From contig JBGVKA010000069.1 in the NCBI GenBank assembly GCA_045129715.1, forward strand, positions 1 through 45,300: a DNA stretch of 45,300 bases, in the 5' to 3' direction. The notes under the pieces are model-generated. The model made no database searches, was not told the DNA's origin, and was given only the letters and a program-made list of their open reading frames with translations. Made by a program: the position numbers and the translations under genes. Positions 1 to 45,300 of the stretch are shown here, piece after piece. Numbering within the stretch: the first letter of the stretch is position 1; each line of letters begins with the position of its first letter. The DNA comes from Eubacteriales bacterium. Lineage in GTDB: Bacteria; Bacillota; Clostridia; Oscillospirales; CAG-272.

Positions 1-315
1 CGGTGTCGTTGCGCATATTTCTCTGGAAAGAGAGTTTAGCTTTTCGAGGGTTGCAAGGTTCGTTCCCGTGGATCTGACTCGTCTGAGCTGGGCGGAATAG
101 CTTCCGTCGGGCATTCTTATTGCCGCGTGCACGAACGAGATTATTGAAAATACCTCAACGTGTGCCGCACCGTACGCCTTGCATATTCTTTCTATAGTGT
201 CTTCAACACGGCTTACCTCGGCACCGTTTTTGAGCATACCCTCGCCAATGTCAAGGGCGAGGCAGAGCAGGTATTCCGTATCGTTTTTATCAAGCAAGCT
301 TCCTTGGTTTTCCAA
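1..315 (-). CDS. ThrE/YjjP-type (DUF1212) threonine/serine exporter family membrane protein, N-terminal part; gene continues past the left edge
   Basis: Absent from the ORF track because it has no ATG start. Manual minus-strand translation starts at a TTG (313-315) with GGAG 8 nt upstream. It reads LENQGSLLDKNDTEYLLCLALDIGEGMLKNGAEVSRVEDTIERICKAYGAAHVEVFSIISFVHAAIRMPDGSYSAQLRRVRSTGTNLATLEKLNSLSREICATTP and stays open to base 1. The LALDIGE..L.NGAEV.RVEDTI block is the ThrE-family N-terminal signature as I recognise it. Confidence 0.6.
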   Translation of the reverse strand, partial: MENQGSLLDKNDTEYLLCLALDIGEGMLKNGAEVSRVEDTIERICKAYGAAHVEVFSIISFVHAAIRMPDGSYSAQLRRVRSTGTNLATLEKLNSLSREICATTP

Positions 316-381
316 CGCTTTTTCTCCGTTTGAATTTCTTCGGCTATCCTTCGCATAAGGAGTCGATTTTTAGCCAAGGTT

Positions 382-410
382 AGTATAGCACAGGCGAAAA
401 TTGTAGTCAA
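382..410 (-). promoter_or_regulatory. sigma-A type promoter for the ThrE-like gene
   Basis: Minus strand reads TTGACT (405-410), a 17-nt spacer, then TGcTATACT (-10 at 382-387, extended -10 TG). It lies about 65 nt upstream of the TTG start. Confidence 0.6.
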
Positions 411-461
411 TAGATTTGGCGCAAAATCTTCCGTTAAATGTTTTAATATAGCGCGTTTTTG

Positions 462-490
462 TTGACAATAAATATTCAAAGTGGTATAAT
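462..490 (+). promoter_or_regulatory. sigma-A type promoter for malQ
   Basis: TTGACA (462-467), a 17-nt spacer, then TGgTATAAT (-10 at 485-490). It is divergent from the ThrE-like promoter. Confidence 0.7.
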
Positions 491-559
491 CAATGTATAT
501 TTTATCTCGCGCGGAACCGGATGCGCGATAAATAGCATAAAAATAAAAAGGTAGACCTT

Positions 560-2056
560 ATGAACACGAACACACTGGGTAACTTCGGCTTTAAGCACAA
601 GGCGGGAATTTTGATGCCCGTCAGCAGCTTGCCGTCAAAATACGGTATCGGATCCTTCGGAAAGGAGGCGTTCCGCTTCGTTGATTTTCTTGACGAGGCA
701 GGGCAAAAGTGCTGGCAGGTCCTTCCCCTGAACCCAACCTCCTACGGTGACAGTCCGTATCAGTCTCCCGCCTCGATAGCGGGCAACCCATACTATATAG
801 ACCTTGATATCCTCTTTGAGAAGGGACTTCTCACGAAAGAGGAGCTTTCGGGCGCAGAGATCGACACGGAGCGCGTGGATTACGGATTCCTCTTTACCAC
901 GAGATACGGTATCCTCCGCCGTGCTTATTCAAGATTTAAGCCCACGGCAAAATACCGCGCCTTCCTTGCTAAAAACGGGGATTGGATAGACGATTACGCG
1001 CTCTTTATGGCTATAAAATTCAAAAATAACTACAGCGCGTGGTACACCTGGTGCGATGAGCTTCGCAATTATAAAAGTGCGAAGAAACGTATTTTTGACT
1101 ACGAGGACGAGTGCGGCTTTTGGAGATGGCTCCAGTTTGAGTTCTTCGAGGAGTGGAGCGCGCTTCTTAAGTACGCTCATTCAAAGAAGATACTCGTTAT
1201 AGGTGATATGCCGATCTACGTTGCGCACGACAGTATGGACGTATGGCGCGCGCCCGAACAGTTTATGATAGACGACGAGTATCAGCCGATAATCGTTGCA
1301 GGATGCCCCCCGGATGCATTCTCGGATGACGGTCAGCTTTGGGGTAATCCCATATATAATTGGCAGAGAATGGAATTTGACTCGTTTGGGTGGTGGCGCG
1401 AGCGCGTCGGACACGCGTTCAGGCTCTACGACATTCTTCGCATAGACCATTTCAGAGGCTTTGCATCCTTCTACGCGATCCCCTTCGGCGACGAGAACGC
1501 CAAGCGTGGAAATTGGATGAAGGCACCCGGCATCAGTCTTTTCAATGCTATAAGAGAGGACTATCCCACCGCAAAGATCATCGCGGAGGATCTCGGCCAT
1601 ATAACCGAGGACGTAAGAGATCTCCTTTCCGAGACGGGATTCCCCGGAATGAAGGTTCTTCAGTTCGCATTCTCGAACGACGACAACGAATACCTTCCGA
1701 GAATGTACGATACGGATAACTGCGTTTCCTATACGGGCTCGCACGACTCCGAGTGTACGAGAAGCTGGTACGCATCTCTTTCGAAGGAGGAGCTGGCGAG
1801 ATTCCGTGCCGAGTGTAAAAGAGAAAAGGGCGAGAGTGCAACGGATGCGCTCATCGGCATCATAATGAAGAGCCGTGCCAATCTTGCCGTAATTCCGATG
1901 CAGGATTATCTCCACCTCAAAAACGAGGAGGGAAGAATGAACACGCCCTCCGTCGCATCGGGCAACTGGCAGTGGAGACTAAAGAAAAATTACTACAGAA
2001 GATCTCTCACAGAAAAGATATACGCTATGACCAAGGCAGGCAAGCGTGTTAAATAA
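560..2056 (+). CDS. malQ: 4-alpha-glucanotransferase (amylomaltase, GH77)
   Basis: 498-aa ORF. The N-terminus AGILMPVSSLPSKYGIGSFGKEAFRFVDFLDEAGQKCWQVLPLNPTSYGDSPYQS, plus the RIDHFRGF and GDMPIYV motifs, is typical of MalQ. Confidence 0.93.
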   Translation: MNTNTLGNFGFKHKAGILMPVSSLPSKYGIGSFGKEAFRFVDFLDEAGQKCWQVLPLNPTSYGDSPYQSPASIAGNPYYIDLDILFEKGLLTKEELSGAEIDTERVDYGFLFTTRYGILRRAYSRFKPTAKYRAFLAKNGDWIDDYALFMAIKFKNNYSAWYTWCDELRNYKSAKKRIFDYEDECGFWRWLQFEFFEEWSALLKYAHSKKILVIGDMPIYVAHDSMDVWRAPEQFMIDDEYQPIIVAGCPPDAFSDDGQLWGNPIYNWQRMEFDSFGWWRERVGHAFRLYDILRIDHFRGFASFYAIPFGDENAKRGNWMKAPGISLFNAIREDYPTAKIIAEDLGHITEDVRDLLSETGFPGMKVLQFAFSNDDNEYLPRMYDTDNCVSYTGSHDSECTRSWYASLSKEELARFRAECKREKGESATDALIGIIMKSRANLAVIPMQDYLHLKNEEGRMNTPSVASGNWQWRLKKNYYRRSLTEKIYAMTKAGKRVK

Positions 2057-2067
2057 AGAGGTATAAA

Positions 2068-2817
2068 ATGAAATTTATTTCGTGGAACGTAAACGGCTTC
2101 AGAGCTTGTCTCGATAAGGGTTTTGAGGATTTCTTCAAGAGCGAGGATGCAGACTTTTTCGCAATTCAGGAGACGAAGATGCAGATAGGTCAGGCACAGT
2201 TTGAGCCCGAGGGATACTATCAGTATTGGAACAGTGCAGAGAAAAAGGGATATTCGGGCACCGCGATATTTACGAAGCATAAGCCTCTTTCCGTATCCTA
2301 CGGAATAGGCATTCCCGAGCACGATACCGAGGGCAGAGCGATCACCCTTGAGTACGACGATTTCTATTTTCTTTGCGTGTATACGCCCAACGCTCAGCGC
2401 GAGCTTGCAAGACTCTCCTACCGTATGGAGTGGGAGGACGCGCTTCGCGGATATATAAGCGAGCTCGATAAGAAGAAGCCCGTGATCTATTGCGGTGACC
2501 TCAACGTAGCGCACGAGGAGATAGACCTTAAGAATCCGAAGACCAATCATTTCAGCGCAGGATTTTCCGACGAGGAGAGAGGGAAGTTTAGCGAGCTTCT
2601 TTCGTGTGGCTTCAAGGACACCTTCAGATCCCTTTACCCCGACACCGTGCGTTATTCCTGGTGGAGCTATATGTACGGTGCAAGAGCAAAGAACGTAGGC
2701 TGGCGTATAGATTATTTCGTGGTGTCGGATAGACTTATGGAAAGAGTAAAGGATAGCTTCATCCTGAACGATATAATGGGCAGCGACCACTGTCCCGTAG
2801 GCATCGTGCTTGAATAA
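2068..2817 (+). CDS. xth: exodeoxyribonuclease III (AP endonuclease, EEP fold)
   Basis: 249-aa ORF reading MKFISWNVNGFRA...FFAIQETK...GDLNVAH...GSDHCPV, with all ExoIII/Xth motifs present. RBS AGAGG lies 6 nt upstream. Confidence 0.93.
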   Translation: MKFISWNVNGFRACLDKGFEDFFKSEDADFFAIQETKMQIGQAQFEPEGYYQYWNSAEKKGYSGTAIFTKHKPLSVSYGIGIPEHDTEGRAITLEYDDFYFLCVYTPNAQRELARLSYRMEWEDALRGYISELDKKKPVIYCGDLNVAHEEIDLKNPKTNHFSAGFSDEERGKFSELLSCGFKDTFRSLYPDTVRYSWWSYMYGARAKNVGWRIDYFVVSDRLMERVKDSFILNDIMGSDHCPVGIVLE

Positions 2818-2921
2818 GCGGCACTGCCAAAGATTCGCAAAACAAACCGTTAATCCTCTTAAAAGCAAACTATTAAAGTTTTAAAAGTAAACTGTTATTT
2901 ACAATACAAAGCAAAATCAAA

Positions 2922-2961
2922 GCGGAGATACCGAATTCACGGCATCTCCGCTCGTTTTATT
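2922..2961. terminator. bidirectional intrinsic terminator between xth (+) and the end of the minus-strand operon
   Basis: GCGGAGAT (2922-2929) pairs with ATCTCCGC (2944-2951). TCGTTTTATT follows on the plus strand and an A-rich run precedes the stem, giving a T-run on the minus strand. Confidence 0.75.
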
Positions 2962-2998
2962 ATCGCCTGAGCTTCAAGCGATTTTTTTGTTTTCCCGA

Positions 2999-5900
2999 TT
3001 AGTCTGCGGGATAAAGTGCGTTGTACTTAGCAAGAAGATCGTTGTAATAGAGGTCGTCGATGATAGCCTTATCCTCAGCGGAAAGGTTAGCGTAGATCTC
3101 TATAGCGTTCTCCATTGCGGTCTTGAAGGTTGCAAGGGACTCGGTATCCTCTGCGTCACGCTCGTAGAGAGAGTAATAGATCTCTGCATTGAAGAGATAG
3201 GAAATGATAGAGTCGTTTTCAAGAAGCTTGGTGAAGTGTCTCTCAAGCTCTGCGTAGAGAGCGAGATTACCCTGGAGCACGTAGAATGCGTACTTTTCAT
3301 CGGCAGAGAGTGCGCGAAGCTCTGCAAGAAGAGTGAGGATATCGTCACCCGTATACTCAACTCCGTTTGCCTCTGCGGTAAGAAGAGGAATAAGCTTGAT
3401 AAGAAGAGCCATTGCGTTCTCAACCTTAGCTGAGCTTATAAGCTCCTCGCTCGCGGAAAGAAGGCTTCTCGTGGAGAGCTGCATATAATACATATAGTCG
3501 TCGAGAAGTCCCTTAACGGGCTCTGCATCCTCGGTCACGGTGACGGAGAAGAGCTTGAAGTTAATTGCATTCATTATGCTCTCGTCGGTCTCGGCTACGG
3601 TGAGAATATCAGCGTAAATAAGCTTTGCCTTGTTGTAAAGAGCGATCATCGCGGTGCAAGCGATAGTGCGCTGAGTCTCGGAGTTCGAGCCGTCGGTAAC
3701 GATAGCGTAGAGCTCGTTGAACTGCTTGTAAATAGCCAAGATAGAATCGATCTTGTCGGATACGCTGCCAGGATCAAGAGTAGTCTGATCGGAGAACTTA
3801 TCAGCAGCATAGCGGTTGATAGACTCAAAGTAAGCAATGCTTGCGTTGATGGAGTAGAATGCGTGAAGCTTATCTTCATCAAGGCCGCGAACGATAGCGA
3901 TCATATCGTTTATATCTCCGTCATAAACGGTGCCGTTAAGCTCTGCCTCAAAGAGAGGGAGAAGAGCGATAAGGGTATCGCAAAGAGAGGTAACGTAATC
4001 GGTATGTCCTGCGGAAAGCATAGAGCTTGCAGTAACGTATTTAATAAAGTAGAAATACGAATCCACGGTGAACTTTACGACGGTAGGATGATCGGGATCG
4101 TTATCCGAAACCTCGTAGAGAAAGGCGCCGAGCGCATTTGCTACAGCCGAGCTGGTCTTAGCGATCTCGGTGATCTCGTTGTAGAGAACGGTAGCCTTGC
4201 TGTAAAGTCCCATAAGAGTGGGATATGCAGCCGCGAGCTTCATCTTTTCCGTGTCGTTCAACAAGGTGTTAAACTTATCGAGAACGTTGTAAAGTGCGTC
4301 AAACTTAGCCTTGATCTCCTCGGAGGGAGTAACGGTGCTCTGATCCAAGATCGCGGAATAGAGCTTGTTGTACTTGTCAAAGGCATTGCCTAAAAGTGCT
4401 CTGTAAGCGGTCTTTTCGGAGGCGGTAAGAGAGTTGAACTGCTCGTTAACGAGCCTCATGTAATTCTTGAAGTCGTTGAGAGCCGCCTCGTTGTACTGAG
4501 CTGTAGGATAGATCTCCATAGCCTGAATAAGATTAGCGAATGAAGCCTGCGCGTTATGAAGCGTTCCGTCGGTGTTCTTGGGAAGCTCACTGAGGAAGAA
4601 TCCGTACATGATCTGTGCGATCATCTTGCTGGGATTCTTATAATCAAAGATGAGTACTGCTCCGGCTACGTTGTGGTAGTTGTAGCAGATAGCGGAGAGG
4701 AACCAGTGAAGCTCGGTGGGAGTAAGATCGACCATAGCTTCGAAGAGGGCAAGAACTTTCGTTCTGTTTTCATTGTTCGATTCAAGGGTTCCCGTGGTTG
4801 CTATAACGTCCAAAACGTCATAGTATGCTTTCATTACGTTATCAACGTTTTTATTGTTCAAAACGGGTCCCAAGAAGTCGTAATAACCGAGAAGCTTCGA
4901 GGAGGGAGCGTTGAGATAAACGTTGATAAGCGTGTCAAGGTTCAACGCATTGTAAAGAGTTGTGTACAATTCGTTGCCGCTTGCCTTGATCTGCTTAGCA
5001 AGATCAAGAGCCTTGAGGTAGTAATAATGATAAGCGTAGAGATCAAAACCGGTTGCACTTCCCGTGCTCGTGTTTGTAAGCTGGTATGCGGTGTCGTATG
5101 CCAAATTGAAGGCGTTCTGGAAGTCCTCGAGGAGTCCCGGAGCCGGGATCTTGCCCCAAAGGTCTGTGGTAAGCTGATCCTTTCCGCCGTCCTTAGCGTA
5201 ATAGTAGTAAGAGTAAACGATGTCAAAGAAATCGCTTCTCCATCTTATTATAACTGCATAAAGAGATGCGTAACGGGATCCGGTGAATTCGCTGGAGCTG
5301 ATATCGAACACTGCCTTCACGATGTCCGCTCCGTAGGCTGAAGCGAATGCCGCAGCATCGGTCTTAAGATCTGTCTTCCAGGTAGTGGGAATGTCCTTGA
5401 GAAGATCGTAGATCGCGATCACGTGCTCAAGTCTCTTTGCTATTTCAAGAGCGGTCTCCTCTGTGTGAGGCGAGGTGAGCTGAGAGATCTTATAGTTTTC
5501 ATTGAAGCTCTCTTCACCGAACTCTTCCTTAATAGCACGCATAAGAGCCGCGCTTGCGTTATATGCAGACTTCGGATCGTTAAGTGCCGTAATAGCCTTA
5601 ACTACGTCCTCGTAGGTCTTTCCGACGTATGTAAGCTGTCCCTCTGCGGAAAGAATAAACGCGTTGCCGAGGTCCTTAACTGCCGCAACGTAGTCGTTAA
5701 TGTTAACGTAGAATGCCGCTACGCGAGCGAAATTAAGGATAAGATCGCTGTCTACCAAGCTCTGATCGGTGGTAGAAAGAGAGAAGTAACGCTCTATAGC
5801 CTCCTTTGCTGCCTCTCCGGCGCCTGCGGGAAGCTTGATATCGGCTATAGACTGGTTTTCACCGATCTCAAGGTTAACGTTTTCGATCTTACTTGCCAAG

Positions 5901-6781
5901 CTCTCTATAACGTATATGGGGCTGTAAAGAACGTCTACTGTGTAAGACCACTCGTTACCTGCATAGCGTACCGTGACGGTCTGAGTTACGGCGGTGTCCT
6001 TGTTTGCCTCTGTTATGGAGTCGGGATCGTAGCCGCTTACCATATCATTGGTGATATTGATGGACTTTTTGAAGGTGGAGGGCTTAGCTGCCTCAAGATA
6101 GAGATATCCGCCGGAGAAATTAAGGGTTTTCTCGTGGCTTAAATAATCGTCCTTGTTGGGCTGCTTGAAATCGATTTTTGCGGGGGCATAGAGGGTAACG
6201 GGGAAGCTGCACTCGTAGGTGTTAGCTCCGTTTGTATACTGAATGGTTACGTTTGTAGTACCTGCCTGAGTGTTGTTGAAGCTCTTGATTTTGATCAAGG
6301 AGCTCTTCATATCAACGTAGGTGGTGGTACCGTCGTCCTTAGCTACCTTTACTCTGCCCTTTTCCTTGTTGAAGCTTTCGTAGGTAAAGTACTCGGTATC
6401 AACGTTTTCAACGGTCATTCTTGCGATAACCGCTACGGTAAGAGTAGTGGTCTTACCCTCAAAGGAAACGCTGAGAGTCTGGTTTCCGAGAGTGTACTTG
6501 TCATATCCGGTAACGCTTATGCGAGGATCGTTCAAGGGGACCCTCGTCTTCTCATCGTTCTTGGAGACGGTGAGAGCACCGGTTGAAAAATCGAGATCCT
6601 GACCTTCTACGTAAACGAGTCTCGGCTGGAGTGATTTTTCAATGTAGATCTCGGTGGAGGAGGAGCCGCTGTCGTCTCCTCCGTCACCTTTCTTATTCTT
6701 ACATCCGGTAAAGGACGTAATACAAACCATTACAAGCACTAAAATCGATAATACCGTGAATCTTAATTTTCTGTTATTCAT
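2999..6781 (-). CDS. large surface lipoprotein: three Ig-like beta domains followed by about 970 aa of all-helical repeats; function unknown
   Basis: 1260-aa ORF. Signal peptide with lipobox SFTG|C. Residues about 45-290 form three bacterial Ig-like modules (for example LVYVEGQDLDFSTGALTV...TLSVSFEGKTTTLTVAV). The rest is helix-rich and has no motif I can assign. It lies 51 nt downstream of the LRR gene with no terminator between them. Confidence 0.85.
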   Translation of the reverse strand: MNNRKLRFTVLSILVLVMVCITSFTGCKNKKGDGGDDSGSSSTEIYIEKSLQPRLVYVEGQDLDFSTGALTVSKNDEKTRVPLNDPRISVTGYDKYTLGNQTLSVSFEGKTTTLTVAVIARMTVENVDTEYFTYESFNKEKGRVKVAKDDGTTTYVDMKSSLIKIKSFNNTQAGTTNVTIQYTNGANTYECSFPVTLYAPAKIDFKQPNKDDYLSHEKTLNFSGGYLYLEAAKPSTFKKSINITNDMVSGYDPDSITEANKDTAVTQTVTVRYAGNEWSYTVDVLYSPIYVIESLASKIENVNLEIGENQSIADIKLPAGAGEAAKEAIERYFSLSTTDQSLVDSDLILNFARVAAFYVNINDYVAAVKDLGNAFILSAEGQLTYVGKTYEDVVKAITALNDPKSAYNASAALMRAIKEEFGEESFNENYKISQLTSPHTEETALEIAKRLEHVIAIYDLLKDIPTTWKTDLKTDAAAFASAYGADIVKAVFDISSSEFTGSRYASLYAVIIRWRSDFFDIVYSYYYYAKDGGKDQLTTDLWGKIPAPGLLEDFQNAFNLAYDTAYQLTNTSTGSATGFDLYAYHYYYLKALDLAKQIKASGNELYTTLYNALNLDTLINVYLNAPSSKLLGYYDFLGPVLNNKNVDNVMKAYYDVLDVIATTGTLESNNENRTKVLALFEAMVDLTPTELHWFLSAICYNYHNVAGAVLIFDYKNPSKMIAQIMYGFFLSELPKNTDGTLHNAQASFANLIQAMEIYPTAQYNEAALNDFKNYMRLVNEQFNSLTASEKTAYRALLGNAFDKYNKLYSAILDQSTVTPSEEIKAKFDALYNVLDKFNTLLNDTEKMKLAAAYPTLMGLYSKATVLYNEITEIAKTSSAVANALGAFLYEVSDNDPDHPTVVKFTVDSYFYFIKYVTASSMLSAGHTDYVTSLCDTLIALLPLFEAELNGTVYDGDINDMIAIVRGLDEDKLHAFYSINASIAYFESINRYAADKFSDQTTLDPGSVSDKIDSILAIYKQFNELYAIVTDGSNSETQRTIACTAMIALYNKAKLIYADILTVAETDESIMNAINFKLFSVTVTEDAEPVKGLLDDYMYYMQLSTRSLLSASEELISSAKVENAMALLIKLIPLLTAEANGVEYTGDDILTLLAELRALSADEKYAFYVLQGNLALYAELERHFTKLLENDSIISYLFNAEIYYSLYERDAEDTESLATFKTAMENAIEIYANLSAEDKAIIDDLYYNDLLAKYNALYPAD
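3221..4306 (-). repeat. internal tandem duplication (about 171 aa + about 178 aa) inside the helical region of the 1260-aa lipoprotein
   Basis: Residues 826-996 and 1010-1187 align by eye. MGLYSKATVLYNEITEIAKT matches IALYNKAKLIYADILTVAET, and LIALLPLFEAELNGTVYDGDINDMIAIVRGLDEDKLHAFY matches LIKLIPLLTAEANGVEYTGDDILTLLAELRALSADEKYAFY. Confidence 0.75.
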
Positions 6782-6832
6782 TTGTTTATCCTATCTTAGT
6801 AATAGTCATCCGAATCTATAATAGAATTTCTA

Positions 6833-9805
6833 TTAAGCTTCGGGAGTGTTTTGAGTCCAAACGGCGTAGATAGTAGTACCGCTCGGGATCTCTGCCAATT
6901 GAGACGCGCTGTAAACGACCGTGCTTGCTTCGGCATCGGTATCCCAGCCTGCGAAGGTATATCCTTCTCTTTCGGGAGCAAGAGTTGCGTTGGGGGAGGA
7001 AAGGTTATCGTCAAGATCCTTGCCCTTAGTGAACGAAACTACGTACGTTTTGTCATCGGAGAGCTCACAACCCCAAAGAACTGCACGGTAAGAGGAATTC
7101 CAACGGTTGTTCCAATAGGGATTGATGGTTTCGGGCTCTGCGAAGAACGTTGCGGAGTGCAGACCGTAGAAGGCGTGCTTACCGATGGTCTCGATGCTCG
7201 AGGGAAGAACTACGGAATCAACCATAGCGCAGCCCTTGAATGCATAGTCGCCGATATTCTTAACGCTCTTAGAGAACACGATGGTCTTAACACCGGCGCA
7301 GCCGTAGAAGGCGTATTTTCCGATGTTGGTGAGCTTATCTCCCATAACGATACTGTCAAGGGAAGCGCAGTCCTTAAATGCGTAATTGCCTATGGACTCG
7401 ATGTTGTGAGAAATAACGAGAGTCTTGAGGTTTTCACACTTGTAGAAGGTGTAATTCAAGATGTTGAGAGTCTTGTTGGGATTGCTTTCATCTGTGCTGA
7501 ATACGATCGTTTCAAGCTTGGTGCAGTTGTAGAACGCGCGCTCTCCGAGGTACTCGAGCGATGCGGGAAGGATTACTTCCTTGATACCCGAGCAGGAGTG
7601 GAAGGCTCTGTCACCTATATACTTGATCCTTGATCCGTTAGCGAAGATAACGGGGCCCTTAAGGGAGGGAAGGCCGTTTTTGAAGTCCTCGATGCTGCCC
7701 CAGATCTCACCGCTGTCTCCAAGGTTGGAGCAGCCGTAGAAGGCGTAAGGACCGATGTATTCAACGCTTGCAGGGAACTTAACACCAATGAGAGCCGTGC
7801 ACTGATAGAATGCCGAGCGTCCGATGTGCTTAAGTCCTGTAGGAAGCTGAACTACTCCGCGCTCTTCCTTGTTAGCGAAGAAATATGCGCTCATACATCC
7901 GTAGAATGCGTAGTCGTCAATATACTCAAGGCTTGCGGCACCGCCGACACCGCCCATCATATAGAGATTATAGAACGCACCGCGTCCGATGTACTTGATA
8001 GAGTTGGGAAGCCAAATTCCGCCGCCCATAAATACTGCGTTCTGGAATGCGTAGTTTCCGATAGCCTCGATAACGGTGGTGTTGTCGGAGGGGTTAACGT
8101 CGGGAACGTCTACCTGGCTCATATACATACCGCCCTGTCTGAAGCCAACCACCCAGGAGTCGAAGCAAACGACGGGAGCCGCTGCAGTTGCCTTCTGGAA
8201 GGGAATGGTTCCGTAGAATGCGTTTCCACCGAGATAGCTCAAGGTGGGATAAGCGGGAAGCTGAATTCCCTTGTCCTCAAGCTTTACACAGTTCTCAAAT
8301 GCGGAGTTACCGATCTTCTGAACGATGAGGGTGGTGTATCTGTCGAAGTTATTGAGCATGGGGCATTCATAGAATGCGTAGTCGTTGATGATGAGAATGG
8401 ATTCACAGTCGTCAAACTTTTCGAGGATCTCGCAGTAAGCGAAAGCAGCGGTACCAACGTACTTAACGCCGGTAAGTCTTGCCGTCTTAAGCTTCTTGCA
8501 GCTCTGGAATGCGTTGTCGGCAACACCGACAGTGCCTTCCTTGAGGTTGTTAGCGTTAAGAGCGGTGAGATCTCTGTTAACTGCCTCGATAAGCCAATTG
8601 CCGAGATAGAAGATCTCTGCCTTTACAGGCTCAAGCTCCTCGCCGTCCTTTGCTGTGAGCGAGGGATCAACGATCTTGCCGTGAGCTACCTGATGAGGAA
8701 TAGTGCCGTAGAATGCGTAGATGCCTATCTCGGTCAAGCCCGTTCCGAGCGTGATCGTCGAAAGAGCCTTACACTGAAGAAACGCCTCGGTGCCGATGGA
8801 GGTGACGCTGTTCGGTATAACGAGAGTCTTAAGGGCCTCGCATCCCGTGAACGCGCCGGTTCCTATCGTCTTAAGGCTGTTTCCGAGATTAAGGGTAGTA
8901 AGTCCCTTACAGGAATAGAATGCATAGTTGGAAATGGATTCCATACCGTTTCCGATAGTTACGTTAGCGAGCTTCTGACAGTTTGTGAATGCGTACTCAC
9001 CGATAGTCTTAACGGAATCGGGAATAACGATGGTCTCAAGCTCAGCACACTCTGCAAATGCGTTATCCGCAATGCTTTCAACCTTATTTCCGATAGTTAC
9101 GTTCTTAAGCGCAACGCACCAAGAGAACGTTGAAGGAGCTATAGCGGTAACCTGATTGGGAATATTAACGGTAGTGAGCTTCTTGCAGCTCTGGAAAGCA
9201 AATTCACCGATAGTGGTAACGCTTTCGGGAACGGTAACGCTCGTAAGCTCGGAGCATTTAGCGAACGCGTTCTTACCGATAGTCTTTACGTTTTTTCCGA
9301 TAACCACGCTGGTTATCTTCTTGTTGTTGGAGAACGCCTTGTCGGCAATCTTGGTAACGGGCTTTCCGCGGTAAACGTCTTCAATAACGATGTCACCGAA
9401 GGCGGTACCCGATCCCACAACCTCGTACTCGGTCTTGTTGTTGATAAGATTGAACTTGAGTCCGCTCTCTGCCACTCTTTTGAACTCAAATTTTGCCCAT
9501 TCGGAGCTTTCGAGCTCGGAGCTAAAGTTAAGAGCTCTTACCTCGATAACGTAGTCACCGGGCTTGAGGTATTCAAGCGAATAGCTGGGAGATTTGACCG
9601 TTCTTATTCTGTCGTCTCCTGTAATTCTGAGCTCGTATCCGCGCGCGTCGGTGATGGGGTTCCACTGAAGAACGAGAGTGTCGGAGTTGAGCTTGAACTT
9701 GGAGGGAGCCTTAGTAATAACAGGCTCCTCCTTGCAAGCGGTAAGTGATACTGCCAAAAGGAGTATCAAGGAAATCGATAATATCAAGAATATTAATTTT
9801 TTCAT
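6833..9805 (-). CDS. BspA-type leucine-rich-repeat (LRR_5) surface lipoprotein with an N-terminal Fn3-like domain and a C-terminal Listeria-Bacteroides repeat (Flg_new)
   Basis: 990-aa ORF. Lipobox SLTA|C. Fn3-like segment LVLQWNPITDARGYELRI. Dozens of repeats fit the pattern IG..AF..C..L..V.IP.SV..IG. The C-terminus PEREGYTFAGWDTD...TIYAVW is a Flg_new motif. RBS AAGGAG; the gene starts 11 nt after the upstream stop. Confidence 0.9.
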   Translation of the reverse strand: MKKLIFLILSISLILLLAVSLTACKEEPVITKAPSKFKLNSDTLVLQWNPITDARGYELRITGDDRIRTVKSPSYSLEYLKPGDYVIEVRALNFSSELESSEWAKFEFKRVAESGLKFNLINNKTEYEVVGSGTAFGDIVIEDVYRGKPVTKIADKAFSNNKKITSVVIGKNVKTIGKNAFAKCSELTSVTVPESVTTIGEFAFQSCKKLTTVNIPNQVTAIAPSTFSWCVALKNVTIGNKVESIADNAFAECAELETIVIPDSVKTIGEYAFTNCQKLANVTIGNGMESISNYAFYSCKGLTTLNLGNSLKTIGTGAFTGCEALKTLVIPNSVTSIGTEAFLQCKALSTITLGTGLTEIGIYAFYGTIPHQVAHGKIVDPSLTAKDGEELEPVKAEIFYLGNWLIEAVNRDLTALNANNLKEGTVGVADNAFQSCKKLKTARLTGVKYVGTAAFAYCEILEKFDDCESILIINDYAFYECPMLNNFDRYTTLIVQKIGNSAFENCVKLEDKGIQLPAYPTLSYLGGNAFYGTIPFQKATAAAPVVCFDSWVVGFRQGGMYMSQVDVPDVNPSDNTTVIEAIGNYAFQNAVFMGGGIWLPNSIKYIGRGAFYNLYMMGGVGGAASLEYIDDYAFYGCMSAYFFANKEERGVVQLPTGLKHIGRSAFYQCTALIGVKFPASVEYIGPYAFYGCSNLGDSGEIWGSIEDFKNGLPSLKGPVIFANGSRIKYIGDRAFHSCSGIKEVILPASLEYLGERAFYNCTKLETIVFSTDESNPNKTLNILNYTFYKCENLKTLVISHNIESIGNYAFKDCASLDSIVMGDKLTNIGKYAFYGCAGVKTIVFSKSVKNIGDYAFKGCAMVDSVVLPSSIETIGKHAFYGLHSATFFAEPETINPYWNNRWNSSYRAVLWGCELSDDKTYVVSFTKGKDLDDNLSSPNATLAPEREGYTFAGWDTDAEASTVVYSASQLAEIPSGTTIYAVWTQNTPEA

Positions 9806-9816
9806 TTTCTACTCCT

Positions 9817-12606
9817 TTACTTAGCGGTGTTTGCCATATTCTTCTTTGCCTTTTTATCACGAATGATCTCGTGGATCCACTTCCACTTGAACTTACGAAC
9901 GGCAATGTCAAGAAGGAAGAAGCAAAGGATTATGATAAGGAATACGATGAGAGGATTGATTATCTTGTGCATATACTGAGATGCAGCCTCATAGATCTGG
10001 TAGGGATTGTCGATCAAGGAACCGTGTCCGTTCTCGGCAATGCTTACTATGAGAGCGGCAGCCGCCTCGTCATCGTAGAACATATCGTACTCCTTGGAGT
10101 ACGCAATGGATTTGTAAATTCTCTTTTCGGAAACTACCTGACCTACTACGTTCTTCTTCTGAGCGAGAATTTCGTGAACACCGGGGGTGATGAGGTCGAA
10201 GTAGAACTTGGAGTAATTTTCATCAATGCCTGCGGTAAATTTCTGAACGTTGGACGAAGCTATTCCGTCAACGGAGGGGCTGGTAACGGTGATCTCAACG
10301 TACTCACCGTCCTGAAGCTCGGTGTATACGTTAAGCTGAGTCTTGTAGTTGTCGCCCTCGAAATCTGCGTCGATAGCCTCAACGCGAATGTTTTCCTCGG
10401 GCATAAGACCGTTAACGATATTCGTGAGGATGGCGTTACCCTCGGGAGTGTCAATAAACTGACTCGACCAAGCTCCGCTAAGGTCACAGCCAAACGTACC
10501 TACCTTACCCTTACCGTAGGTCCACTGAGTATAGATGGGGGTGAACTCACCCTTAAGAAGAACCTGAAGATTCTTAGTAAGATCGTTGTTATCACCGTCG
10601 GCGTCCTTAGCCTTCATACCGTAGAAGCCATCAAGGTAGGGCATATCCTCCTGCTTGATGTGCTCGACACCGTTGCCAAGGTTGATCTTGGTGATATCAC
10701 TTGTAGCACCGATCTGGATCTGGAACTCCTCGTGGTTGAAATCGGTGATCTCGGGAGCACCCATATCGTCTCTTACGGCATCCGGAACGGAGTCGTTCTG
10801 CCATACGTTGTGGAAGTTGGTCTCCTTAACGCCAGCAAACTCTACAAGGAGCTGCTTCATAAGAGATTCGGCGGTACCGGTACACTGAATACCGATAATA
10901 GAGGTGGTAATTCCCTCTGCGGCGTTATCAAGGAGGACCTCCTTGGTAAGATCTACGTTTGAGGGATCGGGCTCACCGTCCGTGATAACGATGATGTGCT
11001 TTTTCTCAACGTTTGTCTGTGCCTTAAGAGTTTTACCTGCAGCGGCAAGAGCGGTCGAGAATACGGTTCCGCCTCCGTCCTTACCGATGTTCTGGATCGT
11101 ATTAAGAACCTTAGCTCTTTCGGTTGCGGGAGTAAGCTCGAGAGCCTCCTCGCCGTAATCGTCGAGCTCGTATACACCGATGTAGTCACGCTCGGAAAGA
11201 AGGTCGAGACAAGCTCTTGCACCCTGCAAAGCGTAGTAAAGCTTACTGTGCTCAAAGTCTGCATCGAGGTCTTCGGAGTACATGGATCCCGATTTATCTA
11301 TAAGGATCATTACTGCAACGGGGGGAGTGAAGTTGATAACGTCAACGGGGAGAAGCTTTTTGAGATACTGGGAGGGCTTAAGGTCCTCCTTGGTAAATGC
11401 GTTGGGAGTTTCACCGTCAGTCTCGTTACCGCAAACGGTGAAAAGACCGCCGCCGACTTCACTTACGTAGTCGTAAAGGATCTTTTCAAAGCCCTCGGGC
11501 ATCTGACCGTAGGAGACGTTGCAAAGGATAACCTGGTCGTAAAGACGGATGTTGTCAAGAGACGAGGGAACGTTGTTGGTGTCGTCGATATTGACCGTGG
11601 TTATATCGAAATCAACGCCAAGCATTCTCTCGATCGCCGCACTCTCACCGTCGATGCTCTCGAGAATGAGGATCTTGTTGAACGATTCAACGAGAATGTA
11701 CGAGTGGAAGGTGTTATTAAGTTCTAACGTGTCGTTGTTGCTTGTAAGCTCAAATGACAATGTGTGAAGATTGTTGGGATTGGGCTTGTCGAAGGTAAGA
11801 GGGATCTTAACCGTTTGAATACCTCTTATAAATTCAACGTCCATTTCGCCGCAAAGGGTTCCGTCGTTATAAACCTTGAGCGTTCCTTCGCCGGCATAGG
11901 AGCTCTCAAGAGTGAGCTCTACAGTGAATTCCTCGGCAAACTTTATCTTGGTATCGGGACGGGTCATATTGATGATCTGAACCTCGTCGCCGCGCTTACC
12001 GTCGGTGAAATCGACGGTGTCAACCTTTATGCCCTGAGAAGCGACGGTCTTGATCGCGTTATAAGCGTTACCGTCGGTCTCTATCGCGTCGGACATAAGA
12101 ACGATTCTACCGTTCTTGGGATCGGAGAAGAGCCCTGCCGTATACTTGAGAGCCGCCTCTATATCGGTTGCCGTAGTGTTCGGCATTTCGGACGACATAT
12201 ACTTCGAATACGCGTTCTTCATATCGCTCGTAAGCTTGAGCGAGTACACCTGGTCGTAACCGAAGGTTACTATACCAAGCTTGAACGTGCCGTTTTCGTT
12301 TGCTCTCATAACGCTTTGGATAAAGGAGTCCTTTTCATCTTCTAACTTACTGCCGCTGTACGATGAGTCAACGAGAAGGATTACCTCGTTTTCATCGTTC
12401 GGCAGGTCGTATTCAAAGGTTATTCCCGCAAGAAGGGAAATAGCCAGAGTCATAATGATCAAATGTAGCACCATCGAAACGATACGGTTTCTGGTACCGC
12501 GATACCTTTTGTTCATACGGAAGTACGGAATAAACGTAAGTGCGACCGCAGGTATCAGCAGCAAAAGAAGCCAAGAGTTCGAAAATTTAATACTAAAGTT
12601 TGTCAT
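9817..12606 (-). CDS. BatB-like membrane protein: BatA_N double-TM, vWA, class-I glutamine-amidotransferase-like domain, second vWA, C-terminal TM
   Basis: 929-aa ORF. The N-terminus SWLLLLLIPAVALTFIPYFRMNKRYRG...LHLIIMTLAISLL is BatA_N-like. MIDAS motifs are LLVDSSYSGS and ILIDKSGSM. The block KILILESIDGE...YDQVILCNV...GGGLFTVCG is GATase1-like. The C-terminal TM is PLIVFLIIILCFFLLDIAV, followed by a Lys-rich tail. Confidence 0.85.
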   Translation of the reverse strand: MTNFSIKFSNSWLLLLLIPAVALTFIPYFRMNKRYRGTRNRIVSMVLHLIIMTLAISLLAGITFEYDLPNDENEVILLVDSSYSGSKLEDEKDSFIQSVMRANENGTFKLGIVTFGYDQVYSLKLTSDMKNAYSKYMSSEMPNTTATDIEAALKYTAGLFSDPKNGRIVLMSDAIETDGNAYNAIKTVASQGIKVDTVDFTDGKRGDEVQIINMTRPDTKIKFAEEFTVELTLESSYAGEGTLKVYNDGTLCGEMDVEFIRGIQTVKIPLTFDKPNPNNLHTLSFELTSNNDTLELNNTFHSYILVESFNKILILESIDGESAAIERMLGVDFDITTVNIDDTNNVPSSLDNIRLYDQVILCNVSYGQMPEGFEKILYDYVSEVGGGLFTVCGNETDGETPNAFTKEDLKPSQYLKKLLPVDVINFTPPVAVMILIDKSGSMYSEDLDADFEHSKLYYALQGARACLDLLSERDYIGVYELDDYGEEALELTPATERAKVLNTIQNIGKDGGGTVFSTALAAAGKTLKAQTNVEKKHIIVITDGEPDPSNVDLTKEVLLDNAAEGITTSIIGIQCTGTAESLMKQLLVEFAGVKETNFHNVWQNDSVPDAVRDDMGAPEITDFNHEEFQIQIGATSDITKINLGNGVEHIKQEDMPYLDGFYGMKAKDADGDNNDLTKNLQVLLKGEFTPIYTQWTYGKGKVGTFGCDLSGAWSSQFIDTPEGNAILTNIVNGLMPEENIRVEAIDADFEGDNYKTQLNVYTELQDGEYVEITVTSPSVDGIASSNVQKFTAGIDENYSKFYFDLITPGVHEILAQKKNVVGQVVSEKRIYKSIAYSKEYDMFYDDEAAAALIVSIAENGHGSLIDNPYQIYEAASQYMHKIINPLIVFLIIILCFFLLDIAVRKFKWKWIHEIIRDKKAKKNMANTAK

Positions 12607-12621
12607 CTTTTACTTTCCTAA

Positions 12622-14661
12622 CTAATATTGCTCGCGGGTGTGAAGCCACCATTCAGCGAATAGCAGCGTAACCAACGCTATGGCAAAATATAATAAAATA
12701 TCGGTATTTATAATTTCCTCGTTTTCGGGAACAACCATAAACTGAGGATTTTCAAGAACGTCAACCGTTGCAACGATATTGCTCTCGCTGTCGGGGATCT
12801 TGACGTAGAAGAGCTCGGTAACCGGGTCACCGTTAAGATCGTACTGCGTAACGGAATACATACCGGGAACGGTAACGGTGAGGTTTTCCGGGAAGACGGT
12901 AAGAACCTTGGTGATTCCGTCAGGAGTAACAACGGTAAGATCTTCGCCTCTGGAGTTAAGCTGTACACTTTGATTTACATCATAGATGTAATTCGTTATA
13001 GTCGAGGGCATATAGTACTCGAGAATGTTGTACATCATAAGAGGGAAGTCTATAACGATGGGAAGGTTGGAGTAGTTAAGGCTGAAGGGCATTAAAACTA
13101 CCTTCGATCCCAGCTCGCTTCTATCGGTCGCATAAACCACGGGCTCCATTCCGCAATAAAGAAGGGGAAGATAGCTTGCATCGGGGTTCATGATCTCGGT
13201 ATACTTGGTGATACCTATCTCGTCGGGAGTGAGGTTCTTGATTATGGGGTGATCTTCCTCTTTGGAGAAATAGGTGAGCTCCTTAAGATATTTCTCGGAA
13301 CCGAGCTTGAAGCCGGCGCCGTTGATATCGTAGAGGGGATCGGAAAGTATGGATATACCGTCCTCGGGAAGAATTTCGGGCATAAATCTTTCATAGATAT
13401 AGATGTCGTAGCCCTCGGTGGGGATCACCTGGTCCTTCATATCGGGGATAACTATAAATTCCTTAAACTGAATGTCCCAACGGTACTTGAGCTTTTCACG
13501 AATGATACGGAAAGCGGTGGAGAAGTAGTTGTTGGGGTTGTCACTTACGTAAAGGATGTTGAGGGGGAGCTTTTCTCCGCCAACGAGATTGAAAGTGTCG
13601 TCAATGGAGAAGGCGTCGTCTTCCTCAACTCTTGCGGTAACGGTGCTATAGGAAACGGTCTCGAAGAGGTAAGGACATTCGCTTTCGTATGTCTCGCTGT
13701 ATTCTGCCTCAGTAGAGAAATCGTCCTTGCTGAAGCCGGGAATGTAGAGAGTGGTGATCTCTCCGTCACGAAGATTTTCGGATACTGAGATCTCGAAGCT
13801 CGTGGGAGTAAGACCGTCAATAATACCGTCAAGCTCGTCCTCGTATTCGTCCTCGGTGTTCTTCTTACCTTCTACTATGGCGTAAACGGTAACGTTTCTG
13901 TTCTGACCGTAGCAAACTACGTCTACCTCAAGGGTATATCTGTTGTCGAACTTGGTCATACGTGCGTCAAGCACGGCAACGTTGAAGTCGAGATCACCGT
14001 TAACGTTCTTTACGGTTACGTTACCGGCATCCGTATAATTCGTATCGGTGTAAAGAATAACCTCAACGTCGGGAGTGAATGCAGTAAGCTTTTCTGCCTT
14101 CTTCATAGCTCCCTCAATATCCGCATCGCCGTAAGTGCAAGCTTGATTGTTGGCAGCTGCCTCTTTGAGCTTCGTCAACGCCTCGGTGATATCACCCTTG
14201 GTGAAGGCGGTAGCCTGCTGAACGAGGAAGTCCGCGTTGTCGTGAGCAAGGATTATTGAAACCTCGCTGTCTTCAAGCTTAAGCGTGCTCTCGACCTCCT
14301 CCTCGATCGCAAGGAGAGCTCTGTCAAAACGAGTCTCGTCAAGACCGACCTTTGCCATCATTGATGCGGAAGCATCGATAATAAATACCTTCTTGCTCGT
14401 GGTCTTTTCTTCCTCCTCAGCAAAATAGGGCTGAGCGAGCATAAAGGAGGTGATGATTATTATCAGGATCTGGCAAAGAAGAAGTAAGATGTTTCTGAGC
14501 TTGCTAAGCGGTATCTTATTCTTTTTGTATTTTAAGCTTAATTTCCAAACGAAAGTACTGGAAATGATTTTATTTTGGTAATTGGGCTTTATGATGTAGA
14601 TAATGATCAGCGCGATCAATCCCGTAAGGCCCAAAAAACCAAGGGGTGTCAACCAACTCAT
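12622..14661 (-). CDS. BatA-like membrane protein: BatA_N double-TM plus vWA domain, C-terminal TM
   Basis: 679-aa ORF. N-terminus reads MSWLTPLGFLGLTGLIALIIIYIIKP...LLLLCQILIIIITSFMLAQPYF. MIDAS motif is FIIDASASM. C-terminal TM is ILLYFAIALVTLLFAEWWL. The start overlaps the DUF58 stop by 4 nt. Confidence 0.88.
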   Translation of the reverse strand: MSWLTPLGFLGLTGLIALIIIYIIKPNYQNKIISSTFVWKLSLKYKKNKIPLSKLRNILLLLCQILIIIITSFMLAQPYFAEEEEKTTSKKVFIIDASASMMAKVGLDETRFDRALLAIEEEVESTLKLEDSEVSIILAHDNADFLVQQATAFTKGDITEALTKLKEAAANNQACTYGDADIEGAMKKAEKLTAFTPDVEVILYTDTNYTDAGNVTVKNVNGDLDFNVAVLDARMTKFDNRYTLEVDVVCYGQNRNVTVYAIVEGKKNTEDEYEDELDGIIDGLTPTSFEISVSENLRDGEITTLYIPGFSKDDFSTEAEYSETYESECPYLFETVSYSTVTARVEEDDAFSIDDTFNLVGGEKLPLNILYVSDNPNNYFSTAFRIIREKLKYRWDIQFKEFIVIPDMKDQVIPTEGYDIYIYERFMPEILPEDGISILSDPLYDINGAGFKLGSEKYLKELTYFSKEEDHPIIKNLTPDEIGITKYTEIMNPDASYLPLLYCGMEPVVYATDRSELGSKVVLMPFSLNYSNLPIVIDFPLMMYNILEYYMPSTITNYIYDVNQSVQLNSRGEDLTVVTPDGITKVLTVFPENLTVTVPGMYSVTQYDLNGDPVTELFYVKIPDSESNIVATVDVLENPQFMVVPENEEIINTDILLYFAIALVTLLFAEWWLHTREQY

Positions 14662-15557
14662 GCCATTATTCCTACCTTCAGTAATTCTTTGAACAGCATT
14701 TTTTCAAGGGGATACTCGGTGCTTACTGAAACAAAGTCCGCTCCGCGCGAATTACAGAAGGAGCGAATGTCTGCCTTGAGGTCGCGAAGCGCCTCGTCAT
14801 AGGCGAGCTGATTGGCACGGCTGATCTTTATACGCATATTCTTGGGATCCTCCATTCCCATAGCCTCGGTGTCGATAAGGTTAACACGTCCGCTGTAGGA
14901 GGGATCGGTCTCATCGGGAGTCATTACCTGAATGAGAAGAACCTGCTTTTTCTTGTAGCAAAGATAATCTATTGCTTTTTTCCAGTCGCTGCCTGTGAAG
15001 AAATCGGAAATAATAACCGTAAGACCGTCGTTAGATCCTAAGTTGGGGCAAGAGGTGATGCACTTATAAATATCCGTTTCTCCGTTAAATTCAAGCTCCT
15101 CGAGGCTGCTGATAGCATCGAAGAAGGCTCTTTTACCGACGATGGTTCCGTGAGGATCCTCCGTCTTGTTTTCCTTCATAAGCTTGAATGAAACCTTGTC
15201 CATATTGTGAACCGAGAGATAGCCGAGAGCCGCGGCAACACCTATCGTGTAATTTGCCTTAGCGGGCATATCTCTACCCATTGATGCCGAGCAGTCTATA
15301 AAGATCTGCGTATGCATTTGTCTTTCGTCTGTAAATAACTTAAGGAAGAATTTTTCAAAACGGCTGTATAAATTCCAGTCTATTCTACGAATGTCGTCAC
15401 CGAGCATATACTCGCGGTAGTCTGCAAATTCAACGGTCTGACCGTAAGTACGAACGAGGTGCTTACCGCCGAAGAATCCGCCGAGATTGGCGCGAAGCTC
15501 GAGTGAGAGCGTTTCAAGACGACTGAAAAATTCATCGTTTAAAACTGAACCTTTCAT
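14658..15557 (-). CDS. DUF58 domain protein (MoxR-associated, vWA-like fold)
   Basis: 299-aa ORF with the ..FADYREYMLGDDIRRIDWNLYSRFEKFFLKLFTDE.. signature of DUF58. Its ATG overlaps the MoxR stop by 1 nt (TAATG). Confidence 0.9.
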   Translation of the reverse strand: MKGSVLNDEFFSRLETLSLELRANLGGFFGGKHLVRTYGQTVEFADYREYMLGDDIRRIDWNLYSRFEKFFLKLFTDERQMHTQIFIDCSASMGRDMPAKANYTIGVAAALGYLSVHNMDKVSFKLMKENKTEDPHGTIVGKRAFFDAISSLEELEFNGETDIYKCITSCPNLGSNDGLTVIISDFFTGSDWKKAIDYLCYKKKQVLLIQVMTPDETDPSYSGRVNLIDTEAMGMEDPKNMRIKISRANQLAYDEALRDLKADIRSFCNSRGADFVSVSTEYPLEKMLFKELLKVGIMA

Positions 15558-16672
15558 TATTTTCTCCTAAAGAACTTGAGTTTTTTGTTTTCTGTGTTTT
15601 CGGTCTCCTCGGCGGTAGCCTCAACGGTGGTTGCATTCTCAACTACCTCGTCGATGGTAACGTCAACCGTCTTAGCTTTTGCGAGATTGTGCTTCTGCAT
15701 CATTTCTTCAACGATCATATTTACGATATCGTCAGCGGTGATTCTCTCAGCTGCAGCCTCGAAGGTGAGCTTGATTCTGTGACGGAGAACGGGAAGAGCG
15801 AGCTCGTTTACGTCGCTGTAGGAAACGTTGTATCTGCCGTTCATAAGTGCCTTAACCTTAGCGGCGGAGATAAGAGCCTGACCTGCACGGGGAGAAGCAC
15901 CGAGACGAACGTACTTCTTAGCGGTCTCGGAAGCGCAGTCGCTGTCGGGATGAGTAGCGGAGCAAAGCATCATCGCGTACTTCATAACGTCGGTAGCAAC
16001 GGGAATAGCGTTTGCGGTCTTACGCATCTCAAGAAGCTGCTCAGCGTTACAAGCAACGTCAGCAACCTCCGCCATGGTTTTCTGAGTCATATTAACGATG
16101 TCCATAAGCTCGTCAAGAGAAGGGTTCTTAACGATGATCTTGAACATGAAACGGTCCATCTGCGCCTCGGGAAGAGGATAGGTACCGTCCTGCTCGATGG
16201 GGTTCTGAGTAGCAAGAACGAAGAAGGGCTCGTTGAGCTTTCTGGAAACACCCATTACGGTAACGGTGTGCTCCTGCATCGCCTCGAGAAGAGCCGACTG
16301 AGTCTTGGGGGTAGCACGGTTAATTTCGTCCGCGAGAATGATGTTGGAGAAGATGGGACCGGGCTGGAACTCGAAGGAGGAGTTTCCGTTCTCATCCTTT
16401 ACGATGATGTTAGTACCGGTAACGTCTGCGGGCATAAGGTCGGGGGTGAACTGAATTCTCGAGAAGGGAAGGTTGAAAACTCTTCCGAGAGAACGTACGA
16501 GACGGGTCTTACCAACTCCGGGAACACCCTCAAGAAGTACGTTACCGCCTGCGATCATAGCTATAACCGCACCCTCGATAACCTCTTTCTGACCGATAAC
16601 GTCTCTACCGATCTGAGTAAATATGTTTTTGCACTGTTCACTGAACTGTTTAAGATTCTGTTCGTTTATCAT
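15557..16672 (-). CDS. MoxR-family AAA+ ATPase (AAA_3)
   Basis: 371-aa ORF reading VIGQKEVIEGAVIAMIAGGNVLLEGVPGVGKT (Walker A), ILADEINRA (Walker B) and LEAMQE...VLATQNP. It has an acidic C-terminal extension of about 45 aa beyond a typical MoxR. Confidence 0.93.
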   Translation of the reverse strand: MINEQNLKQFSEQCKNIFTQIGRDVIGQKEVIEGAVIAMIAGGNVLLEGVPGVGKTRLVRSLGRVFNLPFSRIQFTPDLMPADVTGTNIIVKDENGNSSFEFQPGPIFSNIILADEINRATPKTQSALLEAMQEHTVTVMGVSRKLNEPFFVLATQNPIEQDGTYPLPEAQMDRFMFKIIVKNPSLDELMDIVNMTQKTMAEVADVACNAEQLLEMRKTANAIPVATDVMKYAMMLCSATHPDSDCASETAKKYVRLGASPRAGQALISAAKVKALMNGRYNVSYSDVNELALPVLRHRIKLTFEAAAERITADDIVNMIVEEMMQKHNLAKAKTVDVTIDEVVENATTVEATAEETENTENKKLKFFRRK

Positions 16673-16724
16673 GAGTTTTTCCTCTCTAATAATCTAATAA
16701 TTGAAAATGAAAATAGATGAATGT

Positions 16725-17852
16725 TTAAACGATTCCGAGGTAGGATTCGATGATGTATCTTTCCTCTTCGGAGAGATTGCTGCCTTCTTTTTCAAGGCGC
16801 TCGCGGAGCTTATCGTAGTATGAAACACCGTCCTCGGTATCTCCGCTGAGAGCATTTTTGTAATAGGTCTGACCGTCTATTACCTGGTTAGCCTCTTTGT
16901 ACTGAGATCCGCCGTTATTGGAAGGCTGGCTGGGATCCTGCTCCTGAGGCTTCTGCTGCTGATCCTGGTTTTCCTGCTGATCCTGGTTTTCCTGATTTTC
17001 CTGCTGATCCTGATTCTCCTGCTGCTGATCAGACTGCTGAGGTCTGTCGTTAGGCTTATCGGAGGGATCTGCGTTGGGATCCTGTTCGCTGGGATCACCG
17101 TCTTCACCGGTCTGTGCGAAAACAGCAATAAAAACTACGTCCTCGGTGATGTTCTTGTCGGAACGGCCGGGCTTTTTGTAGCCGTCTTCCCACTCAAGAA
17201 ATTCCCATCCCTCGTCTGCAACTGCGACGATCTCTGCGGATGCGGTGCCTCTCGGGATAAGCTGGAATTCTTCACCGTAGATGTATCCGCCGCCCTCACA
17301 TTCGTAGGTTACGGATACGTAATCGATCTTAGGCTCGTCGTCCTCGTCGTCCTCGATAAAGGTATCGCCTCCGGGGAGAACTCCGGTCACCGCAAGAACC
17401 TCAAGGGTGTTTGCCACGGTGAAGAGTGAGCCTGCAACGATCAAAAGAACGAGTGACGCTGTGGAAAGCGTGAATTTTACTGCGTTCAAAGCGAGCTTTG
17501 CAAGATTGAGCTTTGCATCCTCGCGCTGTACCTGTGCTATGTAAGAGTCGTCGTTTTCGTACTCAACCATCGTTACGAGTCTTTCCTCGAGTCCGAGACG
17601 GTCAAGTCTTCTTGCGTTCTTAATTACGTCGGGACGGAACTTCAAGAAATAGAATATGGGTGTGCATACGGCAGTTACACCGAGAGCACCGAAAATAGAC
17701 AAGAAAAGTCCGTTGAACGCCAAGAACCAAGTTACGAGAGCCGAAGCGGCTCCTGTGAAAAGACCAACGTTCAAGCTGAGGATAAATGCGCCGAGCCAAG
17801 CCTCTAATCTTAACTTTTTGTAGTGCCTTTCGAAATACTTTTTTCTGTTCAT
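16725..17852 (-). CDS. 3-TM membrane protein with an extracytoplasmic Flg_new-like domain, a Q/E/N/D low-complexity linker and a short C-terminal helical motif; first gene of the MoxR operon
   Basis: 375-aa ORF. The basic N-terminus and two TMs (about 19-70) are followed by a charged loop of about 55 aa and a third TM (about 128-150). Then comes YVSVTYECEGGGYIYGEEFQLIP...ADEGWEFLEWEDG...VFIAVF (Flg_new pattern), the QQENQDQQENQENQDQQENQDQQ linker, and a C-terminus ending LSEEERYIIESYLGIV. Confidence 0.8.
   Translation of the reverse strand: MNRKKYFERHYKKLRLEAWLGAFILSLNVGLFTGAASALVTWFLAFNGLFLSIFGALGVTAVCTPIFYFLKFRPDVIKNARRLDRLGLEERLVTMVEYENDDSYIAQVQREDAKLNLAKLALNAVKFTLSTASLVLLIVAGSLFTVANTLEVLAVTGVLPGGDTFIEDDEDDEPKIDYVSVTYECEGGGYIYGEEFQLIPRGTASAEIVAVADEGWEFLEWEDGYKKPGRSDKNITEDVVFIAVFAQTGEDGDPSEQDPNADPSDKPNDRPQQSDQQQENQDQQENQENQDQQENQDQQQKPQEQDPSQPSNNGGSQYKEANQVIDGQTYYKNALSGDTEDGVSYYDKLRERLEKEGSNLSEEERYIIESYLGIV
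16954..17040 (-). repeat. imperfect 18-nt (with one 9-nt half unit) in-frame tandem repeat encoding (E/Q)NQDQQ units
   Basis: The plus strand reads ctgctgatcctggttttc twice (16957-16992), then ctgattttc, then ctgctgatcctgattctc, then ctgctgctgatc.... Confidence 0.85.
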
Positions 17853-18171
17853 TTTTTGTTTTCCTTTCCGAACGGGTTTCGCCGTTCATTATTATTCTGC
17901 GATATACAGAACAGCGCTGACGCCTTTGGCATCTCCACGCGGTCAATGTTTTCATTATTGCAATCGAACGTAGTCGTATGGAGCCGATAAACTCTTGCCT
18001 TTCGGCTTCATTCGGCTAATCAAGCAAAAATAATACAAACTGACTTAAGACTTATTGGTGTTCGACCTTGCAAGAACAGTCCCCGAAAAGCAATTTTTTA
18101 TTCTATATTATATTTAATAACAATGTAAATAAAAATTTGCATTTTTGTGAGTTTATACTATTCTTGCTTGG

Positions 18172-18209
18172 TTAGTCGCGGCAAGCTTTGGTAGCTTTGC
18201 CTCGACTAA
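18172..18209 (-). other. second long imperfect hairpin downstream of the giant gene (function unassigned)
   Basis: TTAGTCGCGGCAAGCT (18172-18187) pairs with AGCTTTGCCTCGACTAA (18193-18209) across a 5-nt loop, with one mismatch and one bulge. Confidence 0.3.
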
Positions 18210-18241
18210 GCTGTTGTTGACGTATTAATGAAAACATTCTT

Positions 18242-18273
18242 CTCGGCAGCGAGGCAAATGCCCCGCTGCCGAG
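18242..18273 (-). terminator. stem-loop terminator of the 3304-aa gene
   Basis: CTCGGCAGCG (18242-18251) pairs with CGCTGCCGAG (18264-18273), a 10-bp GC-rich stem 86 nt after the stop. The trailing U-tract on the minus strand is weak (GAAGAAUGUUUU). Confidence 0.55.
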
Positions 18274-18358
18274 TCTTTACTTAAAACTTACGAATTGAAG
18301 ATCAATCTGTAAGTGCGAAATAAAGCTGGGTTTTTGCTTAAAATCCGAAGATCAAGAA

Positions 18359-21300
18359 TTAGCCAACGAGCTTCATTCTGTACTCTGCGAATCTGTCGCC
18401 GTACTCTTTTGCGAGCTTAGCATCCAAGCCGTATTTGGTCAAGAATTCGATCAAAGCGGTCTCTTCCTCTGCGGTGAGAGTCTTGTCAGCCTTAGCCTCG
18501 GAGAGTACGAAGCTCTTCTTGTAATTAAGAAGGTCTTCTTCGATCATCTTCATATCGTCTTCGGTAAGACCGTGTCCTTTAACGAATTCGCCGACGATCT
18601 TGAGATCCTCATCGTTGAGAGCGATCTTCTTTTCGTAGAGCTCTGCGTAGCGCTGCTTGTACTCAAGGAGCTTCTGGGAGTATTCCTTGGAGAGCTCTTC
18701 CTTGAGACCGTAGGTCACTATCATCTCCTTGACGAGTGCCTCTTCTTCAGCGCTGAGAGCCTCTGCATCGCCCTTGCCACCGATCGTGAAGGCGCCCTTG
18801 TAAGTCATCCAGCCGAGCTTGATATCCTCAAGCCCTTCCTTGATGCCATACTCACCGCAGAACTTCTCGAGAGCTTTAAGCTCTGAATCGGTAAGGTTGA
18901 TGAGAACGGGAGTTTCAACTACAAGCGATGCAGCGAGCTGCTGCTTGTATTCGGGCCATCTATTCATAAGCTCCTTCATCATCTGATCGTCGAGGTTGTA
19001 AGTCTTGCAGAAGACTTCGAGATTCTTTCTATCTTCTTCGCTGAGCTCCTTAGAAGGATTGGTCTCGTTGAAGCTGATCTTGTACTCGAACCATGCCTGC
19101 TGGAATGCCTTCTTGGTAGCATCTTCCATCTTGGCTGCCAAGTCATTGAACTTTGCAAGCTCGTCTTCGGTGAAGTACTTGGGATGGCTGGTAAGATTCT
19201 TAGCAAGAGTCATTCTGTACTCGATCCACATCTTCGGAAGCTCGCCTACAAGCTTAGAGCTGATCTTGAAGTTGTTTGCAAACTCGTCAAGAGCGCGGAT
19301 CTCTTCCTTGGTGAGCTCGCCTGCGGGATAAAGGGTTACGAAGCTTGCCTTGTATGCGAGCCATGCTTCCTTAACGCCGTCCATCATACTCTTGTCGATC
19401 ATACCCTCGGCAACGTACATCTCAAGGTTCTTAAGCTCTTCGTCGGTAAGAGTTACCTCTACCTCGCCGCTATTGGGAGTGAAGAAGGTGATCTTAGCCT
19501 CGGTGTTGTTCTGCCAGCCGTTGTCGATTCCGCCAACTCTTTCGATGTAAGCATCGATGTTGGAAACGGTGGAAAGGTAAACCACGGTAGTCGCGGTAAG
19601 ACCTTCAAATGCATAAGGATCGATGAAGTATTCTCTTCCGTTCAAGGTGATCTTGGAAACGGTCATTCCTGCGAATGCGCGGTCGTAAATGTGGTTGACC
19701 TTGCTGCTGAGATTGAGCTCGCCGGTGACAGCGGAGCAGTTAAGGAATGCTTCCTTACCGTACTGATAAGCAAGATCGAAGATGTTGGTGTTTGCAAGCT
19801 TGGAGTCGTTAGCAAACGCTCTGTCATCGACACCTACGTTGAATTCATCTCTCGAGCTAAGGTAAGAGGGTCTCACAAAGTTAAGGGTAGTGAGCTCCGT
19901 GCAGTTTTCGAACGCGCCCTTCGCGATTGCGTTTGCGGAGAGCGTTACGGATTTGAGTTCCGTACAGTTAGCGAATGCGGATTCGGCAATTTCATAGAAG
20001 CCTTCGGGAATTACGATGCTTGTAAGCTTTGTGCCTGCGAACAACGCCTTACCCATTTTGTTCATATTTCCGGTGATCTTACCGAAGGTAACGGATTCAA
20101 GAGCGGAGTTAGCGAATACGCCTTCTACGTTGTAGTTAGCGTTGTCACCAAATACCACGCTCGTTACACCCGTACCTGCGTACATATAAGGAGTGAATTC
20201 CTTAACGCCGGGGAACGCGTAGATCTGAGTGATCTTTGCGCATCCGTCGAAGAGGTGAGAGCCAACGGTCATATCGTCCTTTCTCTCAGCGAGAGTGAAG
20301 GTAGAAAGATTCGTACAGCCTGCAAATGCATAGTCACCAAGCTTGATAACAGATGCGGGAATAGTGATAGTCTCAAGAGCGGAGCATCCGTAGAATGCGC
20401 TGTTCTGGATCTCGGTAACGGACTCGGGAAGAGTAACGTTCTTAAGAGACTTGGAATTTGAGAATGCGTAGCTTGTGATAGTCTTGATACGAGCGTGAAG
20501 AACGATCGTTTCAAGCTTGGAATCAGCAAACGTACCGCTTGCAATATTTACTACGGTATCGGGGATCGTGTAGGATACAGCGGTATTCACGGGAGAGTAG
20601 TAAACTATTGTCAAGCCGTTTTCGGTGATAAGAGCACCGTCAACGTAGGTGAAGCTTGTGTTACCTGCAGCAAGAGTAAGCACGAGGTCGGTGCATCCCA
20701 TGAAGGGGTTGCCCTCGATAGAGGTTACGGTTGCGGGAATGGTAACTGCAGTGATCTTCGAGCAGTTTGCAAATGCGAAGGTACCGATGTGATCAAGTCC
20801 TTCGTTGAGATCGATCGTTACGAGCTCGTAGCAATTTGCGAACGCTTCATTGCCTATTCTAAGCATAGAATCGGGAAGATCGAGAGCGGTGAGCTTCTGG
20901 CACTCGAAGAATGCGGTAGTACCGATCTCTTCAAGAGTTGCGGGAAGGCTAAGGGTGGTAAATGCGGTTTTTGCAAACGCGCTGTCACCGATCTCAACGA
21001 GTCCTGCGGGGAATACTATGCTTGCAAGAGAGGAACACTCTGCGAACATTCCTTCGGGAATTATCTGGATAGAGCTGCCTTCCTCAAATACTACGCTCTT
21101 GAGAGCGGTACAGTATGCGAATGCACCTGAGCCGATTGTACGAAGAGATGCGGGAATGGTTACGGTCTTAAGCTTAGGACAGTTGTAGAATGCCTCTGCG
21201 CCGAGCTCCTCAAGCTGTGCGGGAAGAGTAAGCACTTCGAGATTCTGAAGTCCTGCGAAGAATCCGTCGGGGATCTTAACCATCTCTGCGGGAAGGTTGA

Positions 21301-24300
21301 TCTCCTTAAGATTTGTACAACCCGAGAAGGTGTTGTACTTGCCCTGAGCGTTATAACCAAAGCTCTTAACTGCAGGACCGAAGGTCACAGTCTCGAGAGC
21401 TTCGCAGTTAAGGAATGCGGAGAATCCAACGAAGTGGAGCTGAGCGGCATCCGTACAGGTGAAGGTCTTAAGAGACTTACACTGCTGGAATGCATAGTCG
21501 ATTATCTGCTTAACGCTGTTGGGGATAACGATAGAGGTGATACCGGATGCGTGGAACGCACTGCTTCCGATAACCTCGAGACCTTCGCTAAGCTCAACGG
21601 TCGTAAGAGCCGTACAATTCGAGAAGGTACGTCCTTCGAGCGTCTTAAGGCTCGCGGGAACCTTGAAGTAGGTGAGCTGTTTGCATCCGCCGAGCGCGTA
21701 GGAGCCCATGAATTCTACGGAATCGGGAAGGTTAAGCTCGGAAACGATAGTGTTCGAGAATGCGTAGGTACCGATCGTGGTAAGCTTGCTGTTAGGCGAG
21801 ATAGTGATCGTATGAAGATTCTTACAATCTCTGAACGCATAGTTTCCAATTGAGGTAACGTTATCGGGGATCTCAATGTGAGTGATGTTCGAATACTCGA
21901 ACGCCTTATCTGAGATAGACGTAAGAGCGGCGGGGAGCTTAACGTAGCTGCCCTTGAATCTTGCGAACATGCTTGCCGCGATGACCTGAACGGTATCGGG
22001 GATTATGAACTGATCCTCGTTCCAAGCGGAGGGTACCATGTAGATAGCGGTCTGCTCCTTATCGTAAACGATTCCGTTATAAGAGCTGAGGGTTTCATGG
22101 TTTTCGGGAACGTGGATCTTCTCGATGGTGATACAGCCCTCGATCAAGGAGCCGTTTGCATCAAGCTGAAGTTTTTCGGAAAGAGTGAGCTCAATGATCT
22201 TAGCTCTCTCGAATGCCTTAGCGCCGACAGCCTTAACGGTTGCGGGGATCACGAAGTTGATTCCTTTTTCAACCTGAGAAGCCATGTTGTAGAACGCCTG
22301 CTCTCCGATGGATTCGAGAACGGAGCCCTCTGCAACAGTGAAGCTTGTGAGATGTGAGCATCCGTAGAACGCCATCGCGGAGATCGTTTTAACGCTTGCG
22401 GGAACAACGAAGCTCGTGAGAGCGCCACAGGACTCGAACGCACGGTAACCAATGTCGGTCAAGGTGGAGTTCTTCAAAGCGTCCTCGCTTGCAAATACAA
22501 GCTCGGAAAGTCCGTAAAGTCCGTAGAAGGACTGCTGCTCGATGCTGGAAACCATAGGAAGCTCGATGCGCTTGATAGCACAGCTGTTTCTCATCGCGTT
22601 TCCAACGAATCTAACCGTGGAATCGGGATTGAACTTCATAACGGTTATGGGTGCATAGCCGCTTCCGGAATAGTTATTGAAGCCGTTCAAGAAGCTGTTT
22701 CTGATAGCGGTAAGGTGCGAGGGGAACTGGATAAGAGTAAGGTTGGTGTAGTTCTTGCTGTTTCCTTCTCTTGTTTCGTCGTAAGCGGTGCTGATAACTA
22801 CGGGTGAGGCATTATTTACCGCTGCGGAGTCGAGGTAACCGATTACGAGCTTAGCGGCTCCGTAGTTGGGATCGTCCTTAGCATACTCCTCAAAGATGAT
22901 CTGAGTGAGCTTGGTTCTGAGGAACGAAGTGTAGTCAACTACGGTTACGGTCTTGGGAACGGTTACGGTACCGTTGTTACCAAGGTTCTCCTTGGGAGAG
23001 AAGAGAAGTCTTACGGGATAACGGATTATGTCGCCGGAGTCGGGATCGGTATAAGACTGAAGCTTATAGAGAACGCCGTCAACAACGGTGAACATAGTGT
23101 TATCGGAAGAAACCGTGATGGTTGCAAGATTTGCATTGGTCGAGAAATCAAATTCGTTCGAGCCTTCATACTTAAGCTTGTAGAACACGTTGATCGCGGA
23201 GTAATCGTACTTATCAACCGACTCACCGAACGCCTTAAGCTGTGCGGGAAGGTGGATGGATGTAAGATTTGCGCCGACGAACGCGCCGTTAGCGATGTGA
23301 AGACCGATACCCTCGGAGGAGCCCTCGGTGAAGGTTATCTCGGTAAGGGTGGGAATGCTGAACGAGTAGCCTCTGATGTACTGAACGCTCTTGGGGATGT
23401 TTACGGACGTAAGCTTGGTGCCTGCGAACGCGTAGTCCTCGATAGCGTAAAGACCCTCGTTGAGCTTGATGCTCGAGATAGCGGTTCCGTAGAACGCGTA
23501 TCTGTCAATAGTGTTAAGAATTGCGTTTTCGGGAATAGTTACGGAGGTAAGAGCGGTAAGGTTTGCAAATGCGTACTCACCGATGTAGGTAGCGGTTGCG
23601 GGAACCTCGAAGGAGGTAAGAGCTGTGCCGGCGAAGGTACCGAACTTGGAATCAAGAACAACATCGTCGTTCTTAGCTATATTGTCGTCCCACTGACCGA
23701 TCTGGATATCTGCGGTACGGGGTGCGAAGGTAACGCTTTCAAGCTTTGCGGCATTGTAGAATGCACCGTGACCGATGAAGGTTACGTTCGCGGGGATCTC
23801 AATGGATACAATGTTTGTGTAAGCAAACGCATTGAAGCCGATGAAGGCTACGTTTGCGGGGATGGTGAAGCTTGCAAGAGCCGAGTGGTCGAATGCATAG
23901 CTTCCGATGGTTTCGGTGCTTGCGGGAAGAGTGAAGGAGGTAAGCTTCGAGCATCCTGCGAATGCACGAGCTCCGAGAACGAATTCCTCGTTAGTGCCTA
24001 CGAACTCTACGCTCGTAAGGTTGATACAGTTCTCGAAGGCACCCTTAGCGATCTCTTTAACGCTTGCGCCGATCTTAACGGTAACGACTGCGGGGTTGTT
24101 CTTAAATACGGAGGGACCGATCTTAAGAAGAGCGGAGTCGGTAAGGTCTACTAAGCCGTCAACGATCGTTCTGGTTCTGGGATAGTAGATGATCTCGGTG
24201 CGTCCCTTGGTATAAAGAATACCGTCGTGGGATTCGAGATAGGTGTTGTTCTCATCAACGTTGATGTTCTGAATGTTTTCACATCCGTCGAAGAGCGAGG

Positions 24301-27300
24301 AGTTGAAGGACGTAAGAGAAGAGGGAAGCTCAATGGTCGTAAGGCTTACACAGTTCTTGAATACGTCAGCTCCGAGCGAAAGGTTACCCGTTCCCTCTCC
24401 GAGAGAGATGGTGCTGAGCTTCGAGCAATCCTCGAATGCACCGTCACCGACGGACTCGGTGGTACCGTGGATCTCGAAGTGAGTGAGAGCGGTACAATTC
24501 ATGAACGCCTTGTTTCCGATATTCTTAAGAGTAGCGGTAGCGTCAATGGTGAAGGTTTTAAGAGAAGTACAGAATGCGAAGGAGGATTCAGCGATCTCGA
24601 AGATTTGAGCGTTTTCACCGATCGTTACGGTGGTGAGCTTAGAGCAGTTTGCAAATGCAAATTTGCCGATCTTTATGGTCTGATTCTCAGTTTCGTCGGA
24701 TACGTCGGAGCCCTCGATGGTCAAGGTCTTGAGGTTGGTACAACGGCTGAATGCGTTCTCACCAACGGTGAAGAGGCTTTCGCGAGGAGTCTTTACAATA
24801 ACCTCGGTAAGAGCGGTACAACCGTAGAATGCGTCTGCACCGATGTTCTCAACGTGCTCGCCTATGATAACCTTGGTAACGTAGGGGTTCTGATAGAAGA
24901 GCTTATCGTCGATAGAGGTGATTCCAAGCGGAACCTCGAAGGTACCCTTGAAGGATCTGGGAACGTAAAGAAGCTTAGTTCCGTAAGGATCGCAGATGAG
25001 GTTGTTAACGGAGCTGTAGTGCTCGCTACCGCCCTCGATCTCAATGATCGCAAGGTCCTCGAATACGTCGAATACCTTGATGTTCTTGAGCTCTGCAAGC
25101 TTAGCGGGAAGAACGAGCTTGGTTACGTTGGGAGTATCGGCGAAAGCACCGTCCTCGATGGTAACGTTCGTCTCTCTGCCGAATACGAACTCGATCTCGG
25201 TAAGCTGACGGCAGTTAACGAATGCGTCCTTGCTGACAGAGGTAACACCCTTGGAGATGATAACCTTGGAGATCTTCGCGTTCTGGAACGCGCCGGGGCC
25301 GATTACGTCAACGTTCTCGGATACGGTGTAGGTACCGATCTTAGCTGCGGGGAATGCCTCGAGGTAGGTCTCGCCGGACGTTGCGTGATAGTACATAAGA
25401 GCACCGTCGTGAGTCGAGTAAGGAGTTTCGTAGTTCGGAACTGCCTCGTACATATTGATGGAGAGAAGCTTTGTGCAAAGCTCGAATGCTCCAAGACCTA
25501 CGTACTCAACGGTGTTGGGGAAATCAACGGATACGATGTTGTAGCAAGAATGGAATGCGTTGTCCGAAATTCCGATAATGGGCTTGCCGTTGTACATCGC
25601 GGGGATCACGATAGTGGAAACGTTTCTGTTGTTGATACCGAGTCCCTTGGTTACGTAGTATCCTACGACCTCACCCGTAGTCTCGTTCTTCTGCTCAATG
25701 AAGCTGAGAGCCTCAGCAAAGTAAGGATAGAGAGTGGAGTCTCCGATAACGCCGTAAGGCTCAACGGAATTACCAAGGTCGTCGGTCATCTTGATTCCGC
25801 CGCCGTTAGGAGCGTTGAACCAACCAACGAAGAAGCCCTTGGACTCATCGGTGGATACGGGAATGGGGAGTTTGTAATCCTTGGTGTAAGTAACGTCTAC
25901 CTTGTCGCCGTTGGTTACGTTGGAAACGAAGGAGTTGTCAACGTTAAGAGTTACCTTGTAGCTCTTGGGGATCCAGTTGGTGTAAAGAGTAAGGTCTGCA
26001 GCGAGAACGAGAGTGGTCTCGGTGTATTCCTTACCGTTGTCGTCTGCTCCGAGAGGAGTGTTGTACCAACCGCCGAAGTTGAAGCCGTTAGCGGTCAAGC
26101 CGGTGGGAGGAGTAAGAGTGTCGCCTACTGCGAGATACTCGATAACCTCGCCGCCGTCGGTAGTACGGGTAACGTACTTAACTGCGTACGCGGTAACGGT
26201 GATCGTAGCTGCATCGTTCCAATCGGTAGTAAGGTCGGTGCAGATAACCTCGATAACGTTATCGCCTGCCTTAGTGAGAACAACGCTTGCGAAGTTCTTG
26301 CCGGTAACGGTGATCTCTTCGCCGCCGTTAACTCTTACCTTGAAGTTGCCGTAGCCGATAACGGAGGGCCAGGAAACAACCTTGTCGGAGTATGTAAGAG
26401 TAGTGCTCATAGCGTTGTAGATAGTGGTGAGCGTTGCGGGTGCGGAGCTTTCGCCGTTTGCAGTAGCAACTACGGTAACGGTGTACTCTTCACCTGCGGT
26501 AAGGTTAAGCTCGGTAAGCTTTGCAGCGAGGTCGAGCGTAGCCTCGGTAACGGTGTACTCGGTGCCGTTTACGGTAACGACGTAAGTACCTGCCTCAGAG
26601 GTCCAAGTAAGAACGGTACCGTTCAATGCAAGACCTTGAACCTTAGCGGGAGCGGTCTTGGTAGCGGTAGCGGTCGAAGCCTCGGGGGAGTTGTATCCGT
26701 CTGCAACGGGAGTTACGCTTACGGAAACGGAGCCGGTGTAATCAGCAAGGCTGAACGTAGTACCGGTGGTCTTGAAGGTGTAGGTCTCGGTGCCTACGGT
26801 AAGGGTTACCTTGTAAGCGGAAGCGTTTGCTACTGCGCCCCATACGAACGAATCGGTAGCCGCGTCGTAGGTAACGGTGCCGAGAGAAGCAAGGCTCTGC
26901 TCGTGAACGAGAACAACGGAGGGAACGGAGTTAGCATATCCCTCAGCTGCGGCAACAACGCTGAACTTGATACCGCCAACCTGCATGGTGCAGTTGCTGA
27001 AATCGAAGTAGGTGGAGTTGCCGTTGTCAAGAGCGTCGTGATTGTGGAGCTTGTTGCCGCAATCGATGGTAATGATGTACTTCTCAGCGTTTTCAACTGC
27101 GCCGAATACGAGCTTACCGTCAACGATCTTGAGCTCGGAGACTCTGTTAAGAGCCTTGTTGTTGTAGTATCTTACTGCAACGTCAGAGGTCTTTCCGCCA
27201 CTGCCTACTGCTACGATCTCGAACGAGTAAGCACCCGCTACCTGACCGGCAAAGTTGTAGTTGTAGTTGTAAGTAACGGTAGTGATCTCGTTAAGAACGT

Positions 27301-28273
27301 TGCCGTCTGCATCCTTGAGGGTGATCTTGTAGCTGGTCGCGCCTGCTACGGGAGTCCAGCTCAAGCCGTTTGCGCTTACGTTAGCCTCGGGAGCCGCGAT
27401 CTGTGCATCGTTGGGAGTCCAGAGAGCGAAGAGCGTAGTGTCGGCGGTGAGCTTGGTGTTGTTATATTTGTAGGAAAGCTTCGCGCCGTCCTCAAGCATA
27501 CTGATCCACCAGCCTGCGAAGGTATATCCGTCTCTTGTGGGATTCTCGGGAAGATCGTATACCAAGCCGTTCAAGGTGGTAACGTCAGCGAGGGACGGAG
27601 CTCCGTCGTAACCAAGGTCAAAGCTTACGTTATAAACGGGGCCGTCAACGATTGCGAGCCATTTTGCATACAACGTAACGTTTGCGGTTACGGGAGTAGT
27701 GAATGCGTAGGAAGTTGTGAGTGCGGAATCCGTATACCAGCCGAGGAATGCATATCCTGCCTTAGTGGGATCCTGGGGCTTGGATGCGGTCTTACCGTTA
27801 ACTACCGTGATGGGAGCGACTGCGCTGCCGCCGTCTACCTCGAAGCTTACGGTGTAGTTCACGTTCTTGAGGAACGTCATCGTAGCGTTCTTGTAGGTGA
27901 GCGTCAACTTATCACTTGCGATAGTTGCGGTTGCGGTTCCGTCTGCGGTGTCTGCAAACGTAAGAACCATGTTGCTGCCGTCAACAGTGTAGGTACCGGT
28001 CTTAGTGAATCCGGTTCCGGTGTAGGTGAAGCTTCCGGCGGTCAATACCAGAGTTTCTTCGCCTCCTGCGACGTCGTAATAGTACGTACCCTGCTCGGGA
28101 CCGCCCTGATATGCAGGGGGATTGTTCGTAGTTCCGTTATTGTCGGTGTTGCCACCGTCGTTATCGCCGTTAGTCTTATCTTTGCAAGCCGTTAAGAGCA
28201 CTGCAACGGAAAGAACGAGGCAAAGAACAACGAGCAAGGCGTACAGCCTTTTGTGTTTGAGCTTTAAGTTCAT
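18359..28273 (-). CDS. giant (3304 aa) surface lipoprotein: Flg_new x4, Fn3/Ig-like x about 5, about 2000 aa of BspA-type LRR_5 repeats, eight C-terminal helical repeats
   Basis: Single uninterrupted ORF with RBS AAGGAGG 7 nt upstream. Lipobox LLTA|C. Flg_new motifs include AGYAFLGWYTD..VTLYAKW, DGYTFAGWW...TLFALW and NGFNFGGWYNT...LTLYTNW. An Fn3-like segment reads GLSWTPVAGATSYKITL. The long LRR array fits I...AF..C..L..v.iP.sv..Ig. By eye there is no LPXTG, SLH, CWB2 or C-terminal TM. Confidence 0.92.
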   Translation of the reverse strand: MNLKLKHKRLYALLVVLCLVLSVAVLLTACKDKTNGDNDGGNTDNNGTTNNPPAYQGGPEQGTYYYDVAGGEETLVLTAGSFTYTGTGFTKTGTYTVDGSNMVLTFADTADGTATATIASDKLTLTYKNATMTFLKNVNYTVSFEVDGGSAVAPITVVNGKTASKPQDPTKAGYAFLGWYTDSALTTSYAFTTPVTANVTLYAKWLAIVDGPVYNVSFDLGYDGAPSLADVTTLNGLVYDLPENPTRDGYTFAGWWISMLEDGAKLSYKYNNTKLTADTTLFALWTPNDAQIAAPEANVSANGLSWTPVAGATSYKITLKDADGNVLNEITTVTYNYNYNFAGQVAGAYSFEIVAVGSGGKTSDVAVRYYNNKALNRVSELKIVDGKLVFGAVENAEKYIITIDCGNKLHNHDALDNGNSTYFDFSNCTMQVGGIKFSVVAAAEGYANSVPSVVLVHEQSLASLGTVTYDAATDSFVWGAVANASAYKVTLTVGTETYTFKTTGTTFSLADYTGSVSVSVTPVADGYNSPEASTATATKTAPAKVQGLALNGTVLTWTSEAGTYVVTVNGTEYTVTEATLDLAAKLTELNLTAGEEYTVTVVATANGESSAPATLTTIYNAMSTTLTYSDKVVSWPSVIGYGNFKVRVNGGEEITVTGKNFASVVLTKAGDNVIEVICTDLTTDWNDAATITVTAYAVKYVTRTTDGGEVIEYLAVGDTLTPPTGLTANGFNFGGWYNTPLGADDNGKEYTETTLVLAADLTLYTNWIPKSYKVTLNVDNSFVSNVTNGDKVDVTYTKDYKLPIPVSTDESKGFFVGWFNAPNGGGIKMTDDLGNSVEPYGVIGDSTLYPYFAEALSFIEQKNETTGEVVGYYVTKGLGINNRNVSTIVIPAMYNGKPIIGISDNAFHSCYNIVSVDFPNTVEYVGLGAFELCTKLLSINMYEAVPNYETPYSTHDGALMYYHATSGETYLEAFPAAKIGTYTVSENVDVIGPGAFQNAKISKVIISKGVTSVSKDAFVNCRQLTEIEFVFGRETNVTIEDGAFADTPNVTKLVLPAKLAELKNIKVFDVFEDLAIIEIEGGSEHYSSVNNLICDPYGTKLLYVPRSFKGTFEVPLGITSIDDKLFYQNPYVTKVIIGEHVENIGADAFYGCTALTEVIVKTPRESLFTVGENAFSRCTNLKTLTIEGSDVSDETENQTIKIGKFAFANCSKLTTVTIGENAQIFEIAESSFAFCTSLKTFTIDATATLKNIGNKAFMNCTALTHFEIHGTTESVGDGAFEDCSKLSTISLGEGTGNLSLGADVFKNCVSLTTIELPSSLTSFNSSLFDGCENIQNINVDENNTYLESHDGILYTKGRTEIIYYPRTRTIVDGLVDLTDSALLKIGPSVFKNNPAVVTVKIGASVKEIAKGAFENCINLTSVEFVGTNEEFVLGARAFAGCSKLTSFTLPASTETIGSYAFDHSALASFTIPANVAFIGFNAFAYTNIVSIEIPANVTFIGHGAFYNAAKLESVTFAPRTADIQIGQWDDNIAKNDDVVLDSKFGTFAGTALTSFEVPATATYIGEYAFANLTALTSVTIPENAILNTIDRYAFYGTAISSIKLNEGLYAIEDYAFAGTKLTSVNIPKSVQYIRGYSFSIPTLTEITFTEGSSEGIGLHIANGAFVGANLTSIHLPAQLKAFGESVDKYDYSAINVFYKLKYEGSNEFDFSTNANLATITVSSDNTMFTVVDGVLYKLQSYTDPDSGDIIRYPVRLLFSPKENLGNNGTVTVPKTVTVVDYTSFLRTKLTQIIFEEYAKDDPNYGAAKLVIGYLDSAAVNNASPVVISTAYDETREGNSKNYTNLTLIQFPSHLTAIRNSFLNGFNNYSGSGYAPITVMKFNPDSTVRFVGNAMRNSCAIKRIELPMVSSIEQQSFYGLYGLSELVFASEDALKNSTLTDIGYRAFESCGALTSFVVPASVKTISAMAFYGCSHLTSFTVAEGSVLESIGEQAFYNMASQVEKGINFVIPATVKAVGAKAFERAKIIELTLSEKLQLDANGSLIEGCITIEKIHVPENHETLSSYNGIVYDKEQTAIYMVPSAWNEDQFIIPDTVQVIAASMFARFKGSYVKLPAALTSISDKAFEYSNITHIEIPDNVTSIGNYAFRDCKNLHTITISPNSKLTTIGTYAFSNTIVSELNLPDSVEFMGSYALGGCKQLTYFKVPASLKTLEGRTFSNCTALTTVELSEGLEVIGSSAFHASGITSIVIPNSVKQIIDYAFQQCKSLKTFTCTDAAQLHFVGFSAFLNCEALETVTFGPAVKSFGYNAQGKYNTFSGCTNLKEINLPAEMVKIPDGFFAGLQNLEVLTLPAQLEELGAEAFYNCPKLKTVTIPASLRTIGSGAFAYCTALKSVVFEEGSSIQIIPEGMFAECSSLASIVFPAGLVEIGDSAFAKTAFTTLSLPATLEEIGTTAFFECQKLTALDLPDSMLRIGNEAFANCYELVTIDLNEGLDHIGTFAFANCSKITAVTIPATVTSIEGNPFMGCTDLVLTLAAGNTSFTYVDGALITENGLTIVYYSPVNTAVSYTIPDTVVNIASGTFADSKLETIVLHARIKTITSYAFSNSKSLKNVTLPESVTEIQNSAFYGCSALETITIPASVIKLGDYAFAGCTNLSTFTLAERKDDMTVGSHLFDGCAKITQIYAFPGVKEFTPYMYAGTGVTSVVFGDNANYNVEGVFANSALESVTFGKITGNMNKMGKALFAGTKLTSIVIPEGFYEIAESAFANCTELKSVTLSANAIAKGAFENCTELTTLNFVRPSYLSSRDEFNVGVDDRAFANDSKLANTNIFDLAYQYGKEAFLNCSAVTGELNLSSKVNHIYDRAFAGMTVSKITLNGREYFIDPYAFEGLTATTVVYLSTVSNIDAYIERVGGIDNGWQNNTEAKITFFTPNSGEVEVTLTDEELKNLEMYVAEGMIDKSMMDGVKEAWLAYKASFVTLYPAGELTKEEIRALDEFANNFKISSKLVGELPKMWIEYRMTLAKNLTSHPKYFTEDELAKFNDLAAKMEDATKKAFQQAWFEYKISFNETNPSKELSEEDRKNLEVFCKTYNLDDQMMKELMNRWPEYKQQLAASLVVETPVLINLTDSELKALEKFCGEYGIKEGLEDIKLGWMTYKGAFTIGGKGDAEALSAEEEALVKEMIVTYGLKEELSKEYSQKLLEYKQRYAELYEKKIALNDEDLKIVGEFVKGHGLTEDDMKMIEEDLLNYKKSFVLSEAKADKTLTAEEETALIEFLTKYGLDAKLAKEYGDRFAEYRMKLVG
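18362..19450 (-). repeat. eight tandem 39-50-aa helical repeats, consensus L[ST].EE...L..F...YGL.....KE......EYK..., at the C-terminus of the giant protein
   Basis: The repeat starts are LTDEELKNLEMY, LTKEEIRALDEF, FTEDELAKFNDL, LSEEDRKNLEVF, LTDSELKALEKF, LSAEEEALVKEM, LNDEDLKIVGEF and LTAEEETALIEF. Each ends in an (E/T/N)Y(K/R) motif. Boundaries were checked at 19441-19450 (rc CTT ACC GAC G = LTD). Confidence 0.8.
19576..25696 (-). repeat. BspA-type LRR array of the giant protein (approximate bounds, residues about 860-2900)
   Basis: Protein-level periodicity of roughly 23 aa, for example IG..AF..C..L and TSV.IP..V..IG. The units are divergent at DNA level, and I saw no long identical DNA copies. 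Confidence 0.7.
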
Positions 28274-28463
28274 AATTCAAACCTCCTTTACGAAAATGAT
28301 AAAGCTTTCGCCAAACAATTTGCATTTTTCCAAAACATATGAGTGAGCAATTTACTTGAGCGTGGTAAAAACCGGTTTTGAATTTTTTTCGCCCTCGAAC
28401 TGTCAAAAAATTCAGTGTCCTAAAATGCGCTATATATATAATATAATGAAAAAATACACATCT

Positions 28464-28492
28464 ATCTTACTACAAAAAAATAGAAATGTCAA
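28464..28492 (-). promoter_or_regulatory. candidate sigma-A promoter for the giant gene
   Basis: Minus strand reads TTGACA (28487-28492), a 17-nt spacer, then TAAGAT (28464-28469). This would give a 5' UTR of about 185 nt. A second TTGACA at 28401-28406 has a poorer -10 (ATTCAA). Confidence 0.4.
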
Positions 28493-28860
28493 TAGTTTAT
28501 TATAAAAAACTACAAAATATTTTCAAAAATCTTTTCCGCGTAGGTTTTTGAAGTAGGTTTTCTTGCAAAAACGAGCCTCAAAATGCATATATTCAGTATA
28601 TTTTGCAAGTTTTGAGAATGCAAAATGTCAAAATGCAAGTTGAAAAAGGCAGAATAAAATTTGTGCCGTGCAGGTTACTTTATTGCAAGTGCTTTATTTA
28701 GATAAATTACAATGAAAATGCAAGAAAATTTCTAAAAACGATAGAATATGCACGTATTTGCGGTTAAATATGCATACCGCTTTCGTTCCTGTGTGAAAGC
28801 TCTTTTCCCGTGCTTTTAATTCGGAAAATCGGTTCTTTGAGAAAAACGCATCCTTTTGGG

Positions 28861-28889
28861 TTGAACCTCCGACAATTATATGCTATAAT
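28861..28889 (+). promoter_or_regulatory. sigma-A promoter for the flavin reductase gene
   Basis: TTGAAC (28861-28866), a 17-nt spacer, then TGcTATAAT (-10 at 28884-28889). This leaves a leader of about 120 nt. Confidence 0.65.
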
Positions 28890-29015
28890 ATAAATGAAAG
28901 AAATCCGCGCTCTCGGAGTGTTGCTTTAGCTCGGGTGCGGAGCTTGAAAAAACGCAGAAAAAAACGGTAAAAGGAACCGTTTGCCGTCCTCGCAGACGGC
29001 AGGGAGGAGAGAAAA

Positions 29016-29573
29016 ATGAGAAAAAATTTCGGAGCAAAAAGCTGGCTTTATCCTATGCCGGTGCTGATCGTCGGCACCTACGACGAATGCGGTGTGCCGA
29101 ACGCGATGAACGCTGCGTGGGGCGGAATATACGACACCGATCTGGTAATGGTATGCCTTGCGGACGATCATAAAACGACGGAGAATATCAAAAAGCAGGG
29201 TGCATTTACGGTAAGCTTTGCCACCGCACAAACCGTTGCCGAGTGTGATTACGTCGGCATCGTTTCGGCTAACGACGTGCCCGATAAATTAACACGGTGT
29301 GGGCTTAACACCTCAAAAAGTGAGTTCGTAAACGCTCCGGTTATCGATAAGCTTCCCGTCTCGGTCGAGTGTGAGCTTGAGAAGTTCAACGAGGACGGAA
29401 TATGCATCGGAAGGATAGTAAACGTATCCGCGGACGAGAGCGTTATCGGTGAGGACGGAAAAATAGACGTTACGCGCTTTTCTCCGATAATTTACGAAAG
29501 CCAAGGGCACAACTATTGGAGCTTTGGCAAGATCGTAGGAAAGGCGTTTTCCGACGGAAAGAAATTCAAGTGA
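29016..29573 (+). CDS. flavin reductase-like (FMN-binding split-barrel) protein
   Basis: 185-aa ORF reading LYPMPVLIVGTYDECGVPNAMNAAWGGIYDTDLVMVCL...HKTTENIKKQGAFTVSFAT, typical of the flavin_reduct family. RBS GGGAGGAG. Confidence 0.8.
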   Translation: MRKNFGAKSWLYPMPVLIVGTYDECGVPNAMNAAWGGIYDTDLVMVCLADDHKTTENIKKQGAFTVSFATAQTVAECDYVGIVSANDVPDKLTRCGLNTSKSEFVNAPVIDKLPVSVECELEKFNEDGICIGRIVNVSADESVIGEDGKIDVTRFSPIIYESQGHNYWSFGKIVGKAFSDGKKFK

Positions 29574-29859
29574 TTTTTAAAAATAAGCGCGAAATGTAAA
29601 GTAATATTGTCATATTCGAACAAAAAACAACAGATTTTAATAAAATCCACCGTTAAAGCGTTCGTAAAAAAAACGACTTGATTTTTGCTAAAAATGAGAA
29701 AGATATATTAACTTTACCCCCTTAAAATCGGTGCTCGTAAAAAGGTGACTCGGCGTGAAATACGCGGGTTGCCTTTTTCGTTTTTTACGCCAAAAAAGCG
29801 GAAAACGGGCGCAATGCGCGGCTTTCTCGAAAAAAATCGAAAAAATACAAAAAAATATA

Positions 29860-29889
29860 TTGACAAATATATAAAAAGTTTAGTATAAT
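29860..29889 (+). promoter_or_regulatory. near-consensus sigma-A promoter of the acyl-CoA synthetase/VOR/dehydrogenase operon
   Basis: TTGACA (29860-29865), an 18-nt spacer, then TATAAT (29884-29889), about 40 nt upstream of the GTG start. Confidence 0.75.
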
Positions 29890-29929
29890 GTACTCTATCA
29901 AATACGCTTTAGCAGAGTGAGGTGGCAAG

Positions 29930-32215
29930 GTGGAACATACTTTGAACGACATGGAGCTTAAAATTAAACAGATAGCGAGCCGTATTAAAGAGCTCCGCCA
30001 GATCACCGGACTTTCGGTACAGACGATGGCAGAGCGCACGGGCATCAGTGTCAGTGAGTACGAGGAGTGCGAGGCAGGTAACAGAAACCTCAGCATTGCC
30101 TTTCTTTATCACTGTACGCTCAGCTTCGGCGTTGATATGGGAGATCTTCTTGAGGGTAAGAGCCCCAAGCTTCGCTCCTATGCTCTGACTCGCAGAGGCG
30201 AGGGACAGAGAATTGAGGAAGCGCATCACATGGTCGGCTATAACTTAGCCTCAGGCTTCCGCAACCGTATCGCGCTTCCGCTCTATATGGAGCTTGCCTA
30301 CAGAGATGGCACAGAGAACGAGAAGATAGAGCTCGTGACTCACGAGGGGCAGGAATGCGATATCGTTATCACCGGTCAGATGAAGATACAGATCGGAGAG
30401 CACACCGAGATCCTTAACCCCGGAGATACCATTTATTACGATTCGGGCACGCCTCACGGTATGATCGCGGTAGGAGGCACGGATTGTACCTTCTACGCCA
30501 TAGTGCTTCGCAATCAGGCGGCAAGAGAGGGCGAGGAGATCGCAGTACGCTCGGTTGCTACCAAGCGTCGCGAGGAGGACACCGCGCGCCGCGTATATCA
30601 CGATTTCATTATTCCTACCGAGGAAAACGGAATTCTTACGAAGATAGATTTCAAAAACGAGGAGAGCTTCAACTTTGCGTTTGACGTCGTTGACTCCCTC
30701 GGCAGAAAAAAGCCGGATAAGCTCGCGATGCTTCACGTCAGCGAGGACGGTACCGAGAGACGCTTCACCTTTGGTGATATGAAGAAGGAATCCGCAAGAG
30801 CGGCTAACTATTTCAAGTCCATCGGCATAAAGAGGGGCGACCGCGTGATGCTCGTTCTTAAGCGTCACTACCAGTTCTGGTTCGCAATTCTCGGACTTCA
30901 TAAGCTCGGTGCGGTTGCCATTCCGGCTCCCAATCAGCTTCTTGAGAAGGATTTTGCATACCGCTTCACAGCGGCGAATATAAAGGCAATACTTTGCACG
31001 GCTGACGGTGAGGTCGCGGATTCGGTCGAGGCGGCTTCGAAGAGTGCTCCATCGCTTGAGCACAAGATACTCGTCGGCGGCACCCGTGAGGGATGGCGAA
31101 GCTTTGACGAGGAGTATACTCTCTACAGTAGTCATTACTCAAGAGGCGAGGACGCTCCTTCGGGCAGCGATCCCATGCTTATGTTCTTTACGTCGGGAAC
31201 GTCGGGATATCCGAAGATCGCGGCGCATAGCTTTAAGTATCCGCTCGGTCACTTCATAACCGCAAAGTATTGGCATCAGGTCAACCCCGATGGGCTCCAC
31301 TTCACGATATCCGACACCGGATGGGCGAAGGCACTGTGGGGCAAGCTCTACGGTCAGTGGCTTTGCGAGGCGGCAAACTTCGTTTACGACTTTGACAGAT
31401 TCGATGCTGAGAAGATACTTCCTCTGTTCAAGAAATACGGCATAACGACCTTCTGCGCACCTCCCACGATGTACAGAATGCTTATCAAGCAGGATATTTC
31501 AAGATTCGATCTTTCCTCTATAGAGCACGCGTCGACCGCGGGTGAGGCACTCAACCCCGAGGTATTCCGTCAGTTTGAGAACCATACGGGACTCAAGATC
31601 ATGGAGGGCTTCGGTCAGTCGGAGAGCACTCTTATCATCGGAAATCTTGCGGGCGGAAGCCACAAGGTCGGCTCAATGGGCAAACCGGTGCCTCTTTACG
31701 ACGTGCATCTTCTCAATCGCGAGGGTAACGAGGTCGAGCTCGGTGAGAGCGGTGAGATATGCATAGACATCTCTCGCGGACTCCCGCCCGGACTTGCGTA
31801 TGCGTACGAAGGAAACGAACAGATCACGAAACAGACCTGGCGCGACGGCTATTATCACACAGGCGACCTTGCGTGGCGCGATGAGGACGGCTTCTTATGG
31901 TACGTCGGCAGAGCCGATGACGTTATCAAATCCTCCGGCTACAGGATCGGTCCGTTTGAAATAGAAAACGTAATTATGGAGCTTCCGTACGTTCTTGAGT
32001 GCGGAGTTTCCGCGGCTCCCGACGAGGTTAGAGGACAGGTCGTTAAGGCGAGCATCGTTCTCATCAAGGGATACGAGGGCACAGACGAGCTTAAGCGCGA
32101 GATACAGAACTACGTCAAGTCGCGCACGGCACCCTATAAGTACCCGAGGATCGTTGAGTTTAAGGAAAGCCTTCCTAAGACGACGAGCGGAAAAATCATA
32201 AGAAAGCAACTCTAA
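29930..32215 (+). CDS. fusion protein: XRE-type HTH + cupin sensor domain (about 190 aa) fused to an AMP-forming acyl-CoA synthetase (medium/short-chain type)
   Basis: 761-aa continuous ORF. The GTG start has GAGGTGG upstream, and an ATG at 29951 is an alternative. The N-terminus reads IKELRQITGLSVQTMAERTGISVSEYEECEAG (HTH_3), followed by VTHEGQECDIVITGQMKIQIGEHTEILNPGDTIYYDSGTPHGM (cupin_2). The remainder is an adenylate-forming enzyme with FFTSGTSGYPK, YHTGD, GRADDVIKSSGYRIGP and TTSGKIIRKQL. Confidence 0.88.
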   Translation: MEHTLNDMELKIKQIASRIKELRQITGLSVQTMAERTGISVSEYEECEAGNRNLSIAFLYHCTLSFGVDMGDLLEGKSPKLRSYALTRRGEGQRIEEAHHMVGYNLASGFRNRIALPLYMELAYRDGTENEKIELVTHEGQECDIVITGQMKIQIGEHTEILNPGDTIYYDSGTPHGMIAVGGTDCTFYAIVLRNQAAREGEEIAVRSVATKRREEDTARRVYHDFIIPTEENGILTKIDFKNEESFNFAFDVVDSLGRKKPDKLAMLHVSEDGTERRFTFGDMKKESARAANYFKSIGIKRGDRVMLVLKRHYQFWFAILGLHKLGAVAIPAPNQLLEKDFAYRFTAANIKAILCTADGEVADSVEAASKSAPSLEHKILVGGTREGWRSFDEEYTLYSSHYSRGEDAPSGSDPMLMFFTSGTSGYPKIAAHSFKYPLGHFITAKYWHQVNPDGLHFTISDTGWAKALWGKLYGQWLCEAANFVYDFDRFDAEKILPLFKKYGITTFCAPPTMYRMLIKQDISRFDLSSIEHASTAGEALNPEVFRQFENHTGLKIMEGFGQSESTLIIGNLAGGSHKVGSMGKPVPLYDVHLLNREGNEVELGESGEICIDISRGLPPGLAYAYEGNEQITKQTWRDGYYHTGDLAWRDEDGFLWYVGRADDVIKSSGYRIGPFEIENVIMELPYVLECGVSAAPDEVRGQVVKASIVLIKGYEGTDELKREIQNYVKSRTAPYKYPRIVEFKESLPKTTSGKIIRKQL

Positions 32216-32224
32216 AAAGATTGG

Positions 32225-32251
32225 CGGAGAGCATCACTTTTTCGCTCTCCG
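32225..32251 (+). other. intercistronic stem-loop after the synthetase gene
   Basis: CGGAGAGC (32225-32232) pairs with GCTCTCCG (32244-32251), an 8-bp stem with an 11-nt loop. There is no clear T-tract, so it may be an RNA stability or processing element. It argues against the TTG (32221) start given in the ORF track. Confidence 0.35.
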
Positions 32252-32265
32252 AGGTCTCTTTAAAA

Positions 32266-32940
32266 ATGGATATGAATGATAAAAGACTAACCCTTTTTGC
32301 AGGGCATTACGGAAGCGGAAAAACCAATATCGCGGTAAATTACGCTATGTATCTTGCAAAAATGGGAAGAAAAGTTTGCATTGCAGACCTTGATATCGTA
32401 AATCCGTACTTCAGAACGAAGGACAGTGCAGAGGAGCTCAGTGCGTGCGGAATAGATCTTATCTCACCGAGATACGCTAACACGAACGTGGATCTTCCCG
32501 CGCTTCCGCCCGAAAGCTACAGGCCCGTTCAGGACAAGAGCGTCTTTGGCGTTCTCGATATCGGAGGTGACGACAGAGGCGCGTATGCGCTCGGCAGATT
32601 TGCCGATTTTATAAAGAAGGAAAACGACTACAGAATGGCGTTCGTTGTGAATTGCTACCGCCCCCTGACGAGCACGGTAGAGGATGCGATCGTTATAATG
32701 AAGGAGATCGAGGCGGCGGCAGGTGTTGCCTTTACGGACATCGTTAACAATTCCAATCTCGGCGGCGAGACGGACGGCGGTGTCGTTCGCGATTCCCTTA
32801 AGTTTGTCGAAGAGCTTTCGCAGGCTACGGGACTGCCCGTGTGGATGCATACCGCAGAGGAGAGCGTGGCAAGAGAGCTTACCGAGATAGACGTATTTCC
32901 TATGAAGCTGCAGAAAAAATATTTCGACCTGCCGGACTGA
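32266..32940 (+). CDS. SIMIBI-class P-loop NTPase (MinD/CooC/GPN-loop-like), possible maturation/accessory factor
   Basis: Walker A is LFAGHYGSGKTNIAVNYA, followed by CIADLDIVNPYF and VLDIGGDDRG. I place the start at ATG 32266 rather than the track's TTG at 32221. Confidence 0.7.
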   Translation: MDMNDKRLTLFAGHYGSGKTNIAVNYAMYLAKMGRKVCIADLDIVNPYFRTKDSAEELSACGIDLISPRYANTNVDLPALPPESYRPVQDKSVFGVLDIGGDDRGAYALGRFADFIKKENDYRMAFVVNCYRPLTSTVEDAIVIMKEIEAAAGVAFTDIVNNSNLGGETDGGVVRDSLKFVEELSQATGLPVWMHTAEESVARELTEIDVFPMKLQKKYFDLPD

Positions 32941-32970
32941 GCTCCGCAGAGTGAGAAAAGGAGAAAATAA

Positions 32971-33177
32971 ATGGCAAAGGTTACTTTTAACACGGATATG
33001 TGTAAGGGCTGCGGACTTTGTGTCGATGCATGCCCGAAGGGATGCCTTGAGATTGCGGCGGATAAGCTTAATCCAAAGGGTTACTCTCCCGCAGTTATGA
33101 AGGCTGAAGAAAAATGTATAGGATGTGCATTCTGCGCCACGATGTGTCCCGATTGCATAATCACTGTTGAAAAATAA
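32971..33177 (+). CDS. 2-oxoacid:ferredoxin oxidoreductase delta subunit (2x[4Fe-4S] ferredoxin)
   Basis: 68 aa with CKGCGLCVDACP and CIGCAFCATMCP. RBS AAGGAG. Confidence 0.88.
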   Translation: MAKVTFNTDMCKGCGLCVDACPKGCLEIAADKLNPKGYSPAVMKAEEKCIGCAFCATMCPDCIITVEK

Positions 33178-33187
33178 GGAGAATATC

Positions 33188-34249
33188 ATGGCACAGAGAA
33201 TTTTAATGAAGGGCAACGAGGCTATCGCAGAGGCCGCGATCCGTGCAGGTTGCCGTCACTATTTCGGTTATCCCATCACTCCTCAGACCGAGATCGCCGC
33301 TTATATGGCGAAGAAAATGCCCAAGATCGGCGGTGTTTTCCTTCAGGCAGAGAGTGAGATCGCTTCAATAAATATGGTATACGGTGCCGCGGCGGCGGGT
33401 ATGAGAGTTATGACCTCCTCCTCGAGCCCCGGAATCTCGCTTAAGACCGAAGGTCTCAGCTACATCGCGGGCTCCGACGTTCCCGCACTCGTCGTTAACG
33501 TACAGCGCGGCGGTCCCGGACTCGGAGGAATCCAGCCCTCCCAGTCGGATTATTTCCAGGCTACCAAGGGCGGCGGACACGGTGACTACCGTATGATCGT
33601 TCTTGCGCCTGCATCCGTTCAGGAGATGGCGAGCCTTACCATAAAGGGCTTTGATCTTGCAGACAAGTATTGCGTTACCTCTATGATCCTTGCCGACGGT
33701 ACTATCGGTCAGATGATGGAGCCCATCACCTTTGAGGACACCGAGCCCAAGACCTACGAGAAGCCCTGGGCTCTCACGGGAACGAACCTCAAGCGTCCTC
33801 ACAATATCGTTAACTCGCTCTACCTCAAGCCCGACGAGCTCGAGAGAAAGAATTTCGAGCGTTTTGAAAAATACAAGGCTATCGAGGAAAACGAGCCTAT
33901 GTGGGAGGAATATATGATGGACGGCGCGGAGTACGTTGTCGTTGCATTCGGTATTGCCTCGAGAGTGGCTAAAAACGCGGTAGCGGAGGCAAGAAAAGAG
34001 GGAATCAAGGTCGGACTTATAAGACCTATCACCCTTTGGCCCTTCCCGACGGCACCCTTCAAGAAGGCTCTTGATACGGCGAAGGCGTTCGTATCCGTAG
34101 AGCTTAGTATGGGACAGATGATAGAGGACGTAAGGCTTGCAACAGAATGCAAGTGCCCCGTATATCTCTGTAACAGATGCGGCGGTATGATCCCGAGTCC
34201 CGACGAGGTTCTCGCATCTATCCGTAAGGCAGAGAAAGGAGAGCTTTGA
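33188..34249 (+). CDS. 2-oxoacid:ferredoxin oxidoreductase alpha subunit (VOR/KOR type)
   Basis: [36 protein letters not shown].. is typical of the alpha subunit. I set the start at ATG 33188 (RBS AAGGAGA), not the track's 33167. Confidence 0.88.
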
Positions 34250-34251
34250 TA

Positions 34252-35004
34252 ATGGCAGTAGTATTTGAAAAACCTAAATCTCTCACCGATGCTCCGTTTC
34301 ATTATTGCCCCGGTTGTCCTCACGGTATTATTCACCGCTTGGTAGCCGAGGTTATGGATGAGCTCGGTATCGAGGGTAAGGCAATAGGAGTGGCACCCGT
34401 AGGCTGTGCGGTTATGGCTTACGATTATTTCGCCTGCGATATGATAGAGGCTCCTCACGGAAGAGCACCCGCGGTCGCAACGGGAATCAAGCGTTGCCGC
34501 CCCGAAAACATAGTATTCACCTACCAGGGTGACGGAGACCTCGCCTCCATAGGTATGGCGGAGACCGTACACTCTGCGGCAAGAAATGAAAATATAACAG
34601 TTATCTTCGTAAATAACGCAATATACGGTATGACCGGCGGTCAGATGGCTCCCACGAGCCTTCCCGGTCAGGTAACACAGACCTCGCCCTACGGCCGTGA
34701 CGTAAATCACTGCGGTTGGCCCATTCGTGTGAGCGAGATGCTCGCAACCCTTGAGGGCCCCGAGTACGTTGCTCGCGTAGCGGTAAACAACGTTAAGAAC
34801 GTTAAAAACGCAAAGAAGGTTATTAAGAAGGCTTTCCAGAACCAGATCGACGGCAAGGGCTTCTCTCTCGTTGAGGTAGTTTCCTCTTGTCCCACCAACT
34901 GGGGTATGACGCCTAAGGCGGCTCTTGAATGGATCGAGAGCGATATGCTTCCTTACTATCCCATCGGCGTATACAAGGACAGAAGTGCAGGGGAGGAGAA
35001 GTAA
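34252..35004 (+). CDS. 2-oxoacid:ferredoxin oxidoreductase beta subunit (TPP-binding)
   Basis: [15 protein letters not shown]..., GDGDLASIG and [11 protein letters not shown] are TPP motifs. I set the start at ATG 34252 (RBS GGAGAG), 2 nt after the alpha stop. Confidence 0.88.
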
Positions 35005-35005
35005 G

Positions 35006-35548
35006 ATGAAAACGACTCAGATCCTTATTGCAGGCTTCGGCGGTCAGGGAATACTCTTCTCGGGAAAGTTCTTGGCTTACAAGGGACTTACCGAGGACCT
35101 TCAGGTCTCCTGGCTCCCCTCGTACGGCCCCGAAATGAGAGGCGGTACGGCAAACTGTAACGTTATTCTTTCCGACCTTCCCGTAGGCTCGCCCATCATC
35201 ACCGCGCCCGACGTTCTCGTTGCGATGAATCTTCCCTCGCTTCAGAAATACGTTGATACCGTAGTTAAGGGCGGACAGATCTACGTTGACTCCTCTCTTA
35301 TCGACGTCAAAGTCGAGAGGGATGACGTTGAGGTCTTCTATATCCCCGCAACTCAGATGGCGAAGGATGAGGGCATCGGCTCTCTTGCCAATATGATAAT
35401 CGTCGGACACCTTCTCGAGAATCATCCCGAGCTTTCCTTCGAGGGAACTGATGAGGTCGTTAATAGCCTCGTGCCTCCCAAAAAAGAGGCTCTTAAAGAG
35501 CTTAATATGAAGGCTCTTGATCTCGGAAAGAACTATAAATGTAAATGA
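35006..35548 (+). CDS. 2-oxoacid:ferredoxin oxidoreductase gamma subunit
   Basis: MKTTQILIAGFGGQGILFSGKFLA...GPEMRGGTANC is typical of the gamma subunit. The start is 1 nt after the beta stop, with RBS GGGAGGAG. Confidence 0.88.
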   Translation: MKTTQILIAGFGGQGILFSGKFLAYKGLTEDLQVSWLPSYGPEMRGGTANCNVILSDLPVGSPIITAPDVLVAMNLPSLQKYVDTVVKGGQIYVDSSLIDVKVERDDVEVFYIPATQMAKDEGIGSLANMIIVGHLLENHPELSFEGTDEVVNSLVPPKKEALKELNMKALDLGKNYKCK

Positions 35549-35582
35549 TTATTGTCATTTTAAAGTGTAAAAAAGAAATTCT

Positions 35583-35602
35583 GCTGTATCATACAGCTTT
35601 TT
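35583..35602 (+). terminator. weak hairpin plus T5 between the oxidoreductase genes and the dehydrogenase (possible attenuator or partial terminator)
   Basis: GCTGTAT-c-ATACAGC followed by TTTTT. The stem is short and AT-rich. Confidence 0.3.
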
Positions 35603-35617
35603 AAAGGAGAAAATACA

Positions 35618-36649
35618 ATGAACGCAATGACAGAAATGAGCAAATACCGTCACGAGAAGGTATTGTTCGTAAACAATGAAAAGGCTGGTCTTAAGGCTAT
35701 TATCGCCGTACATAACACCAACCTCGGCCCCGCTATCGGCGGATGCCGTCTCTTCCCCTATGCATCTTACGACGACGCACTCTTCGACGTTCTCCGTCTT
35801 TCTCGCGGAATGTCTCACAAGAACGCAGTTGCAGGCCTTCCCCACGGTGGCGGAAAGGGTGTAATCATCGCTGATCCCTCCCAGAAGACCGAGGCAATGT
35901 TCGAGGCATTCGCTGAGGCGGTAAACGGTCTTGGCGGAGACTATATCACCGCAGAGGACGTGAACACCACCTGTGACGATGCTCTCGTTATGCTTCGCAA
36001 GACAAAATATCTCTGCGGACTTCCCCAGAACAGCGGAGACCCCTCGCCCTTCACCGCTCGCGGCGTATGGCAGGGAATCAAGGCTACCGCTAAGGTTGCT
36101 CTCGGAGCAGATTCTCTCGACGGACTTACCGTTGCGGTACAGGGACTCGGTAAGGTTGGTTACGACCTCTGCCGTCTTCTTCACAACAGCGGTGCAAAGC
36201 TTATCGTTGCTAACCGCAGCAACAAGGAGATCGCTCTCCGTGCAGCTGAGGAGTTCGGTGCTATCGTAGTTCCCACCGAGGAGATCTACAGCCAGAAGTG
36301 TGATATCTTCTCTCCCAACGCAATGGGTGCTATCATCAATCCCACCACTATTCCTATGCTCAACTGTAAGGCGGTTGCAGGCGGATCCAACAACCAGATC
36401 CTTGACGATGAGTCCGGTCTCGCTCTTAAGGCTCGCGGCATCTTCTACGCTCCCGATTTCGTAATCAACGGCGGCGGCGTTATCAACGCGGCAGCAGAGG
36501 TTGACGGTCCTTACAACAAGGAAGAGGTTCTCAAGAAGGTTGACAACATCTATAACTCCATCGAGCACATTCTCACCGAGTCCAAGGCTACCGGCGAGCC
36601 CGAGGGTGTTATCGCAACCAGATACGCTGAGTCTCTCATCTATCGTTAA
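35618..36649 (+). CDS. Leu/Val(/Phe)-type amino-acid dehydrogenase (Glu/Leu/Phe/Val dehydrogenase family)
   Basis: 343 aa. GLKAIIAVHNTNLGPAIGGCRLFPY...ALFDVLRLSRGMSHKNAVAGLPHGGGKGVI closely parallels Bacillus leucine dehydrogenase, including the catalytic-Lys GGGK motif and the GxGxVG Rossmann motif (VQGLGKVG). Confidence 0.9.
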   Translation: MNAMTEMSKYRHEKVLFVNNEKAGLKAIIAVHNTNLGPAIGGCRLFPYASYDDALFDVLRLSRGMSHKNAVAGLPHGGGKGVIIADPSQKTEAMFEAFAEAVNGLGGDYITAEDVNTTCDDALVMLRKTKYLCGLPQNSGDPSPFTARGVWQGIKATAKVALGADSLDGLTVAVQGLGKVGYDLCRLLHNSGAKLIVANRSNKEIALRAAEEFGAIVVPTEEIYSQKCDIFSPNAMGAIINPTTIPMLNCKAVAGGSNNQILDDESGLALKARGIFYAPDFVINGGGVINAAAEVDGPYNKEEVLKKVDNIYNSIEHILTESKATGEPEGVIATRYAESLIYR

Positions 36650-36700
36650 TTTTGGTTTTTAAGGCTCAAGATATAAAGCTTGAGCGCATAAAATAAAGAT

Positions 36701-36742
36701 ATCCCCTCGGGAGCGCAATTGACGTGCCCGAGGGATTTTTAA
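36701..36742. terminator. bidirectional intrinsic terminator (end of the dehydrogenase operon and of the convergent lipoprotein pair)
   Basis: ATCCCCTCGGG (36701-36711) pairs with CCCGAGGGAT (36727-36736) with one bulged C. TTTTT follows, and an A/T-rich run lies on the other side. Confidence 0.75.
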
Positions 36743-36803
36743 CTTTTAAAGGCGTTTTTTGTAAATATATGTTATCAATAGCACGGTTAAACGATGAATT
36801 TGA

Positions 36804-37616
36804 TTACGAAATCGGTGTATTCCAACCGCTTGTTGCCTTTGCCGACTTTACATACTGTTGCGGATGCATCGTATCCTCGATCAGCGTGACGCTATCCTCG
36901 TAACAATTTTCATCGGGATCAAAGACCGCCAAAAAAGTATAACTGTAAGTATTTATGTGTTTGTCGTAATAATCCTCAAAGTACGTATAGATCACGTGCA
37001 TTTCTCTTCCGTAGCTATCGGACATTAAATAGCTTGAATATCTGACGAAGGAAATATTACGGGGATTGACGTATATATCGGCTTTTTCGTAATATCTCTC
37101 AATTACCGTTTCAAATTGATGATCCTTGATCTTAAGCTTATCTTTTTCCGGCTTTCTTTTCAGTATTTCGGATCTCTCGCATTTGCTCTCGTCTATCGGA
37201 AGATCCCAATCGTTCAGGGTTTTGAGGCTCAATACCTCTTCGCTCTTTGGATCAACCTGTATTTCCTCTTCGTCATGGCTGTAGCTCGGTATAAATACGT
37301 AGCAATCGTCCGGATAATAATACACGGTATCGTTACCTCGGTATTGCATTACGAGAGCGAGAGTGGGACCGCGCATCTCACTGTAGGAAAACAAGATCCT
37401 TCCGTAGTTGTCTGTTTCCAGTATCTCAACGTCGGCATCATAAAGCGCTTCTCCGTTGCTGCCGTGTCCTCTTATCGTAGGCACGTTGCACCAGGCTACG
37501 GTACAGAGATCGGGATAGTCTCCGCGGTATTTAAGGTACATGCAACCCGTAGCGGAGAGTATAAGGGAGGTAACGGTAAGCATCAAAGCACATATTTTAA
37601 TTAAGCTTTTTCTCAT
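36804..37616 (-). CDS. lipoprotein of unknown function (paralog A)
   Basis: 270 aa with lipobox SATG|C. Its shared motifs with paralog B are Y(R/K)GDYP, (I/L)LETD(N/S)YGR, (L/M)NDW(D/N)(L/E)P, (S/T)D(S/A)YGR and a C-terminal GWNTP. Its RBS AAGGAGG is embedded in the last codons of paralog B. Confidence 0.8.
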   Translation of the reverse strand: MRKSLIKICALMLTVTSLILSATGCMYLKYRGDYPDLCTVAWCNVPTIRGHGSNGEALYDADVEILETDNYGRILFSYSEMRGPTLALVMQYRGNDTVYYYPDDCYVFIPSYSHDEEEIQVDPKSEEVLSLKTLNDWDLPIDESKCERSEILKRKPEKDKLKIKDHQFETVIERYYEKADIYVNPRNISFVRYSSYLMSDSYGREMHVIYTYFEDYYDKHINTYSYTFLAVFDPDENCYEDSVTLIEDTMHPQQYVKSAKATSGWNTPIS

Positions 37617-37620
37617 AGCT

Positions 37621-38538
37621 TTAACCTCCTTGCGCGTTATTTAAGGGGGTGTTCCAACCGTTAGCCGCTTTGAGCTCGCGTATCTGTTCTTGGTAGCTCG
37701 TCTTGTCTGCGAGCTCTACCATAAACGTATCATTGTTATAGCTCTCGTCCGGCATCAGTATGGCGATCATTTCGAGCGGGTATTCTGTGTGCAAAAGGTT
37801 CAAGTTTGGATCCTCATTATAAACGTAGTATACGCATTCAACGTAATAAAGACGTCTGCCGTAGGCATCGGTTGCCATCCAGTTTTCATATACGTTGGTT
37901 CCGTAATATCCCGAAATATATTCAGCGGGGATATTGTGTCCGTTTTTTATAGCGACGCTGAAGATCTCTTCCTTCCATACGTCATCTCTGAGATTGACAC
38001 TGTCTTTTCTGAACGACCACGGTCCTGTAAGCTTAGGTCTCGTTATCTCTGCGCTTTCGAAGAGCGATTCCTGAAGAGGCTCGTTCCAATCGTTCATTTC
38101 CTTGAGGCTTGCCAAGGCATCAGAGGGGCAGAGCTCACGGTAAAGCTCCATAAGTCTTTCCTCGGAAAGCTTTTTGTCCCTTATATCGTAAATGCTATCG
38201 GGCGTCTTGAATGAGATCGTGGATCTTTGGGGATAGAACCAAACACGCTCCTCGCTTTCCTTTTGAACTACGAGGACCGAAAGCGGCTTATCCGTGGATT
38301 CAAAGTATATATAAAGTCCTCTGCCGTAGGAATCGGTCTCCAAAAGCAGTATCTGGGGATCCCTGAATCGCGTGGTTTTGCGCGTGGCTCCAAACGTGTT
38401 CGGTATCTCCGTATACGCAAGCGTGTATGCTCCGGGATAGTCGCCCTTGTATCCACTGTATGAACGGCAGCTGCATAGCGCGAGCATCAACAACGCGATC
38501 AAGCATACTATGGCGGGAATTTTGATCAATAGCTTCAT
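37621..38538 (-). CDS. lipoprotein of unknown function (paralog B)
   Basis: 305 aa with lipobox ALCS|C and the same motif set as paralog A. Confidence 0.8.
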   Translation of the reverse strand: MKLLIKIPAIVCLIALLMLALCSCRSYSGYKGDYPGAYTLAYTEIPNTFGATRKTTRFRDPQILLLETDSYGRGLYIYFESTDKPLSVLVVQKESEERVWFYPQRSTISFKTPDSIYDIRDKKLSEERLMELYRELCPSDALASLKEMNDWNEPLQESLFESAEITRPKLTGPWSFRKDSVNLRDDVWKEEIFSVAIKNGHNIPAEYISGYYGTNVYENWMATDAYGRRLYYVECVYYVYNEDPNLNLLHTEYPLEMIAILMPDESYNNDTFMVELADKTSYQEQIRELKAANGWNTPLNNAQGG

Positions 38539-38580
38539 ATACGCACCTTCTTTCCAAAAAAAAGCGGAAGCTTTTTAAGT

Positions 38581-38610
38581 ATTATAACACAAAAGCACAA
38601 CGAAAGTCAA
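38581..38610 (-). promoter_or_regulatory. sigma-A promoter of the lipoprotein pair
   Basis: Minus strand reads TTGACT (38605-38610), an 18-nt spacer, then TGtTATAAT (-10 at 38581-38586). Confidence 0.65.
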
Positions 38611-38726
38611 TATGCTCAAGCTTGAGCTATAACGGAGGAGGTTTAAGCTTATAAAAAGGTGCGCGCGATTTGAATTATATCCGTAATATAAAATCTTTCA
38701 AAAATACAGCGTAATATTGCGAAATG

Positions 38727-38760
38727 AAAAGCCGATAGACCGTGACGCCTATCGGCTTTT
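38727..38760. terminator. intrinsic terminator downstream of the DUF11 gene
   Basis: AAAAGCCGATAG (38727-38738) pairs with CTATCGGCTTTT (38749-38760), a perfect 12-bp stem flanked by A and T runs. Confidence 0.8.
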
Positions 38761-38796
38761 CGGGTTATATCGCAAACAAAAGTTTGCAATATACGG

Positions 38797-39654
38797 TTAT
38801 ACCGTTCCGGTTACTGTGAGAACTACGACACCTGGAGTGGTGGTTATGACACCGGTTGCGGCGTCCTGCACGTAGGTTGCGGCAGGTACCGTTATCGTTC
38901 CATCGGTGGTAGCAAAGGCTCCCGTAGTCTCGTTATAGGTGTATCCCGTGCCTTCAGCAAGAGGCGTTCCGTCAAGAGCTACGGTGATATTGCTAAGTGC
39001 GGGATTGAAGGTATCGCTGATAACGATGCCGCCGGTCGCATCAACGGGGGTATTACCGAGATTTTGAACGATGATCGTATAGGTGAGCTGATCGTTATCC
39101 GTAAGGACCGCAGGGCATACTGCCTTTGCAATAGTTAACACGGGTGCCTCGGTAACGGTAACCGTTGCGGTATCCGTGATAACACCGATGCCTGCGCCTC
39201 CGTTCGTTGAGGCGGTGTTGGTTATAGCCGAGCCTGCCTCAATGGGTGCAAACTCATTTGCCCGTGTTTCGTAAATAAAGGTGGCGGTGGTGTTTGCGGC
39301 AAGATCTATGCCCGTGATCTCGAGGTTGCCGACCGCAGTTACCGTGGGTGCAGGCTGAAGCACACCGTTGAGGTAGTAAAGCATTGAGCCCGTAACGTAG
39401 GTGAGAGGAACTGCCGCAATGCCGCCGGCGGTGGTATACGCACCGAGATCGTCGGTCACGGTGAGGTCGTTATAAGCGGTGCCGCCCATATTACTGAGGG
39501 TGATAGCGTAGACGACCGAGCCGTCCTCGGTGTAAGTGCCGGTTACGGCGGTTTTCGTTATCGTAAGTCCCGAGAGAAGCTCCGCTTCGGTAGTGTTGGA
39601 ATTTAATACGTTACCGCCGTAGCTCAGCGTTGCCTGGTTAAAAAACGTTGCCAT
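38797..39654 (-). CDS. two-domain DUF11 (conserved repeat domain) protein without a signal peptide
   Basis: 285 aa. LTITKTAVTGTYTEDGSVVYAITLSNMGGTAYNDLTVTDDLG and LTIAKAVCPAVLTDNDQLTYTIIVQNLGNTPVD...VISDTF match the DUF11 pattern. The N-terminus MATFFNQATLSYGG has no hydrophobic leader. RBS AAGGAGA. Confidence 0.8.
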   Translation of the reverse strand: MATFFNQATLSYGGNVLNSNTTEAELLSGLTITKTAVTGTYTEDGSVVYAITLSNMGGTAYNDLTVTDDLGAYTTAGGIAAVPLTYVTGSMLYYLNGVLQPAPTVTAVGNLEITGIDLAANTTATFIYETRANEFAPIEAGSAITNTASTNGGAGIGVITDTATVTVTEAPVLTIAKAVCPAVLTDNDQLTYTIIVQNLGNTPVDATGGIVISDTFNPALSNITVALDGTPLAEGTGYTYNETTGAFATTDGTITVPAATYVQDAATGVITTTPGVVVLTVTGTV

Positions 39655-39831
39655 TTTTGTCTCCTTTTGTTTTTATCCGCTTTTTATGAGCGGATTCGTT
39701 TGTTAACGACCGCACGGAAAAACGATAAAAAAGCTTTCCCGACAGTCATTAACAGTATATGACGGTGGGTGAGTTTTGGGCATTTCTTCTCGCGTTTCTG
39801 TACGGCGTCAGATATTACGCGCTCGCTTGTA

Positions 39832-39860
39832 TTGACGGAGAGTGGTTTGTATGGTATACT
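39832..39860 (+). promoter_or_regulatory. sigma-A promoter for the 39904 gene
   Basis: TTGACG (39832-39837), a 17-nt spacer, then TGgTATACT (-10 at 39855-39860). Confidence 0.6.
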
Positions 39861-39903
39861 ACATGTGATGTTTTTAGTGTAATTTTAAAGAAGGGAGAGC
39901 GCG

Positions 39904-40899
39904 ATGGGGGTTAAGATATGGTTCAGGCTATGGAGAAGATCGTTATATAAGATATTGACCTTTGACCGAAAAAGAAAAAGAACTCAGGCGCAACGCGAAA
40001 AAGAGCGTGCGAAAAGAATACGCAGTAAGTACTCGTCCCAAAATTATTATAAAATGAAAAAACGCGAGCTCAAGCGAAGACGTCGCGGATCGGTATCTGA
40101 CAGACGGCTTTTGGAGGGCTTGATAGGGCTCGCGCTCACAACGGTTGCGATTGTTCTTTTGCCTCTCGGATTTTTTGATTGGGCGAAAAAGAGCAGTCTT
40201 TTAAGGGGCTCAAAGAGAAAAAGAATGCACGTCTACCGTGCTCGCGAGGGCGAAAGATATAAAAACGGCGGTACTGCCACAGCCTCGCGCGGTGATCACA
40301 CCGAAGGTGCGGTGTCGGTAAAAGCACCTGCGGTAGATGACAAAACTCCACACGGTACCGGAGGAAAAGCCTTCACCAAGGAGCCTCGCAAGGAATATCA
40401 CAATAGTGAGCCAACGCGCGTCAGTGCTGAAATATTTGCAGGCAAGAGCTTCACCGAGAGAGCACCGAGAGCTGCGGCAGAGATCTCTTTTAAAACGCCC
40501 GTCGTGAGTGAGGTGCGCGAAGAAAAGTCTTCTAAAGGTACCGCAAGCGTTTCCTTGGGCGAGAGCGAAGGCGTGCCGAGATCTAAGCCAAAAAACGAAA
40601 GAGATCAGTACATAAAAAAGAGATTTACCGTAAAAGCCCCTGAGGGAGCCGATCTTAAGGCTATGTCTCGCCTTTCTGCCGCCACGTATCTTGAGATTGA
40701 ATTTGACGGAACCTTCCCCGACGATAAGGAAGCCGTTAGGGTTGTTTACGGTGGCGTTACCTTAGGATACGTCGAAAAGCAGGACCGCCTTGCCATCGTC
40801 ACCTGCCTGAAGCTTAAGCGCAGGATATACGGTGTAGTTACCGATCCGTGCAGAGACGGTATGGGCGTTGAGTTTGAGGCGTGGATAGAGCGTGGCTGA
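39904..40899 (+). CDS. hypothetical protein: highly basic N-terminus, one TM, disordered linker, C-terminal HIRAN-like domain
   Basis: 331 aa. KRKRTQAQREKERAKRIRSK...KRELKRRRRGS is followed by the TM LIGLALTTVAIVLLPLGFF. The C-terminus YLEIEFDGTFPDDKEAVRVVYGGVTLGYVEKQDRLAIVTCLKLKRRIYGVV resembles the HIRAN pattern (L.l.rE..NP.D.nAv.V...g..iGYv). The domain call is tentative. Confidence 0.55.
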   Translation: MGVKIWFRLWRRSLYKILTFDRKRKRTQAQREKERAKRIRSKYSSQNYYKMKKRELKRRRRGSVSDRRLLEGLIGLALTTVAIVLLPLGFFDWAKKSSLLRGSKRKRMHVYRAREGERYKNGGTATASRGDHTEGAVSVKAPAVDDKTPHGTGGKAFTKEPRKEYHNSEPTRVSAEIFAGKSFTERAPRAAAEISFKTPVVSEVREEKSSKGTASVSLGESEGVPRSKPKNERDQYIKKRFTVKAPEGADLKAMSRLSAATYLEIEFDGTFPDDKEAVRVVYGGVTLGYVEKQDRLAIVTCLKLKRRIYGVVTDPCRDGMGVEFEAWIERG

Positions 40900-40998
40900 T
40901 CAAAAACGCAAAAAACGTGTAACCTTTTTCATTTTTGAGTGTCTTATAAGTGAAAGGGTAAAAAGCGTATAAAAACGAAAAATGAAAGGAGTAAATAT

Positions 40999-41529
40999 AT
41001 GAATTTTGAGAATGCATATCAGAAATTTTTAAACGGAACGGCAAGTCCCGAGGAGATAGAGTTCGTTCGCAGTGAGATGAAAAAGGCGAACGAGATAAAC
41101 GATATCTTAACTAACGTAAAAAGCAACGGTGCGACGAGCGTCGCAGAGGAAGAGACCGTAAAAAAGGCAATGAAGAGCTATCGCAAGAAGGATACCCTTA
41201 AGATACTCCTCATCGTCGGTTGCGCTATGGTCACGCTCGCTATCGCGATCGCGTGCGCTATAGGAATCCCCGTGCTCTCGAAGGCGAAGGGCAATACGAA
41301 TTACACGAGAGAGCAGGCTAAGGAAATAGCCGTCAAGTACGTTGCAGATAGATTTCCCGAGGGCAGAGAGAACATCGAGGTCAAAGAGATCGAGCGCGAG
41401 CTTGAGATCGACGGAAGGGTTAAAAACGCGCGCTACGTCTACGTCGTTGAGGTCTATAACGGCATAAACGAGGTATATGAGATCGAGATAGACGGAAAAA
41501 CCGGAAAGATCCTTGAGATTGACGATTAA
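40999..41529 (+). CDS. PepSY-domain single-pass membrane protein
   Basis: 176 aa with the TM ILLIVGCAMVTLAIAIACAIGIPVL. The C-terminus QAKEIAVKYV....IEVKEIERELEIDGRV..YVVEV......YEIEIDGKTGKILEID is a PepSY pattern. RBS AGGAG. Confidence 0.75.
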   Translation: MNFENAYQKFLNGTASPEEIEFVRSEMKKANEINDILTNVKSNGATSVAEEETVKKAMKSYRKKDTLKILLIVGCAMVTLAIAIACAIGIPVLSKAKGNTNYTREQAKEIAVKYVADRFPEGRENIEVKEIERELEIDGRVKNARYVYVVEVYNGINEVYEIEIDGKTGKILEIDD

Positions 41530-41538
41530 TAAGAATTT

Positions 41539-41575
41539 AAAGCCGATGAGGAGGAAATCCCGTCGGCTTTTTTCT
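41539..41575 (+). terminator. intrinsic terminator after the PepSY gene
   Basis: AAAGCCGA (41539-41546) pairs with TCGGCTTT (41563-41570), followed by a T-run. Confidence 0.7.
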
Positions 41576-41613
41576 TCGGCTTGTATTGCTTCGTGTGAAT
41601 TCTTTTTTAAATA

Positions 41614-41641
41614 TTGATTTTTAAAATAAAAATGGTATAAT
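41614..41641 (+). promoter_or_regulatory. sigma-A promoter upstream of the SDR/AKR/radical-SAM cluster
   Basis: TTGATT (41614-41619), a 16-nt spacer, then TGgTATAAT (-10 at 41636-41641). This leaves a leader of about 205 nt. Confidence 0.6.
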
Positions 41642-41853
41642 AATTGTATAGAACTCGTGTGAGCGTGAGGCTTGAACGGCGGCGGCAGGTATGCTTTTAC
41701 GTTGGATTTTCTTTTCGTAACGCTTGCTGCTTTAAAGGACGTAACACCTTGCTTTTAAGGTGTGGAAAACGTTTACAAAGCAATGGCTTTTGTATCTTTG
41801 TGGAAAGGATGTTAAAAGCTCTGAATAAACAAAAACACTTGAAAGGTAAACAA

Positions 41854-42567
41854 ATGTTTGAATTTAAGGATAAAATCGTCGTTGTAACGGGCGGTGCCGG
41901 AGGGATTGGCAAGTGCATTGCGGATGAGTTTTCTAAGGCGGGTGCTACGGTTTGCGTAATAGATATTTTGGAAAACGGCTATTTCGTTGGCGATCTTGCG
42001 GACAAGGAAACGCTTGAGAAATTTGCAGAAAAGGTTATAGCGGATCACGGCCGCGTTGATTGTCTTGTGAATAACGCCGCGCCAAAGTCGTGCGGTATCA
42101 CCGATGGGAGCTACGAGGATTTTGAATACGCGCAACGCGTTGGCGTTACGGCTCCCTTTTATCTCTCGAAGCTCTTCGCTCCCTATTTCACTAAGGGCGC
42201 GAGCATCGTTAATATATCGTCCTCGCGAGACCGTATGAGTCAAGCCGAGACGGAGAGCTATACTGCGGCGAAGGGCGGTATCTCGGCATTGACACACGCT
42301 ATGGCGGTGAGTCTTGCGGGTAGAGTGCGAGTTAATTCGATCTCGCCCGGCTGGATAGATAACGCTTATACGGTATACGAGGGTGCCGATGCAGTTCAGC
42401 AACCCGTCGGAAGAGTCGGCAATCCTCTTGATATCGCAAATATGGTGCTTTATCTCGCTTCTGATATGGCAGGATTTATCACGGGCGAGAACATCTGCAT
42501 TGACGGTGGTATGACTCGGCAAATGATCTACCACGGTGATTTTGGATGGAGCCTTAACAAAAATTAA
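41854..42567 (+). CDS. short-chain dehydrogenase/reductase (SDR) family oxidoreductase
   Basis: MFEFKDKIVVVTGGAGGIGK (TGxxxGxG), NNAA and YTAAKGG (YxxxK). I set the start at ATG 41854. The track's 41644 start adds 70 aa of non-SDR sequence that overlaps the promoter. Confidence 0.85.
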   Translation: MFEFKDKIVVVTGGAGGIGKCIADEFSKAGATVCVIDILENGYFVGDLADKETLEKFAEKVIADHGRVDCLVNNAAPKSCGITDGSYEDFEYAQRVGVTAPFYLSKLFAPYFTKGASIVNISSSRDRMSQAETESYTAAKGGISALTHAMAVSLAGRVRVNSISPGWIDNAYTVYEGADAVQQPVGRVGNPLDIANMVLYLASDMAGFITGENICIDGGMTRQMIYHGDFGWSLNKN

Positions 42568-42584
42568 TTAAAAGGAGAATAGGT

Positions 42585-43583
42585 ATGGAATATATCGCAT
42601 CAAAAACAAGATATGAGAGTATGAAATATAACAAATGCGGAGAGAGCGGACTTAAGCTCCCTGCGGTCTCGTTGGGACTTTGGCACAACTTCGGTGCTAA
42701 CGACGATTTTGAGAACATGAGAGCTATGTGCTTTACCGCCTTTGATAACGGTATTACGCATTTCGATCTTGCCAACAACTACGGCCGTCCCGTGTGCGGA
42801 AGTGCGGAAGAAAATTTCGGAAAAATATTGCGCGAGGATATGCGTGCATACCGTGATGAAATGATCATAAGCACCAAAGCAGGCTATACGATGTGGGAAG
42901 GTCCTTACGGTGATTTCGGAAGCAGAAAATATTTGCTTGCAAGCCTTGATGCAAGTCTTAAACGCCTTGGCGTTGATTACGTTGATATCTTTTACCATCA
43001 CCGCCCCGATCCAGATACGCCTCTTGAGGAAACGATGGGAGCACTCGATCACGCAGTGAAGAGCGGAAAGGCACTTTATGCGGGACTTTCGAATTACGAC
43101 GGTGAGACGATGACGCGCGCGGCGGCGATCCTTCGCGAGATGCGCTGTCCCTTCGTTATAAACCAGAACCGCTATTCCATATTCGATCGCAAGGTAGAGG
43201 AAAACGGACTTTTAGATGCGTCGGGTAAGGAGAAAAAGGGCGTTATCGTTTTCAGTCCTCTTGCCCAAGGGCTTTTGACCGACCGTTACGTTAACGGAAT
43301 CCCTGCGGATAGCCGTATCAGAACGAGCGGTATCTTCTTAAAGGAAACGAGCTTGACCGAGGAAAAGCTTGCTAAAATAAAGGCGTTGAACTCGCTCGCA
43401 AAAGAGAGAGGCGAGAGCCTTGCTCAGATGGCACTTGCTTGGGTTTTGCGTCGAAAAGAGGTTACGAGCGTGCTCGTCGGTGCATCAAAGCCCTCGCAGA
43501 TCATAGATAATCTCGGTGCGATGAGCTCCGCTCCCTTCAGCGCGGAAGAGCTTGCCGAGATCGACAGAATTTCACTTGGATGA
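42585..43583 (+). CDS. aldo/keto reductase (YghZ/Gpr-like, L-glyceraldehyde-3-phosphate reductase type)
   Basis: 332 aa reading LKLPAVSLGLWHNFG...GITHFDLANNYG...AEENFGKILRED...YVDIFYHHRPD. RBS AGGAGA. Confidence 0.85.
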   Translation: MEYIASKTRYESMKYNKCGESGLKLPAVSLGLWHNFGANDDFENMRAMCFTAFDNGITHFDLANNYGRPVCGSAEENFGKILREDMRAYRDEMIISTKAGYTMWEGPYGDFGSRKYLLASLDASLKRLGVDYVDIFYHHRPDPDTPLEETMGALDHAVKSGKALYAGLSNYDGETMTRAAAILREMRCPFVINQNRYSIFDRKVEENGLLDASGKEKKGVIVFSPLAQGLLTDRYVNGIPADSRIRTSGIFLKETSLTEEKLAKIKALNSLAKERGESLAQMALAWVLRRKEVTSVLVGASKPSQIIDNLGAMSSAPFSAEELAEIDRISLG

Positions 43584-43607
43584 TCCCGCTTTGCCTGAAA
43601 AGAAAAA

Positions 43608-44357
43608 ATGAGAAATAAATATCTTGAAAACTTAAGCAAAATCGAATTCGTCGTAACGAATGCCTGCACCGGCAGGTGTAAGCATTGCTCGGAGGGAGAG
43701 CACACCGCCCACCCATTGATGATCGATCCCGAAGCCTCTGCTGAGGTGGTAAGGGTGGTTGCCGAAAAATACGCTATCAGGACCGTTATGACCTTTGGCG
43801 GAGAGCCGCTTTTACACACGGGTGCGGTCTATGCTATTATGAGTGCCGCGCGTGAATTGAATATCGAAAAACGGCAGGTAATTACGAACGGCTATTTCAC
43901 GGCCGACCGCGAGCGTATGAGGGAGGTCGCAAAAAGGCTTTCCGAGTGCGGTGTCAACGACCTTCTTCTTTCGGTAGATGCCTTCCATCAGGAAACGATA
44001 CCGCTTGACACGGTCAAGGCTTTTGCCGTCGAGCTGAAGGCGTTCGGCGTTCCCGTTCGTCTTCAACCTGCGTGGCTCGTGAGCCCCGACGACGATAACC
44101 CATACAACCGCAAAACGCGAGAGCTCCTCGCGAGCTTCTCTGAGCTTAATATCCCCGAGGGATCGGGCAACGTGATATTCCCCGAGGGCAACGCCCTGAA
44201 ATATCTCGGTGAATATTTCACCGACTCGCGCCCCGAAAATCCCTACGAGGAGGACCCCCGAGACGTTCGTTGCATCTCCCTATCTCCCGACGGCTCCGTC
44301 CTCGACGGCAATATCCACAAAACCGATATTATGGATATCTTAGAGGGGTATGAATAA
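43608..44357 (+). CDS. small radical SAM protein (no SPASM or other accessory domain recognised)
   Basis: 249 aa with VVTNACTGRCKHCSEG (the CxxxCxxC cluster motif) and a GGEPLL SAM-binding motif. Confidence 0.8.
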   Translation: MRNKYLENLSKIEFVVTNACTGRCKHCSEGEHTAHPLMIDPEASAEVVRVVAEKYAIRTVMTFGGEPLLHTGAVYAIMSAARELNIEKRQVITNGYFTADRERMREVAKRLSECGVNDLLLSVDAFHQETIPLDTVKAFAVELKAFGVPVRLQPAWLVSPDDDNPYNRKTRELLASFSELNIPEGSGNVIFPEGNALKYLGEYFTDSRPENPYEEDPRDVRCISLSPDGSVLDGNIHKTDIMDILEGYE

Positions 44358-44851
44358 TGAATAAAATTATAGTTATCGGATGCTCGGGGAGTGGGAAAAC
44401 GACGTTTGCGTTAAAGCTTCACGAGCTTTCCGGGATACCGCTCTTTCATCTTGACGCTATTTGGCACAGGGCGGACAGAACGCATATTACAAGAGATGAA
44501 TTCGATGCGCGACTCGGAGAGATACTCGCGCTCGACAGATGGATAATAGACGGAAATTACAGTCGCACGCTTGAAAGACGGCTTGCCGCGTGCGATACGG
44601 TGATGCTCTTCGATCTTCCAACGGAGGTAGCACTTTCGGGCGCGATAGCGCGCCTTGGAGTAAAAAGATGCGATATGCCGTGGGTGGATACCGAGCTCGA
44701 TCCTTGGCTTCGCGGTGAGATAGAGAGCTTCGGGGAGAAGCAATTGCCCGTGATATACGAGCTGATCGAGAAATATAAGGACGGAAAAGCCGTTTACGTT
44801 TTTAAAAGCCGTAAGGATGCCGATAGGCTTCTTCGTCAAGCGGAGCTTTAA
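44357..44851 (+). CDS. P-loop nucleoside/nucleotide kinase-like protein (adenylate-kinase / topology-modulation FlaR-like family)
   Basis: 164 aa reading MNKIIVIGCSGSGKTTFALKL...FHLDAIWH. The start overlaps the radical SAM stop by 1 nt. Confidence 0.7.
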   Translation: MNKIIVIGCSGSGKTTFALKLHELSGIPLFHLDAIWHRADRTHITRDEFDARLGEILALDRWIIDGNYSRTLERRLAACDTVMLFDLPTEVALSGAIARLGVKRCDMPWVDTELDPWLRGEIESFGEKQLPVIYELIEKYKDGKAVYVFKSRKDADRLLRQAEL

Positions 44852-44865
44852 GAAAAGGAGCAAAA

Positions 44866-45300
44866 ATGATAGATTACGGATTGCAGGGAAGAGTAGCTTT
44901 GATAAGCGGAGCGAACAATCCCGAAGGAATCGGAGCGACTTGTGCTATTGCTTTTGCTAAGGAGGGTGCGCGTGTCGTTTTGGTCTATAAAAGGATACCG
45001 AGAGCGTACGATAAAAGTAAGACCAGTGAGATGGGAGCCGACAGATATTTTGCGGCAAACGCAGGCGGCGCGGAAGAGGTAGAGCGTAAGCTCGGGGAAA
45101 TCGGTGCTGAATATCTCGTTATAGAGGGTGATATCACCGACGAGGAGTGCGTAAAGGAAATATATGAAAAAGCGGTAGAAAAGTACGGTAAAGTTGACAT
45201 TTTGGTCAATAATGCGGCTGACGGAGATATGGACGGGATCGATACTATTGAAAAAATCACCCCTGCCGTAATTGACGGTACGTTTGCGGTAAACGTTCGC
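44866..45300 (+). CDS. SDR family oxidoreductase (FabG-like), N-terminal part; runs off the right edge
   Basis: RVALISGANNPEGIGATCAIAFAKEGARVVLV...VDILVNNAA. RBS AAGGAG. The frame stays open to base 45300. Confidence 0.8.
   Translation, partial: MIDYGLQGRVALISGANNPEGIGATCAIAFAKEGARVVLVYKRIPRAYDKSKTSEMGADRYFAANAGGAEEVERKLGEIGAEYLVIEGDITDEECVKEIYEKAVEKYGKVDILVNNAADGDMDGIDTIEKITPAVIDGTFAVNVR

Follow-up and report, generated by a model that had tools for sequence, protein, structure and literature searches.

MoxR-DUF58-vWA ('Bat') modules are widespread, and reports tying them to virulence and tolerance of stress date back to 1999; to our knowledge, they have no known client or mechanism. A module of this kind lies among genes for very large LRR lipoproteins in the window considered here (the whole 45,300-nt stretch of DNA that was analysed), and it raises the question whether the two belong to one system. 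According to the original prediction, a cytoplasmic AAA+/DUF58 pair is coupled to extracytoplasmic vWA proteins with MIDAS motifs and to LRR lipoproteins. The features on which the analysis is based are as follows.

16725-17852, minus strand: g1, 375 aa
15557-16672, minus strand: g2, MoxR, 371 aa
14658-15557, minus strand: g3, DUF58, 299 aa
12622-14661, minus strand: g4, 679 aa
9817-12606, minus strand: g5, 929 aa
6833-9805, minus strand: g6, 990 aa
2999-6781, minus strand: g7, 1260 aa
18359-28273, minus strand: g0, 3304-aa LRR lipoprotein, upstream neighbour of g1
2920-2953, minus strand: intrinsic terminator of the operon, 14-bp stem with T-rich tail; dG -26, z -7.3
18242-18273, minus strand: hairpin 3' of g0, perfect 14 bp, about 85 nt past the g0 stop; weak U tract
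18100-18129, minus strand: promoter-like site for g1-g7, TTTACA-18-TAGAAT
17853-18095, minus strand: leader before g1, about 245 nt; MFE -70.7, z -2.8

Organization and transcription signals

The seven minus-strand ORFs g1-g7 span positions 2999-17852 with gaps of 52, -1, -4, 15, 11 and 51 nt, which confirms the layout and spacing described earlier; the DUF58 gene shares 1 nt with the MoxR gene and 4 nt with g4. The claim of a single convincing terminator held for the end of the operon, where the 14-bp hairpin at 2953-2920 is the only strong minus-strand terminator after g7, but it had overlooked the 14-bp hairpin after g0. The remaining terminator-like matches are short, intragenic stems (13 found against 16.5 expected in shuffled sequence). 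The hairpin after g0 (dG -31.6 kcal/mol, z -6.9) is conserved in the homologous locus L001 and is likely a terminator or attenuator of g0.

The promoter-like site at 18129-18100 was recognised by its consensus match alone (10 of 12 positions), and its -35 hexamer is conserved in L001. Given this site and a hairpin so close to the g0 stop, g0 is probably a separate transcription unit with its own terminator, and g1-g7 probably have their own promoter and leader. The leader DNA is nearly identical in L001, though the proteins of the two loci share only 54-80 % identity, and on this sequence pattern it is a candidate cis-regulatory RNA; a search of Rfam returned zero matches across the whole window, the leader included.

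The cytoplasmic pair and the membrane proteins

Pfam recovered the domains originally described (MoxR, DUF58, vWA, LRR_5 and Big_3), with the Flg_new_2 match of g1 slightly below threshold (22.8 bits, cut-off 23.6); PF18998 is present in g1 homologues. The product of g2, with AAA_3 (207 bits) and AAA_lid_2, is a cytoplasmic MoxR-type AAA+ ATPase. Its Walker A (GVPGVGKT) and Walker B (ILADEINR) motifs are 100 % conserved in 27 orthologues, and the mean pairwise identity of MoxR among orthologues is 81 %. The directly following g3 encodes a cytoplasmic PF01882 (DUF58) protein (104 bits) in which the D, S and S of a MIDAS-type DxSxS motif are each 100 % conserved. Both proteins are without TM segments.

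Three membrane proteins accompany this pair. The g1 protein is ordered as a TM hairpin, a conserved cytoplasmic segment (ARRLDRLGLEERLVTM...QREDA), a third TM segment and an outside Flg_new_2 beta domain, located at residues 178-247 in the AlphaFold model; from there, a disordered, acidic linker leads to a three-helix module at the C-terminus. Its family, with 288 relatives, carries no name, and a fold search with the model gave no match at E <= 0.001. A C-terminal helical motif (LSEEERxIIExYLGIV-like) proposed as common to g0, g1 and g7 was rejected, as an HMM of the g1 C-terminus gave E-values of at least 0.01 outside g1.

The g4 protein consists of a BatA_N double-TM hairpin, a MIDAS vWA domain, about 450 residues without known domain and a C-terminal TM segment, with its bulk extracytoplasmic. 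PF07584 and VWA_2 are present in 15 of 15 orthologues, DxSxS is 88-95 % conserved, and the N-terminal hairpin with its loop is the best-conserved part; a PDB sequence search with g4 yielded nothing useful. In g5, a double-TM hairpin is followed by vWA1 and vWA2 (MIDAS in both), a GATase1-like region (GATase1_like is recorded in its homologues), a C-terminal TM segment and a conserved cytoplasmic tail, RKFKWKW..IIRD. DxSxS conservation reaches 100 % in g5 vWA2 and lies between 79 and 100 % in g4 and g5 vWA1. In the PDB sequence search, g5 vWA1 matched the BatA/BatB structures 4jdu and 3ibs (E = 0.002-0.02). Since Pfam did not detect BatA_N at the g5 N-terminus, the description 'two BatA_N-vWA proteins' is true of g4 alone. 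Beyond the vWA domain, no paralogy between g4 and g5 was detectable.

For g1, g4 and g5 alike, conservation is strongest in the cytoplasmic loop, tail and TM parts, and these segments persist in satellite loci lacking MoxR and DUF58. The topology of the three proteins is supported by a natural fusion in locus L004, where a 1305-aa lipoprotein joins g5 residues 71-879, g4 residues 227-570 and g1 residues 308-375. These are exactly the predicted ectodomains, all TM segments being gone, and the fusion thus also supports an extracytoplasmic complex and indicates which ectodomains belong together. The locus is MoxR-less and has an LRR_5 lipoprotein gene 41 nt upstream.

The lipoproteins

LRR_5 arrays dominate two of the three lipoproteins. 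In g0, Pfam and a motif check identified 15 LRR_5 stretches (968 bits), three Flg_new stretches and an LLTAC lipobox; its C-terminus is helical and variable, the final ~400 residues being weakly conserved. The g6 protein combines an fn3-like N-terminal domain with six LRR_5 stretches (475 bits), a C-terminal Flg_new and an SLTAC lipobox. Both proteins thus show the BspA-type trait of LRR_5 arrays in a secreted or surface protein. Membership of g6 in more specific families failed, with 175.6 bits against a cut-off of 1250 for the HupY/LrrG NCBIfam equivalog and 70.6 bits against 1750 for the Mycoplasma mobile Gli349 model. Conservation along g6 is even and fairly high rather than hypervariable, and a structural subunit therefore fits equally well or better than a classical host-binding adhesin.

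The g7 protein has an SFTGC lipobox. About 290 of its residues form Big_3/Ig-like domains, and behind them lies an all-helical domain of 970 aa, which occurs in one architecture across 125 representative clusters. A PDB sequence search with g7 gave a single match, to Big_3. The helical domain was modelled with a pLDDT of 90.7, and the fold search returned generic alpha-solenoid matches alone (e.g. karyopherins; E >= 0.07, TM ~0.1); as modelled, the domain is helical throughout, and nothing in the PDB is structurally close to it. Proteins sharing only Big_3 with g7 are not found in such operon contexts.

As had been noted by eye, the surface proteins lack known wall-anchoring signals while g6, g7 and g0 have lipoboxes: no LPXTG occurs in the seven proteins, and none of the seven has a Pfam match to SLH, CWB2 or TPR. 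The TPR result also bears out the reported absence of BatC/D/E-type partners.

Conservation of the block in gut Clostridia

The block is kept in 41 species-level MAGs of uncultured gut Clostridia, with identity of the double-vWA protein down to 29 %. The shared order is giant LRR protein, g1 (TM plus Flg_new_2), MoxR, DUF58, BatA_N-vWA, double-vWA, LRR_5 lipoprotein and Big_3/helical lipoprotein. The survey of gene neighbourhoods suggested with the original prediction was strongly positive within this clade, with an LRR_5 lipoprotein gene directly after the double-vWA gene (g5) in 44 of 47 loci and g1 ahead of MoxR in all 21. That the core lies beside g0 was borne out as well, a large LRR ORF ending less than 1.2 kb upstream of g1 in 15 of 17 loci, although g0 is probably transcribed on its own. 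The last gene is less constant: g7 follows g6 in 29 of 38 loci, and in the most divergent loci it is replaced by other large lipoproteins or a transglutaminase-like protein, so that not all 'clients' are fixed.

Spacing is preserved together with order. In 36 of 38 loci, DUF58 and g4 overlap by the same 4 nt (gap -4), and the median gaps are 14 nt (g4-g5), 15.5 nt (g5-g6) and 14 nt (g6-g7). The flanks vary among species and are common only to the two nearest relatives. Searches seeded with g1 lead back to the block, large LRR gene included (L054, L055 and L058), as do searches seeded with g7 (L061 and L062). The parts are co-inherited, and their pairwise identity matrices correlate closely (r = 0.95 for g5/g6; 0.91-0.92 for g4/g6, g5/g7 and g6/g7).

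The neighbourhood counts, the varying flanks, the kept gaps and the fusion support, as genomic evidence, the predicted coupling of the AAA+/DUF58 pair to the vWA proteins and LRR lipoproteins; it is limited to one clade, and its mechanism is inferred. The link to LRR lipoproteins is a property of this clade and not general to Bat-like modules, the frequency of LRR neighbours outside the clade being taken from the Bat operon literature rather than from our own count. In the literature on MoxR with BspA or LRR proteins, no earlier description was found.

Comparison with known systems

The closest relative is the Bat operon of Bacteroides, with relatives in Borrelia, Leptospira, Riemerella and Francisella, which encodes MoxR (MRP), DUF58, the vWA proteins BatA and BatB, and TPR/SH3 proteins. 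The order of MoxR, DUF58, BatA_N-vWA and a second vWA membrane protein is the same, as are the MIDAS motifs and a vWA domain that faces away from the cytoplasm (PMC5700661), and the matches of g5 vWA1 to 4jdu and 3ibs point in the same direction. Bat-type traits present here are an MRP-type MoxR with intact Walker motifs, an adjoining DUF58, a BatA_N-MIDAS vWA protein (g4) and a BatB-like protein (g5); no family of the TPR/SH3 partners (BatC/D/E) was found at E <= 0.01 in the seven proteins. Unlike in the Bat operon, the vWA proteins reach two to three times the size of their Bat counterparts and have additional domains and a TM anchor at the C-terminus, the host is monoderm, and the fixed parts are g1, one or two LRR_5 lipoproteins and the Big_3/helical lipoprotein.

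A second group comprises MoxR-DUF58-transglutaminase clusters, namely the B. subtilis YeaC-YeaD-YebA type and the bifidobacterial PFNA cluster (pkb2-fn3-aaa-atp-duf58-tgm). In the PFNA cluster, too, MoxR and DUF58 go together with an ectodomain protein that has several TM segments and with a large FN3 protein, secreted or at the surface (PMC8430577), whereas in our block vWA membrane proteins and LRR_5 lipoproteins replace transglutaminase and Ser/Thr kinase. Pfam found no Transglut_core in the window genes; only the divergent locus L039 encodes, behind its LRR gene, a membrane protein with Transglut_core. An AAA+ ring with a MIDAS adaptor acting on a specific client complex is also known from the NorQ/NorD, CbbQ/CbbO and RavA/ViaA pairs (PMC9976466, PMC13036017, PMC4660213). 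Their clients are cytoplasmic or membrane enzymes, whereas the candidate clients here are extracytoplasmic, and MoxR action would therefore have to cross via the TM hairpins. In contrast to BspA-type surface proteins and adhesins such as HupY/LrrG of Streptococcus agalactiae, with which they share dominant LRR_5 arrays, g6 and g0 are lipid-anchored rather than LPXTG proteins, strictly linked to a MoxR/vWA operon and well conserved.

A proposed surface assembly and its alternatives

We propose that the products of g1-g7 and g0 form a single surface assembly that spans the membrane in monoderm gut Clostridia, a reading to which we give about even chances. A MoxR AAA+ hexamer and its MIDAS-type DUF58 adaptor would dock, as we guess from sequence conservation, on the cytoplasmic loops and tails of g1, g4 and g5. 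The ectodomains of g4 and g5, with three MIDAS vWA domains and the GATase1-like region, would build an outside scaffold with that of g1, and this scaffold would hold, organise or switch the lipid-anchored g6, g0 and g7. Cytoplasmic ATP hydrolysis could in this manner drive assembly or a conformational switch of the surface complex. We infer that the vWA domains touch the LRR proteins, that MoxR and DUF58 dock in this way, in which direction information flows, and that adhesion is the output. Published work offers several precedents: in BB0173, a BatA-type protein, the vWA domain is located on the outer side of the cytoplasmic membrane (PMC5700661), remodelling of specific client complexes is known for MoxR/vWA pairs (PMC9976466, PMC13036017), and export of the cell-wall protein RipA requires MoxR1 (PMC4810496). 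A moxR mutant was less pathogenic in a study that included adhesion and invasion assays (PMC11834572); however, Bat-like modules elsewhere have stress rather than adhesion phenotypes (PMC11834572), which counts against an adhesion output.

Those phenotypes would suit a co-regulated but physically independent arrangement, in which g1-g5, as a Bat-like module for envelope or stress functions, and the surface genes g0, g6 and g7 stay adjacent since the same gut conditions call for both, with no direct contact or remodelling. Bat operons with stress, aerotolerance or envelope phenotypes have no LRR partners (PMC5700661, PMC11834572), g7 is replaceable, and g0 and the operon seem to be transcribed separately, the former with a terminator and the latter with a promoter of its own. 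We nevertheless regard independence as rather unlikely: gaps of 11-16 nt in g5-g6-g7 are kept in about 40 species, identities co-diverge (r = 0.95), even the MoxR-less fusion locus adjoins an LRR gene, the g7 helical domain has a single architecture, and all g1 and g7 relatives with examined context sit in the same operon. Information might instead flow inwards, with the LRR, vWA and Big_3 ectodomains as receptor of a ligand from the host, the diet or cell contact and the signal passing via TM hairpins and DUF58/MoxR to a cytoplasmic target. The conservation peaks in cytoplasmic loops and tails agree with this, the PFNA cluster has been read as a system for host signals (PMC8430577), and a sensing role was suggested by the authors of the BB0173 study (PMC5700661). 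Such a sensor is distinctly improbable, as the block encodes neither a kinase nor a transcription factor nor any other output domain, a receptor with three lipoproteins of this size would be unusually costly, and MoxR proteins of known role are assembly or maturation chaperones.

The pairing of giant surface proteins with an internal ATPase also recalls force-generating machines, with giant LRR 'legs' powered by MoxR in gliding or in cycles of adhesion and release, by analogy with the large surface proteins of Mycoplasma mobile or with CglB, the vWA lipoprotein that serves as an adhesin in the gliding machinery of Myxococcus (PMC9946355). The weak match of g6 to Gli349 (70.6 bits) is far under the cut-off and probably reflects shared repeat content, known gliding motors have no homologues here, and no mechanical coupling through the membrane is known for a MoxR ring and its DUF58 adaptor; we hold a motor of this kind to be very unlikely. 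Slighter still is the chance that the block is a MoxR-vWA-type system for conflict or defence, an idea for which the known ternary systems (PMC7159879) and a weak bpMoxR match provide a basis. The bpMoxR score (40.6 bits) is far below that of AAA_3 (207 bits), and with neither beta-propeller nor effector domain the block failed as a member of the MoxR-vWA-beta-propeller ternary systems; PADLOC yields weak generic AAA matches and no defence signature, and the block is vertically co-inherited rather than mobile.

Implications

The proposed assembly may be extended, speculatively and with little confidence on our part, to Bat-type modules in general as ATP-powered, integrin-like 'inside-out' controllers of surface-protein complexes, in which pulling by the AAA+ ring and DUF58 on the conserved BatA_N hairpin loops would switch the extracellular MIDAS domains between binding and release of surface proteins. 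If this were true, the Clostridia operon would be the first Bat module caught with its clients, the LRR lipoproteins, and would represent a new type of surface organelle with which Gram-positive bacteria regulate their adhesion.

Tying a Bat-like module to large LRR lipoproteins provides first concrete candidate clients and turns the question of function into binary interactions, vWA MIDAS with LRR lipoprotein and DUF58/MoxR with cytoplasmic loops. Two unnamed protein families are also defined, g1 and the helical domain of g7. The surface structure may matter for the attachment of abundant uncultured gut Clostridia to their hosts, to particles and to each other.

Gene organization and domain content

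The original prediction described a MoxR/DUF58/vWA core chained with LRR and Ig-like/helical lipoproteins in a run of seven same-strand genes, and its account of layout, spacing and domains agrees with the ORF coordinates and with Pfam/NCBIfam searches. The seven genes, g1 to g7, are consecutive minus-strand ORFs with intergenic distances of 52, -1, -4, 15, 11 and 51 nt, and lie downstream of a large LRR lipoprotein gene, g0, on the same strand:

18359-28273, minus: g0, 3304-aa LRR_5/Flg_new protein with a lipobox
16725-17852, minus: g1, membrane protein, 375 aa
15557-16672, minus: g2, MoxR, 371 aa
14658-15557, minus: g3, DUF58 protein, 299 aa
12622-14661, minus: g4, BatA_N-vWA protein, 679 aa
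9817-12606, minus: g5, double-vWA protein, 929 aa
6833-9805, minus: g6, LRR lipoprotein, 990 aa
2999-6781, minus: g7, helical lipoprotein, 1260 aa

In the Pfam/NCBIfam searches g2 matches AAA_3 and AAA_lid_2 and is of MoxR type, g3 matches DUF58, g4 carries BatA_N and VWA_2, and g5 has two vWA domains, with GATase1_like annotated in its homologues. LRR_5 scores 475 bits in g6, which ends in a Flg_new domain, while Big_3 is the sole domain match of g7. Flg_new_2 falls slightly under threshold in g1 and is supported by its homologues and by the beta domain of its AlphaFold model. Lipoboxes are present in g0, g6 and g7; the domain and motif search of g0-g7 detected no LPXTG, SLH or CWB2 anchoring signal, as had been noted by eye, and no TPR. 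Elsewhere in the window (35555-39654, minus), four consecutive ORFs of 270-337 aa are unrelated to this block and match no Pfam family apart from a weak DUF11 match in one.

Transcription units

The following elements of the minus strand are relevant to the transcription of these genes:

2953-2920, minus: 14-bp hairpin, terminator of g1-g7
18273-18242, minus: 14-bp hairpin 3' of g0, ~85 nt past its stop (dG -31.6, z -6.9)
about 18211-18170, minus: second strong hairpin of the g0-g1 intergenic region (17853-18358)
18129-18100, minus: promoter-like site 3' of the 18273-18242 hairpin
17853-18095, minus: leader of about 245 nt before g1

Only one convincing terminator had been proposed for the seven genes, and the 2953-2920 hairpin is indeed the only strong one of this run. 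The hairpin behind g0 precedes a promoter-like site and a leader of 245 nt; g0 is therefore probably its own transcription unit and the operon proper is probably g1-g7. In one homologous locus (L001) the leader is nearly unchanged at the DNA level, although the encoded proteins are just 54-80% identical, and an Rfam search of the intergenic region and leader returned zero matches; the leader is a candidate cis-regulatory RNA.

Conservation of the block across genomes

More than 1100 homologues of g5 were found, every one from uncultured Clostridia, and all carriers of the block are uncultured. Scanning two g5 peptide patterns against one genome per species yielded 47 loci in 41 MAGs, with labels including Oscillospiraceae, Ruminococcus sp., Christensenellaceae, Subdoligranulum sp. 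CAG:314, Eubacterium sp. CAG:180 and Bacillota; where isolate labels name a host, they point to the gut of deer, sheep and water-buffalo, and to one Hadza human sample. Six-frame ORFs of all loci were searched with the eight window proteins, and adjacency was counted over those loci whose contig extends far enough. The association of vWA and LRR proteins suggested by the original prediction holds in this Clostridia set, a g6-type LRR lipoprotein lying immediately 3' of g5 in 44 of the 47 loci. MoxR and DUF58 lie 5' of g4 in 24/26 loci, g1 is 5' of MoxR in all 21, and a large LRR ORF ends less than 1.2 kb 5' of g1 in 15 of 17. The g7 gene follows g6 in 29/38, the nine loci without it being the most divergent of the set.

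This order is maintained at g5 identities as low as 29% (L048 and L049). The flanking GH77 and Exo_endo_phos genes of the window are found again only in its two nearest relatives, and therefore it is the block that is conserved and not its neighbourhood. Junction spacing is likewise conserved, with the DUF58-g4 overlap of -4 nt kept in 36/38 loci and median distances of 3 nt for MoxR-DUF58, 14 nt for g4-g5, 15.5 nt for g5-g6, 14 nt for g6-g7, 51 nt for g1-MoxR and 190 nt (85-798) for g0-g1. The pairwise identity matrices are highly correlated (r = 0.95 for g5/g6; 0.91-0.92 for g4/g6, g5/g7 and g6/g7), so the LRR and helical lipoproteins have co-diverged with the vWA proteins rather than being shuffled in. 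The arrangement is more than chance.

Two giant LRR orthologues (L054:748-9915 and L055:763-9867) begin with an uncleaved-looking TM anchor and have no lipobox; the anchoring mode of g0 thus differs among species.

Reciprocal searches lead to the same block. The unnamed g1 family comprises 288 proteins of uniform length, and homologues at 34-39% identity led to the block in three independent cases. Among 1.84 billion proteins, the helical domain of g7 occurs in just 125 representative clusters; almost all of them measure roughly 1040-1110 aa, and the domain begins close to residue 300. Both contexts examined through g7 homologues (28-31% identity) place the gene directly 3' of a g6-type LRR gene. 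At one locus, L061, the double-vWA gene lies just 5' of this pair, and a 2541-aa Peptidase_S8 and LRR_5 protein lies 3' of g7 (L061:11123-18748). As a negative control, proteins with the Big_3 part of g7 alone occur in unrelated contexts. In divergent loci, other large proteins occupy the g7 slot:

L039:15783-19022: Transglut_core membrane protein, 3' of the LRR gene
L040:11092-16152: 1687-aa Flg_new lipoprotein
L051:12309-15974: Flg_new lipoprotein of at least 1222 aa (contig end)
L046:10259-15712: 1818-aa lipoprotein, no Pfam match

The window's g7 also contains an insertion of ~200 aa (3424-4024, residues ~920-1120), shared with its nearest relatives (~1260-1280 aa) and absent in orthologues of ~1050 aa; the insertion is apparently a tandem duplication of the helical module just before it.

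Motif conservation and protein anatomy

MoxR and DUF58, which have no TM segments, show much the highest conservation, averaging 81% and 71% pairwise identity. Walker A and B, the DxSxS motif of DUF58 and that of the second vWA domain of g5 are 100% conserved; the first vWA domain of g5 keeps D, S and S in 100, 95 and 79% and g4 in 95, 95 and 88%. In g1, g4 and g5 the conservation peaks fall outside the ectodomains. That of g4 covers the BatA_N hairpin and a basic cytoplasmic loop (KPNYQ..SSTF.WKLSLKYKKKKIP.SKLRN), g5 has an equivalent hairpin and loop and a second peak at its C-terminal TM and tail (RKFKWKW..IIRD), and that of g1 is a cytoplasmic segment (ARRLDRLGLEERLVTM...QREDA). In the AlphaFold model of g1 (pLDDT 74.8), a TM hairpin leads through three short helices on the cytoplasmic side to a third TM; beyond it come a beta domain, an acidic linker that is disordered, and three helices that form a C-terminal module. 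The helical domain of g7 is modelled as all-alpha with high confidence (pLDDT 90.7, pTM 0.76), and against the PDB showed weak, generic alpha-solenoid resemblances and nothing else. The conservation of g6 is even and fairly high along its length, a profile more in keeping with a structural subunit than with a hypervariable adhesin.

A natural fusion and satellite loci

The MAG that holds the window's 90% relative (L007) contains a second locus encoding a 1305-aa fusion lipoprotein with an LSSC lipobox (L004:10001-13918). It joins g5 residues 71-879 (71% identity), g4 residues 227-570 (71%) and g1 residues 308-375 (57%), and every TM segment is missing; the pieces coincide exactly with the parts for which the TM pattern and the positive-inside rule predict an extracytoplasmic location. 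The fusion gene is preceded, at a distance of 41 nt, by an LRR_5 lipoprotein gene, and its surroundings contain no MoxR or DUF58. Such a fusion without TM segments, adjacent to an LRR gene, supports the predicted topology of g5, g4 and g1, and also supports the idea that their ectodomains, together with an LRR partner, act jointly in the extracytoplasmic space.

At two further loci, L038 and L040, the giant LRR, g1, g4 and g5 occur without MoxR/DUF58; the conserved cytoplasmic motifs are retained, consistent with MoxR/DUF58 being supplied in trans from another locus. A stand-alone g5-like lipoprotein occurs at L037. The RGIG5520 and RGIG3994 MAGs carry at least two block copies on separate contigs, some ending at contig edges; multi-copy MAGs account for the pairs L015 with L033 and L024 with L041.

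A possible mechanism and its alternatives

In the MoxR systems NorQ/NorD, CbbQ/CbbO and RavA/ViaA, the AAA+ ring is paired with an adaptor that bears a MIDAS and takes hold of a specific client (PMC9976466, PMC13036017, PMC4660213). On this precedent, DUF58 would be the adaptor for the MoxR ring, and both would act on g1, g4 and g5 by gripping their conserved cytoplasmic loops and tails. The ectodomains, with three MIDAS sites, may form a scaffold outside the cell that would keep the lipid-anchored LRR proteins and g7 in place or switch them. Co-inheritance of the components, their topology, the fusion and the conserved motifs are observations; the protein contacts, the part played by ATP and an adhesive output are inferences. 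To this overall reading we give about an even chance. That the genes of the block encode one functional unit is the weaker claim, and it is quite probable.

Modules that are co-regulated yet independent seem unlikely for the same genes, and an outside-in sensor is slightly less likely still. We would be surprised by a force-generating or motility machine, and a conflict system, for which a PADLOC search gave no signature, is the least credible of these. The block can also be set against known modules. The core of g2-g5 is Bat-like; however, the defining TPR/SH3 partners of the Bat operon are missing, the vWA proteins are far larger, with two anchors each, and g1, the LRR_5 lipoproteins and g7 are extra fixed parts. 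Neither the MoxR-vWA-beta-propeller conflict system nor the MoxR-DUF58-transglutaminase cluster corresponds to the window block. The transglutaminase-like membrane protein 3' of the LRR gene in the divergent L039 hints at common ancestry with the YebA/PFNA type. A MoxR/DUF58 pair associated with a large surface protein has its closest precedent in the literature in the bifidobacterial PFNA cluster, which comprises an FN3 surface protein, MoxR, DUF58 and TGM (PMC8430577).

The MoxR/DUF58/vWA-LRR block is real and conserved. It is apparently undescribed so far, a full-text literature search having found no paper that connects BspA-type LRR proteins to MoxR or Bat modules. To a module that has awaited a functional assignment for decades, it adds candidate clients and a natural fusion.

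Follow-up and report, generated by a model that had tools for sequence, protein, structure and literature searches.

The closest described counterparts of the protein tail reported here are the FIVAR-GA rods of Staphylococcus Ebh and the GA albumin-binding module. The FIVAR-GA repeats of Ebh are three-helix bundles with a period of 126 aa. Modules that bind the cell wall are typically C-terminal tandem arrays, and most of the known wall-binding repeats are not all-alpha. We analyzed a window of 45,300 nucleotides (contig JBGVKA010000069.1 of an Eubacteriales bacterium) in which a giant predicted surface protein ends in eight helical repeats. Like the Ebh rods and the GA module, this tail is a tandem array of predicted all-alpha modules, each some tens of amino acids long, and like Ebh-type rods it has a giant bacterial surface protein as its host and a higher-order two-module period. 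In contrast to those rods, it has two helices per unit in the model, a period of ~90 aa and no sequence relationship to them, and its array makes up a short stretch at the terminus (363 aa), whereas the Ebh-type array is the body of the protein. The giant gene and its repeat units are as follows.

18359..28273, minus strand: giant ORF of 3304 aa, an uninterrupted reading frame
28184..28273, minus strand: signal peptide and lipobox (...VAVLLTAC), residues 1-30, read from the sequence; predicted membrane anchor
19316..19450, minus strand: unit 1, aa 2942-2986, A type: LTDEELKNLEMYVAEGMIDKSMMDGVKEAWLAYKASF, then a Pro loop
19175..19315, minus strand: unit 2, aa 2987-3033, B type; WIEYRMTLAKNLTSHPKY junction at its end, conserved in orthologues
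19046..19174, minus strand: unit 3, aa 3034-3076, A type (FTEDEL...AWFEYKISFNETNPSKE)
18896..19045, minus strand: unit 4, aa 3077-3126, B type; unit-specific conserved RWPEYK motif
18758..18895, minus strand: unit 5, aa 3127-3172, A type; AlphaFold2 helices at construct residues 3-16 and 22-35
18620..18757, minus strand: unit 6, aa 3173-3218, B type; long second helix (construct residues 68-91) reaching unit 7 in the AlphaFold2 model
18479..18619, minus strand: unit 7, aa 3219-3265, A type
18362..18478, minus strand: unit 8, aa 3266-3304, B type; ...EYRMKLVG right at the stop codon (18359-18361)

The giant ORF contains a lipoprotein signal, Flg_new repeats (Pfam, E = 9.7e-32), an fn3-like region and BspA-type LRR_5 repeats in at least 17 stretches (Pfam, E = 3.6e-297 across 17). 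Its helical tail comprises residues 2942-3304, the final 363 codons (positions 18362-19450). The giant protein had no record in an exact look-up. By its sequence features, LRR_5 repeats together with an export signal, the host is a BspA-type LRR surface protein. The N-terminal signal is its only hydrophobic segment. Export would follow the Sec/lipoprotein route and leave the protein tethered at its N-terminus; since there is no second hydrophobic segment, such a tether would place the tail outside the cell and membrane-distal, past the LRR solenoid. To call it a distal tip presupposes that the protein is extended. A T7SS/WXG-like hairpin reading of the tail was rejected because the protein bears a Sec/lipoprotein signal.

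The sequence-only reading had described eight helical repeats of ~45 aa at the C-terminus. This was confirmed, with units of 39-50 aa and a mean pairwise identity of 24%. When a profile built from seven units was scored against the eighth, each unit was recovered above chance (10.8-43.1 bits; 500 shuffles per held-out unit gave a maximum of 14.3 bits over all eight tests), with the weakest, unit 3, scoring 10.8 bits against its own shuffle maximum of 7.4. Both example peptides given in that reading were located, as units 6 and 8, and its consensus is close to the one derived here from 21 units, LTxEExxxLxxFxxxxGxxxxxxxExxxxWxEYK, in which the Tyr is invariant. Every unit opens with L-[ST]-x-E-E-hydrophobic, and the second helix has a W/F...Y-K motif along with hydrophobic positions that are conserved. 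In all relatives the last residues before the stop codon are Y[KR]xxL and a few more, a unit-8-like ending. No DNA-level tandem repeat was found, so the array is old and a recent expansion of the DNA was rejected.

The units alternate between two types. Odd (A) units close with YKxSF, after which comes a loop containing Pro; even (B) units close with EY[KR]xxLA. Non-orthologous units scored 19.1 bits against each other when their parity agreed and 9.5 bits when it differed (p = 1.5e-4). Because of this alternation the true period is a hairpin pair of ~90 residues, present in four copies, and duplication of A/B pairs probably gave rise to the eight-unit form.

AlphaFold2 modeling of units 5-8 with a 24-row family alignment gave a pLDDT of 90.4 and a pTM of 0.78, with a pLDDT of at least 86.6 in all five models, and supported the helical character proposed earlier. 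Each ~45-residue unit was modeled as two helices, a helix-turn-helix hairpin, and the helices begin at unit residue 3, directly past the Ser/Thr. The model makes the tail a folded repeat domain, all-alpha and autonomous, built from four ~90-residue double hairpins, and units 5-8 are predicted as a single rigid body rather than loose beads. Some rows of the alignment were orthologues in register and others were shifted by four units; this mixing of registers could have inflated confidence in the generic packing between units. Rows for "units 3-6" were dropped since MAFFT returned them to their orthologous positions, leaving the four-unit shift as the only one used. A single-sequence model of all eight units reached a pLDDT of 48 and is informative for helix positions only.

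The claim that the tail matches no known domain was borne out. No Pfam family reached its curated cut-off on the tail, NCBIfam gave only noise at E <= 10, and searches of PDB sequences, PDB folds and BFVD folds produced no significant match; thus no strong profile match to a characterised family was seen. The Foldseek comparison that had been suggested as a check gave a best E of 1.4 and a TM of at most 0.28 against PDB and no match against BFVD. Small all-helical queries are a weak point of Foldseek, and its result leaves room for a generic likeness of the modeled tail to hairpin stacks. Classical alpha-solenoids (TPR, Sel1, HEAT, Arm) gave neither a Pfam match nor a significant PDB fold match. 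Among the Pfam matches listed at E <= 1, a level at which the HMMER filters discard most matches with E above about 0.1, dockerin, SLH, ChW, CW_binding_2 (CWB2), GW, LysM and PG_binding were absent for the tail, and GA and FIVAR were absent for the tail and the whole protein. GA and FIVAR were likewise missing from a list of the 25 families that recurred most often in 24 segments of the tail family. The earlier comparison with GA/FIVAR-type bundles of two or three helices was not supported: a GA or FIVAR module has three helices in ~45-70 residues, and here AlphaFold2 gave two helices per unit within ~90-aa A/B modules. The tail is a genuine helical repeat type absent from Pfam, NCBIfam and PDB.

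Two families gave recurrent partial similarity. The first 40 of the 74 model positions of DnaB_2 (PF07261, a DnaD-like replication domain) resemble one ~40-residue hairpin of the tail, with the shared pattern L-T/S-x-E-E...L..F....G-L-x-x-E-h-I. Two relatives exceeded the 22-bit cut-off of this family (P0011, 27.7 bits; P0009, 23.6 bits) over positions 1-40 and 2-36 only, the window tail scored 15.5 bits, below it, and weak matches occurred in 9 of the 24 segments. DnaD-like domains are cytoplasmic, single-copy and DNA-binding and belong to replication or phage-replication contexts, whereas the units of the tail are arrayed in tandem, its host bears a lipoprotein signal and the gene lies in a surface-protein cluster. 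Profile searches of PDB retrieved no DnaD or DnaB structure. DUF6926 (PF21977) was the most recurrent weak match (14 of 24 segments, best 25.7 bits; 16.3 bits on the window tail), but every score lay below its 27-bit cut-off and covered only positions ~9-39 of 73. The match falls on the first helix of the tail unit; DUF6926 is itself uncharacterised, and a literature search on it found nothing.

A profile search with the tail returned 39 representatives among 1.84 billion; about 25 of the 39 belong to the family. The other 14 or so are unrelated, eukaryotic-looking proteins matched at profile positions ~7-27 only, and the five inspected (P0018, P0020, P0021, P0024, P0025) carry a "WGLD" repeat. 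Nearly all true members are the extreme C-termini of N-terminally anchored BspA-type LRR giants, with a lipobox (P0007) or a signal-anchor (P0008, P0029) at the N-terminus. The proposed profile search thus uncovered a small family, neither limited to this protein nor of low structure confidence. Two members, P0012 and P0033, may be lipoproteins in which the domain stands alone. Eight units were present in all six long relatives. The units are orthologous one-to-one between proteins and carry unit-specific conserved motifs (HPKYFT, AWFEYK, RWPEYK), an arrangement that we count in favor of an integrated domain over independent beads. Tail identities of 56, 53, 45, 30 and 27% compared with 60, 46, 54, 40 and 43% for the adjacent LRR body, so that the tail tracks or lags the body. 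Word-indexed protein searches retrieved three fragments with the tail alone, three matches with a 16-row alignment, and itself plus one fragment with P0012; scans for a tail pattern in GTDB species genomes and in JGI metagenomes gave no match. With a confident predicted fold and no detectable solved relative, the family recommends itself as a new entry and as a target of structure determination.

The C-terminus could be read in 57 syntenic giants of related loci. All 57 are collinear with the window protein at 28-39% identity, and in most of the listed cases the alignment spans roughly 2,400-3,100 residues. Only one of the 57 carries the tail, in addition to one fragment at a contig start. L006 has two units, which align to window units 1-2, and L014 has at least one. 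At the equivalent position the other giants have different content. In L004, L009, L011, L012 and L016 it is a Flg_new-type repeat, Pfam-confirmed in two relatives, plus a ~115-aa domain without family assignment, and in L005, L019 and L056 another C-terminal sequence without family assignment; many others stop shortly past a GWTxxQTI motif. No helical-repeat-like character was seen in these alternative C-termini. The relatives are Christensenellales-like and include relatives of Candidatus Scatosoma and Candidatus Gallimonas. The neighboring MoxR is 72-90% identical over the matched stretch, against 28-39% for the giant, which marks the giant as the fast-evolving, presumably exposed component.

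These comparisons bear on the proposal that the tail is an anchoring domain. A non-covalent anchor to the cell wall or a secondary polymer, akin to SLH, CWB2, GW or choline-binding repeats, would suit the C-terminal tandem arrangement, the conserved aromatics plus Lys (W...YK) in every unit and the variation in copy number from 2 to 8 across lineages. However, the protein already has a lipoprotein anchor (LLTAC) at its N-terminus, the tail is acidic (net charge -21, pI 4.8) and so unfavorable for anionic wall polymers, its fold is all-alpha in the model and unlike most known wall-binding repeats, no Pfam match to such repeats was found, and most collinear giants end without it. We therefore consider a wall anchor unlikely. 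We tentatively infer instead that the tail is a lineage-specific, exchangeable distal module for binding or oligomerization, a reading that we favor while holding it to be somewhat short of even odds. Such a module would give the BspA-type adhesin an additional surface for a protein or other ligand, or a surface for self-association, and related species would have at the same tip nothing, a Flg_new repeat plus domain, another C-terminal sequence or a two-unit tail. Variation of this end among closely related uncultured gut Clostridia is the pattern expected of a host- or partner-specific adhesin tip, and a ligand, if found, would inform how these abundant, uncultured commensals attach. With a narrow family and a function that we only infer, the finding is modest rather than surprising.

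A purely structural role is compatible with all the data behind the exchangeable-module reading. The tail may be a passive element that extends or caps the LRR solenoid or mediates self-association without a specific external ligand, as suggested by the rigid helical array in the model, the constant eight units of the long relatives, the charged and Leu-rich composition typical of stable helical repeats and the dispensability of the tail in relatives. In contrast, tail-less relatives end a few residues past a conserved GWTxxQTI...W...W motif, which we read as the solenoid's own cap; the tail would thus be superfluous for capping, and a spacer on the free end of a tethered protein lengthens nothing. 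The unit-specific motifs are kept at roughly 45-65% overall tail identity, which suggests more than generic helix stability. On balance a passive role is possible, with perhaps one chance in a few.

The tail had also been proposed as the ligand of two MIDAS-vWA proteins encoded downstream:

12622-14661: MIDAS-vWA protein of 679 aa, DxSxS motif; putative ectodomain at about residues 77-649
9817-12606: MIDAS-vWA protein of 929 aa, DxSxS motif; putative ectodomain at about residues 61-884

Docking would have the acidic residues of the repeats complete metal coordination in extracytoplasmic vWA domains. The opening pattern of each unit is what we take to be a textbook helix N-cap (capping box plus hydrophobic staple), and the modeled helices start there, so the EE pair, offered earlier as a hint of MIDAS binding, needs no such explanation. 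The layout of both vWA proteins is TM-TM-[large domain]-TM, with a basic C-terminal tail. In Borrelia BB0173, which has the same TM layout, the vWA domain lies on the periplasmic side (PMC5700661), and by this analogy the vWA domains here are probably extracytoplasmic, so that tail and vWA domains could meet outside the membrane. The topology thus permits docking, and the giant gene is in tight synteny with the MoxR-vWA genes. However, this synteny holds for the giant and not for the tail: of 80 related loci, 71 have the MoxR-DUF58-vWA cluster in collinear order and only two have the tail, and thus the tail cannot be the cluster's general ligand. We regard vWA docking as quite improbable here. 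Lower still we rate a wider version, in which the tail is an alpha-repeat fold not seen before and a species-specific docking end captured by the extracytoplasmic MIDAS-vWA proteins, and the conserved eight-gene MoxR AAA+ cluster is a new ATPase-serviced machine for surface adhesins; if it were true, the different tips of other species would serve an equal purpose. A literature search on the gene cluster found nothing.

The composition and surroundings of the tail were also examined. A foreign origin was rejected, since the GC content of the tail matches that of the body; its GC skew differs from the body, as expected from its E/K-rich composition. Additional copies of the repeat in two neighbors, a 375-aa protein and a Big_3 protein, were rejected with profile scores of 0 bits or less. 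Both of these proteins have LSEEE/LSAED-like helices at their ends.

The repeat array is encoded at the 3' terminus of a minus-strand open reading frame (18359..28273, 9,915 nt), the product of which is a giant protein of 3304 amino acids. The features of this protein and of the genes downstream of it are:

Giant protein, N-terminus, minus strand: signal peptide with a lipobox (…VAVLLTAC), read from the sequence
Giant protein, after the signal peptide, minus strand: Flg_new repeats and an fn3-like region
Giant protein, minus strand: very long BspA-type LRR_5 region of 17 stretches (E=3.6e-297)
Giant protein, C-terminal to the last LRR stretch (…GWQNNTEAKITFFTPNSGEVEVT), minus strand: the tail, 363 residues
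Downstream, minus strand: p375, a membrane protein of 375 aa that carries a Flg_new_2 domain
Downstream, minus strand: MoxR AAA_3 ATPase
Downstream, minus strand: DUF58 protein
12622-14661, minus strand: BatA-vWA protein, 679 aa, DASAS motif
9817-12606, minus strand: second vWA protein, 929 aa, DKSGS motif
Downstream, minus strand: LRR_5 lipoprotein, 990 aa
Downstream, minus strand: Big_3 lipoprotein, 1260 aa

A simple hydropathy scan identified no hydrophobic segment in the giant protein besides the signal peptide, and the tail is predicted to be extracellular, at the opposite end of the protein from the lipid anchor. The non-coding gap of ~500 bp between the giant gene's stop and the next gene (17853-18358) contains a single minus-strand promoter-like site (18129-18100) and, exclusively on the plus strand, a single terminator-like hairpin, each at a frequency that matches chance.

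When unit boundaries were set at the recurring motif L-[STN]-x-[ED]-[ED], the tail resolved into eight units of 39-50 aa with a mean pairwise identity of 24%. In a leave-one-out profile test the held-out units scored 10.8-43.1 bits; composition-matched shuffles did not exceed 14.3 bits for any unit, and those of the weakest unit did not exceed 7.4 bits. The consensus of a 21-unit alignment was LTxEExxxLxxFxxxxGxxxxxxxExxxxWxEYK, with the Tyr invariant. Odd (A) units end in YKxSF followed by a short Pro-containing loop, and even (B) units end in EY[KR]xxLA and have a longer helix. Within the window protein, unit pairs of the same parity outscored the others (52 vs 37, P = 0.017). Parity was also assessed with position-specific profiles built from five orthologues, the orthologous position being excluded; the window units scored 19.1 bits against profiles of the same parity and 9.5 bits against those of opposite parity (P = 1.5e-4). 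These comparisons indicate an (A-B)x4 array with a period of ~90 residues, and the alternation was also observed in the divergent relatives P0014, P0031, P0037 and P0022. Tandem Repeats Finder detected no DNA-level tandem repeat in the tail, which argues against a recent DNA expansion, and the tail does not differ in GC content from the remainder of the giant gene, which argues against an inserted origin; together these results indicate that the array is ancient and native.

The structure of the repeats was modelled with AF2. The single-sequence model was poor (pLDDT 48), with two helices nonetheless placed in most units. Modelling of units 5-8 with a 24-row alignment, composed of units 5-8 from the window protein and from relatives, plus rows in which units 1-4 were shifted into register with parity preserved, gave a mean pLDDT of 90.4 and a pTM of 0.78, with 5/5 models at 86.6 or above. 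Every modelled unit formed a helix-turn-helix hairpin. The second helix of unit 6 (B type) is long and ends at most 3 residues before the next unit, and the A-to-B junctions were modelled as loops. Eight helical repeats at the C-terminus, as proposed in the sequence-only reading, were thus confirmed and refined to four A/B hairpin pairs with a confident predicted fold. The modelled helices begin at unit residue 3, directly after the Ser/Thr, and L-[ST]-x-E-E-hydrophobic is the classical capping-box and hydrophobic-staple pattern of a helix N-terminus. This pattern would be a sufficient explanation for the acidic EE/ED pair at the start of each unit, which had been linked to vWA binding.

Comparison with known families revealed only sub-threshold noise in Pfam and no match in NCBIfam for the tail. 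Weak partial matches were obtained across the 24 family segments to DUF6926 (14 segments; best 25.7 bits, below the 27-bit cut-off) and DnaB_2 (9 segments; two relatives at 27.7 and 23.6 bits, above the 22-bit cut-off). These matches span one hairpin only, about half of each model, and we interpret them as local sharing of a helix-turn-helix sequence pattern and not as membership; a very remote relationship is possible. Profile searches of PDB sequences gave a best E of only 0.15. Foldseek searches with the confident model found no significant match in the PDB (best E 1.4, TM at most 0.28) or in BFVD (best E 0.73); we do not claim a new fold because Foldseek is not very sensitive when the query is small and all-helical. 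The proposal of a new repeat family therefore holds with respect to Pfam, NCBIfam and PDB sequences and folds, and the tail appears to belong to no known family. Its general kind is familiar: giant bacterial adhesins are known to carry tandem helical modules.

When the unit profile was run with HMMER against all 1.84 billion representatives (E<=1e-3), 39 proteins matched, about 25 of which are true members, including the window protein. The long BspA-type members P0005, P0006, P0007, P0008 and P0029 each end in a run of eight units; numerous other true members are short pieces of such tails from metagenomes, and the remainder form a divergent A/B subgroup. N-terminal anchoring is conserved in full-length members, with a lipobox in P0007 and a signal-anchor in P0008 and P0029. 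Units correspond between proteins as orthologues, position by position, and conserved motifs (HPKYFT, AWFEYK, RWPEYK) are specific to individual units, which points to an integrated domain of eight units and not to interchangeable beads. P0002, an orthologue fragment, reflects a truncated call of a gene with the giant architecture and is no separate small protein, since only a run of N (scaffold gap, L001 ~6210-6265) parts it from the LRR body. Two small ORFs, P0012 (L083 22-975) and P0033, fuse a lipoprotein signal directly to five and three tail-type units, respectively. Their repeats are 99% identical, but their N-terminal parts and junctions differ and both contigs are about 1 kb, so they may be assembly chimeras; the alternative is that they represent the module in stand-alone form. 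Direct scans of GTDB genomes and of JGI metagenomes for the tail found none.

The other ~14 matches cover only profile positions ~7-27. The five that were read (P0018, P0020, P0021, P0024, P0025) were rejected as unrelated, eukaryotic-looking proteins with a 'WGLD' repeat. They contain multiple copies of a ~90-100-aa repeat, roughly ...DEFVxxWGLDxxAxExLxxLDPxxQxRVMxxFxPKDxSRGASxxFMGFVKSV, and matched the unit profile (E 1e-11 to 1e-7) solely via a shared '(E)F..xWGLDxxA' hairpin.

A MoxR-protein scan of the GTDB species genomes recovered 80 loci, all from uncultured gut Clostridia (labelled Clostridia, Eubacteriales, Christensenellaceae, Candidatus Scatosoma or Candidatus Gallimonas), with MoxR identities of 72-90% across the matched stretch. 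The order p375-MoxR-DUF58-BatA/vWA-vWA was collinear in 71 of them. The conserved cluster corresponds to 2999-28273 of the window (minus strand); across loci L003-L082 it extends from the giant LRR lipoprotein and the ~380-aa Flg_new_2 membrane protein to the LRR lipoprotein of ~990 aa, with the Big_3 lipoprotein only sometimes present. No literature link between a Bat/MoxR-vWA operon and giant BspA-type adhesins was found. On every contig that extends far enough, MoxR is preceded by a giant ORF; the 57 recovered are collinear homologues of the window protein with only 28-39% identity. Set against the MoxR values, this points to a very steep rate difference between genes of one operon, which fits a surface protein that is exposed and diversifying.

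Searching these loci with a broadened repeat profile detected the tail in only 2 of the 80. L006 has two units that align to window units 1-2, exactly one A-B pair and the shortest version seen, and L014 has a tail fragment at the contig start. Most species retaining the complete cluster thus dispense with the tail, which occupies the region of greatest variability in a fast-evolving surface protein. Together with its predicted distal extracellular position, this favours an exchangeable distal interaction module that would serve ligand or partner binding, or self-association; a passive structural role is a less likely alternative. The tail had also been proposed as an anchor, which is not supported, since a lipid anchor is already present and the tail is acidic (net charge -21, pI 4.8) and resembles no wall-binding family.

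The tail had further been suggested as a ligand of the neighbouring vWA proteins. Both carry a DxSxS motif, and in each of them two TM segments at the N-terminus precede a large middle region, after which come a C-terminal TM segment and a basic tail. This layout places their vWA domains probably outside the cytoplasmic membrane; MoxR and DUF58 lack TM segments. The TM-TM-ectodomain-TM layout is shared with Borrelia BB0173, the vWA domain of which faces the periplasm (PMC5700661). Binding would thus be topologically possible, but a general vWA-ligand role is unsupported and partly contradicted by the dispensability of the tail where the cluster is retained. An exchangeable interaction module remains the favoured reading.

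Many tail-less giants stop soon after a conserved GWTxxQTI…W…W motif. Those of L004, L009, L011, L012 and L016 instead carry a C-terminal Flg_new-type repeat (Pfam-confirmed in L004 and L009) and a ~115-residue domain with no Pfam match in the two scanned (L004 and L009). This alternative tip is Gly/Tyr/Thr-rich and ends in ...YY(I/V)(V/G)V...G...(V/T)T. The giants of L005, L019 and L056 have still other, unassigned C-terminal sequence.
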